Sequence record: NC_070936.1
Length of the DNA stretch: 64,000 bases
Reading direction: 5' to 3' (one strand)
Under the pieces are notes generated by a model that did not search any database, was not told where the DNA came from, and saw only the letters and a list, made by a program, of their open reading frames with translations. Made by a program: the position numbers and the translations under genes. Shown here one piece after another: positions 1 through 64,000 of this stretch (its first letter is position 1; the number at the start of each line of letters is the position of its first letter).

Positions 1-1
1 G

Positions 2-130
2 TTGATTGGTGACAAACCAGGAGCTTCCAAACTAGAGAAAGCAAACCGGTACGGTATCCCTAAGTACAACATTACTCAGGTTCATACCATGAATGGCTTA
101 ATCGCTTTAATTGAAAGTAAACCACAGTAA
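2..130 (+). CDS. ligA: NAD-dependent DNA ligase, 3' fragment (BRCT domain), truncated by window edge
   Basis: Manual translation LIGDKPGASKLEKANRYGIPKY...KPQ* matches the LigA BRCT pattern (L.AG.KAGSKL.KA..LGIP). Confidence 0.75.
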   Translation: MIGDKPGASKLEKANRYGIPKYNITQVHTMNGLIALIESKPQ

Positions 131-189
131 TGATTAGGAGAGGGGAAACTCTCTCCTACATTTTTGTTTATATAACTGGAGATAATAAA

Positions 190-513
190 ATGGTTTCAAC
201 TATAGCTAAAACTATCCTGACCTTTAAACGCCGTATGGGCGAAGCTACCATTTCTGTTATTGAAGAAATTGTGGAACGTCACGATGGTATTATGTTAATC
301 AACATGAACTCCCATTCCGTTGAACTGGCATGTGATACAAGCCTCACTAATGATATCAACAGCATTGTCCGTCAGATTGCTGACCGTCAACGTGTTCGTA
401 TCGACCGTGTTTGGTTTGATGAAGCCAGCAACACTACTTATGTTCCATTTATTTCTATTGTTGACTCCGGTCTTCAGGGAACTGCAGCCAATAAGATTAA
501 GGAACTGTTCTAA
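190..513 (+). CDS. hypothetical protein
   Basis: ORF track 130..513; start moved to ATG 190 after GGAG; stop overlaps next ATG. Confidence 0.7.
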   Translation: MVSTIAKTILTFKRRMGEATISVIEEIVERHDGIMLINMNSHSVELACDTSLTNDINSIVRQIADRQRVRIDRVWFDEASNTTYVPFISIVDSGLQGTAANKIKELF

Positions 514-1088
514 TGTTAGTAGCTAATGGAAATGATTGGCACTTTGGTCCTGATGTTACCATTTGTCAAACCCACCAAACAGTAAAACGTAATCTGGGTA
601 GTGGCGAATACAGTGATGATATCTATGGTTCTAAAATCATCACCTCGGAAGGTGGGACCTCTATCAAAATCAACAACCCTAAAGAACCAAATATCGAAAT
701 GAGTTTGGTTAATATTCTCAAACTTCATAAACAGCAATGCGATTATTTTGCTGTGATTGTTCCTGGTGAATATAGTCCAATCCCTCAAACTCTCACTGAT
801 ATCCTGGTTTATCTGGGCGAAGAACCACATTCCCATATTCGTGGTTGGTCTCCTATCGTATTCATTGACGGTCACTGGGAGCATTGTGAGAACGGTCTCC
901 GGTTTACTCTCGAACGTAAGTATGGGGGTGGTTGGTTTACCCGTATAACCGCTACTAAAGAACACGACAGAATTAAACCTAATAACGGCTGCCAGTTCCT
1001 GACAACCAGTTCTGATATCAGAACACTGTTCTCCACTACTGTAGCACCAGTTAGCTTTGAAGATGTGAAACGTCTATACGACATGTAA
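513..1088 (+). CDS. hypothetical protein
   Basis: 191-aa ORF, TAATG coupling to upstream gene, followed by hairpin. Confidence 0.75.
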   Translation: MLVANGNDWHFGPDVTICQTHQTVKRNLGSGEYSDDIYGSKIITSEGGTSIKINNPKEPNIEMSLVNILKLHKQQCDYFAVIVPGEYSPIPQTLTDILVYLGEEPHSHIRGWSPIVFIDGHWEHCENGLRFTLERKYGGGWFTRITATKEHDRIKPNNGCQFLTTSSDIRTLFSTTVAPVSFEDVKRLYDM

Positions 1089-1095
1089 CGGAGTA

Positions 1096-1121
1096 CCTAG
1101 AGAGGGAATTCCCTCTCTAGG
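1096..1121 (+). terminator. intrinsic terminator
   Basis: Perfect palindrome CCTAGAGAGGG-AATT-CCCTCTCTAGG followed by T-rich tract. Confidence 0.8.
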
Positions 1122-1190
1122 ACTTTATATTGTTTATTTTTATTACACGTTAAATACTAAGTACGGAGTTTAATATCCTGGAGAAAATGT

Positions 1191-1712
1191 GTGGTCTATG
1201 AGATATTTACTGATGGTAGTTGTTTAGACAACAACCCAGCAGGTGGTCCAGGTGGATTAGCTTGGGTTGCTACTTACGGAGATATCCGAGCTGAACATAG
1301 CAGAGGGTTCTTTAAATCAACTAACAACCGAATGGAGATTATGGCGGTAGTGGATGCTTTATCTAGCATTCAAGAAAAGTCTGTTGTTAAGATTTATACT
1401 GATAGTCAATACACTATTGATGGTGCTACAAAGTGGGTGTGGGGCTGGATTAAAAATGGATGGGTAAGAAAGACCCAATTTGGTGCGACCGAAGATGTTA
1501 AGAACAAAGATCTGTTCCAACGTCTTCATGCACTCACTCGCTTTCATAAAGTTGAATTCATTAAAGTAAAGGCGCACTGTGGTATTCCTGATAACGAACG
1601 TTGTGATGTGTTAGCTAAATTAGCAGCCGCAAATCCCAACGAAATAGATGAAGGATTTATCCCCACAGTGAAAGATCCAAACAAACCAAAGTTTAATTAT
1701 TGGCGTAAATAA
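1191..1712 (+). CDS. rnhA: ribonuclease HI
   Basis: IFTDGSC, STNNRMEIMA, IYTDSQY, KVKAHCG..DNERCDVLA catalytic motifs; GTG start after GGAG. Confidence 0.95.
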   Translation: MVYEIFTDGSCLDNNPAGGPGGLAWVATYGDIRAEHSRGFFKSTNNRMEIMAVVDALSSIQEKSVVKIYTDSQYTIDGATKWVWGWIKNGWVRKTQFGATEDVKNKDLFQRLHALTRFHKVEFIKVKAHCGIPDNERCDVLAKLAAANPNEIDEGFIPTVKDPNKPKFNYWRK

Positions 1713-1781
1713 AGGATAATATGAGAAGGACGCTGGGTAATGCCTTCGTCCTTTATCCTTTCTTATATAAGTGAGTTAAAC

Positions 1782-3539
1782 ATGCAATTAGTTTTCTCTG
1801 TGTTCCCAGGTGGTGGAAAATCCACTATCTGTAATCGTGCTGGGCAGTATGGGATGAAACATGTTGGTGTTTCTGCTGAAGGCTTTGTTGAGCCAGTACC
1901 GGTCCCTGCTGGAACTGTTCCAGTATTTGATTCAGATAGTTCTTTATTCGATAAAGAATATTTTCCAGGTAATTATGTCGAACACATTAAGGAAGTTCTT
2001 AGTAACTACCCTAATGTTGTCATCATGGTGTCTAGCCATGACAACGTCCGTAAGGCTATGGCCGAAGCGGGTATCCCGTACACTCTTGTTTATCCACAGC
2101 GTGAACTCAAGGGTGAATACCTAGAACGTTATGAAGGACGTGGTTCTCCAGAAGCGTTTGTTAACATGATGGACAATAAGTGGAACGACTTTATCGATTC
2201 CTCTGAGTCAGATCCTACTCAGGATCGCATCGTTTTATCCGAGGGGGAATATCTCGTGGATAGAATTTCTGATCGTATTAAACAAGCTGTTGAAGCAGCC
2301 CAAGAAACTCCAGTTGTTGCTGATCCAGTTGAAACTACCGCAGCTATTGTTGATGTTGTTGCTGATTTTCAAGACCCAGTGCAAATTCCTGCTGAACCTG
2401 ATGGTGGTGTCGTTGTCGCTGTTCTGGATACTCCAGAGACTGGCGATGGTGCAACTGTAGATGCACCAGGTAATGTTGATGGTCAGCCGGCTGTAGATGC
2501 ATCTACCGTTGACGATTCAGCTTTAGGCCCTCAGGATCCAGCTGAACCAACTCCAGTTACTGATGATCGTTATGAGATGATCGAAGCTAAATTCGATATG
2601 CAGAATGATATCGAAATGCTGGATAAAGTTATCGTAGTTGCCAAAGATCCAGAACAAGCTGGATTTGAATCACTGGCGGATAATAGTGAGATGATGGTTT
2701 CCATCGCTACTGACATCAAAGATCGCTATGACGTCGAAGTAGAACCTACCGTTTCCGGTATGGAAGGATTCGTTGAAACTCTGAAAGAAGCCTATGACAA
2801 ACTCAAAGAGAAAGTCAAAGGTATTCCTTCTAAGAAGGTCAACGCTCAGATCATCAAAAACATGGAAGATGCTGGTAAACAATTCGCTGAATATGACAGT
2901 GAAGAGTGGCAGTCAGAGCAGAAGTTTAAGAACGTAGGTAAGGTTAAACTCCAAACCCCTAAAGCGTTCAATGAAGTCAACTCTATCTCTGATGTTAAAA
3001 CCATCATTAAGATGACTACTCAGCGTGCAGTAGATATCTATGATCGTCACCACACCAACGCTCAAGCTCGTCTGGTCCCAGCAATGAAAGTATTCAATGC
3101 TTTCAAAGATAAACCTGCTGATACCCCGATCTCTGAAGTTGATGAAATGCTTCCGATCAAACCTGATCTGCTGACAGGTGGTCTAGTTGATTCCGGCGTT
3201 AAGGATTTCGATACCACTCTCGAACCTGTAGAACTTCCGGTCTTAACGAAAGCTGATATCAAAGAAGCAAAAGGTATCATTGATTATATCCTTGATACTC
3301 AGATCTACTTCATTCATGAAGAAGAGAAGTATTACGATCATTCTGCTGATGAAGATGCTTTCTTTAATAGCAAGTTCTGGGATGCGCATCTTAAGTCAGA
3401 ACAAGCTAAACAAGTTTGGAATGCCACCGAGTATCATTCTGTCATCGATCAGATGGATGAAATCGAAGACACTTACCGTGACAAAGTTCTTAATGTCGCT
3501 AAGTTCCTGCAACGTTGGGTGCTGTCTTCCATTAAGTAA
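1782..3539 (+). CDS. probable virion internal head protein with N-terminal P-loop domain and acidic propeptide
   Basis: FPGGGKST Walker A at N-terminus; long acidic Pro/Val/Asp linker; GFES and GMEG resemble the S/A/G-x-E cleavage sites of phiKZ-like head proteins; start moved to ATG 1782. Confidence 0.55.
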   Translation: MQLVFSVFPGGGKSTICNRAGQYGMKHVGVSAEGFVEPVPVPAGTVPVFDSDSSLFDKEYFPGNYVEHIKEVLSNYPNVVIMVSSHDNVRKAMAEAGIPYTLVYPQRELKGEYLERYEGRGSPEAFVNMMDNKWNDFIDSSESDPTQDRIVLSEGEYLVDRISDRIKQAVEAAQETPVVADPVETTAAIVDVVADFQDPVQIPAEPDGGVVVAVLDTPETGDGATVDAPGNVDGQPAVDASTVDDSALGPQDPAEPTPVTDDRYEMIEAKFDMQNDIEMLDKVIVVAKDPEQAGFESLADNSEMMVSIATDIKDRYDVEVEPTVSGMEGFVETLKEAYDKLKEKVKGIPSKKVNAQIIKNMEDAGKQFAEYDSEEWQSEQKFKNVGKVKLQTPKAFNEVNSISDVKTIIKMTTQRAVDIYDRHHTNAQARLVPAMKVFNAFKDKPADTPISEVDEMLPIKPDLLTGGLVDSGVKDFDTTLEPVELPVLTKADIKEAKGIIDYILDTQIYFIHEEEKYYDHSADEDAFFNSKFWDAHLKSEQAKQVWNATEYHSVIDQMDEIEDTYRDKVLNVAKFLQRWVLSSIK

Positions 3540-3562
3540 TTCGTAAAACAAAACTAAGATAG

Positions 3563-3592
3563 GGAATAGATGGGGGAAACCCTGTCTATTCC
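3563..3592 (+). terminator. intrinsic terminator
   Basis: GGAATAGATGGG-GAAA-CCCTGTCTATTCC stem followed by T-rich tract. Confidence 0.75.
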
Positions 3593-3675
3593 TACTTTGT
3601 TGTCTATTTGCAAAGTCTGAAAATACCGAGCCTAATTGCTCCGTTAAAATCACGCTTATTAAGGAAATATTTTAA

Positions 3676-4989
3676 ATGTCTCGTACTTCCGATATTCGTC
3701 ACTACATGGTTTCTCAGTACCCGTATATGTCTTATAGTCAAATGCTTGGTCAGGTTAAACGCATCCAAGACGAATTCAAAGTAGAAATAAATAAGGGTAA
3801 TGAAGTTGGTGACAGTTACACCTATGGTCTTATTGGCGACTCTTATGGTCGCGTTATGTTTAAGATCAAATCCAATACTGAATTTAGTGCTTTAGATGCG
3901 GATGCCAATTTCACGGCCTCTAATCTGAATGCATTCATCATCGAGTTGGAAGCACTTGTCAAACTAAATAAAGAAGGTCACTTCTATGACATGATCATTC
4001 CGCGTACTGGGGATATCATGTATGCTTTTGGTAACAACCTGGAAGACATCGCTAACTTGAACGCAATGCTTTATTCTTACCTGACTCGCCGCCACGCTAA
4101 CCGCGGTCGTAAGGGTTCGGATAACGATATTAAATTTAAGATGAAGTTCACTGAAGGGGCCATCGGTGAATTCTGGGTGAGAAACATTGAGTTCACAGAC
4201 AAGATGGTTTCTTTCAAAGTAGGTTGTGAGTTTGAAATTATCCATAATGCATTTAAGAGCATGTATGATTTTGTAATTGTCACGCCTGCTCTGGGTCAGG
4301 CAGTTAATCCGATCAAAGCCCTGAAAGAAAAGGAAGTTAAACCTAAGAAGGAAAAGAAAGCTATCAATACTTTTGACGAACTAGTCAATGATATTGCTAA
4401 CGAACCTAAATTATGTATTTCTAAATTCTTAGCAGTGAAGATGCTAGAAACTGGAATTAGAAGTTTAGGTAAAACTGAAGGATTAGTTAATGTAGGAAAC
4501 GTTAGTCATGCTGGGATTCAATTTGAATTGAGAAAATACGGTCAAGAAGGACCGATGATGCTCTATGTGGAAGTTGATGAGAATCTAGTATTTAGTGCTT
4601 CCATTATTAGTTTCAAACGCATCAGCAATGACATGGATAAATCAGTTACAGCAAAACAGATCACTGAGCAATCGATTATTCGTCATGACTTCATGGAATG
4701 GCTGGAGGAGTACGTTGGTGATGATTACATCCACAATGTATGTAAATGGCTGGCTGGTAAGGAAAGCGGTGTAGCTGGTGCCGTTAATAGCGAATATCAA
4801 TGGGACCAGTACACCTATGGTGACTTCAGTATTTTGATTGAAGTATCTCCTAGTGGTGGGTTTGACGTCACTGTTAAATGTGATGACACTACTGTTGCCT
4901 CCCCGTTCCCGTTTGAGATGGAACATGTGGTGGAAACATTAAAGCCTCGTGGTTTCTTAACTCGTCTACTTTCTGTATTCTCCTGGTAA
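3676..4989 (+). CDS. hypothetical protein
   Basis: 437-aa ORF with AAGGA RBS and phage-like codon use. Confidence 0.8.
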   Translation: MSRTSDIRHYMVSQYPYMSYSQMLGQVKRIQDEFKVEINKGNEVGDSYTYGLIGDSYGRVMFKIKSNTEFSALDADANFTASNLNAFIIELEALVKLNKEGHFYDMIIPRTGDIMYAFGNNLEDIANLNAMLYSYLTRRHANRGRKGSDNDIKFKMKFTEGAIGEFWVRNIEFTDKMVSFKVGCEFEIIHNAFKSMYDFVIVTPALGQAVNPIKALKEKEVKPKKEKKAINTFDELVNDIANEPKLCISKFLAVKMLETGIRSLGKTEGLVNVGNVSHAGIQFELRKYGQEGPMMLYVEVDENLVFSASIISFKRISNDMDKSVTAKQITEQSIIRHDFMEWLEEYVGDDYIHNVCKWLAGKESGVAGAVNSEYQWDQYTYGDFSILIEVSPSGGFDVTVKCDDTTVASPFPFEMEHVVETLKPRGFLTRLLSVFSW

Positions 4990-4996
4990 TATAATT

Positions 4997-5024
4997 CCTA
5001 ACACTTCCGCAAGGGAGTGTTAGG
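4997..5024 (+). terminator. intrinsic terminator
   Basis: CCTAACACTTCC-GCAA-GGGAGTGTTAGG followed by T tract. Confidence 0.8.
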
Positions 5025-5062
5025 GTTATTATCTTATTTTTTATTTTGCATTTGCATATAAG

Positions 5063-5087
5063 TTTAAGCAGATATTATCACAGTGTA
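5063..5087 (+). promoter_or_regulatory. putative phage early promoter
   Basis: TTTAAGCAGATATTATCACAGTGTA; one of about 9 copies of a TTT..AGAyATATTATy..AGTG motif. Confidence 0.6.
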
Positions 5088-5131
5088 GAAGTTAGAACAA
5101 TTTTTCATACACTTATAGAAGGAATTAAAAT

Positions 5132-5878
5132 ATGTTTAATCAAGCAACTATCGAACAACTGGGTTACTACGTTTACTCCCTGACTGATCCACGTACCAAT
5201 AAAGTTTTCTACATTGGTAAAGGTTGCGGACAACGTGTTTATATGCACGTTCAGGACGCAGTTAAATCCCCACGTAAATCTGACAAGCTGGACACCATTC
5301 GTGATATTCACGCTGCTGGTTTAGAAGTTGAACATTGTATTATCCGTCACGGTATGTCTGAAGAAGCCGCTTTTGAAGTAGAAGCCGCCATGATCGACAT
5401 GCATCTAGATCTTACTAACATTGTTAAAGGTCATGGTGTTTATCGTGGACCTCAGTCTGCAGAAGAATTAGATATTCGTTATGCGGCTGAAGAAGCCGAC
5501 TTTGGTGATCTGAAAGTCATGATGATTAAGATCAACAATACTTATGGTAAAATGGATACTTGGGACGCTACTCGTTTTGCATGGACTGTTAATCCTAATG
5601 TTGCCATGTGTGCTGATGTAGTTGTTGGTGTAGCCAATGGTATTATCCGTGGCGTGTACATTCCAGAAGGTTGGGTTAAATCCATTATGGAAGAAGAACC
5701 TGAACTGTATGCTTACCACAATCTTACTCAGAAAGACCATAAGAACCGTAAAGTACTGGTTGGTCATCCAGCCCCTGCAGAACTGCAAGAACGTCTGTTA
5801 AACAAACAGATCCCAGCTGAATACTCCATGAAGGGTACTCAAATATCTTTCCGTTACAACTTTGTAAAAAGGAAGTAA
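5132..5878 (+). CDS. LEM-3-like GIY-YIG nuclease domain protein
   Basis: YYVYSLTDPRTNKVFYIGKGCGQRVYMH ... EEAAFEVEAAMID ... LTNIVKGHG. Confidence 0.8.
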   Translation: MFNQATIEQLGYYVYSLTDPRTNKVFYIGKGCGQRVYMHVQDAVKSPRKSDKLDTIRDIHAAGLEVEHCIIRHGMSEEAAFEVEAAMIDMHLDLTNIVKGHGVYRGPQSAEELDIRYAAEEADFGDLKVMMIKINNTYGKMDTWDATRFAWTVNPNVAMCADVVVGVANGIIRGVYIPEGWVKSIMEEEPELYAYHNLTQKDHKNRKVLVGHPAPAELQERLLNKQIPAEYSMKGTQISFRYNFVKRK

Positions 5879-6171
5879 TGATTATGTCAATGGCACCAAC
5901 TCACAATGTCGATAAGATATCGAAAGCTTTGCTGCCGGTCGTTATTAAAGAAATTAACAAACGTACCAAAGAAACATCTGGTCGTGAAGTAGCAAAAGAG
6001 TTAGGAATCAGCACCAACACTATTAGTCGACTTAAGAACTACGGCGGGTTAAACATCTCCCTAGATACCATCATTGGCATTTATGTCAAACTAGGCGGAA
6101 CAGTAACCATTTCCGGAACGTTGGGTAATAAGAAAACACAAGCAGAATTTGGAGCGAAACAACATGGCTAA
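5878..6171 (+). CDS. XRE-like helix-turn-helix protein
   Basis: SGREVAKELGISTNTISRLKN...ISLDTI pattern. Confidence 0.75.
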   Translation: MIMSMAPTHNVDKISKALLPVVIKEINKRTKETSGREVAKELGISTNTISRLKNYGGLNISLDTIIGIYVKLGGTVTISGTLGNKKTQAEFGAKQHG

Positions 6172-6529
6172 GTATAACAATGCAGCGGTATTGAAAGCTA
6201 AAAACTTATTAGTATGTCGTTTGTCTTACGTAATTCATAGTAAGCTTCAATATACTAGTCAGCGAGTGTTAGCAGAACGCCTTGGGATGTCCGCTAACAT
6301 CATTTCCAAGGTCAAACGTGAAATCCATAAGGGTGTTAGTTTCGATGCCCTGTTGGAGCTTGCACGACGTCTGGACGTCACCATGAAACTTTACATCGAA
6401 GTTAATGGATTGAAAGACAGTTCAGTCGAAATTGAAATGAGTGCTGTTCCACCATTTAAAGCTAATAAAGGTTTAACTGCGTGGGAAGTTCAAACCATCT
6501 ATGAACCATCTTCCCGTTTCAAACACTAA
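6164..6529 (+). CDS. XRE-like helix-turn-helix protein
   Basis: SQRVLAERLGMSANIISKVKR...VSFDALLELARRLDV; ATG 6164 after GGAG. Confidence 0.75.
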   Translation: MAKYNNAAVLKAKNLLVCRLSYVIHSKLQYTSQRVLAERLGMSANIISKVKREIHKGVSFDALLELARRLDVTMKLYIEVNGLKDSSVEIEMSAVPPFKANKGLTAWEVQTIYEPSSRFKH

Positions 6530-6546
6530 TCTAGAAGGAAATCAAA

Positions 6547-7530
6547 ATGTCTCGTAAAAAGAAACGTAACAGCTTCAACCCTGCAGTAAAGAAAACAGTA
6601 GCTGCTATTCCTCATGATGTTCCAATACAAACTAAAATGGTTGATACCAGCGTCTTTGATTTCTATCAAAATGATGAAGTCCGCGAAGAAGACTACCGTA
6701 TCAACTATTCGCCATTTATCTCTGGTGTTTCAGTTAACTATACTGGATTCCGTTTTAAACAGAATCATGTCATCAAGTTGAAGACTGGCGAAATCACTCG
6801 TGGGCGTCCTAATGCGGATGCGTGGTATCTGGAAGACGGGCGTACAGTTTACGATCCTGAAGTAGAACGTATCTCTTTGATTCCAGATGGGCTCGATCGT
6901 AAATACTCCTTCACTGGTGAAGGTCGTGTAGTTCGTGACATCCAAATGTTCGGAACCAAATATCCCGTTTATTGTGGTGAGACTTTCTATTACCCTTCAC
7001 AGATTCCCGAAGATAAAAAGATTGTCGTATTCGGTGCATTTGCCTATCGTTATCAGAGCGGGGTTAAATTCAAGATCATCCCGGTGACAGGAATGATTGT
7101 TGATAAAGATGATCCTCGTCCTGGGTTAGATGTTCTTCTCAAATATGAAGAAGTTGACATTAACCTGATGTGGGGTGAACACACCGGTCATATCCTGAAT
7201 ACGGAAGAACTCATTAACCGGATCAAGTGGGTTCATCGTATCAAGGAACTGGAAAGAAACCGTCCTGATGACTTTGCAAGGGCTGTTAAGTTGGCTAAAG
7301 AGAATGGAATACCTGAAGCTTCCTATACTCTTTATATCCCGGCACTAATGGACATGCCAGTTGATAAAGTTATGGAAACTTATAACTTAATGAATGCTCC
7401 ACTGGATAAGGGTGCTATCTATCCTACCGATCCCATGGAGGGTGCTAAGCGCGCTAACCGTGGACCTTACACTTTAGGTCAACATGATTACATCGCTGGT
7501 AAAGTATTTGAAGTTATTAAGGAGCAGTGA
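6547..7530 (+). CDS. hypothetical protein
   Basis: 327-aa ORF with TAGAAGGA RBS. Confidence 0.8.
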   Translation: MSRKKKRNSFNPAVKKTVAAIPHDVPIQTKMVDTSVFDFYQNDEVREEDYRINYSPFISGVSVNYTGFRFKQNHVIKLKTGEITRGRPNADAWYLEDGRTVYDPEVERISLIPDGLDRKYSFTGEGRVVRDIQMFGTKYPVYCGETFYYPSQIPEDKKIVVFGAFAYRYQSGVKFKIIPVTGMIVDKDDPRPGLDVLLKYEEVDINLMWGEHTGHILNTEELINRIKWVHRIKELERNRPDDFARAVKLAKENGIPEASYTLYIPALMDMPVDKVMETYNLMNAPLDKGAIYPTDPMEGAKRANRGPYTLGQHDYIAGKVFEVIKEQ

Positions 7531-7889
7531 TGAAAGGTATTACAACCAGAGTTAAATCACATGCTAGTCTGAGCGGAGCTATACAGATCGACATGAGCAA
7601 TAGTTACGCCAAAGGTATAACTATCGAACGTTTACGTAAAGAGTTCTCAGAATGCGATCAGAGAGCTTTTGGAGGTATTGTTGATTGGTTGACTGCAAAT
7701 GAAAGTCAACTGGTTAAACCAGAAGCTTTCAGGGAAGCGGTAAGGGCAGCAATGTATGAAGTAGTCAAATTGATTCACCCAAATACATCGTTAGCTTTAT
7801 CAACTAACTTTAATGTTCTTTATGAACTGGTTATGGATTTCATTAAAGAACGTGACGCCAAAATTGCAGCTTATCAGAGGAACAAGTAA
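7527..7889 (+). CDS. hypothetical protein
   Basis: ORF coupled to both neighbours, AAGGAG RBS. Confidence 0.7.
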   Translation: MMKGITTRVKSHASLSGAIQIDMSNSYAKGITIERLRKEFSECDQRAFGGIVDWLTANESQLVKPEAFREAVRAAMYEVVKLIHPNTSLALSTNFNVLYELVMDFIKERDAKIAAYQRNK

Positions 7890-8581
7890 TGAATGACCGC
7901 ATGAAGAAACTGTTTGAAGAATGTAGTCAGCTGGCTAAAGACAAAAACATCAATATCGTCTTACCGACATCGGGTGGTCCATCAAAATTAATGGTTGATG
8001 GAATTGAATATCTTGATGGCGGGACGGTTAAGGCCAATGTCATTAAAGGTCGCACTGTTGGAGGTTCTTTCCAGTTCAAGTTCGAACCTGGTTCGCCGAT
8101 GGCTAAGCTCAAAGAAATGAATGTTCCTCATGAAGCTTTCCAAGAGTTTCGTTTAGGGGCAGTTGCGGGATTGGTTAATCATGGGATCCCTATCGATGAG
8201 CAACTAAAATCATTAGTTGAAAGAATTGAAGCAGCTAACGGAAACTGGACCAAGTTCATCCGTACTCCTTCTGAAATCACTCCGATTTATAATGAGCATT
8301 TTGAACTGACTCTGACTAAGGCGGTTTATAACGCACTGGCTCAGAGCTATTCAGCAACTATGTCATTCAGACTGACAATTGCATCAAAAGAGTTGATTAA
8401 GGAAATCACTGAGCAGTACCTGAAGAAAAATAAAGCGCAAGTCGAAGTGACAGGGTGTGGAGTATATGTCCACTACGATACGGTTAAAGAGCTGGGTAAA
8501 GATATCACTAACGACAAGCCTTTTAATCCTGATGACCTAGTATTTACTATCATCCCTGGATCTACCATCAAACTGTCTTAA
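7889..8581 (+). CDS. hypothetical protein
   Basis: 230-aa ORF, TAATG coupling. Confidence 0.75.
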   Translation: MNDRMKKLFEECSQLAKDKNINIVLPTSGGPSKLMVDGIEYLDGGTVKANVIKGRTVGGSFQFKFEPGSPMAKLKEMNVPHEAFQEFRLGAVAGLVNHGIPIDEQLKSLVERIEAANGNWTKFIRTPSEITPIYNEHFELTLTKAVYNALAQSYSATMSFRLTIASKELIKEITEQYLKKNKAQVEVTGCGVYVHYDTVKELGKDITNDKPFNPDDLVFTIIPGSTIKLS

Positions 8582-8614
8582 TTAACAAATACTTAACTTT
8601 AGAGAGAAATGAAA

Positions 8615-9376
8615 ATGGATAATGTAAAAGTAACTGGTAATGGCCGTGTATTCCTTAGTGGCGAAGAACTTGATCGTAAGAAGATTATCGACATGATCAC
8701 TTTCAATAGTCGTCATGGTGCGATGTCTTCTTCTGATCTCCGTCCTGAAGGTGAACTTACTGTGGAGCAAATTCTTCAATGGGACGACATGTTCCCTGAA
8801 GTAGAATACAGTGAACAAATATTGGGGAAATATCAGGGTTCTGGTTATCTAACACCAGTCCAGGCTTTCTCAATTGACATCTCTGTTTTCGTCAAAGATA
8901 AAGGTTGGTTGCATCCACGTCACTGGCGTTATAATTATAATACTGGCATCATTGTGTTCCTTTGTCACGATCTGTTGGTTGGTGAAAAGATCATAATGAA
9001 TGTCAGCAGCCGTTCTAGTATCTTAGCCCGCAGATACATGGACAAATTTGAACGTGAAGGTATTGTGGGTGGTATTCGTCGTGGGATCTTTAACATGCTT
9101 GATTCTACAACTGAAACTAATAAGACTAGGATTAGTTTGATAGGTGGGCAACCGATCAAATCTGGCTGTTGGAAAGAAATGCTTGCCGAAATCAAAGGCG
9201 TCGCCATTACTCAGTTCCCTAATGGTTTAGGTTATCCGGCTGGACTCCATTCTGGTTACATGGAGTTGGATGACGATCGTCCTATGACTGTTCGTGGAAA
9301 TGGTCGCCAGAAGTTGATTGATAATGGTAAAGGTAAAATGTGGCCTGAAGCCCGTACTCGTAAAGGACGTAAATAA
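8615..9376 (+). CDS. hypothetical protein
   Basis: ORF track 8609..9376; start at 8615 fits the spacing from TAGAGAGA leader. Confidence 0.75.
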   Translation: MDNVKVTGNGRVFLSGEELDRKKIIDMITFNSRHGAMSSSDLRPEGELTVEQILQWDDMFPEVEYSEQILGKYQGSGYLTPVQAFSIDISVFVKDKGWLHPRHWRYNYNTGIIVFLCHDLLVGEKIIMNVSSRSSILARRYMDKFEREGIVGGIRRGIFNMLDSTTETNKTRISLIGGQPIKSGCWKEMLAEIKGVAITQFPNGLGYPAGLHSGYMELDDDRPMTVRGNGRQKLIDNGKGKMWPEARTRKGRK

Positions 9377-9663
9377 TGAAATGGTTATCATATCCCTTGG
9401 TGTTTCTCTGCTCTATGCTGCTTAGCTCTTGCTGGGTTCCTGAAACAGTTAATCTTCCAGATGACCAAATTGTAACCGTGCTGGAATTACGCGGTTATCA
9501 TGACATCGTACTGGAGAAAACTGTTAAAAACTTAGGGGAAGGTATCTTTGGTCCTTGCCGAACATTCAGTGCCGTGTCGCCCAATGATGAAATAGTTAAG
9601 GGTGGGTATTGCACTCCGCAGTACATGGACCGGACAATCAACATAACCTATCGGGGTAAATAA
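9376..9663 (+). CDS. putative lipoprotein / small membrane protein (paralog family)
   Basis: Lipobox-like LLSSC after hydrophobic N-terminus; LE..G...F.A......VKG..C pattern shared with 11450 and 45056 ORFs. Confidence 0.65.
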   Translation: MKWLSYPLVFLCSMLLSSCWVPETVNLPDDQIVTVLELRGYHDIVLEKTVKNLGEGIFGPCRTFSAVSPNDEIVKGGYCTPQYMDRTINITYRGK

Positions 9664-9675
9664 CAGGTTTTTGAT

Positions 9676-9897
9676 ATGACTTCTTTTCTAACCAAATACA
9701 GCTCAGGATTTTTATCCCTAGCTTATTTTATCATGGTTGCTGCAACAGTAACATCCTTGATTATCAATAACGAGATATCCCGATTCGATAGGGTCATCTC
9801 TTTCATCATCGTTGTATGCGCATCAATAGTTAGTTATTGGTTTGCATATGAGCAATGTAAACTTAACCGCCTCCGTAGACAAGGATTGAGTAAATGA
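9676..9897 (+). CDS. small membrane protein
   Basis: Two hydrophobic segments, basic C-tail. Confidence 0.65.
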   Translation: MTSFLTKYSSGFLSLAYFIMVAATVTSLIINNEISRFDRVISFIIVVCASIVSYWFAYEQCKLNRLRRQGLSK

Positions 9898-10316
9898 ACA
9901 AATTGACATTTCCTAATGAGTTCTCACGCTTCCATGCAACTGGTACTAAACCAGAGGTAGAGATCAAAGGTGTGGAATTGAAAAAGCCCAAAGATACTTC
10001 GCTTATTCCTGGTAAGAGCGTCAAGATCATCAATGAGACAGAAGGACTCATCAGCCGAATCGAGATGCTCTGCGTGTTTGGTAAATTCAACCGCGGTAAG
10101 TTATTATCTCTTTCTAAGCGCCGCAAGAAAATAGCTTTAGTGCGCGGTACGATGTTCTATGAAACAGCTACTGGTAAATTGGTAGATGCCAAGCATCGTT
10201 TTAAACCAGGTATATCTTCCATCCCGGTCATGGTTGAATGGGTAGAAAAAGAAGGACCCTCATTCACTAACTTTATGAACGAATGGGCCAAATACATTGC
10301 TGAAGGGGCGGAATAA
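9894..10316 (+). CDS. hypothetical protein
   Basis: 140-aa ORF overlapping both neighbours. Confidence 0.7.
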   Translation: MNKLTFPNEFSRFHATGTKPEVEIKGVELKKPKDTSLIPGKSVKIINETEGLISRIEMLCVFGKFNRGKLLSLSKRRKKIALVRGTMFYETATGKLVDAKHRFKPGISSIPVMVEWVEKEGPSFTNFMNEWAKYIAEGAE

Positions 10317-10543
10317 TGACTATTGATCTAATCGTTAACTTCATCATTATTTCTACTTTATTTATTACCTTCGGATTAATGAGCGTCATTGAAGGAATGA
10401 AAGCCCTTCGTAAATACTGGGACGATAAATCTAAGTTAGACAAAGAACTAACTAAGGTTAAGCGTTCCCTCTGGATAAATGTGTTTGTGTTTATTGGGTT
10501 GGTTATGCTACATCTCTTTATAGCGGATGTTCCCATTTGGTAA
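10316..10543 (+). CDS. small membrane protein
   Basis: Two hydrophobic segments, TAATG coupling. Confidence 0.65.
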   Translation: MTIDLIVNFIIISTLFITFGLMSVIEGMKALRKYWDDKSKLDKELTKVKRSLWINVFVFIGLVMLHLFIADVPIW

Positions 10544-10565
10544 TCCTTTGTTAAAGGAGACTACC

Positions 10566-10706
10566 ATGCCAAGTGTATCTGAAAAACAAGCTAAGTTTAT
10601 GCGTGCAGTTGCTCATTCCCCTGAGTTTGCCAAGAAAGTTGGTGTTCCTCAATCTGTGGGTAAAGAGTTTAATGACGCTGACAAAGCAAAAGAAAAGAAA
10701 AAGTAA
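10566..10706 (+). CDS. 46-aa small basic protein not in the ORF track
   Basis: AAAGGAG RBS at 10553; MPSVSEKQAKFMRAVAHSPEFAKKVGVPQSVGKEFNDADKAKEKKK; followed by terminator. Confidence 0.8.
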   Translation: MPSVSEKQAKFMRAVAHSPEFAKKVGVPQSVGKEFNDADKAKEKKK

Positions 10707-10714
10707 ACCATAAT

Positions 10715-10744
10715 AGAGAACCTACCGATTAAGGTAGGTTCTCT
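10715..10744 (+). terminator. intrinsic terminator
   Basis: AGAGAACCTACC-GATTAA-GGTAGGTTCTCT. Confidence 0.75.
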
Positions 10745-10765
10745 TAAACTATAGAGGGTATCAAC

Positions 10766-11125
10766 ATGAGTAAGAAAAGTTATCTCCCAGAATCAATCAA
10801 CGCCAATGAAATTGATTGGACTGGTGCTAAAAACCTTGATCTGTCTACAGCCACTTTAGAGGTCAGGAATGGTTTAGCTAAACTGACTATCAAAGGTCAT
10901 GCTTTCCATTTTGAAAAGATTCCTATGCCGATTGATTGGGCTGGTTTCCAATACGGTATTAAAGACCGTGAACCACAACCCATTCATCGGGATACCGATT
11001 ATATACGGGAAGGTTATCTGGACACTCGTAGTTTCGGTAATAAGTTCATCATCAACTTCATTACCGATAATCGCAGTGAGCGACCATTTGTTATTCGTGT
11101 AGGAGACGTTAATGCCAAATGTTAA
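10766..11125 (+). CDS. hypothetical protein (tandem paralog 1)
   Basis: VRNGLA and F.I.F......P.VIR.G shared with next ORF. Confidence 0.7.
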   Translation: MSKKSYLPESINANEIDWTGAKNLDLSTATLEVRNGLAKLTIKGHAFHFEKIPMPIDWAGFQYGIKDREPQPIHRDTDYIREGYLDTRSFGNKFIINFITDNRSERPFVIRVGDVNAKC

Positions 11126-11453
11126 AGAGCTAGATTTCTTTCGCATGAAGTTGCAGAATAATAAAGCTGCAGCTTTCTATGTGCGTGATGGTAAGGCATT
11201 CTATTATGTCGGTCCTGATCGTTTCGATGTTGACTCTGCGGCTAATGCTGTTAATTACGGTAAGAAAGCTCTGGAAGAGAATTTCGATTACGATGAAGAA
11301 TTCAAAACAATGGATCTGTCAAAAGACTTATTGCTTAAAGGCAAAATGAATCTGTTGCAGATTCAAGAATACTTCATATTGATGTTTATCGATTCCAGTA
11401 AACAACATTGTCCTATTGTGATTCGTGCTGGAAATGCTTTGGAGAACTTATGA
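11112..11453 (+). CDS. hypothetical protein (tandem paralog 2)
   Basis: VRDGKA and FILMFID...PIVIRAG; GGAG RBS. Confidence 0.7.
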   Translation: MPNVKELDFFRMKLQNNKAAAFYVRDGKAFYYVGPDRFDVDSAANAVNYGKKALEENFDYDEEFKTMDLSKDLLLKGKMNLLQIQEYFILMFIDSSKQHCPIVIRAGNALENL

Positions 11454-11734
11454 TTAAAAAGTATAAACTTATTTGGGTGTACATTGTAGCCGGGTTATCT
11501 GTGTTAGCTCTCCTGGCAACCACAATGAGTTGGTTAGAAAAAGAACCCAATCGTAAACTGGAGCAATTGGGTTATTCCCAGGTAAAGATCTTAGGAACTA
11601 CACCTGGTTGTAAAGATGGTCGAGGTTATACATTCGTAGCCACTGGTCCTACTGGAGGGTATCGGGTTGGTGTACTGTGTATTTACCAAGATCATTTATC
11701 TGTGACCATTACTGGTCGTCGTAACTTTAATTAA
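11450..11734 (+). CDS. small membrane-anchored protein (paralog family)
   Basis: ATG 11450 after GGAG; N-terminal TM helix; LEQLGY...GC....YTFVATG..G..VGVLC. Confidence 0.7.
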   Translation: MIKKYKLIWVYIVAGLSVLALLATTMSWLEKEPNRKLEQLGYSQVKILGTTPGCKDGRGYTFVATGPTGGYRVGVLCIYQDHLSVTITGRRNFN

Positions 11735-11744
11735 GGAATGAATT

Positions 11745-12203
11745 ATGTTTAAAGCAATCATCAATGGTATCAAATGGTTCTTCGGTCAGCCAGAAGAAGA
11801 GAAACAAAAACTGGCACGTAAACATCGTCACGCTACTTTTAATCCAGCTACTAAAACTGGCCCCGTTAAAGTACGTGGTATTCCAACCATCCCTGATGAA
11901 GGTACTGGGATCAAGGATAGTTACATGAAGTTGGTTGAAATGGCGGGTATTGACGAATCCCTGGTAATCGAAGAAGCTAAGGCTCGTATTCTGATGCCTA
12001 TGGATTTCTCTGATCGCCATATTGAACATGCCCTGCAATGTTGCGGTTTCCAAAAGGAACCTAAACGTTCAGGCGGTATGGCATACGACCCTCGTTTGAT
12101 TCAAGCAGTTAAACTGAGTGTCAATATGTATTCTACCGGTGTTCAGACTCGCATTGAGGAAGTCCAGAAGAGACTGGAAGAAGCTCTCAAAGAAGATGAA
12201 TAA
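11745..12203 (+). CDS. hypothetical protein
   Basis: 152-aa ORF with AAGGA RBS. Confidence 0.75.
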   Translation: MFKAIINGIKWFFGQPEEEKQKLARKHRHATFNPATKTGPVKVRGIPTIPDEGTGIKDSYMKLVEMAGIDESLVIEEAKARILMPMDFSDRHIEHALQCCGFQKEPKRSGGMAYDPRLIQAVKLSVNMYSTGVQTRIEEVQKRLEEALKEDE

Positions 12204-12232
12204 CTACCTTCGTTAAACTAAACTAGAAAATG

Positions 12233-12262
12233 AATCAGGTGTCCAGAAATGGATGCCTGATT
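12233..12262 (+). terminator. hairpin / probable terminator
   Basis: AATCAGGTGTCCA-GAAA-TGGATGCCTGATT. Confidence 0.65.
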
Positions 12263-12281
12263 TGTTAGGAGTTATTTATTT

Positions 12282-12500
12282 ATGTTGAAAAAGTTGGTTG
12301 TTGGGGAAACCTACCTGAATGAATCGGGTACTCCATTCAAGGTATTTGGTATCGGCTATTACGGTAAGAAATATCGCACGCCAATGGTCCTGCATCAGAA
12401 TCTGGAGATAACTGATGTCTTACCTGAGAAGTTCACTCCTTGTGTACTCACTCAAAAACAATTCATGAAAACTTTTAAAGAGGTTCCAAGCAATGACTAA
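12282..12500 (+). CDS. small hypothetical protein, possibly DUF1653-like
   Basis: AGGAG RBS; GETY...G..FKV.GIG...PMVLHQNL pattern. Confidence 0.6.
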   Translation: MLKKLVVGETYLNESGTPFKVFGIGYYGKKYRTPMVLHQNLEITDVLPEKFTPCVLTQKQFMKTFKEVPSND

Positions 12501-13872
12501 GAAAGTAAAGAACAATACCCAAGCTGGCACTAAAGTAACTCCTGCTATGAAGAAGGAAGTGGAAATGCCAACTCTGGAACAAATTGAAGCATCTGAGTTG
12601 CCAGCTTCTTATGTAGACTCAGATTCCTTTGAAGTAGCAGAGCCAGATCAAATGGAACCACTGGCTCCAACTAAGTTTGTGATTATGGGTCGCGAAGGTG
12701 AACTGATGCGTCCAGATCGTATTACCGATATGCCTCTGGTCATCATTGCCGGTGATAAGATCGAGCTGAAAGAATGTAAAGATCTTCCTATTGATAAATA
12801 CTGCGTGCCTGTGGGAGTACAGTTAGGTGCTACTCGTGATAGCATGAAACTTTATAAAGACAAAGACCAAGCCCTGTTGTCTAAAATGAAGTGGTATACT
12901 TTCACCACAGCTGGTCTGGAAGTTATTATCAGTAGTGGTTCTACTCTGGTAGTTCGTGAATGTTTGTCTGTTAACGACTACTGGTATGAAGAAGATGAAC
13001 CGCGTGGTAAGTCTAAGCTTATCATGGCTGGTGCGATGCTGGAAACTTCTAACCTGGTAGTTCGCGGTACAGCGACAGTGAATAACAGTTCTCTGATTGC
13101 TCAGAATCACGTAGAGCTGGTTAGTTCCAATATCACTACCACGATGATTAGCTCAGGTAGTAACATTACCGTTCGGGATAGTGTATTAACTGATTGCGGT
13201 TTCCTTAACCACACCCAGTCCTATACTTCACTTATCAAATGTCGTATGACTGGCGCTAAGATTAGCGGTTTTAAACGTGTTAACCTTAACCGTGTGGAAG
13301 CCTACGAACATTCTCGCTTTAATCTGAATGGCTGGGCGCGTGGAAGCGATACAGGTGCTTCTTTGGAAATCAAAGATATCACTTTGAACACCATGAATGG
13401 TCATTTCGGTTCTATTAATGAAGCACTGAGCAATTGGACTGACGTTTCTAATAGCTGGGCCGAACCAACCATTAATATCTCTCGTCGTATTGACTATGGT
13501 CAGTTCTCTAGTCTGGAAATGATTCCATTTGCCCGTGTCGGGAAATTCGACTTGTTGGTTGGTGGTGAAGTATTCCTGGCTACTGATTTCTTCCCTGTTG
13601 ATAAAGGTGAAACATATCCTGTCCCTAGTAAACAAGTACAGGTTCCTGGATTGAGTGGTGATTACACAGCTAACTACGGGATCGGTCTTTTAAATACTGG
13701 TGCCCATTATCGTGGAACTATGGTATGGAACCGCGCAGCTAAAATTATTTTCGGTTACCAATATGGTAAACAACCTATCGGTAAAACTGGCGAAGCAATG
13801 GTCAACACTTTAGTTGAGCAAATCAAATCACGTATCGGTATCTACGTGGAGTTATCAAATCTGTCAATGTAA
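12493..13872 (+). CDS. hypothetical protein
   Basis: 459-aa ORF; central V/I/S/T/N-rich region may be beta-solenoid. Confidence 0.8.
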   Translation: MTKKVKNNTQAGTKVTPAMKKEVEMPTLEQIEASELPASYVDSDSFEVAEPDQMEPLAPTKFVIMGREGELMRPDRITDMPLVIIAGDKIELKECKDLPIDKYCVPVGVQLGATRDSMKLYKDKDQALLSKMKWYTFTTAGLEVIISSGSTLVVRECLSVNDYWYEEDEPRGKSKLIMAGAMLETSNLVVRGTATVNNSSLIAQNHVELVSSNITTTMISSGSNITVRDSVLTDCGFLNHTQSYTSLIKCRMTGAKISGFKRVNLNRVEAYEHSRFNLNGWARGSDTGASLEIKDITLNTMNGHFGSINEALSNWTDVSNSWAEPTINISRRIDYGQFSSLEMIPFARVGKFDLLVGGEVFLATDFFPVDKGETYPVPSKQVQVPGLSGDYTANYGIGLLNTGAHYRGTMVWNRAAKIIFGYQYGKQPIGKTGEAMVNTLVEQIKSRIGIYVELSNLSM

Positions 13873-13883
13873 TAGGTAAGTGT

Positions 13884-14576
13884 ATGGGAACAACAACTGC
13901 TGTTATAAATGCACATATCAGTGAGCAACTCACTGGGTTGATGCATTCATTCGGTAACTTGTTCGTTCACGTATCGGGGGAAGGGAAGGTTGACTTCCGT
14001 GCCCCTGGTATGGGTTCAGGCTGGTTAGGGATGATCAAAGTTATTCTGTCTGGTGATGTTGGGTGTATGAAACCATATAAAGGTTACGACACTTGTGCAT
14101 TTGACCAAGCGATTGAATACTTGATGGACCTGGATATGGCTCCACATTTGAACAGCTCTATTAACGAAGAGTATCTCGTTGACCGCGAGACTTGGGTTAA
14201 GTTTATCCAAGGTATCAAGGAAGAATGTTCATTTGTGGGTAAGCCATTACCGAAGTATACCTTCGAGCTTAAAACCGCTGATGAGAAACACGTCATTACA
14301 ACTATTGTTCTGGAACCTATGTGCAATGGTTTTGTAGTGGGTGAATACCAAGCTTCTAAAGAAGCTGAGTATATCGGCATTATCGAAGATTACGACCAAC
14401 CTAAAATCGATGCCTGTTTTATTCAGTGTGAAGGCAAAGAGTACGAAATTGAATTGGATAAACTGGTTCACTATCGTCATCGTAAATACCAACCTCGTAA
14501 AGGGGATTACCTGTTGTTTAATAACGACAAAGGTGTTTACGTAATCCTTCCTCAGGAAGACTACTCGATTCATTAA
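13884..14576 (+). CDS. hypothetical protein
   Basis: 230-aa ORF followed by terminator. Confidence 0.75.
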   Translation: MGTTTAVINAHISEQLTGLMHSFGNLFVHVSGEGKVDFRAPGMGSGWLGMIKVILSGDVGCMKPYKGYDTCAFDQAIEYLMDLDMAPHLNSSINEEYLVDRETWVKFIQGIKEECSFVGKPLPKYTFELKTADEKHVITTIVLEPMCNGFVVGEYQASKEAEYIGIIEDYDQPKIDACFIQCEGKEYEIELDKLVHYRHRKYQPRKGDYLLFNNDKGVYVILPQEDYSIH

Positions 14577-14587
14577 TAGTTAATGTT

Positions 14588-14615
14588 CCTCTTACTCCTT
14601 AACGGGAGTAAGAGG
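14588..14615 (+). terminator. intrinsic terminator
   Basis: CCTCTTACTCC-TTAACG-GGAGTAAGAGG. Confidence 0.8.
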
Positions 14616-14636
14616 TTCATATTCATTTGTATTTAT

Positions 14637-14662
14637 TTTTGGACTTATATTATCTAAGTGTA
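14637..14662 (+). promoter_or_regulatory. putative phage early promoter
   Basis: TTTTGGACTTATATTATCTAAGTGTA. Confidence 0.6.
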
Positions 14663-14703
14663 TAAGGAAACAATTTTTAATTAACTTGTAGAAGGAGTAA
14701 TTT

Positions 14704-15018
14704 ATGTCTGGTGATTTCTTACCTACTAAAATGTTTTCCAAACTGGCTGGAGAAGAACAGAAGTTGGGTAGCCATTATCATAATCAAAACAATGTAAGTC
14801 ACCAGCATCGCTTACTGACGATGACTCGTGAAGAACGTATCACCGACCTGGAAGATAAACTGGAAAAAGCCATGAACTATGACTTTGACCTTGTTGAAAC
14901 CATTCAGGAAAAAATCGATCTTTATCAAGGCATGACCGACGAGGAGTACAAGTCTTATATCCGTATCAAGATGTTGTATACTCGTAACGCTATCAAACCA
15001 ATCATCCCAACTAAATAA
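14704..15018 (+). CDS. hypothetical protein
   Basis: TAGAAGGAG RBS, first gene after promoter motif. Confidence 0.75.
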   Translation: MSGDFLPTKMFSKLAGEEQKLGSHYHNQNNVSHQHRLLTMTREERITDLEDKLEKAMNYDFDLVETIQEKIDLYQGMTDEEYKSYIRIKMLYTRNAIKPIIPTK

Positions 15019-15047
15019 CCAACCCTTTAATTATAGAGAGAAACAAA

Positions 15048-15533
15048 ATGACTAACTCAATCGCTGCAGCTTCTGAATTCCACAACACCATCCCTTTCCA
15101 GCAGATGATGTCGACCAAACATTACATCCCTACTACTAAGGCTAAACCTGAGCGTCGTAAATACAAAGTTCGGGGTGAGGATATCTCATTCAGCATCTCC
15201 GGTGATACACCAGCTCAGATTCGCGATATCGCCTGTCAGTTGCTTCAACGACTGGAAGAAATCAAGGGCTTGAAACTCTATGGTCTTCCTCACCTGATCG
15301 AGTGGGAAACTCATCATGTCAACCTGAAACCGTTGAATGAATATCGTCTGTGTTCTCCGGTTAAGAACATTACTCTGGAAATTGCAGAGTTTAAAGATGG
15401 TGAACGCATTATCATACAGATGTTCGAACACTATGGTCATCGTACCTCATTTACTTTCAAATCTAACGAGCGCAATGTTAGTGCAGTTATCGATACACTG
15501 CGTGGCATTCAACAGCGCCTGGCAGGTAAATGA
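15048..15533 (+). CDS. hypothetical protein
   Basis: 161-aa ORF with TATAGAGAGAAA leader. Confidence 0.75.
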   Translation: MTNSIAAASEFHNTIPFQQMMSTKHYIPTTKAKPERRKYKVRGEDISFSISGDTPAQIRDIACQLLQRLEEIKGLKLYGLPHLIEWETHHVNLKPLNEYRLCSPVKNITLEIAEFKDGERIIIQMFEHYGHRTSFTFKSNERNVSAVIDTLRGIQQRLAGK

Positions 15534-15745
15534 TGGGCGAACGTTTAACTAAAACACTTTTTATCATGCAGCTCAGACATGGCATGAGAAAGATGGTCCT
15601 TCCGAAGATGAAGGAAATGATCGAGTTAGAAATTAACAAGATCGAAAAGATGTCTGAAGAAGAATTTGATCAGTACGTTTTAAAGACGGCTGGTAAACCA
15701 AATGAAATCAACCCGAACAAAACCAAGTTCAAAACTCATCGTTAA
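15530..15745 (+). CDS. hypothetical protein
   Basis: ATGA overlap with upstream stop. Confidence 0.6.
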   Translation: MMGERLTKTLFIMQLRHGMRKMVLPKMKEMIELEINKIEKMSEEEFDQYVLKTAGKPNEINPNKTKFKTHR

Positions 15746-15755
15746 GGAGAAACAA

Positions 15756-15995
15756 ATGAAAGCGCAATTCCGTATCACTCGTCGTAAACTGATTGAAGAA
15801 ATGAAGAATCTTCGTAAGATGCGTGCTGCCGCCAAAGGTAATCCTGATATGAAAGATCGTTATCGGGAACTGGGTGAGCGCATTGTGGAAACGCAAACTA
15901 AGATCGACCAGTTGAACGTTGCTCTGGGTATTCCGGTAATGACCAATAAAGGTTTTGCCAAACATCACGGCGTAGGTAAAGTAGACCGCAAATAA
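15756..15995 (+). CDS. small basic hypothetical protein
   Basis: TAAGGAG RBS fixes start at 15756. Confidence 0.7.
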   Translation: MKAQFRITRRKLIEEMKNLRKMRAAAKGNPDMKDRYRELGERIVETQTKIDQLNVALGIPVMTNKGFAKHHGVGKVDRK

Positions 15996-16044
15996 CTTAG
16001 CGGTACTACCTCATTTATAAACTATTTGAATAGAGAGAAATAAA

Positions 16045-16674
16045 ATGGCTAGTAAGAAACCTCGTAACAAGAAGTTCAACCCACTCCGTACTCGTACCAA
16101 ACATATCCAGAACGTTTTGAATAACGCGATCAATAAGTTTTACATGATCGGAGATATGAACCACGATCCAATGTCTTTCCATGTTTCTGATATCAAGATG
16201 CAACTGAAAGGTGGTGACCTGGGAATTGCGTTGAGTGAGTTGACTAAATTCTTCTATGGGGAGAAACGCCATTGGGCTATCGGCATTTACCACTTCTTTA
16301 AGATCGATGATAAACTGGAGGTTGTTCCGACTATTGTTAAGTTGGATGAAGTTGATCTTCGTGAAGTTGCAGAAGTTGTTGATGTGAATGTCAAGCTCGC
16401 TAAAGAAGCCATCCTGGATCCAGAGGAAGGCTTTACAGAAGAGAATCATATCTTCTATGGTTATTACATCAACTATGGTAATAACTTATCCTGGGACGCT
16501 ATGGAAGCCGATATCATTAAAGCATTCATGAAAGTCAATCAGGATTTTGAAAACATCAAACCTGAAATCTGCGAATGTACTGCTGAGAAAGTTCTGCAGG
16601 CAATTGCAGGTGAGAAATTCAGCGTAGCTGATTCTAATCGACTGAAAACTTCAATGGTAGAGGAAACTAAATAA
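16045..16674 (+). CDS. hypothetical protein
   Basis: 209-aa ORF with ATAGAGAGAAA leader. Confidence 0.75.
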   Translation: MASKKPRNKKFNPLRTRTKHIQNVLNNAINKFYMIGDMNHDPMSFHVSDIKMQLKGGDLGIALSELTKFFYGEKRHWAIGIYHFFKIDDKLEVVPTIVKLDEVDLREVAEVVDVNVKLAKEAILDPEEGFTEENHIFYGYYINYGNNLSWDAMEADIIKAFMKVNQDFENIKPEICECTAEKVLQAIAGEKFSVADSNRLKTSMVEETK

Positions 16675-17009
16675 TGTCCAAGATGAAATTAGTATTTACT
16701 GAGTATCAAGAAAACTGGGATGCACACACTGTCCACGTTGTTGTTAAAGCAACATTAAACGGAACTCCATTAGAAGGGATTTCGTTGGACATGTCCCACA
16801 AGCGTGCAACTACTGAAGTAGTTAACCGTGCAGCTGCAAACCAAATCCTGGATGTAGTGGAACAGTCCATTAAACGTCTGGGTATGCAACCAAGTGATTA
16901 CGATCGCGATCTTAAATCCATGTTGAAAGAGTTCGACGTATTCCTGCATCAAACATTCAGAGATCAATGTTCCGAATTTGAAATTCCGTTCAAGCATCTG
17001 ATAAATTAA
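16674..17009 (+). CDS. hypothetical protein
   Basis: TAATG coupling, GAGGA RBS. Confidence 0.7.
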   Translation: MSKMKLVFTEYQENWDAHTVHVVVKATLNGTPLEGISLDMSHKRATTEVVNRAAANQILDVVEQSIKRLGMQPSDYDRDLKSMLKEFDVFLHQTFRDQCSEFEIPFKHLIN

Positions 17010-17039
17010 TCCGATCATTTTAATATAGAGAGAACTATC

Positions 17040-17387
17040 ATGAAACCAGTACTGACCTTTACCGATCTGATCATTAACGACGAAGATGGCAAATACAGCA
17101 TCGAAATGGTTGCCACGATCAATCGTGAGATCGTCAAGAAGATAACTCGCCCGATTATCAACCCTTCTGCTGAAATGCGCCAGAGCGTCTTCCAGAGCGC
17201 TTTAGATGGTATCTGTTTAGCGGCGGCTTGTGTAATGGATAACCGTGTTGAAGGTTTCCACTACCCAGCCGGTATGAACCTGGTAGAAAAGCTGTCTCTG
17301 TTTGATATCAAACAAACAGTTACCATGGCCAACGATCTGCGTGCTGCAGGTTTTGATACCAACATTATCATGGCGGCTATCTGGTAA
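17040..17387 (+). CDS. hypothetical protein
   Basis: TATAGAGAGAA leader. Confidence 0.7.
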   Translation: MKPVLTFTDLIINDEDGKYSIEMVATINREIVKKITRPIINPSAEMRQSVFQSALDGICLAAACVMDNRVEGFHYPAGMNLVEKLSLFDIKQTVTMANDLRAAGFDTNIIMAAIW

Positions 17388-17713
17388 TGCTTCTAAGCCT
17401 ATTAGAAAGAATCAAGGGTTGGGTAAAACCAACCCCCAAACAACCTACCATTGAGTTTGTTTCACTTACCTCAATTTCTACAACTGAATGTATGGGATGG
17501 GTGAAAGTTTACCATAACAAATTGGTAATCAGGGTCAATGGTGTAACTCGTATTAAACGAACTAAGACGAACTCACAATTAACTTGTCATTCGTTTAGAA
17601 GAATGTTCGAGATGTGTATTGGGACAGGTGAAACATTACACATCGCAAGAAGTAAATACAAAATCGTCCTATCTGCTAAATTCAAAGCAGGTATTGGTAA
17701 AAACTTTATTTAA
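17387..17713 (+). CDS. hypothetical protein
   Basis: TAATG coupling. Confidence 0.6.
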   Translation: MLLSLLERIKGWVKPTPKQPTIEFVSLTSISTTECMGWVKVYHNKLVIRVNGVTRIKRTKTNSQLTCHSFRRMFEMCIGTGETLHIARSKYKIVLSAKFKAGIGKNFI

Positions 17714-17726
17714 GGAACTTATAGAA

Positions 17727-19034
17727 ATGACTAAATCTAAAGAAGTAGTAATCGCTCGATTCGATGAAGTTGAAGGTACTGAAATTCTGATCACTTCCGT
17801 TGATGGTCATCAGGGTCGTTCACCTAACATGCTGGAAGCCATCCAGAAGTTAGTTTGCGATAAGTATGGGGAGGATTGGAAATCAGTAAATGCCATTTGT
17901 CGTCTTCCTTTCAAGGACCTGGTCAAGCGATATGGTATTGTTCGTAAAGCAGGTGTTCATTTACCTGTTGGTTATCCAGGCGGTGTTTATGAGGAGATCA
18001 AAGAACGCTCTCCGATTATCATCACTTACCACTCCGCAGCACAGGGTTACCCAAGTGGTGCGCTGTACAGTTACACTGCCGTATACGGTGATCAAAAAGT
18101 ATCTGTAACCCGTGGTAGTTCTTATCTGGGTATTCTTGATATCCTTACCGAACTGGGTTTTGAAGTAGAGCGTGGCAGGACCATCGAGTATCTGGTTGCT
18201 GAACATGACATTCGTTTAGAAACCAAACTTGATCCTTCCGCGGTGATCGATAAAGATCTTAAAGAAGTATTAACTCCTATTAACGACAACACTCCTGATG
18301 AGGAACCTAAAGTGACCAAACAAAAAGAACAGCGTATCAAACTGAACATTATCGACATCGAACCTAATGGCGCTGGAGACTGGGTCTTTACCATTGATGG
18401 CGTCGGTACTCGCGGTGAAGTAATTCCGCGTACTAAGTTCATCGTAACTAGCCGTAATAATTCATCCAACTCTCTGCGTACGGATCCTCGTATTGTGATC
18501 GCTGCAGTTCTTCCATCTATCTGCAGTCTGACTGATGATCAACTGATCGCTCTGCGTACCGATGATCCTGCTAAGTTTATTAGCAACATTGATTGGGCCG
18601 TTGGAGATACTCTTAAACGTGGATTCCCTAAAAACAATGCAGGGGCTGCGATCCTGAACTTCCTGGGTGAAATTGAAAAGGCATCCGGTGGTGATATTCT
18701 GGACACTCTGGTTGCATTTATGTTCAACCAAGAACTGAAGTGGGACCCAGATATGCAGATGGTTCGTAACATGTCTGGGGTGACGTCGGAAGGTGCTGAA
18801 ACTCGGTTCCGTGTTGTTCATGCTGTTGGTGGGTTCTTCGCTGAAGGCGCTATTGAAATGCGCAAGATTCGTATCTTCAAAGATCACTCCACTGTACAGA
18901 TCTACACCACTCCACACACGCATAAGTTCGATAAAGAAACTCATTGCAAGACCTTCACCACGAACCACCCAGAGCAGGTTCTGGAGTTCCTGCGTGGTAT
19001 CTCAGAAGTACAAACTCACAAGTTCTCTAAATAA
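17727..19034 (+). CDS. hypothetical protein
   Basis: ORF track 17619..19034; start moved to ATG 17727 after TAAGGA. Confidence 0.8.
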   Translation: MTKSKEVVIARFDEVEGTEILITSVDGHQGRSPNMLEAIQKLVCDKYGEDWKSVNAICRLPFKDLVKRYGIVRKAGVHLPVGYPGGVYEEIKERSPIIITYHSAAQGYPSGALYSYTAVYGDQKVSVTRGSSYLGILDILTELGFEVERGRTIEYLVAEHDIRLETKLDPSAVIDKDLKEVLTPINDNTPDEEPKVTKQKEQRIKLNIIDIEPNGAGDWVFTIDGVGTRGEVIPRTKFIVTSRNNSSNSLRTDPRIVIAAVLPSICSLTDDQLIALRTDDPAKFISNIDWAVGDTLKRGFPKNNAGAAILNFLGEIEKASGGDILDTLVAFMFNQELKWDPDMQMVRNMSGVTSEGAETRFRVVHAVGGFFAEGAIEMRKIRIFKDHSTVQIYTTPHTHKFDKETHCKTFTTNHPEQVLEFLRGISEVQTHKFSK

Positions 19035-19064
19035 CTTTAATTGACACCTACAGAGGTAATATAA

Positions 19065-19412
19065 ATGAAACGCGCTTTAGTTCTTGTATTTGGTCTGGTA
19101 TGTTTGGTTGGTGGTCTGTTGATTGATTCTCCTACTGTTCAGGCTAAGAACTCTGGTGATCATTTTGTAAAAGGGAAGATCGTAGCTTTAGAAGGATGTT
19201 ATTCTAAAGAGACATCGGTTGAATCAATATGCCTTGGGGTTGTTGAAACGGCACTCGGTCATAGATCAGGTAAAATCGTTGGGGATGTTTATATCGGGAA
19301 GAACGTTTATCAGGAATGTGTTAGTAATTCTGTTGAAACTAAATGTTCTAAGGTATGGCGAGCCTCTGTAGGTGAAAGTTATTTAGTTGGTGGTGAACTC
19401 ACTGAGATGTAA
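19065..19412 (+). CDS. membrane-anchored or secreted Cys-containing protein
   Basis: GAGG RBS; hydrophobic N-terminus; several Cys. Confidence 0.7.
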   Translation: MKRALVLVFGLVCLVGGLLIDSPTVQAKNSGDHFVKGKIVALEGCYSKETSVESICLGVVETALGHRSGKIVGDVYIGKNVYQECVSNSVETKCSKVWRASVGESYLVGGELTEM

Positions 19413-19420
19413 ATGAATAA

Positions 19421-19452
19421 TAGCTACTCTACCCAAACGGGTAGAGTAGCTA
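19421..19452. terminator. bidirectional terminator between convergent genes
   Basis: TAGCTACTCTACCC-AAAC-GGGTAGAGTAGCTA. Confidence 0.85.
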
Positions 19453-19472
19453 GTTCATATTACTTTATTTTT

Positions 19473-19661
19473 TTATGACTTTATTTTGAAAACAACTGAA
19501 CCCTTATAGATAGTTCCATCTGGGTGTTCAACATAAGTATATTGAACAGAAGGACTTTCTATATTGTTGGTTGTCAAATCTGGTCTAGAGACACCTTCAT
19601 AGAAAGCTTTGAATGGTATCTGTCCAGTTTGACCTTGTAGAATATCTATCTTCTTGGCCAT
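19473..19661 (-). CDS. 62-aa partial Ig-like repeat protein (chain member D)
   Basis: AAGGT RBS; KKIDILQGQTGQIPFKAFYEG aligns without gaps to repeat starts such as NKLETAVGEQNTLKVRPIYKD. Confidence 0.65.
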   Translation of the reverse strand: MAKKIDILQGQTGQIPFKAFYEGVSRPDLTTNNIESPSVQYTYVEHPDGTIYKGSVVFKIKS

Positions 19662-19685
19662 TACAATATTACCTTATTATAGTTA

Positions 19686-19697
19686 GGACATAGAATC
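19686..19697 (-). promoter_or_regulatory. putative late promoter (GATTCTATGTCC)
   Basis: Identical 12-mer at 39662-39673; both just downstream of a terminator and upstream of a - strand gene; contains TATG, the phiKZ late core. Confidence 0.5.
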
Positions 19698-19713
19698 CTT
19701 TAAACAAAATAAA

Positions 19714-19743
19714 GAGTATCTACCCCTGGTGGGGTAGATACTC
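19714..19743 (-). terminator. intrinsic terminator
   Basis: GAGTATCTACCCC-TGGT-GGGGTAGATACTC; T tract follows on the - strand. Confidence 0.8.
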
Positions 19744-19754
19744 AATGATGAAGT

Positions 19755-21923
19755 TTATAAAATTTCTACTTTAAATCGGTCAGTAGGGATACCTTTACTA
19801 TTAGCTTTTGTTTCTAAATCAACAGAAGCTTTAAGTGCGAAATCTGTTTCATTGTATTTAACATTGAAAGTCAATTCTGCTGTATCTGTGATGACATCTT
19901 TTTCATCAGCAGTCACAGATTTGAATGCCCACTTACCGTCTTCAGTTTGAATAAATTCAAAGTCAGCTTTGATAGCTTCAGCATTATCACAAACTACAGA
20001 AGTTACATTAGCAGTAACATCTTCACCACCTACCTTTATTGTATAAACTAAAGGCGCAACGTCCCAAAGTTCCATTGTGTATTTGGTTGTTAGATCGGTG
20101 ATTCTTGGTTTGGTTGGTGCAGTAACATCAAGCTCTGCGGAGACACCTGTCCAAGACATAGGGAACCCATTATAATCTTCAGTGAGTTCAAACTCTATGC
20201 TGGCTTTGGAGTTCTCTTTATTGGATCTCACCTTACCTTTAAATACCAGACCTGTTTCATCTGTGGCAACAAAGTTATCAATAATGGTAACATCTGTCGG
20301 AGTAGCAGAAGTAATATCAACTTTAATAGCTGATGGTTCTGTTGCACCCAAAGTACGTAATTGAAGGAATCTCAATTCAACATCAGTTTGATCGTAAGGT
20401 TCTAACTTATTAGGAGTTAGTTGTGCAGTAACTGGTGTACCTGGATTACTATACGACTTAACTGGTATTTCAAATAAAGGCTCATCTTTATCTGGATAAC
20501 CCAGAACCATTGTGATATTAAATACACCTTTATTGTAAGAGGTCGTGACAACAACACCATAGTCACCAGGCTCAGCGCCAGGTTGAATATTGTTGCTATA
20601 TCCATTTATGACAGCATTTGGAGCTTTAACCTTAAGGCTCTTGAATACTAATCCAGATACTGGTTGACCAGCGGCATCTTTAACACTGAATGAAATCTCA
20701 TTCCGACCCATTGGGTTGATATCGGAATCCTGAGTTTTCCATTCCACACTGGCTGTTGGTTCAGACATGGAAATGACTTTCTGAACAAACTCCCCAACTT
20801 GTGTTTGATATTTGATATCAACTTGTTGAGTGAGTTCTACATCAGCACCAGTTTTATTTTCTTTAGTGATTTCCCAGGTAATTTCAGTGGCTGTTTTGCC
20901 AACCAACTTAATGATAGACTCGTCAGCAACAGTTACTTCCAAATCTTCATTAGATACTGCAACCCCATCATACTCTACGGACAGTTTAACTGAATGAGTA
21001 GAACCTTGCAGACCTTTTATTTCCTGTGGGATTTCTTTAATGGCAAGACCGCCAATATAAACCGAACCAGGTAAAGTGGTGGTTACTATGTTAACATTCT
21101 CAACAACACCTTCAGTGTCATCACCGATAACTATAGTAACGTCACCAGTGCCAGCCTGAGGCTTACTGTTAAGAACAATAGTTAGTGCATCCACATTGTT
21201 TACGATGCTGTCACCAAATGTGAATGGACCACCATTAGAGGACTCAGAACGCAATTTAAGAGCTTTAGCTGGTTCAGGTAGACCTTTGTACCAAACATTA
21301 AATACGGTGGTGGTAGTGCCTCCTATAGGGGCTTTACACTCGGTAGCTGTGGTTGTTGCTTTAAGAGCTACACCGTCATAAGGTTCGGCGTTAATGGTCC
21401 CTTCAAAAGTTTTAACCGTTTGGTCAGGATCATATTCAGCAGGTAACTTATAAGTCCAGTTTGCTTTGAAAGCTTTGGCTTCAGCAAAGCTAGCATCAGA
21501 CACGATATACCACTTGGTATTATCCCAAGGTCCCAATTGAATATTGGCAGTAGGAGTTAGTTTAACATCTACCAACTGACTAGTGATATCCTGACCATTG
21601 GCCATTACTTTAAATGGCAATGTCGTTCCACTATCCCATACCTTAGAACTAATAGGTGTGTCAACAGTCTCTAGTACCAATTTAGCTTTCTGCTTTAATG
21701 ATAGAGGGACTGTTAACTTGTACTTGTCTTTATATATGAATGTGAGGTTTGGTGTGTGAGTGGTATCCTGGGCAACTTCGCCCAGGAATTTATAGGTAAT
21801 AGAATCAGCGGTCTTACTCTCGATTTCAACTTTAGAAGTATCGTCGAGAGTAATAACCATTTCTGGATCTAAGTTACTCAACACCTCCCCATCAACAGCC
21901 ATTGCGTTTCTAACTGTTGCCAT
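19755..21923 (-). CDS. Ig-like repeat virion/fibre protein (chain member C, 722 aa)
   Basis: Repeats such as KVWDSGTTLPFKVMANGQDIT and ELWDVAPLVYTIKVGGEDVT; TAAGGA RBS. Confidence 0.75.
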   Translation of the reverse strand: MATVRNAMAVDGEVLSNLDPEMVITLDDTSKVEIESKTADSITYKFLGEVAQDTTHTPNLTFIYKDKYKLTVPLSLKQKAKLVLETVDTPISSKVWDSGTTLPFKVMANGQDITSQLVDVKLTPTANIQLGPWDNTKWYIVSDASFAEAKAFKANWTYKLPAEYDPDQTVKTFEGTINAEPYDGVALKATTTATECKAPIGGTTTTVFNVWYKGLPEPAKALKLRSESSNGGPFTFGDSIVNNVDALTIVLNSKPQAGTGDVTIVIGDDTEGVVENVNIVTTTLPGSVYIGGLAIKEIPQEIKGLQGSTHSVKLSVEYDGVAVSNEDLEVTVADESIIKLVGKTATEITWEITKENKTGADVELTQQVDIKYQTQVGEFVQKVISMSEPTASVEWKTQDSDINPMGRNEISFSVKDAAGQPVSGLVFKSLKVKAPNAVINGYSNNIQPGAEPGDYGVVVTTSYNKGVFNITMVLGYPDKDEPLFEIPVKSYSNPGTPVTAQLTPNKLEPYDQTDVELRFLQLRTLGATEPSAIKVDITSATPTDVTIIDNFVATDETGLVFKGKVRSNKENSKASIEFELTEDYNGFPMSWTGVSAELDVTAPTKPRITDLTTKYTMELWDVAPLVYTIKVGGEDVTANVTSVVCDNAEAIKADFEFIQTEDGKWAFKSVTADEKDVITDTAELTFNVKYNETDFALKASVDLETKANSKGIPTDRFKVEIL

Positions 21924-21937
21924 GGGTATTTCTATCC

Positions 21938-24900
21938 TTATTTAGTTGGGTTCTTAACTGCTTGAGTTAGTACGATAGTATCGGTACCTTCACCACTAGT
22001 TTGGAATCCATCGACCATTTCTAATTTTTCATAGAAAGGTACGTGTTGGAAACTAAAGCTAGTATTCGCAGTTTGTTTGACATTCTTAGGATCAACATAA
22101 GTGATTGTCAAACCAACATTGTTTCCAATGTAAGTAACATCGGTATCTTCGGTGAATCTCAGTTTCAAACCATTTTTGGTGATTGAACCAGGAACTATTT
22201 CAATACGCGGATCCGTAGGTTTAGAAATAGTCACTTTAGGATCATTCAATGCAACCTGCTTATCATTATAATAAGCAATTATTTCCATTGGCATTTCGTC
22301 ACCAAGCTTACCGGTAACGCGCCCAGGAACTGTATCTGAAACAATGAATGGTTTATTGGAATCAACCAAGGTCAGTCTGAATCTTGCAGGACCACCATTG
22401 ACGTTAGTAATGATCTCGTTATTAGGAGTGCCTTTCAGTTTGAGGTTAACAATGACTTCTGTATAAGCGACACCAACTTTAGCAAAATCAAATCGCATTG
22501 TGCTTCTGCCTGATGCATTATCATAAGTCATAGCACCACTAGGAGTGCAGTAACCACTACCAACTGGCATACTAACGAAATCTAAAGCCCCTACTGGAAC
22601 GCCTCTCAGCTTACCTGAGAATTGCATACTGGAGAACCCGCCAGAATACATGATCCATTCGCCGCTCTCACCTCTGTAGTTAGGAGGGACTTCTGCGGTC
22701 AATACCAGTTCTTTACCATCATACTCATTAATGGTAAATGGAACTTCAACATTAACTTCTGGCGTATCTGCGGCGTACTTATAAGTATAAGAAACATTTT
22801 GTTTAGTTGTAGGGATAGCCTTATCAGAGATAATCTGATAACCGCCCTTAAGACCATTATGTTTAACCAAACTGGTCTCAACAAAACTAATTGCATTTAC
22901 ACTAGAGGTAACGTCTTTATCACCCAACATGAATTTAAGTGGTGGGTTGGCGGTACTGAACCAAACATCAACTTTAGGTTCCAATACTGTTACAACTAAG
23001 GCACCGGTTAAAGTAACATTAATAGTAGTTTCTGTTTTGAGACCTTTGGAACTGACTTGGACCTTAACAGGAACTACCTGGTCATAAGGAACTTCCTTAT
23101 CAATTTGAACGACCATTGTATCTGCAGTTACTGAAACCTTACTAATGGTATCAGCTGGATCGAAGGACCATGCTACAGAACTATCATCAAACTTAAAGTT
23201 AGTTTCACCATTGGTTAGGGAACCAGTTAAGGTAATCCGATCGCCCTTCTTACCAGAGATATCAGTAGGTGTCAAATCAAGTTTGAAATTACTCGAATCT
23301 ATAACACCATAGATAGGTTCCAATGGTACCTGGTTTTCAGTTGTTCCATCAGATAAGAAGAAGGTGACAAAGCCCTTACCTTCATGCCCACCACCGACCA
23401 CCACCACACTATAAACCCCATCACCGATCTCTTTGAAGTCCTTAGCAGACGCGGGGGCACCACCTGTTGCAATTCCGCCTTTAGATACCACAACACCAGT
23501 AACTGGCTTACCGGTTAGGGTAACTTTGAACTTCATCTCAGTTTCAGCACCTTCAACACCATTGAATTCGGTATCGATTGGTTCAGCAATCAATGTGGCT
23601 TTAGGTATTGCCAATCCATCTGCTATTACTGGTATTCCAGTAACTCCCTTAGCTGTTATCCCACCTCTAACATAGACATTTCCACTTACAGTGGTTGCGG
23701 TGAATTTAATTATTAGATATTTATTGTCGTTGGGATCCACGGAAACAGAGAACTCTTTGGTCGTATCGATACAGTTCTCAGGAACTGGGACCAGTTTACC
23801 AGTGAGTAGTTTCATATCCTCTAACAGCGTTCCGTTATTAGATACTCTACATCTGATAGTATTTTCTATACCTGGTTTAACTTCACCAGGTTGGTATAGT
23901 GTTAGCAAAGGAGCTTCGGTGGAGGTTGTTGGGTTTACCCAGAAATTATTTCTAGTTACACATTTATATTGATCATTCACCCCACCTTCTTTATACAACA
24001 TCGCCCATGGTGAGTAGTACTGATGGTTGGTATCAGTGATATTCAATCTTGGTTTAGTGATTCTGACATATAAGGTGGTATCATCTCCACCTATGTAACT
24101 AAAGGCATTTGCTTTAATGGAAGGGCTACTGATATTATTACCATTATCAAGGAAATAAACTGATAAGTTATAGTCATTTAAAGATATTCTTTCACCATTA
24201 ATATAGACATAAACTTCAGCTGTCCCGGAGCTTCCAACAAATGCACCCAATGCCCCATAAGGTCCACCGACTTTTTCTATGGTTCCATAAAGAGCTAAAT
24301 AGTCTCCATTGGAGAATAGCTTGGCATTTAGATGAACTACATCTATATTTTCATTAGCCCCTGGAGAATCCTTAAGTTTATACCCTATCCCATTAACAGT
24401 AGTAATAGGGTTATATACATCTTTAGACCCGTTAACTACAGTTGCCTTGATAGTAATCGTAAGCTCGGTATTATCTTCGGATGGTGTTAACTTAGTTACT
24501 ATAAATCCTGGATTAGTGGGAAGGATAACTTCTATCCTATCTGCAATTGGTTCTTTCTTATATTTAGGTTTAATTACATAAGTGGTTTCTTTTAGAGGGC
24601 TAGCCCCAATGATTCCATCTGTTTCAATTTCTAGGGCTTTACCACTCCAAGCCGCTATTCGATAAGTACCATAGGCTACTTTAGGTTTCCAGTTGCCACC
24701 AACATTAACTTCAAAAGTAAAGAATGTGGATTTACTAGCTCCCGCATTTGGAGCTGTGTCCACAGTCCATTTAGTTGGGTCTTCTGGGTCGACAATGATA
24801 TATTCATTGGGGATCAGTTTAACATTTCTAATCTCACTGGTTACATCTGTCCCGGCCAGAACGACACTAAATGGTACAGCGTCCAGTTGATCCCAGACTT

Positions 24901-26557
24901 TAACATCAATAGTCTTAGGTGTGATTACAACAAGATCATTACCACTAATAAGTAGCTTCTTGTTATATTTGTAAACACGATTCTCAGGAGCAGGTCCCGT
25001 GATATCCGCAGTTACAAGTATCTCACCATTATTACCATTGGTGATGGCATTGATGACAAAACTACCATCGAGATTTTTAGATGGAGCAGAGGCACTAGTT
25101 AATGGTCCAGTTGCTTTAAAGTTAGAAATAGTGTTGCCGGAGAACTTGTTTTCACCTTGTTCCTTGATACCGATGATGACATAGTTATCACCTTTATTAT
25201 TCAACTTCTCAAATGGCATTGCATAAGAATCATAACTACCTTCTGGAACAGGAATAGAGAGTTCTTGGCAAGCGACCGGAGTGACGCCATAGATAGGACC
25301 GTTGTAGTACCTTGGACAACCCAGCACGCCACTGGCTATAACCAATTTTTGTTCAACACCAGTGGTAGTTATTTCCTGGATATATCTATTTAGTTGATCT
25401 GGGGTTAACCCAGTTATATCAATTGTGGTTATTGTAGTGTTATTAGAAGCCACACGTAATGAGGCAAATCCAGAAATAAATTTAGCACCTTCAGTGATCC
25501 AATAAGACCAATTCACCCCAGCTGCAATGGAAGCTGTAAACATGGCCTTTTGTAGAGAATTGGGAACTAGATCTTTGATCGATGTTAACAGAATGGCTTT
25601 GGGTTCCTGACCAACATCCAATAATGCAACCCCACCATAATCGTAAGTCTGACCAGCTCTACCAAATCTCCATGTGAATCCCAATGATTCGTCAGATGCA
25701 ACTGGACTATCATTAGTTATTACATATCCAATGTACTCTGGTGTAACTTCCGTAATTGAAAATTTAGATGCACCCTTTTGCTTTTTAACTGCTATGTTGA
25801 CTGGACTTATTGTTATACCTTGAGTGTTGAGTGGCGTTATAACCCCACTTAAAGTGATAATGGGATATAATCTACCTTTAGCGTCTTTAGGTCCTTTCGG
25901 GTTACTATCAAACCCGGTTGGGAAAGTCACAAAGAACCCACTCTTAAAAGTCATAAGAATATTAATAGCCGCCCAACCATCACCTTCTTTGGTACTGTCA
26001 TCAGCTTCATTTCTCAATATTCTTATTCTGACAGTTTCACCCAGAGCTTCTGCAGTTGGAGTATAGTAGACTCTGACTGTTAAATTATCAGGGAGTTTCT
26101 CTTGTTTATTAAACTCGGCCTTGCCGTTGAACTCATTAGATCCTGACAGGAACTGAAATTTTGTATTACTTAAAGGCTGACCTTGATATTTGGCTTGAAT
26201 ATCAAAGTAGCTTTGCTGGTTGGGAACACCAGTAATAATTCTACCATTATTGGTAATGATTGTTGCTTCTAACGTACCTTTTGGATACGCCTTTATATTG
26301 ACCTTACTCTCTGCTTCCAGGGAGTAGGTCTGTCCTAAGTCTTCGACGTCAAACTTGAATACTGCGTCGACCAAGGTATCTTTATCTTGGTCGGCATTAA
26401 TTACTGTGAAAGTATCGTTATCATTAGCTTTGAAGAAGGGGACCGGAGTCCCCCCTTTTACATCAACTTCTTTTAACTTGATATTCTCAGTAATGTCAGT
26501 ACCAGTTTGGACGCTTCTAACCCTGAATGGAACTACAGCTGACTGTTTGTTATCCAC
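21938..26557 (-). CDS. large Ig-like repeat virion/fibre protein (chain member B, 1539 aa)
   Basis: VKVWDQLDAVPFSVVLAGTDVT-type repeats; GTG start with AAGGA RBS. Confidence 0.75.
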   Translation of the reverse strand: MDNKQSAVVPFRVRSVQTGTDITENIKLKEVDVKGGTPVPFFKANDNDTFTVINADQDKDTLVDAVFKFDVEDLGQTYSLEAESKVNIKAYPKGTLEATIITNNGRIITGVPNQQSYFDIQAKYQGQPLSNTKFQFLSGSNEFNGKAEFNKQEKLPDNLTVRVYYTPTAEALGETVRIRILRNEADDSTKEGDGWAAINILMTFKSGFFVTFPTGFDSNPKGPKDAKGRLYPIITLSGVITPLNTQGITISPVNIAVKKQKGASKFSITEVTPEYIGYVITNDSPVASDESLGFTWRFGRAGQTYDYGGVALLDVGQEPKAILLTSIKDLVPNSLQKAMFTASIAAGVNWSYWITEGAKFISGFASLRVASNNTTITTIDITGLTPDQLNRYIQEITTTGVEQKLVIASGVLGCPRYYNGPIYGVTPVACQELSIPVPEGSYDSYAMPFEKLNNKGDNYVIIGIKEQGENKFSGNTISNFKATGPLTSASAPSKNLDGSFVINAITNGNNGEILVTADITGPAPENRVYKYNKKLLISGNDLVVITPKTIDVKVWDQLDAVPFSVVLAGTDVTSEIRNVKLIPNEYIIVDPEDPTKWTVDTAPNAGASKSTFFTFEVNVGGNWKPKVAYGTYRIAAWSGKALEIETDGIIGASPLKETTYVIKPKYKKEPIADRIEVILPTNPGFIVTKLTPSEDNTELTITIKATVVNGSKDVYNPITTVNGIGYKLKDSPGANENIDVVHLNAKLFSNGDYLALYGTIEKVGGPYGALGAFVGSSGTAEVYVYINGERISLNDYNLSVYFLDNGNNISSPSIKANAFSYIGGDDTTLYVRITKPRLNITDTNHQYYSPWAMLYKEGGVNDQYKCVTRNNFWVNPTTSTEAPLLTLYQPGEVKPGIENTIRCRVSNNGTLLEDMKLLTGKLVPVPENCIDTTKEFSVSVDPNDNKYLIIKFTATTVSGNVYVRGGITAKGVTGIPVIADGLAIPKATLIAEPIDTEFNGVEGAETEMKFKVTLTGKPVTGVVVSKGGIATGGAPASAKDFKEIGDGVYSVVVVGGGHEGKGFVTFFLSDGTTENQVPLEPIYGVIDSSNFKLDLTPTDISGKKGDRITLTGSLTNGETNFKFDDSSVAWSFDPADTISKVSVTADTMVVQIDKEVPYDQVVPVKVQVSSKGLKTETTINVTLTGALVVTVLEPKVDVWFSTANPPLKFMLGDKDVTSSVNAISFVETSLVKHNGLKGGYQIISDKAIPTTKQNVSYTYKYAADTPEVNVEVPFTINEYDGKELVLTAEVPPNYRGESGEWIMYSGGFSSMQFSGKLRGVPVGALDFVSMPVGSGYCTPSGAMTYDNASGRSTMRFDFAKVGVAYTEVIVNLKLKGTPNNEIITNVNGGPARFRLTLVDSNKPFIVSDTVPGRVTGKLGDEMPMEIIAYYNDKQVALNDPKVTISKPTDPRIEIVPGSITKNGLKLRFTEDTDVTYIGNNVGLTITYVDPKNVKQTANTSFSFQHVPFYEKLEMVDGFQTSGEGTDTIVLTQAVKNPTK

Positions 26558-26578
26558 GGTTATTGGTCCTTATCAGTA

Positions 26579-29500
26579 TTAACGAGGAGAAATGACTTTG
26601 AATGGTGCAGCGTAAGACTTGCTGTATTCAACGTCTATCTGTGTGATATCGGTCACATATGGCGTAGTCGGAGAAGCTGACTGCGTTAACGTGATGTCTA
26701 CAATATATTCACTTCTTCCTTTATAAGTGAACTTCAACTTGAACTTATGAATAACTTCTTCAGTAGAGTCGTTAGTGAATTTGTATCCGATAGTCTTATC
26801 ACTGAGAGTCCCGATGGTAACTGCTGGGTAATCAACGATTTGAATAATCAAATTCTCATCGGTGTTAGCCAATGCGGTCGAACCAAGGAGCACACTCTGA
26901 ATAAGAGTAGGTAACTCATAGTAGTTACCAGTTCCAGTAGTTTGGAAACCACTAGCCGGAGTGAGTTCCGTAGGTAGGATTTCAACCTTAGGTCTCAGGT
27001 CAATATAGTCAGAACCAATGTTACCGTTACCAGTATCATGGACAGACTTCAATCTGATCTTCAGGTCTCCATTACCAACATTCCCACCTGTTACTTTAAT
27101 TACTAAAGTCCCATCGCTACCTGGGCTCATGTTACCAAAGGTAATCAATCCAGCAGGAATAGAAATACTGCTTGACTTATCGAAAGTAACATTACCAACT
27201 AAAGGCTCGCCAGAGTAATCGCCTTTGATAGTGATGAATCCTTGTTCACCTGTCATCAGGATTACGTCATCAGCCGTTGCATTAATCTCTTTTCCGTTAT
27301 AACCATAAACAGTGAAAGTAACTTCTTGTTTGATGGTAAATGTAACGTTGTCCAGAGTAATATCAACTTCGAAGGTAGGCATTACTTTAGTAGTCTGAAC
27401 ATCAGCGTGACTAATTACCCATCCTTTATCTTTGATGCTCACGTATGAGTTATCAGAGATTCTCACGGCAGAAATCTGATCAGTTACATCATTACCTTTC
27501 CAATCCAATTTGAATGGCAGAGGTCCGCTCTCATTAATATGAGCAGTGATTTCTGATGTCAGATTAGTTACAGTTGGTTTAGGAACCGTAGATACCTGAG
27601 TAACTTTGAATGGTATTTTCAACTGACGGTCTGGCGGAATGTTAGTATCTTTATTCCAAGCCGCTACCACATCTGAGGTAAGTTCCCCAACATCAATGTC
27701 ATTAGCGAACTTAAACTGGAAGTATCCACCTGCGATGTAAGTTGTCGTCACAACGTTAGGTGTAAATACTGCCCTGTTAAAGTCTGTGGATAGGATACGA
27801 GCTTCATCAATGCCTTTCCTGTACTTGACATCCATTCTCATCACAGGCCCGCCAAACTGACCAGTAAACTCTTCTGGGTCGGCAGAGATCAGATAATAGC
27901 CATCGACATAGTACGTTTGAACTGGAACTTTCACATAAGTGAAATCCACGCCTTCCACTGCATCAGGGAGATACATTCTGGATTTAAGACCAACACAGAG
28001 GTAACCTTCTTGAGGTTCCTTCATATCAGTCGCTAGCGCTTGCCAGTTAAAGTAAATGTTTTTGGAGTTATTATCAGGACCTTGGTTATAGATGTTTTCA
28101 GCAAACCCTGGGAGCTTAGAACGAGCGGAGTCTATTTCAAATAGGCTATAATCGCTAATAGCTACTTTACGATATTCGCCTGAAACAGTACCGCGGAATA
28201 TAGCATTCGTTTGACCCATTATCCCGTTATTAAACTGGCTAGGGTTATTAAACTTAAAGCTCAGGGCTTGACCATCATACCCTTCGATGTTGAATACAAC
28301 ATCCTGTTCAATTTCCCAAACACGAGGACCCTGAACGACCGTAACAATAAATGTACCAGTCTTGGTAGTTGCTTCAGGTTCACCATCAATAACAGTATAG
28401 CCATCAGTGAGTTTAGGACCCATCTCCAACCAATCTTTATCTTTATCAGCTGCTTTGATATTAGTAACTGAAGAAGTATCGGCCGGATAATCCACACCAT
28501 CAATAGCTAGTTTAAATGGCAGACCTGTGTTCTTTTTCCAAACGCTCGTGTTAACTTCTTGAACATCTGTAACTGTAAGAACTGGATCTGTCGCACCTTC
28601 TTTAGCTTTGAAGATGATAGGTTGATCGTAACTAAAGGTATACTCTTTATTGTTGTTAGGGTTTTTGAATCTGATATTAAAAGTGAAGTAACTTGTAACA
28701 TCAGTAGCGCCAGGTTTAACAGCAGCTGGACTAATTTTGTAAGACTTAGCGGTCCAGTTGAATCGATTAGTCCCCTGAACATTAGATGCCCCAAAGAGTG
28801 TTGCGATACCTAGGTCGTGTGTTAGACCAACCGAGATAACTTCATTGGTTAGGTTGAGATTAACAGCAAGAGCACCCCAAACTAAATCGCACGGGACATC
28901 GACCACTGTCGTACTTCCGGCAGGGACAATGATAGGCTCAGGTACGAATCCTTCCCTGAAGGTAATTTTATCTTCGAACATATTCCAGATAACTGGCATG
29001 TTATCGAAGTTTTTACCAGGAGTGCCGGCAGGGTAACCGTTAGGTCCATTAGCCTCAGTACCATTATACTGTAATGGGACTTTACCTTTGTATTTACCCA
29101 ACTTGTCAGGTATCACCCTAACACTCACCTCATTGGCATTACTACCACCGCCAGAAGTCCAATGTATGGCTGTTGGATCTTCCGACTCAATACGGTTGAT
29201 TGTTGAATATCCAGACCGGTTTGTTCCAATAGGGTATGTTTTATTTTTCAACATTGCCCTAAAGAAGAAAGTGTAGAAGTTATTAGTGAAAGGTATGTTG
29301 ATAACGAAGCCATCACCTTCTTCCGTAATAACTGGTGCACTAACACCATTCTTGTTTACCGGTTCGCCCCAGAACTCAATCCCATCCCAAGCTGAGATAT
29401 TAACAGTTATCTTACCAGTAAGAACAACATTACCAGTAGATGCAGGAGTCGAGTATGTGAATTCTACTTCTACCGTCTTAGGTGTTGGGTCCGCATTTAT

Positions 29501-32500
29501 ACACTGTACAGTTGCACTTGGACCAGCTTCAAAGTAATTTGAACTGATCGCAGTGATACTACATTGTGTAGTAATATCGGTTTCACCACTAAAGACTTTG
29601 AATGGAGTGAATTTACCCCAAATATCGACATCCACAGGGTCGGTATTAGGTTCTAATCTCGGACCTTGGAAAGCCTTAAGTTGAACCTTACCACGTTGGT
29701 GCAGGTCATTGGTTCCATCATAACCCACGACATCCCAGACAAAGTTAAATACAGCAAAGAACGAATTAAGCCCTTTGTATTTAACCACCAGTTCATCTCC
29801 ATCAGGTTCGACAGAAAGAACTTCGAAGAAGGCGCTATTCTGAGTTTGTTCTTGATTCAATGTCAGAGCCGTAGTAGGTAAACCGCGGTTAGTCATTTTG
29901 AATCTCAACTCACCTTCTTTATCTTTGGTAAGTTCAAATGGATTCGGCGCGCCGGTACCTTGGATCCATCCAGCATGAGTAGGTCTAGAAGCTACTAGTG
30001 TTGTTAATTCTACATCAGGTATCTGTATCGTGGACCCTCTAAATGGAACCTCAATAACCCATGAAGTTCTAACATTATGGTTTCCGGTATTCCCGATGTA
30101 GTTATCAATACACCACATCCAGTCCTTGTTAGGATTTTCATCATCAGGAATGATGAGAATGCCTTGGGCGTCAGCATCCAATGTTTCCATACTCACTGGA
30201 GTACATTGAGTAGTTAGATCGGTACCGCCAACCATCACTTTAAAGATCTGAGGACCTCTAACCCTGTTGAATGGTTCAACACTAACTCTGATTGGTGTGA
30301 TTACCGGATAATCCGCAGGGACGACAATCTCAAATGGCTGAGTGTATTCACCAGTATGGGTTGTTCCAGTATTTGGGTCTGTATAACTCAAGGAAACTTT
30401 AATTTCCCGTTTACCCAATTCAGCATCGATAGGTGCGATGACCTCATACTGATACTGAGTTTGGTTAGATCCAGTGATCTTAATAATATCATCAGGATCA
30501 AGAGTTATTTTCAAGTCAGGGTTATCAAGTAGTATATTACGACCTCTGAGAGTGACTCTTAAAGGCATGTTACCTTTATCACCATTCCCGCCCTTAAGAC
30601 CAGCATTCCAACCAGTTACCAATAATGGAGGTTGTTTGAAATCCGCACCAATAACCAGACTACACCAATCCAGGAACTCAACACCAGGTTTAGCTCCACC
30701 AGGTCTTCTCAAGATGAGTTTGATATCACCTTTAAATTCCTTAGTAGGAGTTACACTATATCTGGCTCGCGCCTCAGACCCACCACCGATTGGACCAGTG
30801 AACTCAATATCCATCGCGTCACGGAAATCAGTTTCCAAATAGTCAATTATGTCAGTGTTGTTAAAGTTAGGGATTAACTTGTAAACAGTCTGCATATCAA
30901 CAGTTGTTACATCTCCCACTTCCATTACTAGAGGGTAGGTGTTATCAGGATAATGTTCAGGTGGATTTCTGTGCATCCAGAAGGACTCTAAAGTTCTCTG
31001 GTTCCAGGCTGCAATGTTGAACACCACATCAGCTTCACCTTTCCATGTCCAGTTACGGTAGATACCGTTATAGATCATTTTCAGTGTGAGTGACTTATTG
31101 GTCTCATCTGCTTTCACTACCGTAAAGCTACGGAGAGAAACAGTGATGTATCCATTAGGTTGTTCTTCATCTAATTCACAGTTCATCCAACCACTTTCAG
31201 CAGGAGCTGGAAGACTAGATGCTGTCAGTGAGACATCTCCACAAGTCGCCGATCCGATACCGAGGGATTGGGTATCAAACATCTTACATGCAACTGGAGA
31301 ACGAGGAACAACTACTACTGGTGCGGAAGTATACAGTTCAGGTATTTCTACTCTTCTGCTGTAATTATTTCCACCATAAGTATATGTGATGTTAATGAAG
31401 TCAGAAACTGTGATTTCACGTCCTGGGGCCACAACGCCTGCAAGAGAGTAATTGAATGATTCAGATTCCCAACTACCGATGCTGAGAACACCAGCGTTAG
31501 GAGAAGCACCTTCACCTTTCTCTACAGTTACCCGCAGACTACCATTAGCCATTTCCTGTTTAGCATCGATAGGAATCCCACCAAACAGAATCTGGAGTTT
31601 GTACTCTCCAGTGTCTCCGTCCTTACCAGTCAGCAGGTTATCACGATCACCGATCTCAACACCCAACTCACCCATAACTTTAGTCGGAACTTTACCAGTC
31701 CAAACGTCATAAGGAGCTGGATCTGTACCAGCAGCAGGAGACCAGAACACCAGGTCCATTTCCCCAAGCCCGGCTTCAACACCTTCAAAGGTCAATACGA
31801 AATCAACTCCATCCATCGAGCTACTAACGTATTTAACAGATTTAGGGAAAGTACTCAATTCAGGTTTGAATGTCGCACTTGCACCTACTTCCTTATCTTT
31901 GTAAATTGGGCGAACCTTCAGGGTATTTTGTTCACCAACAGCTGTTTCCAATTTATTAGGCGTGACGGTACATTTGAATCTAGTTGTATCCTGAGCACCT
32001 TGGATTCGGAATGTCGCATCAAACTCAAGTGACTGAACTTCTGGAACTTCATCTACCTTATACAGAACCTGCATCTTGATAGTCTTATCGCTCTGAACTT
32101 TCTCAGCGCCGATAATTTCCCAGCCACGTGGTGCGATGAACTCGACCCATTGGTTGTCCGGTTCGTTGGTCTTATAACCCTGAACAGTATTTAAAGGGTT
32201 ATCGCCCATTTTAATACCTTGAGTAAATGACCCACGATCCCAAATCTTACCGTTGATTGGATCGTTGTTCGTGATCTCTACTTTACCCATCTGGATACTA
32301 ACCTGGGTAGAAATCGTTCCTTCTTTAGGCGCAGGAGCACCAACTTCATAGGTGACTTTAATATCTTCAGGATAAACAGTCAAGGCTTCACTGACGTTAG
32401 AACGAATGGCCTGAATAACAACACCATTGCTAACTCCACCCACGATACGAATCGAGTGTGCTTTGCCATTATCTACCAGTTCATATTTCAGCCCTGGTGT

Positions 32501-35500
32501 ATTACCAGGAATTCCATATTCCCCATATTTAAGGGCCAGTACGATGGTTGCTGTTTCCATCCAAGGAATCGTAATCGCTGGGGTTTTGGATTCAACAGTA
32601 AAGACTTCATCAGAAGACTGAGTGATAACTTTAACTACGGCAACTGCATAGTCATCATTGACAACTGGCGGATTGGTAGCATTCTCTCTCACGAATACTA
32701 ATCTGAGAGTGTCTTCTGCTTGACCCAACAATGTGTAAGGTACATCACCATCTGGAGTGATCTCACCCAGTACGATGTTTTTAGGTATAGTACTCTTACC
32801 TAAATCAATACTTACATTCTTGGCAACATCACCGGCATACTTAAAGCGGAACTTCATTGTTCCAGGTGTACCAGCTTTACCTTCAACTTCTTCTGGACCT
32901 TCAGTGATAACGAATTTCTTACCGTCATATTTGGCGATATTGAAATCGGTTTCAGTATCCATCTGGTAGGTATTCCCACCCATGGAGTATTGAGCAGAAA
33001 GTCTCAGAGTGGTAGTAATGGAAGTAGATTGGCTACCGCCAGTAACGTACCATTTATTTGGTTCAGTGAAAGTGATATACGGGTTAGTTCCACGAGGAGT
33101 CAGACTTTCGATTGGAACAGGTCGACCTTGATCATCAACCAAAGTAATTCCAACGACGCCGCGATCCCATACGTTAACGTTAAATGAAGGGTTAGCTCCA
33201 ATTCTAACATCAGGAATATGGATGACTACCGGTACGGTATTTTCATTGGTCCAGGTTTTTCCATTAGGGTCAACGTACTCGACATTGATTTTGAAATCAT
33301 AGTCGTAGTCTTCGCCTTTCTCCCCACCTTTAGCAAGTTTAACAGTCAAGGACTCGTCATTGATCTTAACAAGTTCTACTGGCTCGCCATCACCTGAAGT
33401 GGCAGTGAGTTTTAACTTAGGATCATTCAGGGTTAATGGAATACCATCCCAGTTATAGACTAACTCGATAGTTGCTTCGGCATTCCAGATGCCTTTAACA
33501 GAAGGAGTGATCTTAACTAGGTTCAGTTCATGGGGCCATGCAATCTCAGTCGGAATATCAGCCTGGATCGTTCTACCACTTGGTGTGTGGCGATAGATCA
33601 GGGTCATTAAGTAATCACCACCACGAGTGGTTTCGTACCCAATAACTACACCTTCACCATCCACGTTAGAACTTACACCCATGATGAAAGTTTCTGGGAT
33701 AGTGGAAGCAGCTTTATCCACAACTACATCAGCGTTAGCCGGTTTACCTTTATAAACAAAGTTACCCGTTATTGTACCATTAGTTCTGGAATCTGCTTTG
33801 ATAGACTTAGGTTCCCAATCACCGCCGAAAGTGATCTGGTCCCAAGGCTCCAAATTAAAGACAACTTCAGTAATGAACTTGCGATCTTTAGCTTTGCCTA
33901 CGGTCCATTTAATTTCTAACGGAATCGTAATGGTGGTTGCTTCTTTCTCAGCCCAAATCACTTCCCAGTTAAGTTTATTGAAAGCAATATACTCATTATC
34001 CTGGATAGATTTGACGCTAGTAATCGCACCAGTCCAGTTGGTATTACCAGCCATGAGAGTGAAAGGCAATAGTCCAGTATCCCAAATAGCTGCATCGATA
34101 GGTGCGGCTGGGGTACCTTCTAAACGCATTTCTGGATATACAGTGAAGACAGGTAAAGTGAACTTAACGTTAGTTTGTTTACCGTCTCTTGGGTCTGTAT
34201 AGATGTACTCTAATTCCAAACCAGATTGACGAGTCTCACCGATGTATTCCCAAACGTTGTCAACAACCTCGACACCATTGTCTTTAACGTCAACGATACG
34301 GACGTTAGATTTGTCAGTACGCTTATACGTTAAGTTAGGATCGGTCAGTGGAACGACTTTACCAGCAAAGGTCAGAGTGATCTTAGCTAATGCTGAAGAA
34401 CCACCTACTTCAACTGTGGTTTCTTTATCGTAATCCTTAAGTACCAGTACACGAGACTGTTTAACGTCAGTGCTAACGTGAACAAGTGCGATATCTTCAG
34501 GTTTAGGATCTTCGATACCAGGGCGTTGAATATAAACTTTACCAGGCTCAGTAGTAGGTTGAAGTTTACTGTAGTTGGCACGAATAACATTTCGTTCTTC
34601 TATATAAACGAAAGAGTTGAAAGTAATCCCTGCTGGGGTTACTAACTTATCTTTCATTATTTCTGCTGTGGCGGTAATGTCTTCTGACAAGTGGTATACT
34701 TGGAATTCAAAGTAACCTGTTTCATCAGACAGACCGTCGATCAGTGCAGAAGAAGGAACGGCTACAGTTTTGGTGTTAATCCCAGGTTCTGTTGTACCAG
34801 GATCTTGTTCCCAAGCATTAACATTGAAAGTTTGATCGTAAGTAAACTGACGCCAAACACCATCAATAGTGTAACGGAACTTAAATGGAACTGTGGTGCT
34901 TTCTGCCGGAGCAGGAACATCTGGAGCATTACCAACGAACCATTGATCCGCATTACCTTTCTTAGGAATGATGAAACCTTTCTCATCTTCAAAAGTATAA
35001 TCACTAATTTTCTTAGTGACATCAACGCCGTTCACAATCAGTTTAAATGGATAGTCACCAAACTGATACTTATTAACCACGAGAGGGTTAGAGAGAACAG
35101 GAACCAGTTCAACTGTGGAGACCTGCGCTACAATTACACGGACCTTACGAGTGATGACGTATCTTACACCAGTTGGCGCAATCCAACGGAATACTTGATC
35201 ATAGTCATCTTCAATTTCTTCGCCGGGTTTGTTGGCGTCTTTGATGATGGTGTAATTAACACCTAACTGATCAACTGAATTATATTCGATCAGTTCTTTC
35301 TCACCTTTCTTACCTGTGCGGATATCAAGATCGGTAGGAGAAATAGGTTCATCATTATAAAAAGCACCAACAGTCAAAAGACCTTTATCGCCTTTATGAC
35401 CACGGATAACAGCTGGGAAACTACGAATCTCAAACTTAGGACCGGTATCTGGACGAGTAAGAACTACGTTCACATACGCCGGAGCTTTAGAAGTAATATC

Positions 35501-36706
35501 ACCTTCGTTATATACAAACTCAGCGGTATAGAGCCCACCGACTTGTTCAACGGTGTTCGGGAAGTTAGTGCTTAAATGACCTTCATAGATCATCGCGTCA
35601 TTTTCATCCCAGGTAGTAAACTTCATTGCACCGAAGTTACCTTGCTGGAGTAACGCAGATGGAGGAGCACTAATTCTTACCTTATTGCCTTTATAGAAAG
35701 CAGTGATCTTAACCTGTACATCTGAACCTGATGGCGCGGTAACGGTTTCTGGATCAATTACGAAAGTAAGATCGAAACTGTTATCCTTTTCGATAACCAC
35801 ATTGATTCTGAACGTTTTCTTAACAGGTCGACCTTGCCACATATAAGTGACACGCACGATGATCTCATCACGGACTTCTTTTTCAGAAGAACCATAAATG
35901 GTTTCACCAATGATGAAGTTTCCGTCTTCAGAACGTTTAGGAATGGTGTAACCAGAACCAGTACTGATTTCGATCAAAGCTTCATGTGTGATGTCAATAG
36001 TGGTGTTGAACCAATAGGTATTTGGAATACTGAAGTCTTTACCACGCTGGGTCGTAATGGACTCAGGAAGGTTAGAAGTAATTCCAGGAACATTGGCTTC
36101 ATCCAGAACTAATTCATAAATGAATAGTGGATAGGTTCCAGTACCAAATGAAGCATCAGTGATTTTAACTGTACCTGATTCGAGAGTATCGTAATCAATG
36201 AAAGTTAAAGATTCACGAGAGGTAACGTATTCATTAAAGAACAAATCACCAAAGGCAGCCATTGGACCACTGATGGTTTTTGCTTCTTCTTGAGAAAGCA
36301 GAACACCATAGTTATTAAGCCACTTACACCACAGTAAACCGTGATCTACTTTGTTGGCTTTAACGTAAGCTTTCAAGTTATCCAGGTCTTCGATCTCGAT
36401 CAATGGAACGGCGAAGTCTTCCAGGATATCTTTCATTTGTACACGAGTGATGTCGACGTCAACACGTGCAAAACCGGTTTTGCGCGCTGTAAAGCAAACG
36501 CGAGTAATACCATCAGGGAAAGCAACTGGGTTCTCAATAACTAAGTCACCAGCAACCAAACCTGTGTAACGTTCTTTAGCTAACGCCAACTCATCTTCAG
36601 GTCCTTCAACCTCAAGACGTTTTATACGTTCTTTCAAGAAACGTTCTACTGGTGTGTATAACGGATCGTTAATACACTTTTTGTTAATCTTAATTTGCTC
36701 TGCCAT
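26579..36706 (-). CDS. giant Ig-like repeat virion/fibre protein (chain member A, 3375 aa)
   Basis: Uninterrupted 10.1-kb ORF; alternating repeats (W..G.LPF.L..G..D.T and P..+.G..G..G.+...YKG); distinct N-terminal domain of about 190 aa. Confidence 0.8.
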   Translation of the reverse strand: MAEQIKINKKCINDPLYTPVERFLKERIKRLEVEGPEDELALAKERYTGLVAGDLVIENPVAFPDGITRVCFTARKTGFARVDVDITRVQMKDILEDFAVPLIEIEDLDNLKAYVKANKVDHGLLWCKWLNNYGVLLSQEEAKTISGPMAAFGDLFFNEYVTSRESLTFIDYDTLESGTVKITDASFGTGTYPLFIYELVLDEANVPGITSNLPESITTQRGKDFSIPNTYWFNTTIDITHEALIEISTGSGYTIPKRSEDGNFIIGETIYGSSEKEVRDEIIVRVTYMWQGRPVKKTFRINVVIEKDNSFDLTFVIDPETVTAPSGSDVQVKITAFYKGNKVRISAPPSALLQQGNFGAMKFTTWDENDAMIYEGHLSTNFPNTVEQVGGLYTAEFVYNEGDITSKAPAYVNVVLTRPDTGPKFEIRSFPAVIRGHKGDKGLLTVGAFYNDEPISPTDLDIRTGKKGEKELIEYNSVDQLGVNYTIIKDANKPGEEIEDDYDQVFRWIAPTGVRYVITRKVRVIVAQVSTVELVPVLSNPLVVNKYQFGDYPFKLIVNGVDVTKKISDYTFEDEKGFIIPKKGNADQWFVGNAPDVPAPAESTTVPFKFRYTIDGVWRQFTYDQTFNVNAWEQDPGTTEPGINTKTVAVPSSALIDGLSDETGYFEFQVYHLSEDITATAEIMKDKLVTPAGITFNSFVYIEERNVIRANYSKLQPTTEPGKVYIQRPGIEDPKPEDIALVHVSTDVKQSRVLVLKDYDKETTVEVGGSSALAKITLTFAGKVVPLTDPNLTYKRTDKSNVRIVDVKDNGVEVVDNVWEYIGETRQSGLELEYIYTDPRDGKQTNVKFTLPVFTVYPEMRLEGTPAAPIDAAIWDTGLLPFTLMAGNTNWTGAITSVKSIQDNEYIAFNKLNWEVIWAEKEATTITIPLEIKWTVGKAKDRKFITEVVFNLEPWDQITFGGDWEPKSIKADSRTNGTITGNFVYKGKPANADVVVDKAASTIPETFIMGVSSNVDGEGVVIGYETTRGGDYLMTLIYRHTPSGRTIQADIPTEIAWPHELNLVKITPSVKGIWNAEATIELVYNWDGIPLTLNDPKLKLTATSGDGEPVELVKINDESLTVKLAKGGEKGEDYDYDFKINVEYVDPNGKTWTNENTVPVVIHIPDVRIGANPSFNVNVWDRGVVGITLVDDQGRPVPIESLTPRGTNPYITFTEPNKWYVTGGSQSTSITTTLRLSAQYSMGGNTYQMDTETDFNIAKYDGKKFVITEGPEEVEGKAGTPGTMKFRFKYAGDVAKNVSIDLGKSTIPKNIVLGEITPDGDVPYTLLGQAEDTLRLVFVRENATNPPVVNDDYAVAVVKVITQSSDEVFTVESKTPAITIPWMETATIVLALKYGEYGIPGNTPGLKYELVDNGKAHSIRIVGGVSNGVVIQAIRSNVSEALTVYPEDIKVTYEVGAPAPKEGTISTQVSIQMGKVEITNNDPINGKIWDRGSFTQGIKMGDNPLNTVQGYKTNEPDNQWVEFIAPRGWEIIGAEKVQSDKTIKMQVLYKVDEVPEVQSLEFDATFRIQGAQDTTRFKCTVTPNKLETAVGEQNTLKVRPIYKDKEVGASATFKPELSTFPKSVKYVSSSMDGVDFVLTFEGVEAGLGEMDLVFWSPAAGTDPAPYDVWTGKVPTKVMGELGVEIGDRDNLLTGKDGDTGEYKLQILFGGIPIDAKQEMANGSLRVTVEKGEGASPNAGVLSIGSWESESFNYSLAGVVAPGREITVSDFINITYTYGGNNYSRRVEIPELYTSAPVVVVPRSPVACKMFDTQSLGIGSATCGDVSLTASSLPAPAESGWMNCELDEEQPNGYITVSLRSFTVVKADETNKSLTLKMIYNGIYRNWTWKGEADVVFNIAAWNQRTLESFWMHRNPPEHYPDNTYPLVMEVGDVTTVDMQTVYKLIPNFNNTDIIDYLETDFRDAMDIEFTGPIGGGSEARARYSVTPTKEFKGDIKLILRRPGGAKPGVEFLDWCSLVIGADFKQPPLLVTGWNAGLKGGNGDKGNMPLRVTLRGRNILLDNPDLKITLDPDDIIKITGSNQTQYQYEVIAPIDAELGKREIKVSLSYTDPNTGTTHTGEYTQPFEIVVPADYPVITPIRVSVEPFNRVRGPQIFKVMVGGTDLTTQCTPVSMETLDADAQGILIIPDDENPNKDWMWCIDNYIGNTGNHNVRTSWVIEVPFRGSTIQIPDVELTTLVASRPTHAGWIQGTGAPNPFELTKDKEGELRFKMTNRGLPTTALTLNQEQTQNSAFFEVLSVEPDGDELVVKYKGLNSFFAVFNFVWDVVGYDGTNDLHQRGKVQLKAFQGPRLEPNTDPVDVDIWGKFTPFKVFSGETDITTQCSITAISSNYFEAGPSATVQCINADPTPKTVEVEFTYSTPASTGNVVLTGKITVNISAWDGIEFWGEPVNKNGVSAPVITEEGDGFVINIPFTNNFYTFFFRAMLKNKTYPIGTNRSGYSTINRIESEDPTAIHWTSGGGSNANEVSVRVIPDKLGKYKGKVPLQYNGTEANGPNGYPAGTPGKNFDNMPVIWNMFEDKITFREGFVPEPIIVPAGSTTVVDVPCDLVWGALAVNLNLTNEVISVGLTHDLGIATLFGASNVQGTNRFNWTAKSYKISPAAVKPGATDVTSYFTFNIRFKNPNNNKEYTFSYDQPIIFKAKEGATDPVLTVTDVQEVNTSVWKKNTGLPFKLAIDGVDYPADTSSVTNIKAADKDKDWLEMGPKLTDGYTVIDGEPEATTKTGTFIVTVVQGPRVWEIEQDVVFNIEGYDGQALSFKFNNPSQFNNGIMGQTNAIFRGTVSGEYRKVAISDYSLFEIDSARSKLPGFAENIYNQGPDNNSKNIYFNWQALATDMKEPQEGYLCVGLKSRMYLPDAVEGVDFTYVKVPVQTYYVDGYYLISADPEEFTGQFGGPVMRMDVKYRKGIDEARILSTDFNRAVFTPNVVTTTYIAGGYFQFKFANDIDVGELTSDVVAAWNKDTNIPPDRQLKIPFKVTQVSTVPKPTVTNLTSEITAHINESGPLPFKLDWKGNDVTDQISAVRISDNSYVSIKDKGWVISHADVQTTKVMPTFEVDITLDNVTFTIKQEVTFTVYGYNGKEINATADDVILMTGEQGFITIKGDYSGEPLVGNVTFDKSSSISIPAGLITFGNMSPGSDGTLVIKVTGGNVGNGDLKIRLKSVHDTGNGNIGSDYIDLRPKVEILPTELTPASGFQTTGTGNYYELPTLIQSVLLGSTALANTDENLIIQIVDYPAVTIGTLSDKTIGYKFTNDSTEEVIHKFKLKFTYKGRSEYIVDITLTQSASPTTPYVTDITQIDVEYSKSYAAPFKVISPR

Positions 36707-36783
36707 CAGCAGGGTCCTCTTTTATATGAAAAATCTATACTTTACATTTTAGAAGCAAATGATTCTAAGCCTCATACCATAAT

Positions 36784-36815
36784 AATGAGAGCCCAGGTTA
36801 CCCCAGACTCTCATT
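36784..36815 (-). terminator. hairpin / probable terminator
   Basis: AATGAGAG..CAGG-TTA-CCCCAGACTCTCATT stem between the 938-aa and 3375-aa genes. Confidence 0.6.
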
Positions 36816-36819
36816 CATT

Positions 36820-39636
36820 TTATTTAGTTTTCAAATCAATAACTAATGGATAGTAAAGTGGGTCAGGTGAAGGGAATCTGAATTTAGCATCTGCATAATA
36901 AGAAGTTCTTCTTTTCTTATCTGCAATAACCTCAACATATCCAATACCTGTTTGACGGTCATAAATAAGATCGATTGTTCTTACTTTCGTGTTGATATTG
37001 TTCTTGAAGAAATCATCAATACGAATGAACTTAGGATTCTTACCACTGGCATCTTTAAACTGCCACTTGTAAACTAATGTTCCCGACTTGGTAAACTCAT
37101 GACCTAAATAAGAAGCTGTTGCTGCAGGAGCATAATACTGCTGTCCTGTTTTAGCTTCGACAGTTAGCGAAGTACCAATCACTCTCACTTCAAAATTCAC
37201 ATCGAAAGGCATAACACCATTAACATCTTTCAATGGGAGTGTGTGGGTAATGATACCAGTTTTATCATTATAAATGAAGTTACTGGCTTCTTTGGTAAGA
37301 TTGTTTATTTTAACACCGGCACTAGAAGGTCGAGTCGATCTCAGTTGGTAACTAAGAACTAAGTCGCCATTCTTAAGTTCATAACCTAAGTACTCAACGT
37401 TAACTTTCAGTTTAGGTTCTTCAGTGTGAAGTAATTTGAACCATTGATCGTGAACACCATCCTCAGTTTCTATTCTGAGTTTAATATCCAGTCCGTAGTT
37501 TAGCTTGGCGTCCTGGTTATATTCACAATCAACGGCAAAGTTGAGATTACCAGTTTCTGGATCATAGCTTTCAGAACGACGGAGGTTTGAGATCCCCTTT
37601 ACATTCTCACCCAAAACAACAGAAGTTATTTTAACAGAAGGTGGGATTTCCCCGTTCTTAAGTATGACACCTAAGTTAAAGTTAAGTGAGTTCTTAATCA
37701 CACTAATGGCGTTAGTTTTCAATGAAACCGGAAATGAATCAGACCCGAATGTAGTAGACGATTCGAAATCGTATTCTGGGTTATCTCTGTAACCAGCCAG
37801 GTAGACCTTTCCTTTAAGGGTATGGGTTTCTTTGAAGCCGGTGGTTTCTACTTTGGTCAATATAGTCAATCGACCATTATGATAACCAGATTTAATGATT
37901 CCAGTGGATTTACCATTAACTTCAACTTTATTACTAACCATTACCATATTGGCAGGCGATGAGCCATCTTCAAACTTAGGTTCGAATACAGCCTTTTCAA
38001 TACCACCAATGACGGTATGTTCAATCACAGTAAAATCAATCTTACCTTCATCGGTAGGGATATTAATGTAATCCACAGTCTTGATATGAAGTGGTATTTT
38101 TCTTAGCACATTAGTTTTCACTAAAGCAGTACCAATCAACTCTACTTCTACAGCTTCTTCTTTCTGTTCATTCAGAATAAAGAATCCATTAACAATGTTG
38201 GGGTTCGTATCGTGTTTTTGAACGACATTGTTACTAGAAGGAATACGGTTGATCAACAAGCACAGTGAAGTGGCATCGATAGACACTATCTTCTCATTAG
38301 AAACCAGTGAGAAACTATAATCCATTCTGTCGGATTCATTTCTTATAATCGCCTCATTAAAGATGGCAATTGGTTTAGCCGTAGCTTCAACAAACCAAGG
38401 AACCATTTTATTATCGATAATGAAATGACCACGAAGGTTATAATGAAGTTCTCTACTGTTATCCACTACGACTTCCCAGGTAGCGATAAATTCATTACTA
38501 CCTTCAATCCAATTCAATCTTGGAGCAGCTGACCCGATTAAATGACTAACGAAGTCTGCTGGAGGAACGTGTAGATTCTGGAGAAGATAATTGGAATCTT
38601 CCTTTGAGGTTACCTTAAACCGAGCTTGAAGTGTATTATCTCCTAAGGTGGTAGAGATTAATTCTGCCTTATATGTAGATTGATGGTCATAATCCACAGA
38701 CAGATTAAAATCGATAGGTGGATAATTTTCACCTTTGGCTTTGGTAATAAAATTGTAATTCAACGTACCTTCTGGGATAACCCCCACCACTATATCGAAC
38801 TCGTATAGACCAGTGCGAGGATCGTAATTGATACTGTTAGGTTTTACAATACCAGTTGGAACATTATTGCCATATAGGAAAGGTGTCTCAAGAGAGAATG
38901 AACTCGGTGGTAGATTGGTATCAGCCCACTTAACTTCCATCATTACACGCAATGTTCTTTCTTTGAGAACTTTACTAATAACTTTATAGTTGATTGTTTT
39001 AGTTCTTTCTAGTCGACCATTGAAAGAAACTACAGTTCCAGGTTGGTCAGGTAAGGATCTTACTTCCGAACTATATTCCATATCAGCATACATAGCTCTG
39101 CTCTTAGCCTGGTAGGTCGCCACCAATATACCATCGATAGGATTATAAGTTTGCGTTAGTACTTTGTTACTAATCAGGTTACCTGTTGGCTTAGCTTCAT
39201 TATCCAAGCAGGCGAACTCAGGGATCTTCCCATTGGTTCTTTCTACTTTTAATGTCACTATCAGTTTATCGTCATGGAATCTAAATGAGGACGACTTGAT
39301 TAGTAAAGCCGGTTCTGGGATTCTGAGTTCTTCAGAATGTTCAAAAGGTGTTGAATATTTCTCACCTTCTATGATGTAACTTCCTTTGACTTTAAAAGGA
39401 ACATCCACATCTGGGTTTGTTTCCGGTTCTACTTTGAACACTGTTCTGTAAGTACCGGTATTTAAATCGTAACCTTGAGAAACCGGATCACCATCTAAAC
39501 CAATTACATTATTAAGGAAAACCCGTTTAGGATAACCACCCCTTGTATAACGAACAACGTGTTCTATAACTAGGTGATCAAACCCTTCTCTTTTTATTCC
39601 TCCACTAAGATATATAGTGGTTGGGTGATCGATCAT
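36820..39636 (-). CDS. beta-rich repeat protein, probable virion structural protein (938 aa)
   Basis: Repeats of about 100 aa with Y(D/N)P.TG motif (YDLNTG, YNPIDG, YDPRTG, YDPETG, YNDKTG, YDRQTG); GGAGG RBS. Confidence 0.7.
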   Translation of the reverse strand: MIDHPTTIYLSGGIKREGFDHLVIEHVVRYTRGGYPKRVFLNNVIGLDGDPVSQGYDLNTGTYRTVFKVEPETNPDVDVPFKVKGSYIIEGEKYSTPFEHSEELRIPEPALLIKSSSFRFHDDKLIVTLKVERTNGKIPEFACLDNEAKPTGNLISNKVLTQTYNPIDGILVATYQAKSRAMYADMEYSSEVRSLPDQPGTVVSFNGRLERTKTINYKVISKVLKERTLRVMMEVKWADTNLPPSSFSLETPFLYGNNVPTGIVKPNSINYDPRTGLYEFDIVVGVIPEGTLNYNFITKAKGENYPPIDFNLSVDYDHQSTYKAELISTTLGDNTLQARFKVTSKEDSNYLLQNLHVPPADFVSHLIGSAAPRLNWIEGSNEFIATWEVVVDNSRELHYNLRGHFIIDNKMVPWFVEATAKPIAIFNEAIIRNESDRMDYSFSLVSNEKIVSIDATSLCLLINRIPSSNNVVQKHDTNPNIVNGFFILNEQKEEAVEVELIGTALVKTNVLRKIPLHIKTVDYINIPTDEGKIDFTVIEHTVIGGIEKAVFEPKFEDGSSPANMVMVSNKVEVNGKSTGIIKSGYHNGRLTILTKVETTGFKETHTLKGKVYLAGYRDNPEYDFESSTTFGSDSFPVSLKTNAISVIKNSLNFNLGVILKNGEIPPSVKITSVVLGENVKGISNLRRSESYDPETGNLNFAVDCEYNQDAKLNYGLDIKLRIETEDGVHDQWFKLLHTEEPKLKVNVEYLGYELKNGDLVLSYQLRSTRPSSAGVKINNLTKEASNFIYNDKTGIITHTLPLKDVNGVMPFDVNFEVRVIGTSLTVEAKTGQQYYAPAATASYLGHEFTKSGTLVYKWQFKDASGKNPKFIRIDDFFKNNINTKVRTIDLIYDRQTGIGYVEVIADKKRRTSYYADAKFRFPSPDPLYYPLVIDLKTK

Positions 39637-39661
39637 ACTTCCTCCGATATCGATACTGTTT

Positions 39662-39673
39662 GGACATAGAATC
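39662..39673 (-). promoter_or_regulatory. putative late promoter (GATTCTATGTCC)
   Basis: Identical to 19686-19697; follows terminator 39681-39706. Confidence 0.5.
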
Positions 39674-39680
39674 TGATAAA

Positions 39681-39706
39681 GAGTCCCTGGACGAACCCAG
39701 GGACTC
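39681..39706 (-). terminator. intrinsic terminator
   Basis: GAGTCCCTGG-ACGAAC-CCAGGGACTC. Confidence 0.75.
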
Positions 39707-39714
39707 TAATATCA

Positions 39715-40452
39715 TTAAGGTTCTATAACTAACGTGGTTCTGACACTACGTGAGCTGCATTTAACATCGGCATTACTAAACCATACTTCATAGTTAGTGC
39801 TGCTTTTGTTAGCAACATATGTGGTAAAGGTCACTGTTTTCTCATCAATGATCTTAGCGTCTCTGATCCAGTTAAATGTATTGGATCTCCCAGCAGCCTC
39901 ACTATACGTATAGTCTCGTTGTACAACCAACTTGTCTGATGTTATACCATCCTCAGGAAGTTTGACTGTCCACACCCCCAGGTTTCTTTCTTTGTCATAG
40001 ACAACTGAAACTTCGCCTGGGCCAACAGGAATATAATCGAATTCTGTTCTAGACGTATACTCAACACCGTCAGCTAATATAACTATATTAGTGGCCGCGC
40101 TATCTGGCTTATTGACGATATTTATATGAGCACGCAGACTGGTTTCTCCAAAGAGACCGTTTTCTCTCTTCCTTATTTTTAACGGACCAGTACCGCCCCA
40201 GATACCGGGCTCAAATCCTTTTACTTCCCACTCATTAATATAGGTAGTATTCCCTTTCTCATCAATGACTCTGAATGTTCCAAGTACTGAAGATTTGACC
40301 ATGTTATCCCATTCGGTAACTAGTTGGTTACCTCCTGTATACCCATAGCGCTGTTCAAATAAGATTGCAGGTCTACCCATATAACCATTGACCGCTCCAA
40401 ATGAAAATAATAACTGTTTTAAGTCAACAATGTGACCATAGGATCCGAACAT
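39715..40452 (-). CDS. beta-rich hypothetical protein, probable structural protein
   Basis: 245-aa ORF; true start may be ATG 40380 (MGRPAIL) because 40452 abuts a terminator with no RBS. Confidence 0.65.
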   Translation of the reverse strand: MFGSYGHIVDLKQLLFSFGAVNGYMGRPAILFEQRYGYTGGNQLVTEWDNMVKSSVLGTFRVIDEKGNTTYINEWEVKGFEPGIWGGTGPLKIRKRENGLFGETSLRAHINIVNKPDSAATNIVILADGVEYTSRTEFDYIPVGPGEVSVVYDKERNLGVWTVKLPEDGITSDKLVVQRDYTYSEAAGRSNTFNWIRDAKIIDEKTVTFTTYVANKSSTNYEVWFSNADVKCSSRSVRTTLVIEP

Positions 40453-40453
40453 A

Positions 40454-40481
40454 GAGTAGGGTGGCTTCGGCCACCCTACTC
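40454..40481 (-). terminator. intrinsic terminator
   Basis: GAGTAGGGTGGC-TTCG-GCCACCCTACTC. Confidence 0.8.
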
Positions 40482-40494
40482 ATTATGATCTTAA

Positions 40495-40563
40495 TTAAAG
40501 TTCGAAGTCATTGAATGCGCCTTCTGCAACATTGGAATCGATTTGACCTACCAGGTAAGAACT
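40495..40563 (-). repeat. duplicated nrdB 3' end (22 codons plus stop)
   Basis: [22 protein letters not shown] is collinear with nrd[23 protein letters not shown] at 41344-41412. Confidence 0.9.
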
Positions 40564-41292
40564 AACCAAAGATTGTTTATCATGGGAGAAAGCCCAGCCA
40601 TTAACAATCTTCTTTCCATTAGATTTTAGAGCACGCCCTATCGATCTCCTAGATATTCCCAAGATTCCAGCACATTCATGGCTCGATTTGAATAACACGA
40701 GTTCAGTCCTGTCACTTATCTCAAGACCATAGAACATTTTACTTGTTCTGGTTCCGCTGTTATTAACTGAAAGTCCCTCTAATGTTATTTTCCATGTGTG
40801 GTCTAATAAAGTATCTTTATATTTATTGACAATCATTGTGCCTGAGACATTGGGAGTTCCAGCCCATCTTGATAGTTCTCGCAGAGAGTGTAGAGTGATG
40901 ACTTTTCCTGTCTTTACATTCTCTATCTTTATATGTTGGCTTGCTTTATTAAGTCCTGTCTTATATGCATGGAAGATGTTATCTGAATTGGTAGTCCATT
41001 CAAGATTGCTCTTAGTGCAGTCTAATTTATTACCATTAATGTGATTACAAGTTATTAGTTTGCAACCTTCTGGAAGATCTGGCCTTGGGCCATTAAATAT
41101 GGAACACACGGTGACATGAATAGTTATATAAGCCTGAACACCATAATCAGAGACGAGATTAACTGAACGATATCCATTACGGAGAAGGTCTTTCATTTTA
41201 AATTGGTCTTTCTTTCTCCTAACATCACCATTTTCATTTATCTCATAATTAGAGAACCCAGGTATGATTATCCAATTATCTTTATTATCCAT
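40495..41292 (-). CDS. free-standing HNH homing endonuclease (NUMOD4-HNH-NUMOD1-like) ending in an NrdB-like tail
   Basis: W..IPGFSNYEINENGDVRR (NUMOD4); NHINGNKLD..SNLEWTT..DN (HNH); FKSSHECAGILGISRRSI (NUMOD1-like); GAGG RBS before ATG 41292. Confidence 0.9.
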   Translation of the reverse strand: MDNKDNWIIIPGFSNYEINENGDVRRKKDQFKMKDLLRNGYRSVNLVSDYGVQAYITIHVTVCSIFNGPRPDLPEGCKLITCNHINGNKLDCTKSNLEWTTNSDNIFHAYKTGLNKASQHIKIENVKTGKVITLHSLRELSRWAGTPNVSGTMIVNKYKDTLLDHTWKITLEGLSVNNSGTRTSKMFYGLEISDRTELVLFKSSHECAGILGISRRSIGRALKSNGKKIVNGWAFSHDKQSLVSSYLVGQIDSNVAEGAFNDFEL

Positions 41293-41304
41293 GAATACCT
41301 CATG

Positions 41305-41332
41305 CCCCATTTACCCAATTGGGTAAATGGGG
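41305..41332 (-). promoter_or_regulatory. hairpin between nrdB and the HNH gene
   Basis: Perfect palindrome CCCCATTTACCC-AATT-GGGTAAATGGGG, 3 nt from the HNH RBS. Confidence 0.6.
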
Positions 41333-41343
41333 ATGTTGTTTAT

Positions 41344-42477
41344 TTACAGACTAAAATCCGCAAAGTCATCAGTGTCGACTGTTGAATCAATTTGCCCCAC
41401 AAGATAGGAGCTGATCTCAGCCTCCTGTGGGGCCACCTGAACGTTGTCAGACACCAACCAGGAGTTAATCCATGGGATTGGGTTAGTGGTAGTTGTAAAT
41501 GGCATACCGAGCCCGATAGCGTTCATACGGATGTTCGCAATGTATTCAACATACTGGCACAGGATCGGCTCTGACAGACCAATCATAGAACCATCTTTAA
41601 ACAGGTATGCTGCCCATTCTTTTTCTTGCTGTACAACTTCCAAGAACATGTCGATTGATTCTTGTTTGCATTCTTCAGCAATTTCAGCCATCTCTGGATC
41701 ATCAGCACCATTTGCAAACAGATTCAGGATATGCTGAGTGCCAGTAAGGTGGAGAGCCTCATCACGTGCGATGAGTTTGATGATCTTAGCATTACCTTCC
41801 ATCAGCTTACGTTCTGCGAATGCAAACGAGCAAGCGAATGATACATAGAAACGAATAGCTTCCAGGGCGTTAACTGATTGAATACACAGATAAAGCGCTT
41901 TCTTAATCTCACGCAGGGTAACGACAACACGTTTACCATTAACAGTGTGAGTACCTTCACCCAGGTAATAATACTGCTGGGTTAAAGCAATCAGTTTATC
42001 GTAGTAACGGGACACCGCACCAGCACGACGGGTGATGTGTTCGTTATCCACAACATCTTCAAACACGATAGAAGGATCGTTAACGATGTTACGGATGATG
42101 TGGGTATAGGAACGAGAGTGAATCGTTTCTGAGAAGCCCCAGGTCTCTGCCCATGTTTCCAGTTCTGGAATACTGATAATCGGAAGGAAGGCTACGTTAG
42201 GCCCACGACCCTGTACGGAATCCAGAAGCGTCTGATATTTGAGGTTACTGATGAAGATATGCTTTTCATGTTCCGGAAGGTTCATGTAGTCAATACGGTC
42301 ACGAGTAACGTCAACTTCTTCAGGACGCCAGAAGAAAGACAGTTGCTTTTCAATAAGCTTTTCAAAGATACCGTGCTTTTGTTGGTCATAACGAGAAACG
42401 TTAACGTTCTGACCCATGAACATGTGTTCTAACAGTTGGTTGTTTTTATTTTGGTTAAAAGTTGAATAGCCGGACAT
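41344..42477 (-). CDS. nrdB: ribonucleotide reductase class Ia beta subunit
   Basis: [58 protein letters not shown]; start at ATG 42477 after GGAG. Confidence 0.97.
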
Positions 42478-42701
42478 GTTTAACTCCAAGTAAGATTTGT
42501 TTAAGATGTTTGCACTTAGCTAATAATTATTACTCGGATAAAAGATTAAAGTTAGGCTAAAATAAATTCTTAATGAAAGACACTATCATACGTTAACTTA
42601 AACATGTTTTCACCGAAAGGTGGGAGGGAAAGGGTGGATATGTTTATATAGCGATTACGTAGTAATCATCCTTTAAAGTCTTTGGCCTTTGGTTCCAAAT
42701 C

Positions 42702-42727
42702 TTTTCAGGTAGATATTATTAAAGTGA
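42702..42727 (+). promoter_or_regulatory. putative phage early promoter
   Basis: TTTTCAGGTAGATATTATTAAAGTGA. Confidence 0.55.
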
Positions 42728-42780
42728 AGTTAGTACCTTAATTTAAATTTGTTGTGTGTTAAACTTTTGAAGGATTTAAA

Positions 42781-43635
42781 ATGAAAACTATTTTAGCTAT
42801 TGTAATTATGCTGTTTTCTCTTTCTTCTTTTGCTGAGGTTGATTACAGTAAAGAAGCGATGGATGCTCGTTGTGGTGATGGCCAGGAAATGATCTATTGG
42901 AATAAGATCGCTAAGACAGGTGCCGAAGTTAAAGTGTGCTTGAATGGGGATATGGTTTCTGGTGGCTTCTATATGCCTGATGGTGATGATATGGTTTACA
43001 CCTCACCATTGATACTAACCCATGTTCAAGTAACCAAAGACTATGAAGCAGTGATCGTTCAGAACTTACCTATGGCTTTCCGCTTCCAGCATAAGTATGA
43101 TGGTCGTGCTGATTATGCATACTTATTCGACATGGGTACAGAATCTGAAAACTCCCGACCTGTTGCTCTGGATCCTACCTTAGCGTATTCTAATATCATT
43201 GGACTGCGTGAAGCTAAACGTGGAACCTTCAGTATCGACCCTGTAAAGCCTGTAGAGAAGAAAGTTAAGACTACCCAGGAGAATACTCAGATCAAAACTT
43301 CTGATGCGGTAGGTGATCGCTGTGCTCCTGGTGATATCGTATTCTACGGTAAAACTGTGAAGGGTAATAAAGAAGTACTGGTTTGTCGTTGGAATGATAA
43401 TGTCTTTTATCGCTTTGGTAAAATCGGTAAGAAACCAGATATGGATTTAAAAGAAGACATTTCTAATATTGGTGTTGCTAACGAACTGGTCAGCATTCCA
43501 AATGGAGATGTTTATTATCACACTGGTTATGAGGATGGGCGTGAAGTTCTGATTGTTTCCCGCGGTAAAGACACATTAGCAACGATCGATCTTGATCAAC
43601 GCAGTGTTGTAAATAATATCAAAGCTTTATTCTAA
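42781..43635 (+). CDS. secreted protein with internally duplicated Cys-containing domain
   Basis: Signal peptide ending SSFA; RCGDGQEMIY..K.....EVKVC and RCAPGDIVFYGK.....EVLVC. Confidence 0.75.
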   Translation: MKTILAIVIMLFSLSSFAEVDYSKEAMDARCGDGQEMIYWNKIAKTGAEVKVCLNGDMVSGGFYMPDGDDMVYTSPLILTHVQVTKDYEAVIVQNLPMAFRFQHKYDGRADYAYLFDMGTESENSRPVALDPTLAYSNIIGLREAKRGTFSIDPVKPVEKKVKTTQENTQIKTSDAVGDRCAPGDIVFYGKTVKGNKEVLVCRWNDNVFYRFGKIGKKPDMDLKEDISNIGVANELVSIPNGDVYYHTGYEDGREVLIVSRGKDTLATIDLDQRSVVNNIKALF

Positions 43636-43643
43636 CATACTGA

Positions 43644-43672
43644 CTGAGTGTACCCTTAAAGGGTACACTCAG
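43644..43672 (+). terminator. intrinsic terminator
   Basis: CTGAGTGTACCC-TTAAA-GGGTACACTCAG. Confidence 0.8.
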
Positions 43673-43719
43673 CTTTATATTCTATTTTCTTTTTTGTTTC
43701 TGAGTTCATCTGCATTTCA

Positions 43720-43744
43720 TTTTAAACCGATATTATTAACGTGA
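43720..43744 (+). promoter_or_regulatory. putative phage early promoter
   Basis: TTTTAAACCGATATTATTAACGTGA. Confidence 0.5.
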
Positions 43745-43789
43745 GTACTACGAGTACAATTTTTATAATACTTATAGGGGATTATAACG

Positions 43790-44416
43790 ATGGATCGAAA
43801 GCAAGTTTTAGTTAATATGCTCAACAAAGATCGTGCAGAAACAGTTAAACTCCTTAAAGAAAGGAAAGCTTCCGGGAATCTAATTGTTAATCCAAAGAAA
43901 GACAATTTAGGTAATGGGAAGTGGAAACGTATCGGCATCGTTACAGCAATTGCTGGGATCGTCTTTTGTGTGGGTGCCATACTTTATAAGAAAAATCAGT
44001 TTGATGGGATCGTTTCCGATATCACCAAGTCTCGTCAAGACAGGGGTGAGGGGACTGGCGGTTCAGTTATTACTGAATCTTTAAATACCTTATCTGAAGG
44101 CGAAGGTATGAAAGCCGGGATAGATGATATAGTTTATTCCGGGATAAAGGGTTTAGCTGTAGGCTCTGCCGTTGGCCTGAGCGCTGCGCTAGCAAGCGAT
44201 GGTGTTCGTGAATTAATGGGTGATGTAAAGAATATTACCTATTCTGATATTAAAGACATCAATATTGAAATTGTGGAGCGTGAATTCAGTAAATACCGCA
44301 CTTACATTATCAATAAGTATCGTCAGTTATGTAAAGAAGATTTACCTACGTTTACCGAACTAGAAGAAGGTATTAAGAAGCTTTCTTCTAAACCTATCTT
44401 ATTCACTAATTTATAA
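43790..44416 (+). CDS. membrane-associated hypothetical protein
   Basis: TM segment IGIVTAIAGIVFCVGAILY and a second Gly/Ala-rich hydrophobic segment. Confidence 0.7.
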   Translation: MDRKQVLVNMLNKDRAETVKLLKERKASGNLIVNPKKDNLGNGKWKRIGIVTAIAGIVFCVGAILYKKNQFDGIVSDITKSRQDRGEGTGGSVITESLNTLSEGEGMKAGIDDIVYSGIKGLAVGSAVGLSAALASDGVRELMGDVKNITYSDIKDINIEIVEREFSKYRTYIINKYRQLCKEDLPTFTELEEGIKKLSSKPILFTNL

Positions 44417-44431
44417 TAGAGAGATTCAATT

Positions 44432-44827
44432 ATGTTTAAATCTATTTGGAAAACTATTGTTAATGCAATCAAGGTTGCTAAAGCATTCATTACTGGCAAT
44501 GTCTGTAAAAACATGTCTAGCCCAGTAGTTAACTCTCGCGAAGATATGATTGTTGTCAATAAAGGCGACAAGCTTAAACTTCTGCCATGGTTATTAGGTC
44601 TGTATCGTAATAATGATTTTGATTCTAGCTATGCGTATGGCAAAGAGTTGAAAAAGAGAATGAGCATCGATATTGCTAGTTGCATGGCCACTGGTGTAAT
44701 CTGGTTCGCTGGGATGATGTTTAACCTCCCATTTAATACTGTTATCTTTATCATCATTTATGCTGCTAACTTGGCAAGATTGATGGTTCGTAATATGAAA
44801 TTGGCTCAAGCTGCTATTGATGCTTAA
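44432..44827 (+). CDS. membrane protein
   Basis: ATAGAGAGA leader; two C-terminal hydrophobic segments. Confidence 0.7.
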   Translation: MFKSIWKTIVNAIKVAKAFITGNVCKNMSSPVVNSREDMIVVNKGDKLKLLPWLLGLYRNNDFDSSYAYGKELKKRMSIDIASCMATGVIWFAGMMFNLPFNTVIFIIIYAANLARLMVRNMKLAQAAIDA

Positions 44828-45055
44828 TTTCTATATTACACTAGGTACATGTAGTACAAGAAGGAAAGTTATATGAAGTATTAAAGTCCGCTATCACTAG
44901 ACGATAGCACAAACTAATATTATCAAACTTATTGAGGAATCTAGAACCGGTTTACTAACTGGTAGAATATTTTATCTTTTTCTTATTTAGTATTTATGGA
45001 TTAATATCCATAAGGGTGTTAAGCTTTAAATATTAACCACTATCAAGGATCTTAA

Positions 45056-45331
45056 ATGAAAGCATTATCTTACATTATACTTATCGGGATTATTGTCCTC
45101 CTTTATTCCGTTATGTGGAACCCAGGAGAAAGTGAGACCAGGGTACTTGAAGATCAAGGTTTGACTGAGGTACATGTTGATACCTTGAGTTTCTTTGGTT
45201 GTCCTGATGATCAGTATGGTTACAAGTTCGAAGCCACCAACCAAGCCGGTAAGAATGTGAAAGGGGTGATGTGTAAAAAACGGTGTATTCTTCGGTTCTT
45301 GGAATATCCGTTACTTCTAACGATCCTTTGA
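45056..45331 (+). CDS. small membrane-anchored protein (paralog family)
   Basis: AAGGA RBS; N-terminal TM; VLEDQG...FFGC....YKFEATNQAG.NVKGVMC. Confidence 0.7.
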   Translation: MKALSYIILIGIIVLLYSVMWNPGESETRVLEDQGLTEVHVDTLSFFGCPDDQYGYKFEATNQAGKNVKGVMCKKRCILRFLEYPLLLTIL

Positions 45332-45351
45332 CCCAAACAAAGGAGTTTATA

Positions 45352-45639
45352 ATGAAAAGATTAGGAGCACTTGCATTTGTAATAGCATTAACTTTACCTA
45401 CCGCAGCCATTGCTGAATTACACGGTTCTATCTTCTTTAGAGGAGAGATCGTAGAAGTCCCATGCTCTGGTGTCAATAATAACACCTCTGCATTGGTACA
45501 ATGTAATCGAAAAGGCGAAAGTCCTAAAACCTTGAATATCAATCTTACTTCTACCAAAGATCAGTATATCGATGGTGTTAAAGTAAATTCTGATAACATC
45601 GGTAAGGGACTGTATACTGTAACTTTAACCATCGCATAA
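45352..45639 (+). CDS. secreted fimbrial/pilin-like protein
   Basis: AAGGAG RBS; signal peptide ending AIA; GSIFFRGEIVEVPC resembles chaperone-usher pilin G.I.F.G.I...PC. Confidence 0.65.
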   Translation: MKRLGALAFVIALTLPTAAIAELHGSIFFRGEIVEVPCSGVNNNTSALVQCNRKGESPKTLNINLTSTKDQYIDGVKVNSDNIGKGLYTVTLTIA

Positions 45640-45644
45640 ATCAA

Positions 45645-45672
45645 AGAGAGGCTTCCGAAAGGAGGTCTCTCT
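45645..45672 (+). terminator. intrinsic terminator
   Basis: AGAGAGGCTTCC-GAAA-GGAGGTCTCTCT followed by T tract. Confidence 0.8.
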
Positions 45673-45722
45673 CTTTTTGTACCTGAACATAAATAAATTG
45701 AAATCACTTAAGGAGTATAGAA

Positions 45723-46124
45723 ATGAAAGTAACTGTAGATTTAACCGCACCTGAATCTCACCCTACCTCTAAATTACCTAAAGCTTTGCGTGAGTTCTGG
45801 TATTTCAAAGATGGTGAAGAACTTCGCCGTTTGATCGACTATACTGGTTGCCCTAATACCGGTTGCCAACATGCACTCCGTGTTTGGGGCGAGCGCGCTG
45901 ATGTTACTGCATGGTTGGATTTGTTCCAAGAAACCTATCCCGAAACAGAGCCAGAGATCATGCTGATTAAAAGTAAGATTCGTCTAGCTTTCGTGCACGG
46001 CACTGGTTTGAATAAGCTGGGTGGGTTGACTGTTGATCTTAAAACCATTACCCGTCAGGTTGGGTATAATGGCGAGATCCTGACCCGCCCTTACTTCTGG
46101 GCCCCATTCTGGGAAGAACGTTAA
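45723..46124 (+). CDS. hypothetical protein
   Basis: TAAGGAG RBS. Confidence 0.75.
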   Translation: MKVTVDLTAPESHPTSKLPKALREFWYFKDGEELRRLIDYTGCPNTGCQHALRVWGERADVTAWLDLFQETYPETEPEIMLIKSKIRLAFVHGTGLNKLGGLTVDLKTITRQVGYNGEILTRPYFWAPFWEER

Positions 46125-46125
46125 T

Positions 46126-46410
46126 ATGGAATTCTTAAAAGACTTCTGTAGTCTTCGCCATGGCGATATAATGGATAAAGGTATGTTCTACCTTATCGTG
46201 ATCGTATTTTTACTTATATTGGCATTACCATTTATTATCATACATGATAAGATGGAAATGACTGATGCAAATTGTATTAAGACCACTCAATCCAGAGAAA
46301 ACTCTCATATTCAGTTTATCTATGGTGACAAAGGTCAGATCATAAGTGCATACCCTGTCACCACAACTGAATATCTATATACCTGCGACGATTACCCAAG
46401 GTGGCGTTAA
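46126..46410 (+). CDS. membrane-anchored protein
   Basis: Strong TM segment then C..T...R...Y.CDD; start could be internal ATG 46171. Confidence 0.65.
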   Translation: MEFLKDFCSLRHGDIMDKGMFYLIVIVFLLILALPFIIIHDKMEMTDANCIKTTQSRENSHIQFIYGDKGQIISAYPVTTTEYLYTCDDYPRWR

Positions 46411-46411
46411 A

Positions 46412-46831
46412 GTGAAAAAGCAATTACATGTTAATGAAGTCATTGACAGACTTCGTGGTCCTGATGAGATTGTACCTGTTTCTATTAACTTTGAGGACGT
46501 CCTTAGTTATAAGGATTGTACTTATGGTGATGAAACTTCCATTGGTAAAACTTACATTAGGGTAATCAGCAGTGAACGTGGTTACTTAGTAACTGAAAAC
46601 TATAATACCGTAAGAAAGATGATGGAAGATCTTCGTTTAGAAGATCTGCGTCCTTGTTACCGTGTTAAGATCGGCTACCAGGTTCATTACGTTCCTAAGA
46701 ACGAAGTTGAACATATTGCCATTGATGAAGAGAACTCACATACAACTTTGATTCTCAAATCTGGCGATAAGATCAAGACTAATCAGACCATGATCGAACT
46801 TCGTGAATCCGCAATTGAAATCCCATTTTAA
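46412..46831 (+). CDS. hypothetical protein
   Basis: GTG 46412 after AAGGTGG; two similar halves ending in VTENY/IKTNQ motifs. Confidence 0.65.
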   Translation: MKKQLHVNEVIDRLRGPDEIVPVSINFEDVLSYKDCTYGDETSIGKTYIRVISSERGYLVTENYNTVRKMMEDLRLEDLRPCYRVKIGYQVHYVPKNEVEHIAIDEENSHTTLILKSGDKIKTNQTMIELRESAIEIPF

Positions 46832-46841
46832 AGGTTAAGAA

Positions 46842-47006
46842 ATGAAACAGACTAAAGGTGTTACTCGCCGAGATCTTATTGCTTTCTTCGCAGGTAGTGC
46901 CTTTAGTCCAAAGGCAAAGATCGAAGATTTAATAATTGATACCGTATTAGGTAAACAAGCTAGCACATTAATCAACTTTAGAAAGAGGTTCTTAAATGGA
47001 AAGTAA
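46842..47006 (+). CDS. 54-aa small protein not in the ORF track
   Basis: Fills the gap between neighbours; AAGGT RBS; MKQTKGVTRRDLIAFFAGSAF... Confidence 0.5.
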   Translation: MKQTKGVTRRDLIAFFAGSAFSPKAKIEDLIIDTVLGKQASTLINFRKRFLNGK

Positions 47007-47766
47007 AAACAAAGACTGGTTCAAATACGATACTTACTGGCGCCAATGGTCCCGTGTAATTTGTCGTGGTGGTGGAAACTATGATCACGAGATCAGTATT
47101 CCGCTGACCCCTATTAATGATGAAGCAAGTGAATGGTCTCAACTGTCAGAGATCCGCATACACCGCTTCGATGTTCGTTATGCTGCATTCCGCGATAAGA
47201 ATAAGTACACTCACGTACTTCCTGATTCGGTGGTGGAGAAAATGAAGGCTAACTTATCTGCTAATAAAATAGAAGTCCTTCTTCATTCAAACATCCTTCC
47301 GTTAATCGATTGGGATAAGTACATCGAACTGGGTGATTCTGAAATGTCGATAATCCATTGTTCTATGGAACAGACAGGTTTCTTTAACCAGTTGTATGCT
47401 GGAAGTAATTCGAAGGAAACCTTCCCAACTGCGGAACAGTTTAAACGTGAGTATGGAATCCATATTCCGGAAGACCACATTCTCTTAGGTGGGATTTATC
47501 ACCAACATGGTGATGATCATGTACGTTGTCATGGTGTTCATGATCTAGCCAATAACACTATTTCTTTTGAAGTATTGTTGGATGGTAAAGATTATACTAT
47601 AGCAACTCGTTTCTCAGGTCGTTTGGGCGATATCGAATCAACCTGGGATATGAAGTTATTGAACTTTATGCAATCATCCCCCTATATCAAAATAGAAACT
47701 TTTGATGCAGTATTGCAGATGGTTGCTAAAACAAATAACAATCTCAACGTTTTCAAAAAGAACTAA
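46996..47766 (+). CDS. hypothetical protein
   Basis: 256-aa ORF, GAGG RBS. Confidence 0.75.
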   Translation: MESKNKDWFKYDTYWRQWSRVICRGGGNYDHEISIPLTPINDEASEWSQLSEIRIHRFDVRYAAFRDKNKYTHVLPDSVVEKMKANLSANKIEVLLHSNILPLIDWDKYIELGDSEMSIIHCSMEQTGFFNQLYAGSNSKETFPTAEQFKREYGIHIPEDHILLGGIYHQHGDDHVRCHGVHDLANNTISFEVLLDGKDYTIATRFSGRLGDIESTWDMKLLNFMQSSPYIKIETFDAVLQMVAKTNNNLNVFKKN

Positions 47767-47776
47767 GGAATTTAGA

Positions 47777-48196
47777 ATGCAACATTATTTCATGTCCTAC
47801 GGTATTCTGGTTAACTTTGGTGAAGACCACTTTATTCATCAGGCCGCTATCTTCCATAATAGCACCATCACCACTGATGAAATGGATCTGGGTTTCAACC
47901 TGAATACCAATCGTGTCTCACCTATGGAAGTTGAACATCAGATCAAAGAGATCTCTGAAGTAGTTGGTGATCGTAAACGTTCATCGATCTTTGATCCTGA
48001 GTCATGTGTCCGTAATCTGGACAACCTGAACTGGGCTGGGTTCACTTATATTCATAAAGAGCACGATCAAGATCAACCAGTCATCATGTTTATCAATGAT
48101 GATAAATACGTTGATCTCAGTAAGTGGAAAGAGATTTCTACTGAACGTGCTTTGGCAACCATTAACAAATTTGCAGAACCAAAGGAAGAAGAATAA
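47777..48196 (+). CDS. hypothetical protein
   Basis: TAAGGA RBS fixes start at 47777. Confidence 0.7.
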   Translation: MQHYFMSYGILVNFGEDHFIHQAAIFHNSTITTDEMDLGFNLNTNRVSPMEVEHQIKEISEVVGDRKRSSIFDPESCVRNLDNLNWAGFTYIHKEHDQDQPVIMFINDDKYVDLSKWKEISTERALATINKFAEPKEEE

Positions 48197-48654
48197 TGGA
48201 ACTCAAATTCTTATTCGGTAATACACACTTAGTTAAAATCAATCATGACGATGTCAAAGAGAATGCTGAAATAAAACCAGCTATTCTTTTAACCCGTAAG
48301 GTTGATATTGTTCAACACTCTGATATGGCTAACCGTACTCAGTTCATGGGTGTGACTAATGGTGGATTCGTTCGTCGTTTCCGTAAACCATCTGGTTCTA
48401 TCTGGTATGGTGAATCAGTGTCATGCCGTGTCAGCACTGATGAATCCATGGAAAAGGTTTACCGTGCTTTGGTTGAGCAGAACAACTACTGGTATTTCGA
48501 ATTCGAAATGTACGGTGAAAAACACGCTATCTTTATGGCTTGTCCAGAAGGTTATTATCCATGCTCTATCATCTCTGGTATTGAATGGAAACCGTGTGAT
48601 CATAAAGAAATGTATGACATCATTTCAGTAGAAGACGAAGCCAACTGCTGGTAA
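48196..48654 (+). CDS. hypothetical protein
   Basis: TAATG coupling. Confidence 0.7.
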   Translation: MELKFLFGNTHLVKINHDDVKENAEIKPAILLTRKVDIVQHSDMANRTQFMGVTNGGFVRRFRKPSGSIWYGESVSCRVSTDESMEKVYRALVEQNNYWYFEFEMYGEKHAIFMACPEGYYPCSIISGIEWKPCDHKEMYDIISVEDEANCW

Positions 48655-48674
48655 AAATTAAATACATGCATAAT

Positions 48675-48704
48675 CCCTACCTAGCCTTTGCGGGCTAGGT
48701 AGGG
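48675..48704. terminator. bidirectional terminator
   Basis: CCCTACCTAGCC-TTTGCG-GGCTAGGTAGGG between convergent genes. Confidence 0.85.
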
Positions 48705-48724
48705 TTAATAATGTTTAATTATTT

Positions 48725-49330
48725 TTATGCTATCGCTTTCAAATCTTCAATGAAGAACATCAAGCCCTGGGTTGGATCGATGTTTATTGCTTCAACAGTA
48801 AACGTGCCTGAATGTTTACCAGTTGGATCAATGGCGTCTAGTTTATTGGTAACGATCTTATCCCAATAAATATTACCCATTATTTTCATTACACCATCTG
48901 GATTACCTTGCTCCGCTTCTGAAACAACACCATACTTATTGCTATCAGTTAACAGTACAATACCGGCTTGTTGTGTTCCGGCTTTAACTGCTGCGATCAG
49001 ATCGTCTACTTTAGCATACTCAGTGACAGTTACTGAGAATTCTTCTAAGATAGGTTTGATGGTTACTTTTTCAACTTCGATATCTGCACGGAAGAAACCA
49101 GTCTTACGAGAAAGGAAGCAACAACGGACAATGCCACTGTTGAAAGAAACCGGAGGTTCGATCATCACATCTTCGTGACGTAAACCATCATAACGTTGTT
49201 TGGCTAAGTCTAACTCTGCGCTTGGACCCGCTGCCTCTAGTTTAGCGATACGATCAACCATAAACTTTCGGGCAGACAGGAACACAGGGTCATTTATCTT
49301 TTTGCTATTGATACCTGAAACAGTGATCAT
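48725..49330 (-). CDS. stand-alone paralog of the N-terminal domain of the 3375-aa protein
   Basis: INSKKINDPVF...LEAAGPSAELDLAKQRY...RKTGFFRADI vs INKKCINDPLY...LEVEGPEDELALAKERY...RKTGFARVDV. Confidence 0.85.
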   Translation of the reverse strand: MITVSGINSKKINDPVFLSARKFMVDRIAKLEAAGPSAELDLAKQRYDGLRHEDVMIEPPVSFNSGIVRCCFLSRKTGFFRADIEVEKVTIKPILEEFSVTVTEYAKVDDLIAAVKAGTQQAGIVLLTDSNKYGVVSEAEQGNPDGVMKIMGNIYWDKIVTNKLDAIDPTGKHSGTFTVEAINIDPTQGLMFFIEDLKAIA

Positions 49331-49395
49331 AATTGACTACCTATAAGGGGGAAAGTGTTAGAGTAATTACTCATTCCAAAAGATTCAAATAAAAA

Positions 49396-49420
49396 TAGAC
49401 AGATATTATCATTATGTACA
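49396..49420 (+). promoter_or_regulatory. putative phage early promoter (degenerate)
   Basis: TAGACAGATATTATCATTATGTACA. Confidence 0.4.
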
Positions 49421-49449
49421 GTTAATAGTAATGTTAATAAGGAATCATT

Positions 49450-49905
49450 ATGACCCCACATGTTGGACCAGCCAGTATGCAAGAACATGAAACCGTAATA
49501 AAGGCTCTGTACGGTTCTATTGAAAAGATGCGTGAACATCCAACCTATCTGGAAGTTGTCAATCGCATTGAGTATTTAGAACGACTTAAAATCGATCTCT
49601 TTAACTTACTAGAGGAAGAAAAAGGTAATGTCCGTTGGTATAAACCTATCTCCTATTTGTCTTCTAAAATAGCAGACTTTGCTTATAAGTATACCGTGGA
49701 TAAACCTATCTCTGAAATCATCCATAAACTTAAAGCTCAGAAAGGGTTACCTGTGGGATTCGTAGTCGGTGAGCTTATTGAAGAAATGAATAAAGCTTTG
49801 TGCGTTATTCAGGACATGATCAAACACCGCAATAAACAATACTTCATTAACGACGACGTATATTTAAAAGAGGCTATTAAATGGAAAGAATCACAAAAAC
49901 GCTAA
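49450..49905 (+). CDS. hypothetical protein
   Basis: TAAGGA RBS. Confidence 0.7.
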   Translation: MTPHVGPASMQEHETVIKALYGSIEKMREHPTYLEVVNRIEYLERLKIDLFNLLEEEKGNVRWYKPISYLSSKIADFAYKYTVDKPISEIIHKLKAQKGLPVGFVVGELIEEMNKALCVIQDMIKHRNKQYFINDDVYLKEAIKWKESQKR

Positions 49906-50285
49906 ATCATGGTCAGTATTACTATGAGTTAGCCAATGAATCATTTAAAGGTCTATCCAAAGAAATCGAAGATGGGTATGCTTACCTTTCTCGTTTATTT
50001 GGGTGGAAACTTTATCTCACCTGGAATGGCGTTAAGACTGCATTGATCCTAGCAAGGGTTAAAGGTTTTATCACCGAAGCAGGTAAGATGTTTGATGATC
50101 CAGAATCTGTAGTGGAGTATTCTTATTATGAAGACATGATCGAAATGGTGCGTGAGTACGACGATCTGTTAAATGAATACAAATCTGACATCATCAAACT
50201 TTTCGACATGGCTTACGATGATCGCAATGTTGATTCTGAAACCCGCTTTAAAGCACATACCTGGGGCGGTCGTGTCCTTAACTAA
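49881..50285 (+). CDS. hypothetical protein
   Basis: GAGG RBS, overlaps upstream ORF. Confidence 0.7.
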   Translation: MERITKTLNHGQYYYELANESFKGLSKEIEDGYAYLSRLFGWKLYLTWNGVKTALILARVKGFITEAGKMFDDPESVVEYSYYEDMIEMVREYDDLLNEYKSDIIKLFDMAYDDRNVDSETRFKAHTWGGRVLN

Positions 50286-50296
50286 TAGGTGTAAAT

Positions 50297-50824
50297 ATGA
50301 ATACAGTATTCTGGTCCGATGGTCACGTGGATCACCTTCCTGCGGTTAAACAACGTGGCTTTGAAACTATCGAAGCATTTCAAGAGTATTACGCTGATAC
50401 TTGGTGTTCAACTGTCACTAAACGCACTAAGATTTTCTGCGTTGGTGATATGGCATTGACCCATCAAGGTTTGGTGTTCCTTAAGAAGCTTCCTGGTTAT
50501 AAACACCTTATCCTGGGGAACCATGATAAAGAACGTCAAAATGATATTCGGGATCTGATGGAAGTATTTGATGATATCGATGGTTTCTATAAACATAAGA
50601 AATCTCCGTTATACATCGCACACTGCCCTTCACACCCGTCCCAGTTACGTGGTCGTTTGATGGTACATGGACATACCCACATGCAAGTAATTCCTGACGA
50701 ACGTTACATTAACGTGTGTTTTGATTTGCTTCCTAACGGTCCTGTATCTATTGAAGATATTGTATCTGGTAAATATCGTTCATATAGGAAACCTGAAAAT
50801 GTTATCCAAACTGCAACGGCTTGA
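50297..50824 (+). CDS. calcineurin-like metallophosphoesterase
   Basis: WSDGHVDH, VGDM, LILGNHD, HCPSH, VHGHTH motifs. Confidence 0.9.
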   Translation: MNTVFWSDGHVDHLPAVKQRGFETIEAFQEYYADTWCSTVTKRTKIFCVGDMALTHQGLVFLKKLPGYKHLILGNHDKERQNDIRDLMEVFDDIDGFYKHKKSPLYIAHCPSHPSQLRGRLMVHGHTHMQVIPDERYINVCFDLLPNGPVSIEDIVSGKYRSYRKPENVIQTATA

Positions 50825-51026
50825 TAAGTTTCTGGATACCGCATTTAAAATTATCTTTACAGTCAATGTAGTGCTGCTCGGGCTAAATTTATTTTGGCCC
50901 AAGGAAACTGCTCGCAATACCATCTTAATACTTTTACCAACTCTCGTGATCATCATGACGATACAAGCTGTATTAGGCTTTATCATCTCCAAGAAGAAGC
51001 GGAGGAGAACTTGGAAAGAACGTTAA
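50799..51026 (+). CDS. small membrane protein
   Basis: Two TM segments and basic tail; start moved to ATG 50799. Confidence 0.6.
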   Translation: MLSKLQRLDKFLDTAFKIIFTVNVVLLGLNLFWPKETARNTILILLPTLVIIMTIQAVLGFIISKKKRRRTWKER

Positions 51027-51247
51027 AGTTAACCTTCTTCATCATCTTGCTGATATTAACATTCGTTATCTTTAACGGTGTTGTCTTGCATTGTTATGGT
51101 GAAGAGTTTGACAAAGACTTATATAACTTCATTTGGAAGTTTAATCTTTGTTTGTCTTTATTCTTGGCGTACATCACGTACGCCTTCTTTAATATGTTAA
51201 TCGACTATCGTTACCCAACTGGAACTGAAGATGAAGACTTTGAATAA
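51011..51247 (+). CDS. small membrane protein
   Basis: TTG start after GGAGGAG; two TM segments. Confidence 0.6.
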   Translation: MERTLKLTFFIILLILTFVIFNGVVLHCYGEEFDKDLYNFIWKFNLCLSLFLAYITYAFFNMLIDYRYPTGTEDEDFE

Positions 51248-52421
51248 ATATGAAGCCTGGTATATGGAACAGCTCAATAACATTATTGAGAACGGTCAGC
51301 GTCGTGGAGACCGTACAGGTACTGGTGTTATTTCATTACCTGATTTGGAATATCGTCATGATCTCCGTGAATCCTATCCGGTAACTTTCTCTCGTTGGTT
51401 TAACCTGCAGTTCCCTATCATCGAGATTCTCTGGATGATGTCTGGTGAATCAAACATCCAACGTCTGAAAGAAAATGGCTGTCCATTCTGGAATGGCTTT
51501 GCGGTTAAAGGTGACAAGATCGCACCAACCGAGCTTTCCATTACTGAGCGTCTGAAACTGCTGGCTAAAAAGCAGGGTGTCCCTTATGGTAAGGTTCTTC
51601 AAATCTTCGGTAGTGAGCGTCCTGAAGATATTACCATCGAACTGGACAAACAGCAGATTCCTAACACCCAGGATATGCTGATTGCTAAAGACGGTGATCT
51701 TGGTCCGGTGTACGGTGTTCAATGGCGACATTGGCCTAATCCGGATGGGACTACTTTCGATCAGCTGGTTTATGTATTGGAAACCCTCCGTAAAGATCCT
51801 GACAGCCGTCGTGTGGTCGTTGACTGTTGGAACCCAAGCTATCTACCTGATCCTAAGAAGAGTCCTGCAGAGAACGCTGTAGACGGTAAAATGGCATTGA
51901 CTCCTTGTCACTTCACTTTCGGTTTCTATACTTGGGAAATTCCTTTCCATGAACGTGTAGAAGAACTGAAGAAAGTTTGTAGTCGTCAGGAATGGATGTC
52001 AGTTTATCCAATCTATAAAGGTAGTGAGACAATGTTGAAGATCGATCACTTGATCGAGAAATACAATGTCCCTAAATACTATCTGGACCTTAAATACGTC
52101 ATGCGTAGTAATGACTGGATCTTGGGTCAACCGGCTAACATGAACATGTACTCTGCCATGTTGATGATGTTTGCGAAAGAACTGAATATGGTTCCTCGCT
52201 ATGTCAAATACACTGGTTGGGATGCGCATGTTTATACCAACCACCTGGAAGGCGCTGAAGAACTGAATAAACGTTGGGCTGAGAAGACTCACAAGTTCTC
52301 AACAATCAAGATGGATCTGGATACAGAACCAAAAGGTTTGTTCGGTTACCACCAAGATGACTTTAAGATCATCGGTAAGTATGAACCTATGGATCGTATT
52401 AAGTTCCCTATCGCCATCTAA
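51231..52421 (+). CDS. thyA: thymidylate synthase with two insertions
   Basis: DRTGTG, DLGPVYGVQWR, PDSRR...WNP, MALTPCH, RSND..LG.PAN, DAHVYTNH. Confidence 0.95.
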   Translation: MKTLNKYEAWYMEQLNNIIENGQRRGDRTGTGVISLPDLEYRHDLRESYPVTFSRWFNLQFPIIEILWMMSGESNIQRLKENGCPFWNGFAVKGDKIAPTELSITERLKLLAKKQGVPYGKVLQIFGSERPEDITIELDKQQIPNTQDMLIAKDGDLGPVYGVQWRHWPNPDGTTFDQLVYVLETLRKDPDSRRVVVDCWNPSYLPDPKKSPAENAVDGKMALTPCHFTFGFYTWEIPFHERVEELKKVCSRQEWMSVYPIYKGSETMLKIDHLIEKYNVPKYYLDLKYVMRSNDWILGQPANMNMYSAMLMMFAKELNMVPRYVKYTGWDAHVYTNHLEGAEELNKRWAEKTHKFSTIKMDLDTEPKGLFGYHQDDFKIIGKYEPMDRIKFPIAI

Positions 52422-52428
52422 ATAAACC

Positions 52429-52458
52429 AAGCTAGGGGCTCTTAGGAGCCTTTAGCTT
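52429..52458 (+). terminator. intrinsic terminator
   Basis: AAGCTAGGGGCTC-TTAG-GAGCCTTTAGCTT followed by T tract. Confidence 0.7.
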
Positions 52459-52500
52459 TTCAAGGTATACGTTTACCTACCCTACAAATAGGAAATCGTT

Positions 52501-52725
52501 ATGAACTTACCACAATGGGTTATAGAGGTTAATCAACATGCATTCCTGATAATGATCAGTTTCTCTTTCGCATTATCGTTCTTCTTCTGTTTTTCTGATC
52601 TCCATAAGTACACCAAGTTGAAATACATTGTTATCGACTTCGTGGGTTATGGGGTAATCTCAATCGGATCTATTATTGTCGTCTACACTCTGGTGATGAC
52701 CACTTTAATGAATCATTATTTATAA
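52501..52725 (+). CDS. small membrane protein
   Basis: Two TM segments; AGGA RBS. Confidence 0.65.
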   Translation: MNLPQWVIEVNQHAFLIMISFSFALSFFFCFSDLHKYTKLKYIVIDFVGYGVISIGSIIVVYTLVMTTLMNHYL

Positions 52726-52735
52726 GGAATCAAAA

Positions 52736-53635
52736 ATGAAAAACGTTAACATTCAAATCAATTCTTTCGTTGGCGTAGCATCAATCCAAACCATGATCCG
52801 CCATGTAGGTACTGTAACTAAACAAAAGGTTCTTGAAGATTGTATTATCGATGGGATGGTCGGAACCAATACCTTTAATGCCCTTAACTTCATTGCTGGT
52901 TATGTGTTCGGCACTCGCCCGCATGTTCCACAAGGCATCGTTGGATTGGAAGATGGCATTCTCTCCGTCCAACGTTGGTATGAGGGAGTTAGAACTTCAA
53001 TGCCGCCACATCGCCAATCAGTATGGCCTCGTTTGGAATGTGATGGTGTTTGGGGAACCGATACATATATCGCATTTTCCAATATGGCCAATTTATATTG
53101 CGAATTGTTCATTGCTGCAAAATCTAAATCTGAAGGATTCGGATTAAGACGTCGTGATCCTTCCCGTCCATTTATTGATGGTCGTCCTATTGACTTAAAA
53201 CCTACCCAGCCAGAAATCTCTCTATCTCCAAGAGAGACAGTTCAGATGACCGGTCAGGAAGATGACCCAGAAACTCTCCAGGCTCTTGCTAACGCTATGG
53301 GTTGGGATAATCCAGTGATTACCCCTGCTCAACTGTTAGCTTCTCAGAATGGGTTTGAGGCGTTAATCACACGTCATGCTGGGACTAAAGAAACCCTGGG
53401 TATTCTTGTATACATGAAGCCTAGTCGTTTATCTCGTTTATATGACTTCAATATTGTTGGGTTATATGTGCGTGAAGGTTGTCGTGATGCCAGTATCGGA
53501 ACTTCTTTAGTTGGTCGTCTTAAAACAATTGCCGCCAATCAAGATAGTGATGTGAGTTTTACCCTTGCGAGTGTAGCAAGTAAATCTTCTCGCGTTGCTC
53601 AGTTCTTGAGCGGTATGAAGATCAATATGAAGTAA
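52736..53635 (+). CDS. peptidoglycan-binding-like repeats fused to a GNAT-like domain
   Basis: DGMVGTNTFNAL and DGVWGTDTYIAF (PG_binding_1-like); IVGLYVREGCRDASIGTSLV (degenerate GNAT motif A). Confidence 0.55.
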   Translation: MKNVNIQINSFVGVASIQTMIRHVGTVTKQKVLEDCIIDGMVGTNTFNALNFIAGYVFGTRPHVPQGIVGLEDGILSVQRWYEGVRTSMPPHRQSVWPRLECDGVWGTDTYIAFSNMANLYCELFIAAKSKSEGFGLRRRDPSRPFIDGRPIDLKPTQPEISLSPRETVQMTGQEDDPETLQALANAMGWDNPVITPAQLLASQNGFEALITRHAGTKETLGILVYMKPSRLSRLYDFNIVGLYVREGCRDASIGTSLVGRLKTIAANQDSDVSFTLASVASKSSRVAQFLSGMKINMK

Positions 53636-53643
53636 ACCAATAA

Positions 53644-53671
53644 CCCTCTATTCCTTAACGGGAATAGAGGG
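53644..53671 (+). terminator. intrinsic terminator
   Basis: CCCTCTATTCC-TTAACG-GGAATAGAGGG. Confidence 0.8.
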
Positions 53672-53682
53672 GTTGGATTTCA

Positions 53683-53778
53683 GTTGTATTTCTTTTCAGA
53701 CATATATAATTAAAGTGTATAAGACAATAAAGTTTTATACAACTTACACTAATCAACTTATAGAGAGATACAATCATG
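53683..53778 (+). repeat. promoter-leader unit, copy 1
   Basis: Near-identical to 59894-59981 (GTTGTAT..TTTCAGACATATAT..AAGTG..ACAATAAAGTT..TTATAC..ATAGAGAGA..ATCATG). Confidence 0.8.
53693..53719 (+). promoter_or_regulatory. putative phage early promoter
   Basis: TTTTCAGACATATATAATTAAAGTGTA. Confidence 0.6.
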
Positions 53779-54126
53779 GCTAACAACTTCGCAAACGTAG
53801 AACACTTCGCTGACCGTAACGTAGATGGTCTGGCATACATGAAAGATGTACTGGCTAACGTTATGGGTGCTAACACCAAATCTGAGAAAGCTGAAGAATT
53901 CGGTAGCTTCTCTATGGCTGCTATCAAAGCTATCGGCCGTAAAGCTTTTGGTGCTATCCCACTGTTCCGTACCAAACCACAGGTTAATGGCATCATGACC
54001 TTCCAGGTTTTCTTCAACGACTTCGCTGAAGCTAACAACCTGAACATCCGTCTGCGCACTACCGGTGTATGGGACGAAGCAACTCTCAATGCCTTCACCA
54101 TGATGGTAGAGAAATACAAAGCGTAA
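53776..54126 (+). CDS. small protein with peptidoglycan-binding-like motif, paralog of 52736 N-terminal region
   Basis: RLRTTGVWDEATLNAFTMMVEKY vs RLECDGVWGTDTYIAFSNMANLY; strongly biased codons suggest high expression. Confidence 0.7.
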   Translation: MANNFANVEHFADRNVDGLAYMKDVLANVMGANTKSEKAEEFGSFSMAAIKAIGRKAFGAIPLFRTKPQVNGIMTFQVFFNDFAEANNLNIRLRTTGVWDEATLNAFTMMVEKYKA

Positions 54127-54132
54127 TAATCG

Positions 54133-54173
54133 GCATCAACAGTATGGGGAATTTATCCTTGTACTGTTGATGC
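54133..54173 (+). terminator. intrinsic terminator
   Basis: GCATCAACAGTA...TACTGTTGATGC long stem. Confidence 0.75.
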
Positions 54174-54212
54174 TATATTTAGTTAAACACTTTATTTTTG
54201 TCTGGAGAAATA

Positions 54213-54860
54213 ATGTCACCTAAATTAGTATTGGCGTTCGACATGGACGACACTCTTGTAGATACTTATGGTTTTATTTACAACCACATGTTGCAGTTCT
54301 ATACTGACCGTGGTATGGAAACCGAATTAAATTATATCATGGATATGCACGCCAAAGGTTTTAGTAGCTTAAGCTGGCGTAAAGATGAATCTGACGATGT
54401 GTTCTATCAGATCATCAAGAAACATACTTATATGGTTGATGCTAAACCAACCATGTTGCTCTCCAATGACTTCATCTCTATCTGTAATCGACTGATTGAA
54501 AGATATAAAGATGACGTTCAGTTTGTTATTTGTACACATCGTGGTTTTACAAGCCATGGGCAACCATTAACTGAAGAGTGGTTAGAGAAGTTTGAAGTCG
54601 ATCATATCTTCAAAACTGTTCATGCCCTGGATCGTAAAGAACATGCTAACAAAGTAGCGTTCTTGAAAGAACAATATCCTGGGTCTGAAATCCGTTTAGT
54701 TGACGATAACCCAATGCATGATGGTGAAACTGTTCATCCTTATATGCCTGAGTTAGTTATCTATGATAAGATTACTGCGTTACCGGGTTATGCTAATCAG
54801 CGTAAGTGGACCGGTAATCTTTCTTTCTTTAATATGTGCTACCAAATCCTTAAGGACTAA
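54213..54860 (+). CDS. HAD-superfamily hydrolase (nucleotidase-like)
   Basis: LAFDMDDTLVD motif I, CTHR motif II, K, LVDD motif IV; GGAG RBS. Confidence 0.8.
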   Translation: MSPKLVLAFDMDDTLVDTYGFIYNHMLQFYTDRGMETELNYIMDMHAKGFSSLSWRKDESDDVFYQIIKKHTYMVDAKPTMLLSNDFISICNRLIERYKDDVQFVICTHRGFTSHGQPLTEEWLEKFEVDHIFKTVHALDRKEHANKVAFLKEQYPGSEIRLVDDNPMHDGETVHPYMPELVIYDKITALPGYANQRKWTGNLSFFNMCYQILKD

Positions 54861-54862
54861 TC

Positions 54863-55486
54863 ATGAATATTTCTACTACTTCTAAACTTTCTTCATTCAT
54901 CCACTATACCACTTACTCTATGATCGTTGCTGTTGACGAAGCGGGTGGTATCGGCATTGATAATAAATTACCTTGGCCTAAGTGCAAGGAAGATATGCAG
55001 TGGTTCCGTTCTCAGACTTTGGGTAAAATCATCGTCATGGGTCGTAAGACTTTTGAATCGATCGGATCCAAACCTCTCCCTGGTCGTATCAACATTGTTA
55101 TTGGTTCCAAACTGGAACCAGAAGTAGCTCGTACTTTTAATAAAGAAAATGAAGGTAACAAAGACGCAGGGTATCTGATGTTTGTTCCTTCTGTTTCTAA
55201 AGCTAAAGAAATGATTTCAATGACCGCTGGTACACTTCACAATGGTGGTGAAGTAATGGTCATCGGTGGTGCTTCCATTTATGAGGCATTCTGGAACGAC
55301 ATTGGTCGAGTCTACCTTACTACTTTCAAGGATACCTTTAATACTGACGTTAAGATCCACATGAATCTAAATCAATTTGAATTGGTTTATCGAGATGACC
55401 GTTCAGTGTTGGGTCCTAAGTTTGAAATCTATGATGCTCAACAAACCTTCCGTGTTGAACGTAAAGACACTTCCCGTTTTGCTTAA
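54863..55486 (+). CDS. folA: dihydrofolate reductase
   Basis: IVAVDEAGGIG..NKLPW...EDM.WF..VMGRKTFESIG.KPLPGR.NIV; VIGGASIY. Confidence 0.95.
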   Translation: MNISTTSKLSSFIHYTTYSMIVAVDEAGGIGIDNKLPWPKCKEDMQWFRSQTLGKIIVMGRKTFESIGSKPLPGRINIVIGSKLEPEVARTFNKENEGNKDAGYLMFVPSVSKAKEMISMTAGTLHNGGEVMVIGGASIYEAFWNDIGRVYLTTFKDTFNTDVKIHMNLNQFELVYRDDRSVLGPKFEIYDAQQTFRVERKDTSRFA

Positions 55487-55502
55487 TTGAGAGATAAAGT
55501 AA

Positions 55503-55757
55503 ATGTTTAAGATTCCGGCTGATATGATCGGTAAAGTTCGTGTTGGTGAAACTTTGGTTATTACCAAAATTGGTCATGGTAAAGCTTCTATCTGTGGAGA
55601 ACATGTGGTAGTTGAAGTTCCATCCAAAGATCGTAAATTGGGTGAACGGTTCTTTGCTACTGGTGATAACCGTTTAGTTAAACGACTAAGTTTGACTAAT
55701 GTCGTTTCAACCTGTAAAGAAACTCAGATTGTCTTTAAAGGCAAACGTATACAATAA
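55503..55757 (+). CDS. hypothetical protein
   Basis: 84-aa ORF, GAGAG leader. Confidence 0.65.
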   Translation: MFKIPADMIGKVRVGETLVITKIGHGKASICGEHVVVEVPSKDRKLGERFFATGDNRLVKRLSLTNVVSTCKETQIVFKGKRIQ

Positions 55758-55766
55758 CAACTAATA

Positions 55767-55790
55767 AAGGGGATGGGTAACTATCCCCTT
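55767..55790 (+). terminator. hairpin / possible terminator
   Basis: AAGGGGAT-GGGTAACT-ATCCCCTT. Confidence 0.55.
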
Positions 55791-55802
55791 AGGAGTAATG
55801 TC

Positions 55803-55940
55803 GTGCATTTCTTATTAGAGCTATTAGCACTATTCGTAGGTGCTATCGTTATGGGGTTCGTATCTTTCTTAGGGTATGAAGCATTTAAGTACTTGAAAAC
55901 CCGTGCGGTAAAATTTTTCAAACAGATATTATCTAAGTAG
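55803..55940 (+). CDS. 45-aa single-pass membrane protein not in the ORF track
   Basis: AGGAG RBS then GTG; MHFLLELLALFVGAIVMGFVSFLGYEAFKYLKTRAVKFFKQILSK. Confidence 0.6.
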   Translation: MHFLLELLALFVGAIVMGFVSFLGYEAFKYLKTRAVKFFKQILSK

Positions 55941-55941
55941 T
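55914..55941 (+). promoter_or_regulatory. putative phage early promoter inside small ORF
   Basis: TTTTTCAAACAGATATTATCTAAGTAGT. Confidence 0.45.
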
Positions 55942-55970
55942 AAAGTAGAAATAATAAATTGGAGATGATG

Positions 55971-56618
55971 ATGTCTGAACAAATAACTGCGTTAGATTCT
56001 AGAGAAGTTTATCCAATGGAAATCATTGGGGTGATCTCAGAACAATCTAATCCAGCAATCATGGCTAAGATTCGTGGGAACACTAAACGCTTACCGTATC
56101 ACATCTATACCAGTGGTCCAGGTGGTAATGTGGCAGCTGGGTTCGCGATAATGGACATATTAGGATCCATGGATGTGAATGTAGTTTATTTCATCCAGGG
56201 TTTCTGCGCATCGATGAATGCGTGCTTTGTTCAGGATCGTGATTTCCTGAGATTGTGCTATCCGCATACTCGATTCATGTTCCACAGTTCGATGTTGAAG
56301 TTAGAGGGGAATGAGGAAACTATCGATAACCTCTACAAGAACCTTAAGCTTTATGATTCTGAAATTATTCAGGTCGTGGCTGATGGTGTCGGAATGGAAT
56401 TCAAAGAAGCTAAACGGAAACTGTTCACCTATGATAAATTCTTTATGGGTAAGGATTTATTAAAGCTGGGCGAAAACGGTGCTGTAGATGGCATCATTCA
56501 AACTGATCTGGGTGACCATAAATATCTGTGTGAAACTCGCGATGGATTGAAAGTGATCGATACTTACATTCATCAACGTTCAGACATTAAAGAACTTCCA
56601 CTGTGGGTGAAATCGTGA
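55971..56618 (+). CDS. clpP: ClpP-like serine protease
   Basis: IYTSGPGGNVAAGFAI, GFCASM (Ser), FMFH (His), YDKFF (Asp), GAVDGI. Confidence 0.8.
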   Translation: MSEQITALDSREVYPMEIIGVISEQSNPAIMAKIRGNTKRLPYHIYTSGPGGNVAAGFAIMDILGSMDVNVVYFIQGFCASMNACFVQDRDFLRLCYPHTRFMFHSSMLKLEGNEETIDNLYKNLKLYDSEIIQVVADGVGMEFKEAKRKLFTYDKFFMGKDLLKLGENGAVDGIIQTDLGDHKYLCETRDGLKVIDTYIHQRSDIKELPLWVKS

Positions 56619-57037
56619 ATCAGTTACTATGGATATTCTTGGGTATGGGTTGTGGGATCTATATCTTAATAGGTCTCTGGGTATTAGGTAATTACTTCTG
56701 GTGCTTCGGGACGGCACAGAGTAATCCAACCACTAAAATTAAATTCATTAACACCCTTATCTCCATTGGTCTAATTCTGCTATGGCCATTCTTTTATCTG
56801 TGGTTAGGGTGTGTGATCATTTATGACTATATCCAACACCTCAAGACTAAGAAAAAGAAAGTTCGTCTTTATACTTGCATAGGTAAGGGCGGTCGTTATA
56901 AATGTTACGGAGAAACTATTGGAGCAGGTACATCCAAAGGTGAGTCCGTGGTTATCTATCAAGACATAGATAGCAAGAAACTATTCCATCGTACCAGAGA
57001 TGACTTTGATAAACGCATGAAGCTGCTTGATAAGTAA
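56615..57037 (+). CDS. membrane protein with C-terminal DUF1653-like domain
   Basis: GTGA overlap; two TM segments; YTCIGKGGRY...VVIYQD...LFHR..DF. Confidence 0.65.
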   Translation: MNQLLWIFLGMGCGIYILIGLWVLGNYFWCFGTAQSNPTTKIKFINTLISIGLILLWPFFYLWLGCVIIYDYIQHLKTKKKKVRLYTCIGKGGRYKCYGETIGAGTSKGESVVIYQDIDSKKLFHRTRDDFDKRMKLLDK

Positions 57038-57085
57038 TCTGTAATAAACCAACCTCACTAACTTTAGAAAATAGGAATCAAGAAT

Positions 57086-58645
57086 ATGTCTTCCATCCTG
57101 ACTGAACAAACCTTCACCAATGCATCTGAAACTCGCCAGATCGTAGACGAAGTAATGAACAATGCATTTGAATCTGTATGTTCTACCATGGGACCGAATG
57201 GTCGTTATGTTGTAATCAATCAGCTGAATAAACCGAAGGTCACCAAAGATGGCGTGAGTGTAGCGAAAGCTCTGGATTTCGGTGAAGCTCGTCGTAACCT
57301 GATCGCTCAGATCATCACGGAGCCGTCAATCAAAACCGATAACGAAGTTGGTGATGGCACAACTACAACTGTGTTTATGACCAACCACCTGTATCGTGCA
57401 TTTGGTTCGCGCATGACTTTCCGTAATGTTCGTTATGTTGATAGCCTGATTCAACAAGTCCATGATTATATCGGGACATTGATTATCCCTGGTAATCTTC
57501 ACAGTGAAGAATTCCGTAACATGTTGATGACTTCTTCGAACTATGAAGAAGAGATTGTCGATAAAGTTCTGGAGATCTTCAAGTCTAACCAGAATCCAAA
57601 TATCACGCTGCAAAATACTCCGGCGCTTCCTAAGGATGAGATCGAGTTCACTAAAGAAATTAAATTCGATGGTGAATATGGTCAGAACAGTTATGCTCCG
57701 GCAAGTGGCGTTACTGTGGTCCCTACCGATAAAGCATATGTGGTGGTGGTTGATGGTAATGTACGCAGTATCCCTGCAGAGTTCCTTAGTCGTATGGCCT
57801 TTAAAGCTACTCAACATGCGGTCATTCTGATTGCTCGTAACTTTGATCCATCGGCAATGGCACAGATCAATAACGAGAACCAACGACTGGGTATTATGAA
57901 GTTCATCCCATATAAGGTTGCAGCGGCAGGTTCTTTGGGTACTGATACCATGAATGACCTGGGTAAGATTCTGGGACTGAGTCCAGTATTTGAACTGGGA
58001 AGTTATGATTATGATCGTGCTGTTACCAACCAGTTCGATATGTATCTGACAACCTCTGGTCTGCAGTTCGATAAAGACAATGCTGAGATGGAAGCCATCA
58101 CTGACGAGATCTTAGAAGGTCTGGATGTTCGTTGGGAAGCGCTCTCTATCGTAGAACGTCAAACTCCTGTCGGTCTGGCATTGGCACGTCGTATTGCTCG
58201 ACTGCGTGCAAACAACATTATCCTGAAAGTAACTGGGGTAACTCCAAGTGATGCAACTGAACGTTATTATCGCTATGAAGACGTTGTTAAAGCAGCGAAG
58301 ACTGGTTTGCAGTTTGGTGTGATTCCTGGTATTGGTTATGGCTATCTGATGGCATCTAACGTCATTGCTGCCTTGCCTGAACAATCTGATGAGGAGCTTG
58401 AGATCTGTCGTAAGAACTTGATCCAGGTATTATGTGCTCAATATGAACACTTAACTGGTCATGATTATACTGGCGGAACTCCTACCTTTATCGATCTGGT
58501 AACTGGGGAAGAATCTGATACACCTATGAATGTATTTGATAATGCCGCGGCTACTATGATTGCTCTTAAAGGTGCTTGGCAAACTGCCAAGACTTTGGGC
58601 AAGATCAGTAATGTAATGGGCCGTTCTAATAAGTCTTATGCATAA
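57086..58645 (+). CDS. groEL: GroEL-like phage chaperonin
   Basis: STMGPNGR.VVI, VTKDGVSVAK, EVGDGTTTT, GVIPG.G motifs; 519 aa. Confidence 0.92.
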   Translation: MSSILTEQTFTNASETRQIVDEVMNNAFESVCSTMGPNGRYVVINQLNKPKVTKDGVSVAKALDFGEARRNLIAQIITEPSIKTDNEVGDGTTTTVFMTNHLYRAFGSRMTFRNVRYVDSLIQQVHDYIGTLIIPGNLHSEEFRNMLMTSSNYEEEIVDKVLEIFKSNQNPNITLQNTPALPKDEIEFTKEIKFDGEYGQNSYAPASGVTVVPTDKAYVVVVDGNVRSIPAEFLSRMAFKATQHAVILIARNFDPSAMAQINNENQRLGIMKFIPYKVAAAGSLGTDTMNDLGKILGLSPVFELGSYDYDRAVTNQFDMYLTTSGLQFDKDNAEMEAITDEILEGLDVRWEALSIVERQTPVGLALARRIARLRANNIILKVTGVTPSDATERYYRYEDVVKAAKTGLQFGVIPGIGYGYLMASNVIAALPEQSDEELEICRKNLIQVLCAQYEHLTGHDYTGGTPTFIDLVTGEESDTPMNVFDNAAATMIALKGAWQTAKTLGKISNVMGRSNKSYA

Positions 58646-58652
58646 CTAAGAT

Positions 58653-58678
58653 CGAGCTGAGGGTAACACCTCAGCTCG
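58653..58678 (+). terminator. intrinsic terminator
   Basis: CGAGCTGAGG-GTAACA-CCTCAGCTCG. Confidence 0.75.
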
Positions 58679-58709
58679 CTTAGACTCATTCTCCTTATTT
58701 TTTTTTCTT

Positions 58710-58955
58710 ATGAACAAATTAATTAAAGAAGAGTTAAAGAAACATTTAGAAAGTGGTGATTTCTGTGTAACCGTTTGTATTGGTGAAACGACCTTTCTAT
58801 GTTTTCCTTTATTACACTCTGTAGATATCTATAGGCTAGAAGGGAATCATCTAACCCACCATGAAAAGGAAATCAGCCCTGATCTCGATATAGATGAGAT
58901 AGAAACTTATTGCATCTATATAGAAGAACGGTGTCTAGCTGATAACAATAAGTAG
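58710..58955 (+). CDS. hypothetical protein
   Basis: 81-aa ORF; no clear RBS. Confidence 0.5.
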   Translation: MNKLIKEELKKHLESGDFCVTVCIGETTFLCFPLLHSVDIYRLEGNHLTHHEKEISPDLDIDEIETYCIYIEERCLADNNK

Positions 58956-59005
58956 GAGATTTATCTCCCCTATAGTGGCTCTTTGATTTTCAGGAAGTAT
59001 GGAAT

Positions 59006-59287
59006 ATGATACTGAAAAGAATTACCACTGCGAAGGGCGAAGGTAGAAAACAATTAGTTAATTTAGACAACATGCTTGCAATTGCCTTTATGATAATTGT
59101 TTTAACTTATGCGCTATGCATTGACTATTATGTCTTTGCCTACTTTACTATGGGTTTGGTTGTGGGTCGCGTCGGAGAAATAATTTTTGAAGTGAAGCAC
59201 AATTTATTTGATAAACCTTTTTTACATTGCCTAGTACTTTTAGGGATTCCGGTTCAGTTAGCTTGGAATCACTTTATGCATAGTTAA
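59006..59287 (+). CDS. small membrane protein
   Basis: Three hydrophobic segments; AGGA upstream. Confidence 0.6.
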   Translation: MILKRITTAKGEGRKQLVNLDNMLAIAFMIIVLTYALCIDYYVFAYFTMGLVVGRVGEIIFEVKHNLFDKPFLHCLVLLGIPVQLAWNHFMHS

Positions 59288-59303
59288 CGGAGTTAAAAAC
59301 ACA

Positions 59304-59888
59304 ATGTCCAGTTTGTACTTTTACCACAGTTCAATGAATGCGGGTAAATCAACAACATTGCTACAAGCCAACTACAACTATCATGAGCGCGGGATGAAGA
59401 CTCTTGTTCTTAAGCCAGCTATTGATACTCGTGAAGGCAAAGCTGTAATACGTTCACGTATCGGGCTTGAAGCTGAATGTGTCATGTTCGAAAAACATGA
59501 TAACCTATTCTGGGTCATCCAAAGCCTGATTGGATTAAAACCAAATCCACATTGCATTCTTATTGATGAAGCACAATTCCTAACCAAAGAGCAGGTCATT
59601 CAACTTTCAGAGATTGTTGATCAACTCGATGTTCCGGTATTGTGTTATGGGCTGCGGTCTGATTTCCAAGGGAACTTATTCCCAGGGTCGGCTGCGTTGT
59701 TTGCTTTAGCTGATAAACTCGAACGTGTCAAAACGATTTGTTGGTGTGGTAGAAGTGCTCACATGGTTTTGCGTCTTGACTCTGAAGGGAAAGTGGTACG
59801 TGAAGGTCAGCAAGTGGATGTAGGTGGGAATGATAAATACATTTCGGTTTGCCGCAAACACTTTAAGTCTGGTCAAACTCACGCTTGA
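59304..59888 (+). CDS. tdk: thymidine kinase
   Basis: SSMNAGKST, LIDEAQF, YGLRSDF, C.CG...R...G....Y.SVCR.H. Confidence 0.97.
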   Translation: MSSLYFYHSSMNAGKSTTLLQANYNYHERGMKTLVLKPAIDTREGKAVIRSRIGLEAECVMFEKHDNLFWVIQSLIGLKPNPHCILIDEAQFLTKEQVIQLSEIVDQLDVPVLCYGLRSDFQGNLFPGSAALFALADKLERVKTICWCGRSAHMVLRLDSEGKVVREGQQVDVGGNDKYISVCRKHFKSGQTHA

Positions 59889-59893
59889 TTTTA

Positions 59894-59981
59894 GTTGTAT
59901 CTTATTTCAGACATATATCATTTAAGTGAATATGAACAATAAAGTTCTTATACCTTAACTAATATAGAGAGAAATATCATG
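59894..59981 (+). repeat. promoter-leader unit, copy 2
   Basis: Near-identical to 53683-53778. Confidence 0.8.
59905..59929 (+). promoter_or_regulatory. putative phage early promoter
   Basis: TTTCAGACATATATCATTTAAGTGA. Confidence 0.6.
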
Positions 59982-60326
59982 ACTACTATCAACGAAAACA
60001 TCATCAAACAAATGGACGCCATCCTGGACAATAAAGATCTGCCTAAAGAAGGTGATTACGTTAATCGTCATCGTAACATGATCGGTGCTTTGGCTGGCGC
60101 AGCAGTTGCTGTAGGTTTGGAAGTGGTTAGTCCAACTGGTTCTAAAACTTCTGCAGTAGTTGCAGCAGCGGTAAGCCTTGGTGCTACCTATGCAGCACGC
60201 AACATCATTGAGGCAGCTCCTCAGTCTAACATTACTGCAGCAACTGTAGCTGCCGGTACTTGTTATGCAGGGATGGTTGGTGGTCGTATTGCCGCTTGTT
60301 ATTTCCCAGGTAATGTAGGCGAATAA
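59979..60326 (+). CDS. Ala/Gly-rich membrane-associated protein (glycine-zipper-like)
   Basis: IGALAGAAVAVG, AVVAAAVSLGATYAA, AGTCYAGMVGG segments. Confidence 0.7.
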   Translation: MTTINENIIKQMDAILDNKDLPKEGDYVNRHRNMIGALAGAAVAVGLEVVSPTGSKTSAVVAAAVSLGATYAARNIIEAAPQSNITAATVAAGTCYAGMVGGRIAACYFPGNVGE

Positions 60327-60333
60327 GTAAACT

Positions 60334-60355
60334 CAGGCTACCTTCGGGTAGCCTG
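60334..60355 (+). terminator. intrinsic terminator
   Basis: CAGGCTACC-TTCG-GGTAGCCTG. Confidence 0.8.
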
Positions 60356-60386
60356 TTATTCGGTTCTTATTTTTTTTGGTGAGAAT

Positions 60387-60677
60387 ATGATATCTTGTCG
60401 AAAATGCCTAGCATTAGCACTATTGTTTTCTATTGGGTTCTGTGCCATCGTTGTAGCTTGTTTGGCTAAAACACAATACTCGGCAACAGACCTTCTTATT
60501 CATTGCACCAATATTAACAAAGGAAATATACTTCCGTATCCCTCTGGTTGTGCGAGGCCCGTAGAGGTCATCGATAATGTTTTTACTTTTGTTAATGCTC
60601 AGGGTGCTTTAGAAACTTACGTTATAATAAGTAAGCGGGATGGGACATTTCAGTATTATGAAGTCAACCATTCTTGA
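60387..60677 (+). CDS. membrane-anchored hypothetical protein
   Basis: Hydrophobic N-terminus. Confidence 0.55.
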   Translation: MISCRKCLALALLFSIGFCAIVVACLAKTQYSATDLLIHCTNINKGNILPYPSGCARPVEVIDNVFTFVNAQGALETYVIISKRDGTFQYYEVNHS

Positions 60678-60763
60678 TATCCTATGAAAGTAATTGACTA
60701 AACTCTCACTTCACTATGAAGATGAGAGAATGGTTTTGTTTCATCAACATGGAATTTAAATAA

Positions 60764-61486
60764 ATGCAACAGACTCCTAGCCCTTGGCAGTACCTGCTCG
60801 ATATCGTTATCAAATCCAAACTGGCAGCTGCTGCCGCCAGCAAAGATCCTGCTTTCCGTGCACGCCAAGAAAAATACTATACCGATCTTAAAGAAGATCA
60901 GTGTGAGTTTTCTACCCCTGTACGTAAAGGCGATAATTGGTACGTTACCATCACTTGTCGTGAACGCGGTTTCCAGTTGGTAGACCTGCCTTATAAAACT
61001 GGCGCATTGTTCCCTATGGTCAAACCAATGGCCAACTATGTCCTGGAACCATCGTCTATCGCTATCAACACCATGACCGGTCTGTACTACGTCATGTCTA
61101 ACGAGCACCTGCATCTGCAAGTTCACCCTCAGTCTAATATCTGGGAAGCTCTCAAGATGACTGGTTATGAGTTTGCTCCTAAGCACTTTGTTACCAATAT
61201 GTATGAGCAGCGTAATGAAGAATTGGCAGCAGATGGTCATATCGACATTAACCATAGTGTTGTCACTGGTCGTATCTATATCTCTTATCTGCAGAAGCAA
61301 GCAGAAAAGGTAGAAGATCCTAAAACTGAAATCCCGGTAGAACCTCCGGTTGAAACTGTAGAAAAAGATCTTCCTCCAGTTGAAGAAACTGAGAAAGAAA
61401 CTGCCGGTGAAGTTGAAGAAGAAAAACAGGAAGAAGTTGCCAAGCCTGTAACTTTTAATAAACAGCAGAACTTCAAAAAGAAATAA
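60764..61486 (+). CDS. hypothetical protein, probable remote paralog of the 3375-aa N-terminal domain, with acidic tail
   Basis: YTDL.ED....PV.........RERGFQLVDL vs YDGL..ED....PV.........RKTGFFRADI. Confidence 0.7.
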   Translation: MQQTPSPWQYLLDIVIKSKLAAAAASKDPAFRARQEKYYTDLKEDQCEFSTPVRKGDNWYVTITCRERGFQLVDLPYKTGALFPMVKPMANYVLEPSSIAINTMTGLYYVMSNEHLHLQVHPQSNIWEALKMTGYEFAPKHFVTNMYEQRNEELAADGHIDINHSVVTGRIYISYLQKQAEKVEDPKTEIPVEPPVETVEKDLPPVEETEKETAGEVEEEKQEEVAKPVTFNKQQNFKKK

Positions 61487-61500
61487 TCTAAAATAATTTA

Positions 61501-61528
61501 TCTAGAGCGGGGGAAACCCTGCTCTAGA
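61501..61528 (+). terminator. intrinsic terminator
   Basis: TCTAGAGCGGGG-GAAA-CCCTGCTCTAGA. Confidence 0.8.
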
Positions 61529-61539
61529 TTTATGCTCTA

Positions 61540-61570
61540 TTTTAAAACAGATAGATATTATCATAGTGTA
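61540..61570 (+). promoter_or_regulatory. putative phage early promoter
   Basis: TTTTAAAACAGATAGATATTATCATAGTGTA. Confidence 0.6.
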
Positions 61571-61616
61571 AAGGCTTAAATATATTTTTTTACTAATCTA
61601 TAGAAGGAAATTAAAT

Positions 61617-62108
61617 ATGTTCTCTCTGATTAATGCTTGTGGATCTGATATCGAGTACGTTGAAGAATTGATCAAAGCAGTTCGAAAAGAACAACGTGAA
61701 GCCCAGTCGGCTATTCAGTATGAAACCAAATCAGTTTCTGTTAAACTGGTTCATGAATATCAAGTAACCAAAAAGCCACGTTCAGTTGCAAACATTCGTT
61801 ATAACACAGAAGAACGTTTGAGCAATGGTAAAGTGAGTTGTGATTCTTACTTGATTAAATTGGAGGAAGGTGAAACTTATAGCATGGATCCTATCAACGG
61901 TTTGATTGAAGGTATCCTTGAAGCAGTTAATAATGATATCGATATGGCGGCAATGTGCGGCTCTGTATTGGAAGCTGAGGATATCTCTGATCGAGTCCAA
62001 CGCTATATGACATCTGCTTTAGAAGGTGCTTACATCTTTGATGGTGTAAGTGTATCCACTGTGGTTGTTGCTAATCAACCATCTGAAATTATTGTAACGG
62101 TGTGTTAA
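61617..62108 (+). CDS. hypothetical protein
   Basis: TAGAAGGA RBS. Confidence 0.75.
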   Translation: MFSLINACGSDIEYVEELIKAVRKEQREAQSAIQYETKSVSVKLVHEYQVTKKPRSVANIRYNTEERLSNGKVSCDSYLIKLEEGETYSMDPINGLIEGILEAVNNDIDMAAMCGSVLEAEDISDRVQRYMTSALEGAYIFDGVSVSTVVVANQPSEIIVTVC

Positions 62109-62599
62109 TGCAAATATGGTTAAACCGAGATGGTAAACTCGTTTCAAAACCAACTGTTGCTGGTATCCCTATTCCTAAAGATAAATTACAGGAACCGGTG
62201 AATATCACTAAATTAGGTAACTTGGTTTATGTCTTACGCTTTGACGAGGAGACGGATGCTTATCTCACTATCTTCAGAAAGGACATAAGTCTAACACCAA
62301 GACTCCTTAAACTTCATGGTGTTCAACAACGTGAAGATCCTCAGAAACTCGCTGAGATCGTATTCAGTAAACTACTGTCGTTTGATAACAATCGCTTAGG
62401 TAACCGTGATCGCAATATCGCACTACCTATTGTCAGACCTCTGTGTAGTGAATTCTTCCGCGGTCATATTCAGACCCCTACAAAAATGCTGAACTATTCA
62501 GCTTATAAAACAATGCTGACCTTATTTGACCAAGATGGTAAAGGTGTGCTTCGTGTCAGCTATGTAAAACTTTCTCGTTCAATAAAGGATAGCCTGTAA
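62108..62599 (+). CDS. hypothetical protein
   Basis: TAATG coupling at both ends. Confidence 0.7.
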   Translation: MQIWLNRDGKLVSKPTVAGIPIPKDKLQEPVNITKLGNLVYVLRFDEETDAYLTIFRKDISLTPRLLKLHGVQQREDPQKLAEIVFSKLLSFDNNRLGNRDRNIALPIVRPLCSEFFRGHIQTPTKMLNYSAYKTMLTLFDQDGKGVLRVSYVKLSRSIKDSL

Positions 62600-63303
62600 T
62601 GATTGATATACTCGGTAACGCATTAAAATCTTCTTTGATGGAATGTAACAAAATCGAAAACCCTAATGACTATGCAAAAGAGTTATTAGAAACGATTAAC
62701 CGTTATAAAACCAACATGTTTAAAATGTTGGCTGTAGATACCAAACTGGTTTATGATCCTAAAGAACTGGTACAGATTCGTATCTGTGGTTCTTGGCGTA
62801 TCAGACCTGGGATGGATCGTAAACCTCAATTCCTCGAATCGTCTCCATTCATTCTTCATCTGAATGGTGTGATCCCAGCTATTGGTGAACGTAAGAACCG
62901 GGAATCTTCTTATAACTTGGGTATTGATATCAGTGATATTATTGATGTCGAGAAACTCAACATGCTTAAAACTGATTGGTATACTGGAAGCGTACAGGAA
63001 AACGAAGATGATGAAACTTCTGCTTTTGATATGCCTGGCGTCTATATGTTTGGCGATCGTCAGGCGACTGAGGTAATTGATATTACCCTTCAGTTCAGCG
63101 CTCATGTTTACCATCACGTTGTTTCTGAGTACGAACGTAAATCAGCAGAACGTATGGCTAACGACCCTAAACTGTCTAATGAAGTCCTTCGTAAACGTGC
63201 TGAGCAAAAGGAACGTGCGATGGGTTATGATTTGACTGATGTCTTTAATAAACGTGTTGGGGTAAGTAAGCCGCAATTAAGCGCTGCACAAATGCGTCGT
63301 TAA
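62599..63303 (+). CDS. hypothetical protein
   Basis: AAGGA RBS, 234 aa. Confidence 0.75.
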   Translation: MIDILGNALKSSLMECNKIENPNDYAKELLETINRYKTNMFKMLAVDTKLVYDPKELVQIRICGSWRIRPGMDRKPQFLESSPFILHLNGVIPAIGERKNRESSYNLGIDISDIIDVEKLNMLKTDWYTGSVQENEDDETSAFDMPGVYMFGDRQATEVIDITLQFSAHVYHHVVSEYERKSAERMANDPKLSNEVLRKRAEQKERAMGYDLTDVFNKRVGVSKPQLSAAQMRR

Positions 63304-63330
63304 CTTTCAGCATAGCTGATAGGAATAGAA

Positions 63331-63906
63331 ATGAAAATCATTGAACGTATCAATCAAAGAGAATTGATAAAGTTAGACTCTGCACAAGGCTTTTATAATC
63401 TCTTACCTAATCCCCAAATTAATGCAACGTTAGATTTGCACTTGGATGATTACAACAGGTATCTTGGTGTTGAAGCCACAGACAAGTGGGGAATACATCT
63501 TTATGTTAGGAAACTTTCGGTAGTTTGGTTTTATACCGATAAACGCGGTGTGTATCTGGAATACTGGTCTCCAATTGGCGGTACAGATTTCACGCTTCAC
63601 ATTCAGTGGAAAGAGTTAGGCTTGCGAGTCGAACATATTCCAGAAAGCGTTGTGGAGAACTATCTCCCAATGATTAAGAACAAAATGATGACTACATACT
63701 TCCAGTTTATCATTACCCGTGGAAGTAAATGTAGAAAAGCCATTCTTGAAGCCCTACGATCTATTGAGACAGTTGAACGTATGTGGCATATCAATAATGA
63801 GTTTTCAATCATTCAGGAAGGTGGTCTGTACCATCTATATCGGGGTCGTACTTTACGTCGTGGCTATATTCCTCTCGAAGCTATTACCCCTCATCTTTTA
63901 ACCTAA
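63331..63906 (+). CDS. hypothetical protein
   Basis: AGGA RBS, 191 aa. Confidence 0.75.
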   Translation: MKIIERINQRELIKLDSAQGFYNLLPNPQINATLDLHLDDYNRYLGVEATDKWGIHLYVRKLSVVWFYTDKRGVYLEYWSPIGGTDFTLHIQWKELGLRVEHIPESVVENYLPMIKNKMMTTYFQFIITRGSKCRKAILEALRSIETVERMWHINNEFSIIQEGGLYHLYRGRTLRRGYIPLEAITPHLLT

Positions 63907-63917
63907 CGACAAAATAC

Positions 63918-63945
63918 CCCTACCCCTCCGTAAGGAAGGGTAGGG
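63918..63945 (+). terminator. intrinsic terminator
   Basis: CCCTACCC..TCC-GTAA-GGA.GGGTAGGG. Confidence 0.7.
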
Positions 63946-64000
63946 AGTATACAATTAAATTTTTTATGGGTTTCTTGCTTTCAACTGATCTTCTAACTGT

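Follow-up and report, generated by a model that had tools for sequence, protein, structure and literature searches.

Strand complementation of incomplete Ig-like folds is textbook knowledge for bacterial pili. In the chaperone-usher pili (type 1 and P pili), an Ig-like subunit lacks one strand that its neighbour supplies, and the resulting non-covalent head-to-tail polymer is built by ordered, type-specific joining with a terminating subunit. Type V pili, the FimA/Mfa1 pili of Bacteroidia, are assembled by protease-mediated strand exchange: an N-terminal placeholder strand leaves its groove in one subunit, and one or more C-terminal strands of the preceding subunit take its place. For phage appendages, the literature that we searched contains no description of strand complementation, and the sequence-only reading of the locus analysed here, which proposed a chain of four Ig-like repeat proteins with domains split across gene boundaries, likewise knew of no precedent for a phage fibre.

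The locus lies in a 64,000-nucleotide window of the Klebsiella jumbo phage N1M2 (record NC_070936.1), and all its genes are on the minus strand. We classify its junctions by connector type, T3 being the A/B junction, T1 the B/C junction and T2 that between C and the tip protein; in every type the tail of the upstream protein carries strand A, and the downstream protein begins with a head, a domain minus strand A. Gene A (26579-36706) is an ORF of 3375 aa with a presumed N-terminal anchor region, ~30 tandem Ig-like domains (19 domain matches using two profiles), one uncut T1 module and a T3 tail. Gene B (21938-26557; 1539 aa) runs from a T3 head through tandem Ig-like domains to a T1 tail; its GTG start is backed by the 68% identical N-termini in the relatives Yubaba and Sureiya, and the RefSeq annotation of B is 201 codons too short. 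Gene C (19755-21923; 722 aa) consists of a T1 head, seven Ig-like domains and a T2 tail, and gene D (19473-19661; 62 aa) is a broken tip-protein gene that retains the start of a T2 head and the C-terminal end. The open reading frames, protein termini, internal domain copies (located at A 3044-3075, A 3247-3310 and A 1574-1604) and ribosome-binding sites given by the sequence-only reading were all exact on re-checking.

The layout is that of an operon, with gaps of only 14-21 nt between A, B and C. The 21-nt A/B spacer (26558..26578) holds stops, then AAGGA, then the GTG; the 14-nt B/C spacer (21924..21937) also contains AAGGA, and an AAGG(A)-type ribosome-binding site lies 5-10 nt ahead of the start of each downstream gene (B, C and D). 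A strong hairpin is present solely ahead of the tip gene: the C/D gap is 93 nt long and contains a terminator-like hairpin on the minus strand (19714..19743; 13 pairs and a T run), followed by a promoter-like site (19676-19704). In relatives the tip gene is likewise preceded by long gaps (60-146 nt), and a hairpin is visible in the 60-nt gap of AH04, the single such gap inspected in full sequence. A bidirectional terminator-like hairpin (19421..19452, no strand assigned) marks the end of the operon. Upstream of A lies gene U (36820..39636, minus strand; 938 aa), which is kept in all relatives and has some Ig-like similarity; the U-type proteins of relatives are among the Foldseek matches of the C model, and no recognised connector was found in U. 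Beyond it, a 245-aa ORF (39715..40452, minus strand) is a remnant that matches only the C-terminal quarter of a 1035-aa protein of Yubaba. The surroundings are nucleotide-metabolism and small early-type genes outside the tail module, which counts against a fibre, as does the report in the N1M2 paper that tail fibres were not seen. The A-D proteins are not mentioned in the N1M2, Kc263, ZPAH34, phiKZ-atlas or jumbo-phage comparative papers, and OBP_203-208 are annotated only as hypothetical.

AlphaFold2 models, predicted as single chains and read by DSSP and pLDDT, bear out the claim of Ig-like repeats: both the last 449 aa of A (mean pLDDT 88) and the whole of C (mean pLDDT 85) form strings of beta-sandwich domains of ~90-100 aa each, as tandem Ig-like repeats do, and Foldseek matched the models to tandem cadherin, Ig and RTX-adhesin structures (PDB cadherins and an RTX-adhesin extender) with E ~1e-11. 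These repeats are a divergent lineage. At E<=0.01, Pfam HMMs returned no family for A, B, C, D or U, the curated Big_1, Big_2 and cadherin HMMs included; PHROGs HMMs returned none for the same proteins and the 245-aa ORF, and no known family of tail fibres, tail spikes or fibre chaperones was matched in either collection. Searching PDB sequences with C, with U and with the N-terminal 600 aa of A yielded nothing meaningful. A word-indexed protein search with C alone or with a 24-sequence profile returned only 2 proteins, and an exhaustive search of representative proteins with C 1-220 gave 64. In IMG/VR the scan detected OBP, pEt-SU and a single new contig of 271 kb, and nothing else; the metagenome scan gave just three weak, unrelated matches, and the genome scan none.

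The beads-on-a-string fold of the locus is shared with RTX adhesin extenders, intimin/invasin and the Ig-like proteins of the 'hairy' jumbo phages Y3, JA11 and Atu_ph07, and Foldseek matches to giant Ig/cadherin-like adhesins and 'hairy' jumbo phage proteins reach E values of 1e-10 to 1e-18. The likeness is at the level of the fold only, as those giant adhesins and phage proteins are single polypeptides for which no domains split at gene boundaries have been described. The long tail fibre of T4 (gp34-gp35-gp36-gp37) and other multi-protein fibres resemble the locus in their adjacent genes, in the end-to-end joining that we propose here, and in their conserved proximal part and variable distal part; however, T4 fibres are trimeric rods of beta-structure whose formation depends on chaperones, and their joints are not split Ig domains. 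Classical cadherins form strand-swap dimers in which, as may be the case here, the N-terminal strand A can dock in its own or its partner's Ig-like domain, but that swap is symmetrical between identical domains, whereas the present proteins would form a tail-to-head chain.

That the gene boundaries fall inside Ig-like domains is confirmed in profile coordinates. Among 166 domain matches away from protein termini the median start is at profile position 4, and 130 of 167 non-N-terminal matches start at position <=6; the domains at the N-termini of the downstream proteins are truncated. The head of B (26294..26557, minus strand) begins at strand B and lacks strand A, residue 2 of B aligning to position 12 of 91 (E 3e-12), and all five T3 heads (B, Yubaba, Sureiya, and g2 and g3 of the Shewanella phage SXP01) begin at this position. 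Past its last complete domain, A ends in the matching T3 tail (26582..26680, minus strand; aa 3343-3375), which holds strands A and A' of the next domain and repeats its strand B; this tail can be aligned with continuous domains of OBP_206 and pEt-SU gp133 and with C 84-108. In the model it forms two short strands by DSSP, with pLDDT 74-81 as compared to >90 upstream. At the B/C junction, the first domain of the next protein is represented in the last ~30 aa of B (21941..22030, minus strand) by its strand A and a copy of its strand B, together with an insertion loop of 10 aa; 11 other tails and the uncut module in A can be aligned with this segment. The T1 head of C (21690..21923, minus strand; aa 1-78) aligns from profile position 26, with T1 heads beginning at positions 18-26 in nine of nine cases. 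As the sequence-only reading had noted, one strand is thus present on both sides at A/B and at B/C: it is strand B, of which tail and head each carry a copy. Among the 64 representative proteins matching C 1-220, the T1 head domain lies at the protein's own residue 1-6 in 47, and the module is uncut at an A-type site in 5.

The T2 connector is cut cleanly between strands A and A', and no strand is duplicated. The T2 tail of C (19758..19808, minus strand; aa 706-722) is an extension past the last complete domain that corresponds to strand A of the first domain of the next protein. As the iterated domain-III-type profile had lost its first-strand columns, the start of the T2 heads was placed by pairwise homology to domain III of the A model, to which they align from just past strand A. 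In the monomer model this tail has no secondary structure, pLDDT falling from 92 through 67 to 45, and yet no other segment is as well conserved (mean share 0.67 versus 0.38-0.40, n=34). The T1 tail columns are likewise conserved above the preceding 40 residues (mean share 0.52 versus 0.21-0.32, n=37), so that the tails look like segments that fold upon binding. Gene D of N1M2 does not encode a normal fourth subunit: it differs by one in-frame internal deletion from its 718-aa counterpart in the closest relative, which identifies it, from the sequence comparison, as a deletion remnant of the tip protein, and the N1M2 isolate is therefore probably without one. A protein of ~225 aa in OBP, pEt-SU, AH04, Kc263 and SXP01 combines a T2 head with a T2 tail, and in three of these five genomes it is without a downstream partner.

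Junctions of these three types are found again in at least 13 loci of relatives (9 phage records and 4 assembly contigs, across genera), so that the break points are conserved and not a product of chance. In 13 of 13 loci each head type has a tail of the same type encoded upstream, and such co-occurrence of tails and heads by type in each genome is what head-to-tail docking predicts. Head motifs are nearly confined to N-termini and tail motifs wholly to C-termini, and neither occurs at ordinary internal domain boundaries. Assembly simply in gene order, as first proposed, does not hold: SXP01 has a duplicated B-type gene whose T1 tail adjoins a T3 head, with g2 and g3 retaining both connectors, and a Salmonella-assembly contig apparently has the same B-type duplication with a T1 tail beside a T3 head, the start of its second copy being mis-called. 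Since duplication has placed a T1 tail next to a T3 head, pairing must go by connector type; and since several genomes encode two or three T1 heads, the order of the chain is not uniquely set.

The most conserved part of the locus is the N-terminal region of A (35807..36706, minus strand; ~300 aa), the presumed attachment region, whose first 300 aa are 100/94/93% identical to Yubaba versus 68% for A overall. About 200 aa of this region have a paralogue at the N-terminus of the 1035-aa Yubaba protein (E ~1e-24), and no sequence relative was found for it in the PDB. Conservation rises again around the junctions: the last 50 aa of A are 86% identical to Yubaba, the first 50 aa of B are 80% identical versus 49% overall, the first 50 aa of C are 62% identical versus 33% overall, and DNA identity above 80% is kept only at the A/B junction. 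From A (68%) through B (49%) to C (33%), overall identity to Yubaba drops as it does along phage fibres.

We propose, with a probability of roughly 55%, that A, B, C and the tip protein form a modular, non-covalent, end-to-end chain by docking of split domains, and that this arrangement is confined to jumbo phages of the OBP/pEt-SU/N1M2 group. The conserved N-terminal region of A would act as the anchor, and each upstream tail would dock in trans into the first domain of the next protein by strand insertion, completing its beta-sandwich. Proteins joined by connector type would give a thin fibre, presumably on the virion, with ~50 domains and an extended length of the order of 200 nm; its proximal part is conserved and its distal part fast-evolving and probably adhesive, N1M2 having lost most of its tip protein. 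Such a chain would differ from the known pili in several respects. In the heads and tails here we did not find the chaperone-usher arrangement, in which the C-terminal G strand is missing and the donor is N-terminal; instead, the N-terminal strand A is missing and the C-terminal tail is the candidate donor. The subunits are 700-5000 aa long with dozens of complete domains, and assembly would be cytoplasmic and in a virus. No chaperone, usher or Sec signal peptide was found: A-D and U gave no Pfam matches, their neighbours are phage genes, and their N-termini do not resemble signal peptides. For the strand that tail and head share at T1 and T3, the nearest parallel would be Type V pili, but Type V pilins are homopolymers made from lipoprotein precursors by proteolytic removal of a placeholder, whereas the heads here begin directly at the Met with a strand; Pfam and PDB sequence searches revealed no homology to Type V pilins.

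The proteins could also join head to tail without insertion of a missing strand, the tail pairing with the strand copy or an edge of the head (beta-sheet augmentation, or a small adaptor fold). We consider this unlikely, although AlphaFold2 folds the first domain of C without the upstream tail, its own N-terminal strand in place (pLDDT 78-90), so that the head may be stable alone, and although the strand-B copy conserved on both sides at T1 and T3 and the small two-strand element that the T3 tail of A forms by itself would both suit such a joint. Neither the clean T2 cut, with no duplicated strand and a head that clearly begins past strand A, nor the uncut T1 and T3 modules, which are ordinary continuous domains with one copy of the strand, fits this explanation. 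That the boundaries are mere relics of gene fission, their motifs kept as parts of domains while each protein acts singly, with separate attachment or as an adhesin, appears quite unlikely, even though repeated fission, raised at the outset as the alternative, is also true in that cut and uncut states interchange among relatives at two sites, so that fission and fusion plainly occur. OBP_206, pEt-SU gp133 and Survivor g1 are uncut at the A/B site. A T1 site 110 aa upstream of it, at A ~3265, is continuous in N1M2 (26681..26974, minus strand; aa 3245-3342, with pLDDT 90-95 right across the place where relatives are cut) and cut in OBP, AH04 and Kc263; N1M2 itself has this module split at B/C. 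The viability of N1M2 despite its broken tip gene would also agree with relics. However, a partnerless tail that is unstructured alone should decay rather than be the best conserved part, no genome has a head type without the matching tail, and the motifs would not be expected to keep so strictly to their respective termini. Moreover, the anchor region is carried only by A-type proteins and one paralogue, leaving B and C without evident attachment of their own.

It is highly improbable that the stops are artefactual or bypassed, by sequencing error, programmed readthrough or frameshifting, to give one polypeptide of ~5600 aa. A and B do share a frame in N1M2, but three in-frame stops, that of A included, lie within four codons at A/B, the frame relation at the same junction is 0, 1 or 2 across relatives, every downstream gene has a ribosome-binding site and start codon, and at least 13 independent genomes or assemblies show these boundaries, including a metagenome contig of 96-98% identity. 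The independent metagenome assembly L015 shares the 14-nt B/C gap and has an A/B gap of similar size, which, with the differing reading frames of neighbouring genes between relatives, excludes sequencing error at the junctions. In light of the clustered stops, the varying frames and the recurrence in other assemblies, we rejected sequencing error, readthrough and frameshifting alike.

A bolder extension of docking by split domains, which we regard as tentative, is that donor-strand exchange without chaperones serves the virus as a building grammar. The strand-B copy at the N-terminus of a head would then be a built-in placeholder that is displaced by the hairpin of the upstream tail; giant Ig-like proteins would be locked together by connector type, so that swapping, duplicating or losing a gene re-programmes the fibre; and the ~225-aa T2/T2 protein might self-polymerise in pilin-like fashion on the phage particle. 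If confirmed, docking of split domains would account for phage fibres that far exceed one gene product and for the repeated cutting and re-fusion of giant genes at fixed points, its three-type grammar would predict joining partners, and protein engineers would gain natural orthogonal peptide/domain pairs that dock non-covalently. As to annotation, OBP-like jumbo phages have dozens of 'hypothetical proteins' that can be read as one interpretable system, and several mis-annotated gene starts are corrected.

Simple complementation does not account for the second copy of the strand at T1 and T3. Across lineages that are not independent of each other, the similarity of the tail copy to the head copy of this strand is only marginally higher for adjacent pairs (12.7) than for shuffled ones (11.3; p ~0.035).

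The sequence originates from Klebsiella phage N1M2, a 253-kb jumbo myovirus (100% identity; record coordinate = window coordinate + 124000), whose relatives are Pseudomonas phage OBP, Edwardsiella phage pEt-SU, Serratia phages Yubaba and Sureiya, Erwinia phage AH04, Kosakonia phage Kc263, Pantoea phage Survivor and Shewanella phage SXP01. On the minus strand, gene U (36820-39636, 938 aa) is followed by A (26579-36706, 3375 aa), B (21938-26557, 1539 aa, GTG start), C (19755-21923, 722 aa) and D (19473-19661, 62 aa), in a locus that adjoins nucleotide-metabolism genes and not the tail module. The A/B spacer measures 21 nt, with three in-frame stops in four codons (A's own stop included), and the B/C spacer 14 nt; AAGGA is present in both, in agreement with the ribosome-binding sites that a sequence-only reading had claimed for the downstream genes, and the terminal and internal sequences quoted there were all exact on re-check. 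The C-D gap holds a 13-pair terminator-like hairpin and then a promoter-like site, and a bidirectional terminator lies downstream of D. U may be a separate transcription unit; the U-A spacer (36707-36819) is of similar size in all relatives (112-126 nt) and carries at its 5' end a G/C-rich, possibly hairpin-forming element. In RefSeq, B (N1M2 gp161) is annotated 201 codons short (window 25955-26557), and 600 nt are thus marked as non-coding; B's GTG start at 26557 is backed by the conserved junction and by the N-termini of the Yubaba and Sureiya proteins, which are 68% identical.

No match to Pfam or PHROG families was obtained for any of the locus proteins, nor did a PDB sequence search reveal a relative of the proteins tested. 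AlphaFold2 models of the last 449 aa of A (from an alignment of 11 homologues; mean pLDDT 88) and of the whole of C (with 23 relatives; mean pLDDT 85) are strings of beta-sandwich domains of ~95-100 aa each, matched by Foldseek to tandem cadherin, Ig and RTX-adhesin-extender structures (E ~1e-11) and to Ig-like proteins from further jumbo phages, the 'hairy' phages Y3, JA11 and Atu_ph07 among them. The earlier description of Ig-like repeat proteins is thus correct at the level of fold and, at ~100 aa per domain, A, B and C together comprise ~50 domains.

When nine annotated phage loci and four further contigs found via the proteins were compared (13 loci), the same three kinds of gene boundary recurred, represented in N1M2 by the B/C (T1), C/D (T2) and A/B (T3) junctions. 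In each, the upstream protein ends in a segment carrying strand A (the tail) and the downstream protein opens with an Ig-like domain without it (the head). Across the 13 loci, 14 adjacent gene boundaries are of type T1, with a ~30-aa tail and a ~78-aa opening domain, and 12 are of type T2 (10 from the nine phage records and 2 from assembly contigs); T3 is present in N1M2, Yubaba, Sureiya and SXP01 as well as in the four contigs. The connector motifs are characteristic of protein termini and not generic to the repeats. When 1.84 billion representative proteins were searched exhaustively with residues 1-220 of C, 64 were recovered, 47 of which match from their own residue 1-6, and five of which carry the module uncut at the A-type site.

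A profile built from modelled domain II of A and iterated over all relatives (91 positions, 181 domain hits) located the cuts within the fold. Hits clear of both protein termini (166) begin at a median profile position of 4, and 130 of the 167 non-N-terminal hits begin at or before position 6. By comparison, all five T3 heads start at profile position 12, from protein residue 2 (E ~1e-12), and all nine detected T1 heads at positions 18-26. Strands were assigned by mapping DSSP onto the sequence, and alignments and models throughout used tails and heads either on their own or within naturally occurring proteins. In the uncut equivalent of the A/B site within C, strands A, A' and B span residues 84-88, 91-93 and 104-108; accordingly split, A's tail holds all three strands and B opens in the loop just ahead of strand B. 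The T1 tail consists of strand A, an insertion loop and a copy of strand B, parts that could be identified because internal paralogues of the head domain lack the 10-aa insertion, and the T1 head begins at strand B. T2 heads can be aligned to domain III of the A model starting immediately past its strand A, to which the T2 tail corresponds, and no strand is duplicated; the internal copy quoted earlier for the C/D junction (A 1574-1604) falls exactly between a complete domain and the following profile hit. The proposal that the two proteins meeting at A/B, and likewise at B/C, both carry one and the same strand was right, with an overlap of ~10-13 residues in every T1 and T3 junction.

Chains comprise two to six genes. 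A-type proteins in the 13 loci end in T1 or T3 (one representative protein, P0065, does so in T2), with T3-to-T1, T1-to-T1 and T1-to-T2 found among middle proteins, and tip proteins open with a T1 or T2 head but carry no tail; in every locus, all head types have a matching tail type. Assembly in gene order, as initially envisaged, did not hold up, since in SXP01 an unannotated duplicate of the B-type gene places a T1 tail next to a T3 head, so that type must govern the pairing and more than one chain could form. The same duplicated arrangement, with a mis-called start of the second copy, appears to be present in a contig from a Salmonella assembly. The SXP01 record (L004 15425-19984) lacks the 1519-aa B-type duplicate and begins the next gene (20001) 21 nt late. 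The Salmonella contig (Salmonella enterica Saintpaul assembly GCA_007314255.1) is in its entirety (267-kb; 267347 bp) an SXP01-like jumbo phage with the same chain, which could reflect a carrier state, pseudolysogeny or contamination. OBP, SXP01, pEt-SU, AH04 and Kc263 further encode a ~225-aa T2-to-T2 protein (loci L003 23971-24663, L005 29414-30085, L008 23799-24488, L007 21208-21882 and, in SXP01, L004 25038-25706). As it is the last of the chain in three phages (pEt-SU, Kc263, SXP01) and yet no part of it is more conserved than its tail region (74-79%, compared to 45-59% for most other parts and 70% for one block), there are hints of a candidate self-polymerising subunit.

Conservation sets the connectors apart. 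The last complete domain in the model of C ends at residue 705, and the 17-residue T2 tail beyond it has no secondary structure (pLDDT falling from 92 to 67 to 45) and is the best conserved stretch, the commonest residue having a mean share of 0.67 over 34 distinct tails compared to 0.38-0.40 in the preceding 37 positions. For 37 T1 tails the corresponding values are 0.52 and 0.21-0.32, and the T3 tail of A is intermediate, with a pLDDT of 74-81 and two short strands. The tails thus behave like docking peptides. Between N1M2 and Yubaba, identity declines from A (68%) to B (49%) to C (33%), with peaks in the first 300 aa (93-100%) and last 50 aa (86%) of A and in the first 50 aa of B (80%) and C (62%), and DNA identity exceeds 80% at the A/B junction only. 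Judged by sequence, this pattern is that of a putative fibre whose proximal anchor and joints are conserved and whose distal parts vary.

We considered whether the boundaries are real and whether the split halves meet. That the stops are artefactual or bypassed has hardly any probability left: the reading-frame relation of neighbouring genes is 0, 1 or 2 and differs among relatives, every downstream gene is equipped with a start and a ribosome-binding site of its own, and in a metagenome relative at 96-98% identity B and C are likewise 14 nt apart and the A/B boundary differs little, which together exclude sequencing error, an objection raised at the outset, as well as readthrough and frameshifting. 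The proteins could also be independent products left over from fission, and the A/B site is indeed uncut in OBP_206, pEt-SU gp133 (5119 aa) and Survivor g1 (5094 aa). The T1 module, too, is uncut in N1M2-type A proteins (aa ~3245-3342), where AlphaFold2 gives a pLDDT of 90-95 straight through the point at which relatives are cut, and the orthologous site is cut in OBP (207/206), AH04 and Kc263. A module that works both unbroken and in two chains would be hard to explain if the halves did not come together, and we regard mere leftovers of fission as improbable.

Docking might instead proceed through edge augmentation and not strand insertion, an alternative that we hold to be rather unlikely. 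The reading we favour, with a probability of roughly 55%, is that the upstream tail would supply strand A to the A-less first domain of the next protein, that the proteins would join non-covalently and by connector type, that the conserved N-terminus of A would anchor the chain and that the distal, fast-evolving domains would bind surfaces. Set against this reading, AlphaFold2 folded the first domain of C without any tail, a test for co-variation between the tail and head copies of the strand was marginal, and the locus, as noted, does not adjoin the tail module.

If each of the ~50 domains spans ~4 nm, the proposed chain would be ~200 nm long. It would exceed the tail of N1M2, which measures 158 nm (N1M2 paper), and would be thin enough to escape negative stain, by which that paper detected no such fibre. 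Akin to chaperone-usher pili, the proposed system would work by donor-strand complementation, although the missing strand and the polarity of the donor differ. Type V pili, where the donor is C-terminal and the strand whose site it fills is N-terminal, are closer in the polarity of the proposed exchange. The phage system has no chaperone, usher, signal peptide or protease site; homology to either family was not found, and it belongs to neither. The likeness to the T4 long tail fibre lies only in a multi-gene fibre joined end to end. Full-text literature searches returned no description of strand complementation for phage fibres or jumbo phages.

D is not the normal fourth subunit it had been taken for. 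In the closest relative, an N1M2-like metagenome contig (L015) whose C is 96% identical, a 718-aa gene occupies its place, and D retains the start and end of that gene with one in-frame internal deletion, i.e. it is a remnant of a tip-protein gene (the Yubaba tip protein has 491 aa). By this comparison, N1M2 probably lacks a functional tip protein. Upstream of U (39715-40452), a 245-aa ORF matches only the last quarter of a 1035-aa Yubaba protein, the N-terminal 200 aa of which are a paralogue of A's anchor region. As N1M2 grows on its host despite two broken genes of the system, at least the tip and anchor-paralogue proteins are suggested to be dispensable there. An HNH endonuclease ORF (40495-41310) lies beside the 245-aa remnant, and in one relative (L012 4823-6970) an HNH endonuclease gene interrupts the gene for the ribonucleotide reductase small subunit, which lies upstream of the locus.

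Follow-up and report, generated by a model that had tools for sequence, protein, structure and literature searches.

The nrdB locus of Klebsiella phage N1M2

The DNA analysed here, hereafter the window, is a stretch of 64,000 nucleotides from sequence record NC_070936.1. It is 100% identical to Klebsiella phage N1M2, and a position in the window equals the record position minus 124000. N1M2 is a 253-kb jumbo phage, the annotation of which includes a nuclear shell protein and a PhuZ tubulin. Our interest lies in two neighbouring minus-strand genes, nrdB, which encodes the beta subunit of a class Ia ribonucleotide reductase (RNR), and an open reading frame (ORF) for an HNH endonuclease (Table 1). 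With the RefSeq start nrdB covers 41344-42477, while the mechanically called ORF extends to 42489. The HNH ORF covers 40495-41310, although a start at 41292 is likelier than one at 41310, since a GAGG ribosome-binding site precedes it; this is also the choice made in RefSeq.

Table 1. Features of the nrdB/HNH locus, in window positions.
Feature	Position	Strand	Evidence
nrdB body, class Ia RNR beta subunit, resident, without intron	41413..42477	-	Pfam Ribonuc_red_sm, E = 1.3e-46
Imported replacement NrdB tail, 22 codons and stop, now completing nrdB	41344..41412	-	Identity shift, 17-mer, rare codons
Invariant 17-mer inside the imported tail	41393-41409	-	Common to five HNH-bearing alleles
Cassette hairpin between nrdB stop and HNH start, perfect 12-bp stem, 4-nt loop	41305..41332	-	Folding z-score -4.9
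HNH homing endonuclease body, no stop codon of its own	40564..41292	-	Pfam, I-HmuI match
NUMOD4 (~41155-41277), HNH_3 (~40978-41118), then C-terminal helix-turn-helix region	within 40564..41292	-	
Displaced resident NrdB tail, 22 codons and stop, in-frame C-terminus of the HNH protein	40495..40563	-	Collinearity with HNH-less alleles
Terminator-like hairpin, resident at the nrdB locus; a conserved intergenic motif comes after it	40454..40481	-	Folding z-score -6.6

The terminator-like hairpin that follows the locus is positionally homologous to the hairpin found behind nrdB in the phages Yubaba and Sureiya. On its 3′ side, at 40430-40453, lies a short GGATCCTATGGTCA-like intergenic motif that is kept in the flanks of L001, L003 and L006; in N1M2, unlike Yubaba, the motif is called as the beginning of an ORF, and it may be a regulatory site. 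Scans for sigma-70 promoters at the locus returned scores at background level. Just downstream are two very large minus-strand ORFs of 3375 and 1539 residues (26579-36706 and 21938-26557), and large ORFs likewise lie just downstream of the nrdB/HNH locus in the relatives L005 and L007.

Two NrdB tails

A first-pass annotation, made from the letters of the window, had reported that nrdB and the HNH ORF both end in a copy of the NrdB C-terminal tail. This is confirmed: each finishes in 22 collinear codons and a TAA stop, with coordinates and sequences as described. The two tails agree at 15 of 22 residues, the first ten included, and at 36 of 66 nucleotides. Eight of the ten codons for those identical leading residues differ at the third base, again as reported. 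The resemblance is not due to chance, because a BLASTP comparison of NrdB with the HNH protein alone gives E = 2e-6 and other phages show the duplication at the same position. Alignment to the Escherichia coli sequence also bears out that the tail tyrosine corresponds to Tyr356 of E. coli NrdB. Its equivalent is retained in both N1M2 tails, together with the conserved terminal pattern of hydrophobic and acidic residues. N1M2 NrdB as a whole has 77.9% amino-acid identity to E. coli NrdB; within the tail, nrdB's own (imported) copy matches E. coli at 16 of 22 residues, versus 12 of 22 for the copy fused to the nuclease.

It had further been suggested that the codons of the fused tail are the more phage-typical. 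This holds weakly, the geometric-mean relative codon frequency over the first ten tail codons being 0.343 for the fused tail and 0.234 for that of nrdB. The latter value is lower than that of every ten-codon window of the nrdB body, i.e. the codons of nrdB's own tail are rare for N1M2.

The fused tail is the resident one

Which of the two tails belongs to the phage, and which arrived with the nuclease? Alleles that lack the HNH gene provide the answer. Serratia phage Yubaba and Edwardsiella phage pEt-SU have an nrdB with a single tail and no HNH gene. When the nrdB end and downstream flank of Yubaba and Sureiya are aligned to N1M2, their counterparts are the fused tail, its trailing hairpin and the beginning of the next gene; the fused tail is also of the EGAF type found in these two phages. 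The nucleotide identity between the nrdB genes of N1M2 and Yubaba drops from 85.4% in the body to 57.6% over the last 66 coding bases. Over the same stretches, the identity between N1M2 and the HNH-bearing L005 moves from 76.1% to 80.3%, and the nrdB-linked tails of these two agree at 53 of 66 bases and have the 17-mer in common. The collinearity with HNH-less alleles and these shifts in identity show that the fused tail is the resident one and that the tail of nrdB came with the element.

The junction is especially clear in L006, a near-twin of Yubaba and Sureiya that encodes a homologous nuclease, P0003. All 66 bases of its fused tail are those of the Yubaba tail, and its nrdB, compared with that of Sureiya, switches to foreign sequence inside the Tyr codon.

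These comparisons lend good support, through HNH-less alleles and collinear flanks, to the earlier proposal that an element entered the 3′ end of nrdB, supplied a replacement end and became fused to the displaced original end. The insertion point, which was to be mapped against HNH-less alleles, falls at the Ser-Ser-Tyr codons. The replacement end had been described as recoded. That it is a replacement is borne out; a divergent donor end, carried along by the element, describes it better than recoding in place.

The nrdB genes of several relatives are interrupted at another site, after codon 238, by a group I intron (L007 4240-4478, L003 ~3042-4001, L006 3503-4459, and L093). The intron of L007 has no ORF and scores 69 bits, over the Rfam threshold; those of Sureiya, L006 and L093 encode a second, different ORF with HNH and helix-turn-helix parts. 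In GenBank, Sureiya appears with two nrdB genes and a DNA-binding protein. Annotation calls for caution on two points, as the fused tail is not a nuclease domain and the split nrdB of the relatives is not two genes.

The nuclease and its family

The HNH motif is recognized by Pfam (HNH_3, 25.6 bits against a cutoff of 24.8), and NUMOD4 gives a weak match of 20.5, under its cutoff of 23.4. The His and Asn residues of the motif are invariant in an alignment of six family members. I-HmuI (1U3E) is the sole significant match among solved structures, both by phmmer (E = 0.0035) and by Foldseek (E = 3.1e-7, probability 1.00). The TM-scores to I-HmuI are modest (0.33 and 0.49) because the domains of the model are loosely packed. 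The AlphaFold2 model of the HNH protein has a mean pLDDT of 75, and the fused tail is predicted to be disordered, with pLDDT below 50 at residues 248-265, as would be expected of an unbound docking peptide.

The close family of this nuclease is small, with five representative clusters at E <= 1e-30 among 1.84 billion proteins, and all members with a readable context directly adjoin nrdB. A search of IMG/VR for related loci found distant HNH relatives only, at most 41% identical and over the N-terminal part. At one fixed site the element is present in L006 and missing from Yubaba and Sureiya, and the same nrdB site is occupied in Agricanvirus. The element has moved horizontally: by NrdB similarity N1M2 is nearest to L006, by HNH similarity it is nearest to L005, and a conflict of this kind fits horizontal spread.

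Some details of individual loci are useful for curators. The start called for P0003 in L006 (4916-5000) lies too far downstream: beginning at an in-frame ATG further upstream lengthens the gene by 28 codons, which restore the N-terminal strand region of the other family members. In Desertfox (L009 2492-3328) a 38%-identical homolog of the nuclease lies upstream of nrdB, not downstream, with no visible duplication of the 5′ end. The Agricanvirus genome paper remarked only on the reversed order of the HNH and RNR genes.

The fate of the displaced tail differs among relatives. The metagenomic homologs P0002 (72% identical) and P0003 (64%) run in frame into an NrdB tail, as does the N1M2 nuclease. 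These three fused-tail proteins are 62-72% identical, and the tail is intact and in frame in each. No displaced tail lies behind the nuclease genes of the homologs P0004, P0005 and P0014, each of which ends at a stop codon of its own; at L007, L090 and L093, which represent two more distant lineages, the displaced tail is missing. The nuclease of Simmy50, an Erwinia phage of the genus Agricanvirus, is 46% identical, continues for about 30 further native residues and has its own stop. A complete displaced tail follows immediately, in another frame. Of its 66 bases, 63 are the same in the nrdB tail of Desertfox, a phage without an HNH gene downstream of nrdB. Two 22-codon tails thus flank the nuclease in N1M2, L005, L006 and Simmy50, whereas, of the best 150 family representatives, only three carry a translated NrdB tail. 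The cassette of replacement tail, stop, hairpin and I-HmuI-like HNH gene recurs at the same codons in the Erwinia jumbo phages, which are unrelated.

A junction variant travels with the cassette

Across the codons for Ser-Tyr-Leu-Val-Gly, the imported tail carries the 17-mer TCCTATCTTGTGGGGCA, which is invariant in all five HNH-bearing Petsuvirus-like alleles. Resident and HNH-less tails vary at this site, where Leu is encoded by CTG or TTG and Gly by GGT, and the more distant cassettes of Simmy50 and L093 have TTA for the Leu of the 17-mer. In the last 139 codons, all five alleles have the same degenerate amino acid at 70 positions but the same codon at only 15 of them; five of these 15 are consecutive and lie at the junction. 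Estimated from the background rate, the probability of such a run by chance is a few per thousand. A strong hairpin follows the imported stop in every related cassette; its position is kept and its sequence is not.

The exact 17-mer has no match in IMG/VR. Elsewhere it has 30 matches in metagenomes and 19 in genome collections, roughly the number expected by chance, and only one of these, L114, is an nrdB tail. L114 (4847-6064) is a bacterial nrdA-nrdB-yfaE operon from a metagenome, with the 17-mer in the tail of its nrdB and no nuclease gene nearby. The match may have arisen by chance or may point to where the variant came from, and is not evidence on the donor.

What might keep these codons constant? 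Judging from the alleles compared, the synonymous differences at the junction most likely spare the carrier genome from its own nuclease, and it is plausible that the replacement end resists cleavage. Immunity alone, however, has no obvious need for one particular 17-mer, and the junction variant probably marks the recognition core of the enzyme.

A probable mobile cassette with a spare gene end

We interpret the locus, with a probability of roughly 80%, as a mobile homing-endonuclease cassette comprising a replacement nrdB 3′ end, a hairpin and an HNH gene without a stop codon, the tail on the nuclease being a passive by-product. In this reading the cassette, whose replacement end brings its own stop, sits where the C-terminal tail of NrdB begins, at the Ser-Ser-Tyr codons, and the cleavage site would be expected there too. 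The divergent spare tail keeps the essential nrdB gene whole, and the full resident site is rebuilt on neither side of the insertion. The resident tail has been pushed downstream, where the reading frame of the nuclease enters it and makes use of its terminator and stop codon. Within the N1M2 clade the nuclease has lost its native C-terminal stretch and stop, and reads into whichever resident tail follows. The in-frame state is passed on with the cassette and the tail renewed at each invasion. The fusion looks like a by-product of a stop-less cassette because the tail is out of frame or absent in relatives and only three proteins translate it.

The first-pass annotation offered a different role for the fused tail, namely that it could tether the nuclease to the RNR alpha subunit, NrdA, or inhibit the enzyme, and so link the element to dNTP supply. 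It might also compete with NrdB for NrdA. We consider such a function unsupported by the comparisons and unlikely. It would agree with the intact, in-frame tails of three homologs that are 62-72% identical, as a functional role would predict the same, and with the preserved Tyr356 equivalent and terminal Phe-x-x-Phe-x-Leu pattern. The partner would have to be the NrdA of the host: no nrdA is annotated in the N1M2 genome, and a tblastn search of the whole genome with E. coli NrdA gave a best E-value of 1.6, so either tail, fused or imported, would dock on the host protein. Yet a general role is opposed by the Simmy50 group, where the tail is out of frame, by its absence in L007, L090 and L093, and by its rarity among the best 150 family representatives. 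The tail of L006 is base-identical to the working tail of a neighbour, and its intactness therefore reflects recent capture; more generally, a cassette without a stop hands down the in-frame state by itself, with no need of selection. Of the two N1M2 tails, the fused one is also the poorer match to E. coli. A degenerate or out-of-frame tail in homologs had been named as evidence against function, and the outcome is split, with out-of-frame tails in the homologs from Erwinia phages and in-frame tails throughout the three-member fused clade. That within this clade the captured tail has been exapted as a docking peptide for host NrdA strikes us as quite improbable. If true, the nuclease would be held at the machinery of dNTP synthesis, or the NrdB of the host would be outcompeted in favour of the phage subunit.

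Two further accounts of the locus deserve mention. The 3′ end of nrdB might have been duplicated locally in the N1M2 lineage, with the nuclease landing between the copies and the copies diverging in place. The position of the two copies on either side of the nuclease gene agrees with this, but nrdB-linked tails are alike in different phages (the 53 shared bases and common 17-mer of N1M2 and L005), fused tails resemble local HNH-less alleles, and the same arrangement is present in an unrelated genus, which makes a local duplication very unlikely. Alternatively, the insert might be an intron or intein whose removal would join the nrdB body to the downstream tail. A group I intron does exist in the nrdB of relatives, at a different site. 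In N1M2, however, nrdB is a complete gene that has a tail and a stop of its own, and the nuclease is a separate ORF beyond the stop codon and a hairpin; we find this account hardly credible. A search with Rfam for a group I intron found no Intron_gpI match in 39500-43000.

The mobile-cassette reading has some wider implications. The target would be the sequence encoding the radical-transfer tyrosine, which fits the habit of homing elements to aim at codons that are unable to change. With each invasion NrdB would also exchange its last twelve residues, through which it docks on NrdA. The NrdB of N1M2 presumably pairs with the NrdA of its host, and since the phage must use this partner, the selfish element would also move a determinant of host interaction between phages.

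Comparison with known systems

The nearest relative of known structure, I-HmuI of Bacillus phage SPO1, shares with the N1M2 enzyme an N-terminal strand region and HNH motif followed by DNA-binding modules. I-HmuI is only about 20% identical and is an intron-encoded nicking endonuclease, whereas the N1M2 enzyme is free-standing and longer.

Homing endonucleases are known from other phage RNR genes. MobE of phage T4 is a free-standing HNH homing endonuclease whose gene lies beside nrdB, on its upstream side, and which nicks the 5′ part of nrdB (PMC2790892). As in N1M2, an HNH gene adjoins nrdB, and the MobE target is the nrdB codons for a radical-transfer residue; codon polymorphisms also separate carrier from non-carrier alleles, and a terminator limits expression (PMC2790892). 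Unlike N1M2, T4 has neither a duplicated gene end nor a fusion (PMC2790892), and MobE is not among the listed homologs of the N1M2 nuclease. In Aeromonas phage Aeh1, too, an insertion in an RNR gene (nrdA/mobE) left element-derived coding sequence on a subunit (PMC3045599). That insertion, of mobE, divides nrdA into two parts, and assembly depends on the new tails (PMC3045599), whereas the nrdB of N1M2 is whole, with only its last 22 codons exchanged.

Our literature search found no description of an HNH cassette with a replacement end in phages; the architecture is known from fungal mitochondria. There, mobile endonuclease ORFs with a foreign C-terminal gene end have been described for atp6 of Allomyces macrogynus and for atp6, atp9, cox2 and nad3 of Glomus (PMC3630166). 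As in N1M2, the endonuclease ORF of these hybrids has invaded an essential gene in its 3′ part and brought a divergent replacement end along; downstream is the native end, which matches that of close relatives lacking the element, and the frames are sometimes in phase (PMC3630166). The mitochondrial enzymes are of the LAGLIDADG or GIY-YIG type and belong to organelle genomes (PMC3630166), whereas the N1M2 type is HNH and belongs to jumbo phages; in N1M2, furthermore, a stop and a hairpin part nrdB from the nuclease, and the native end is translated on the nuclease. N1M2 is a clean and comparatively well resolved case, from a phage, of a homing endonuclease that gets into the end of an essential coding sequence harmlessly, by bringing a spare end. 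The same nuclease family uses this solution in two unrelated groups of jumbo phages, and in doing so mirrors the gene hybrids of fungal mitochondria.
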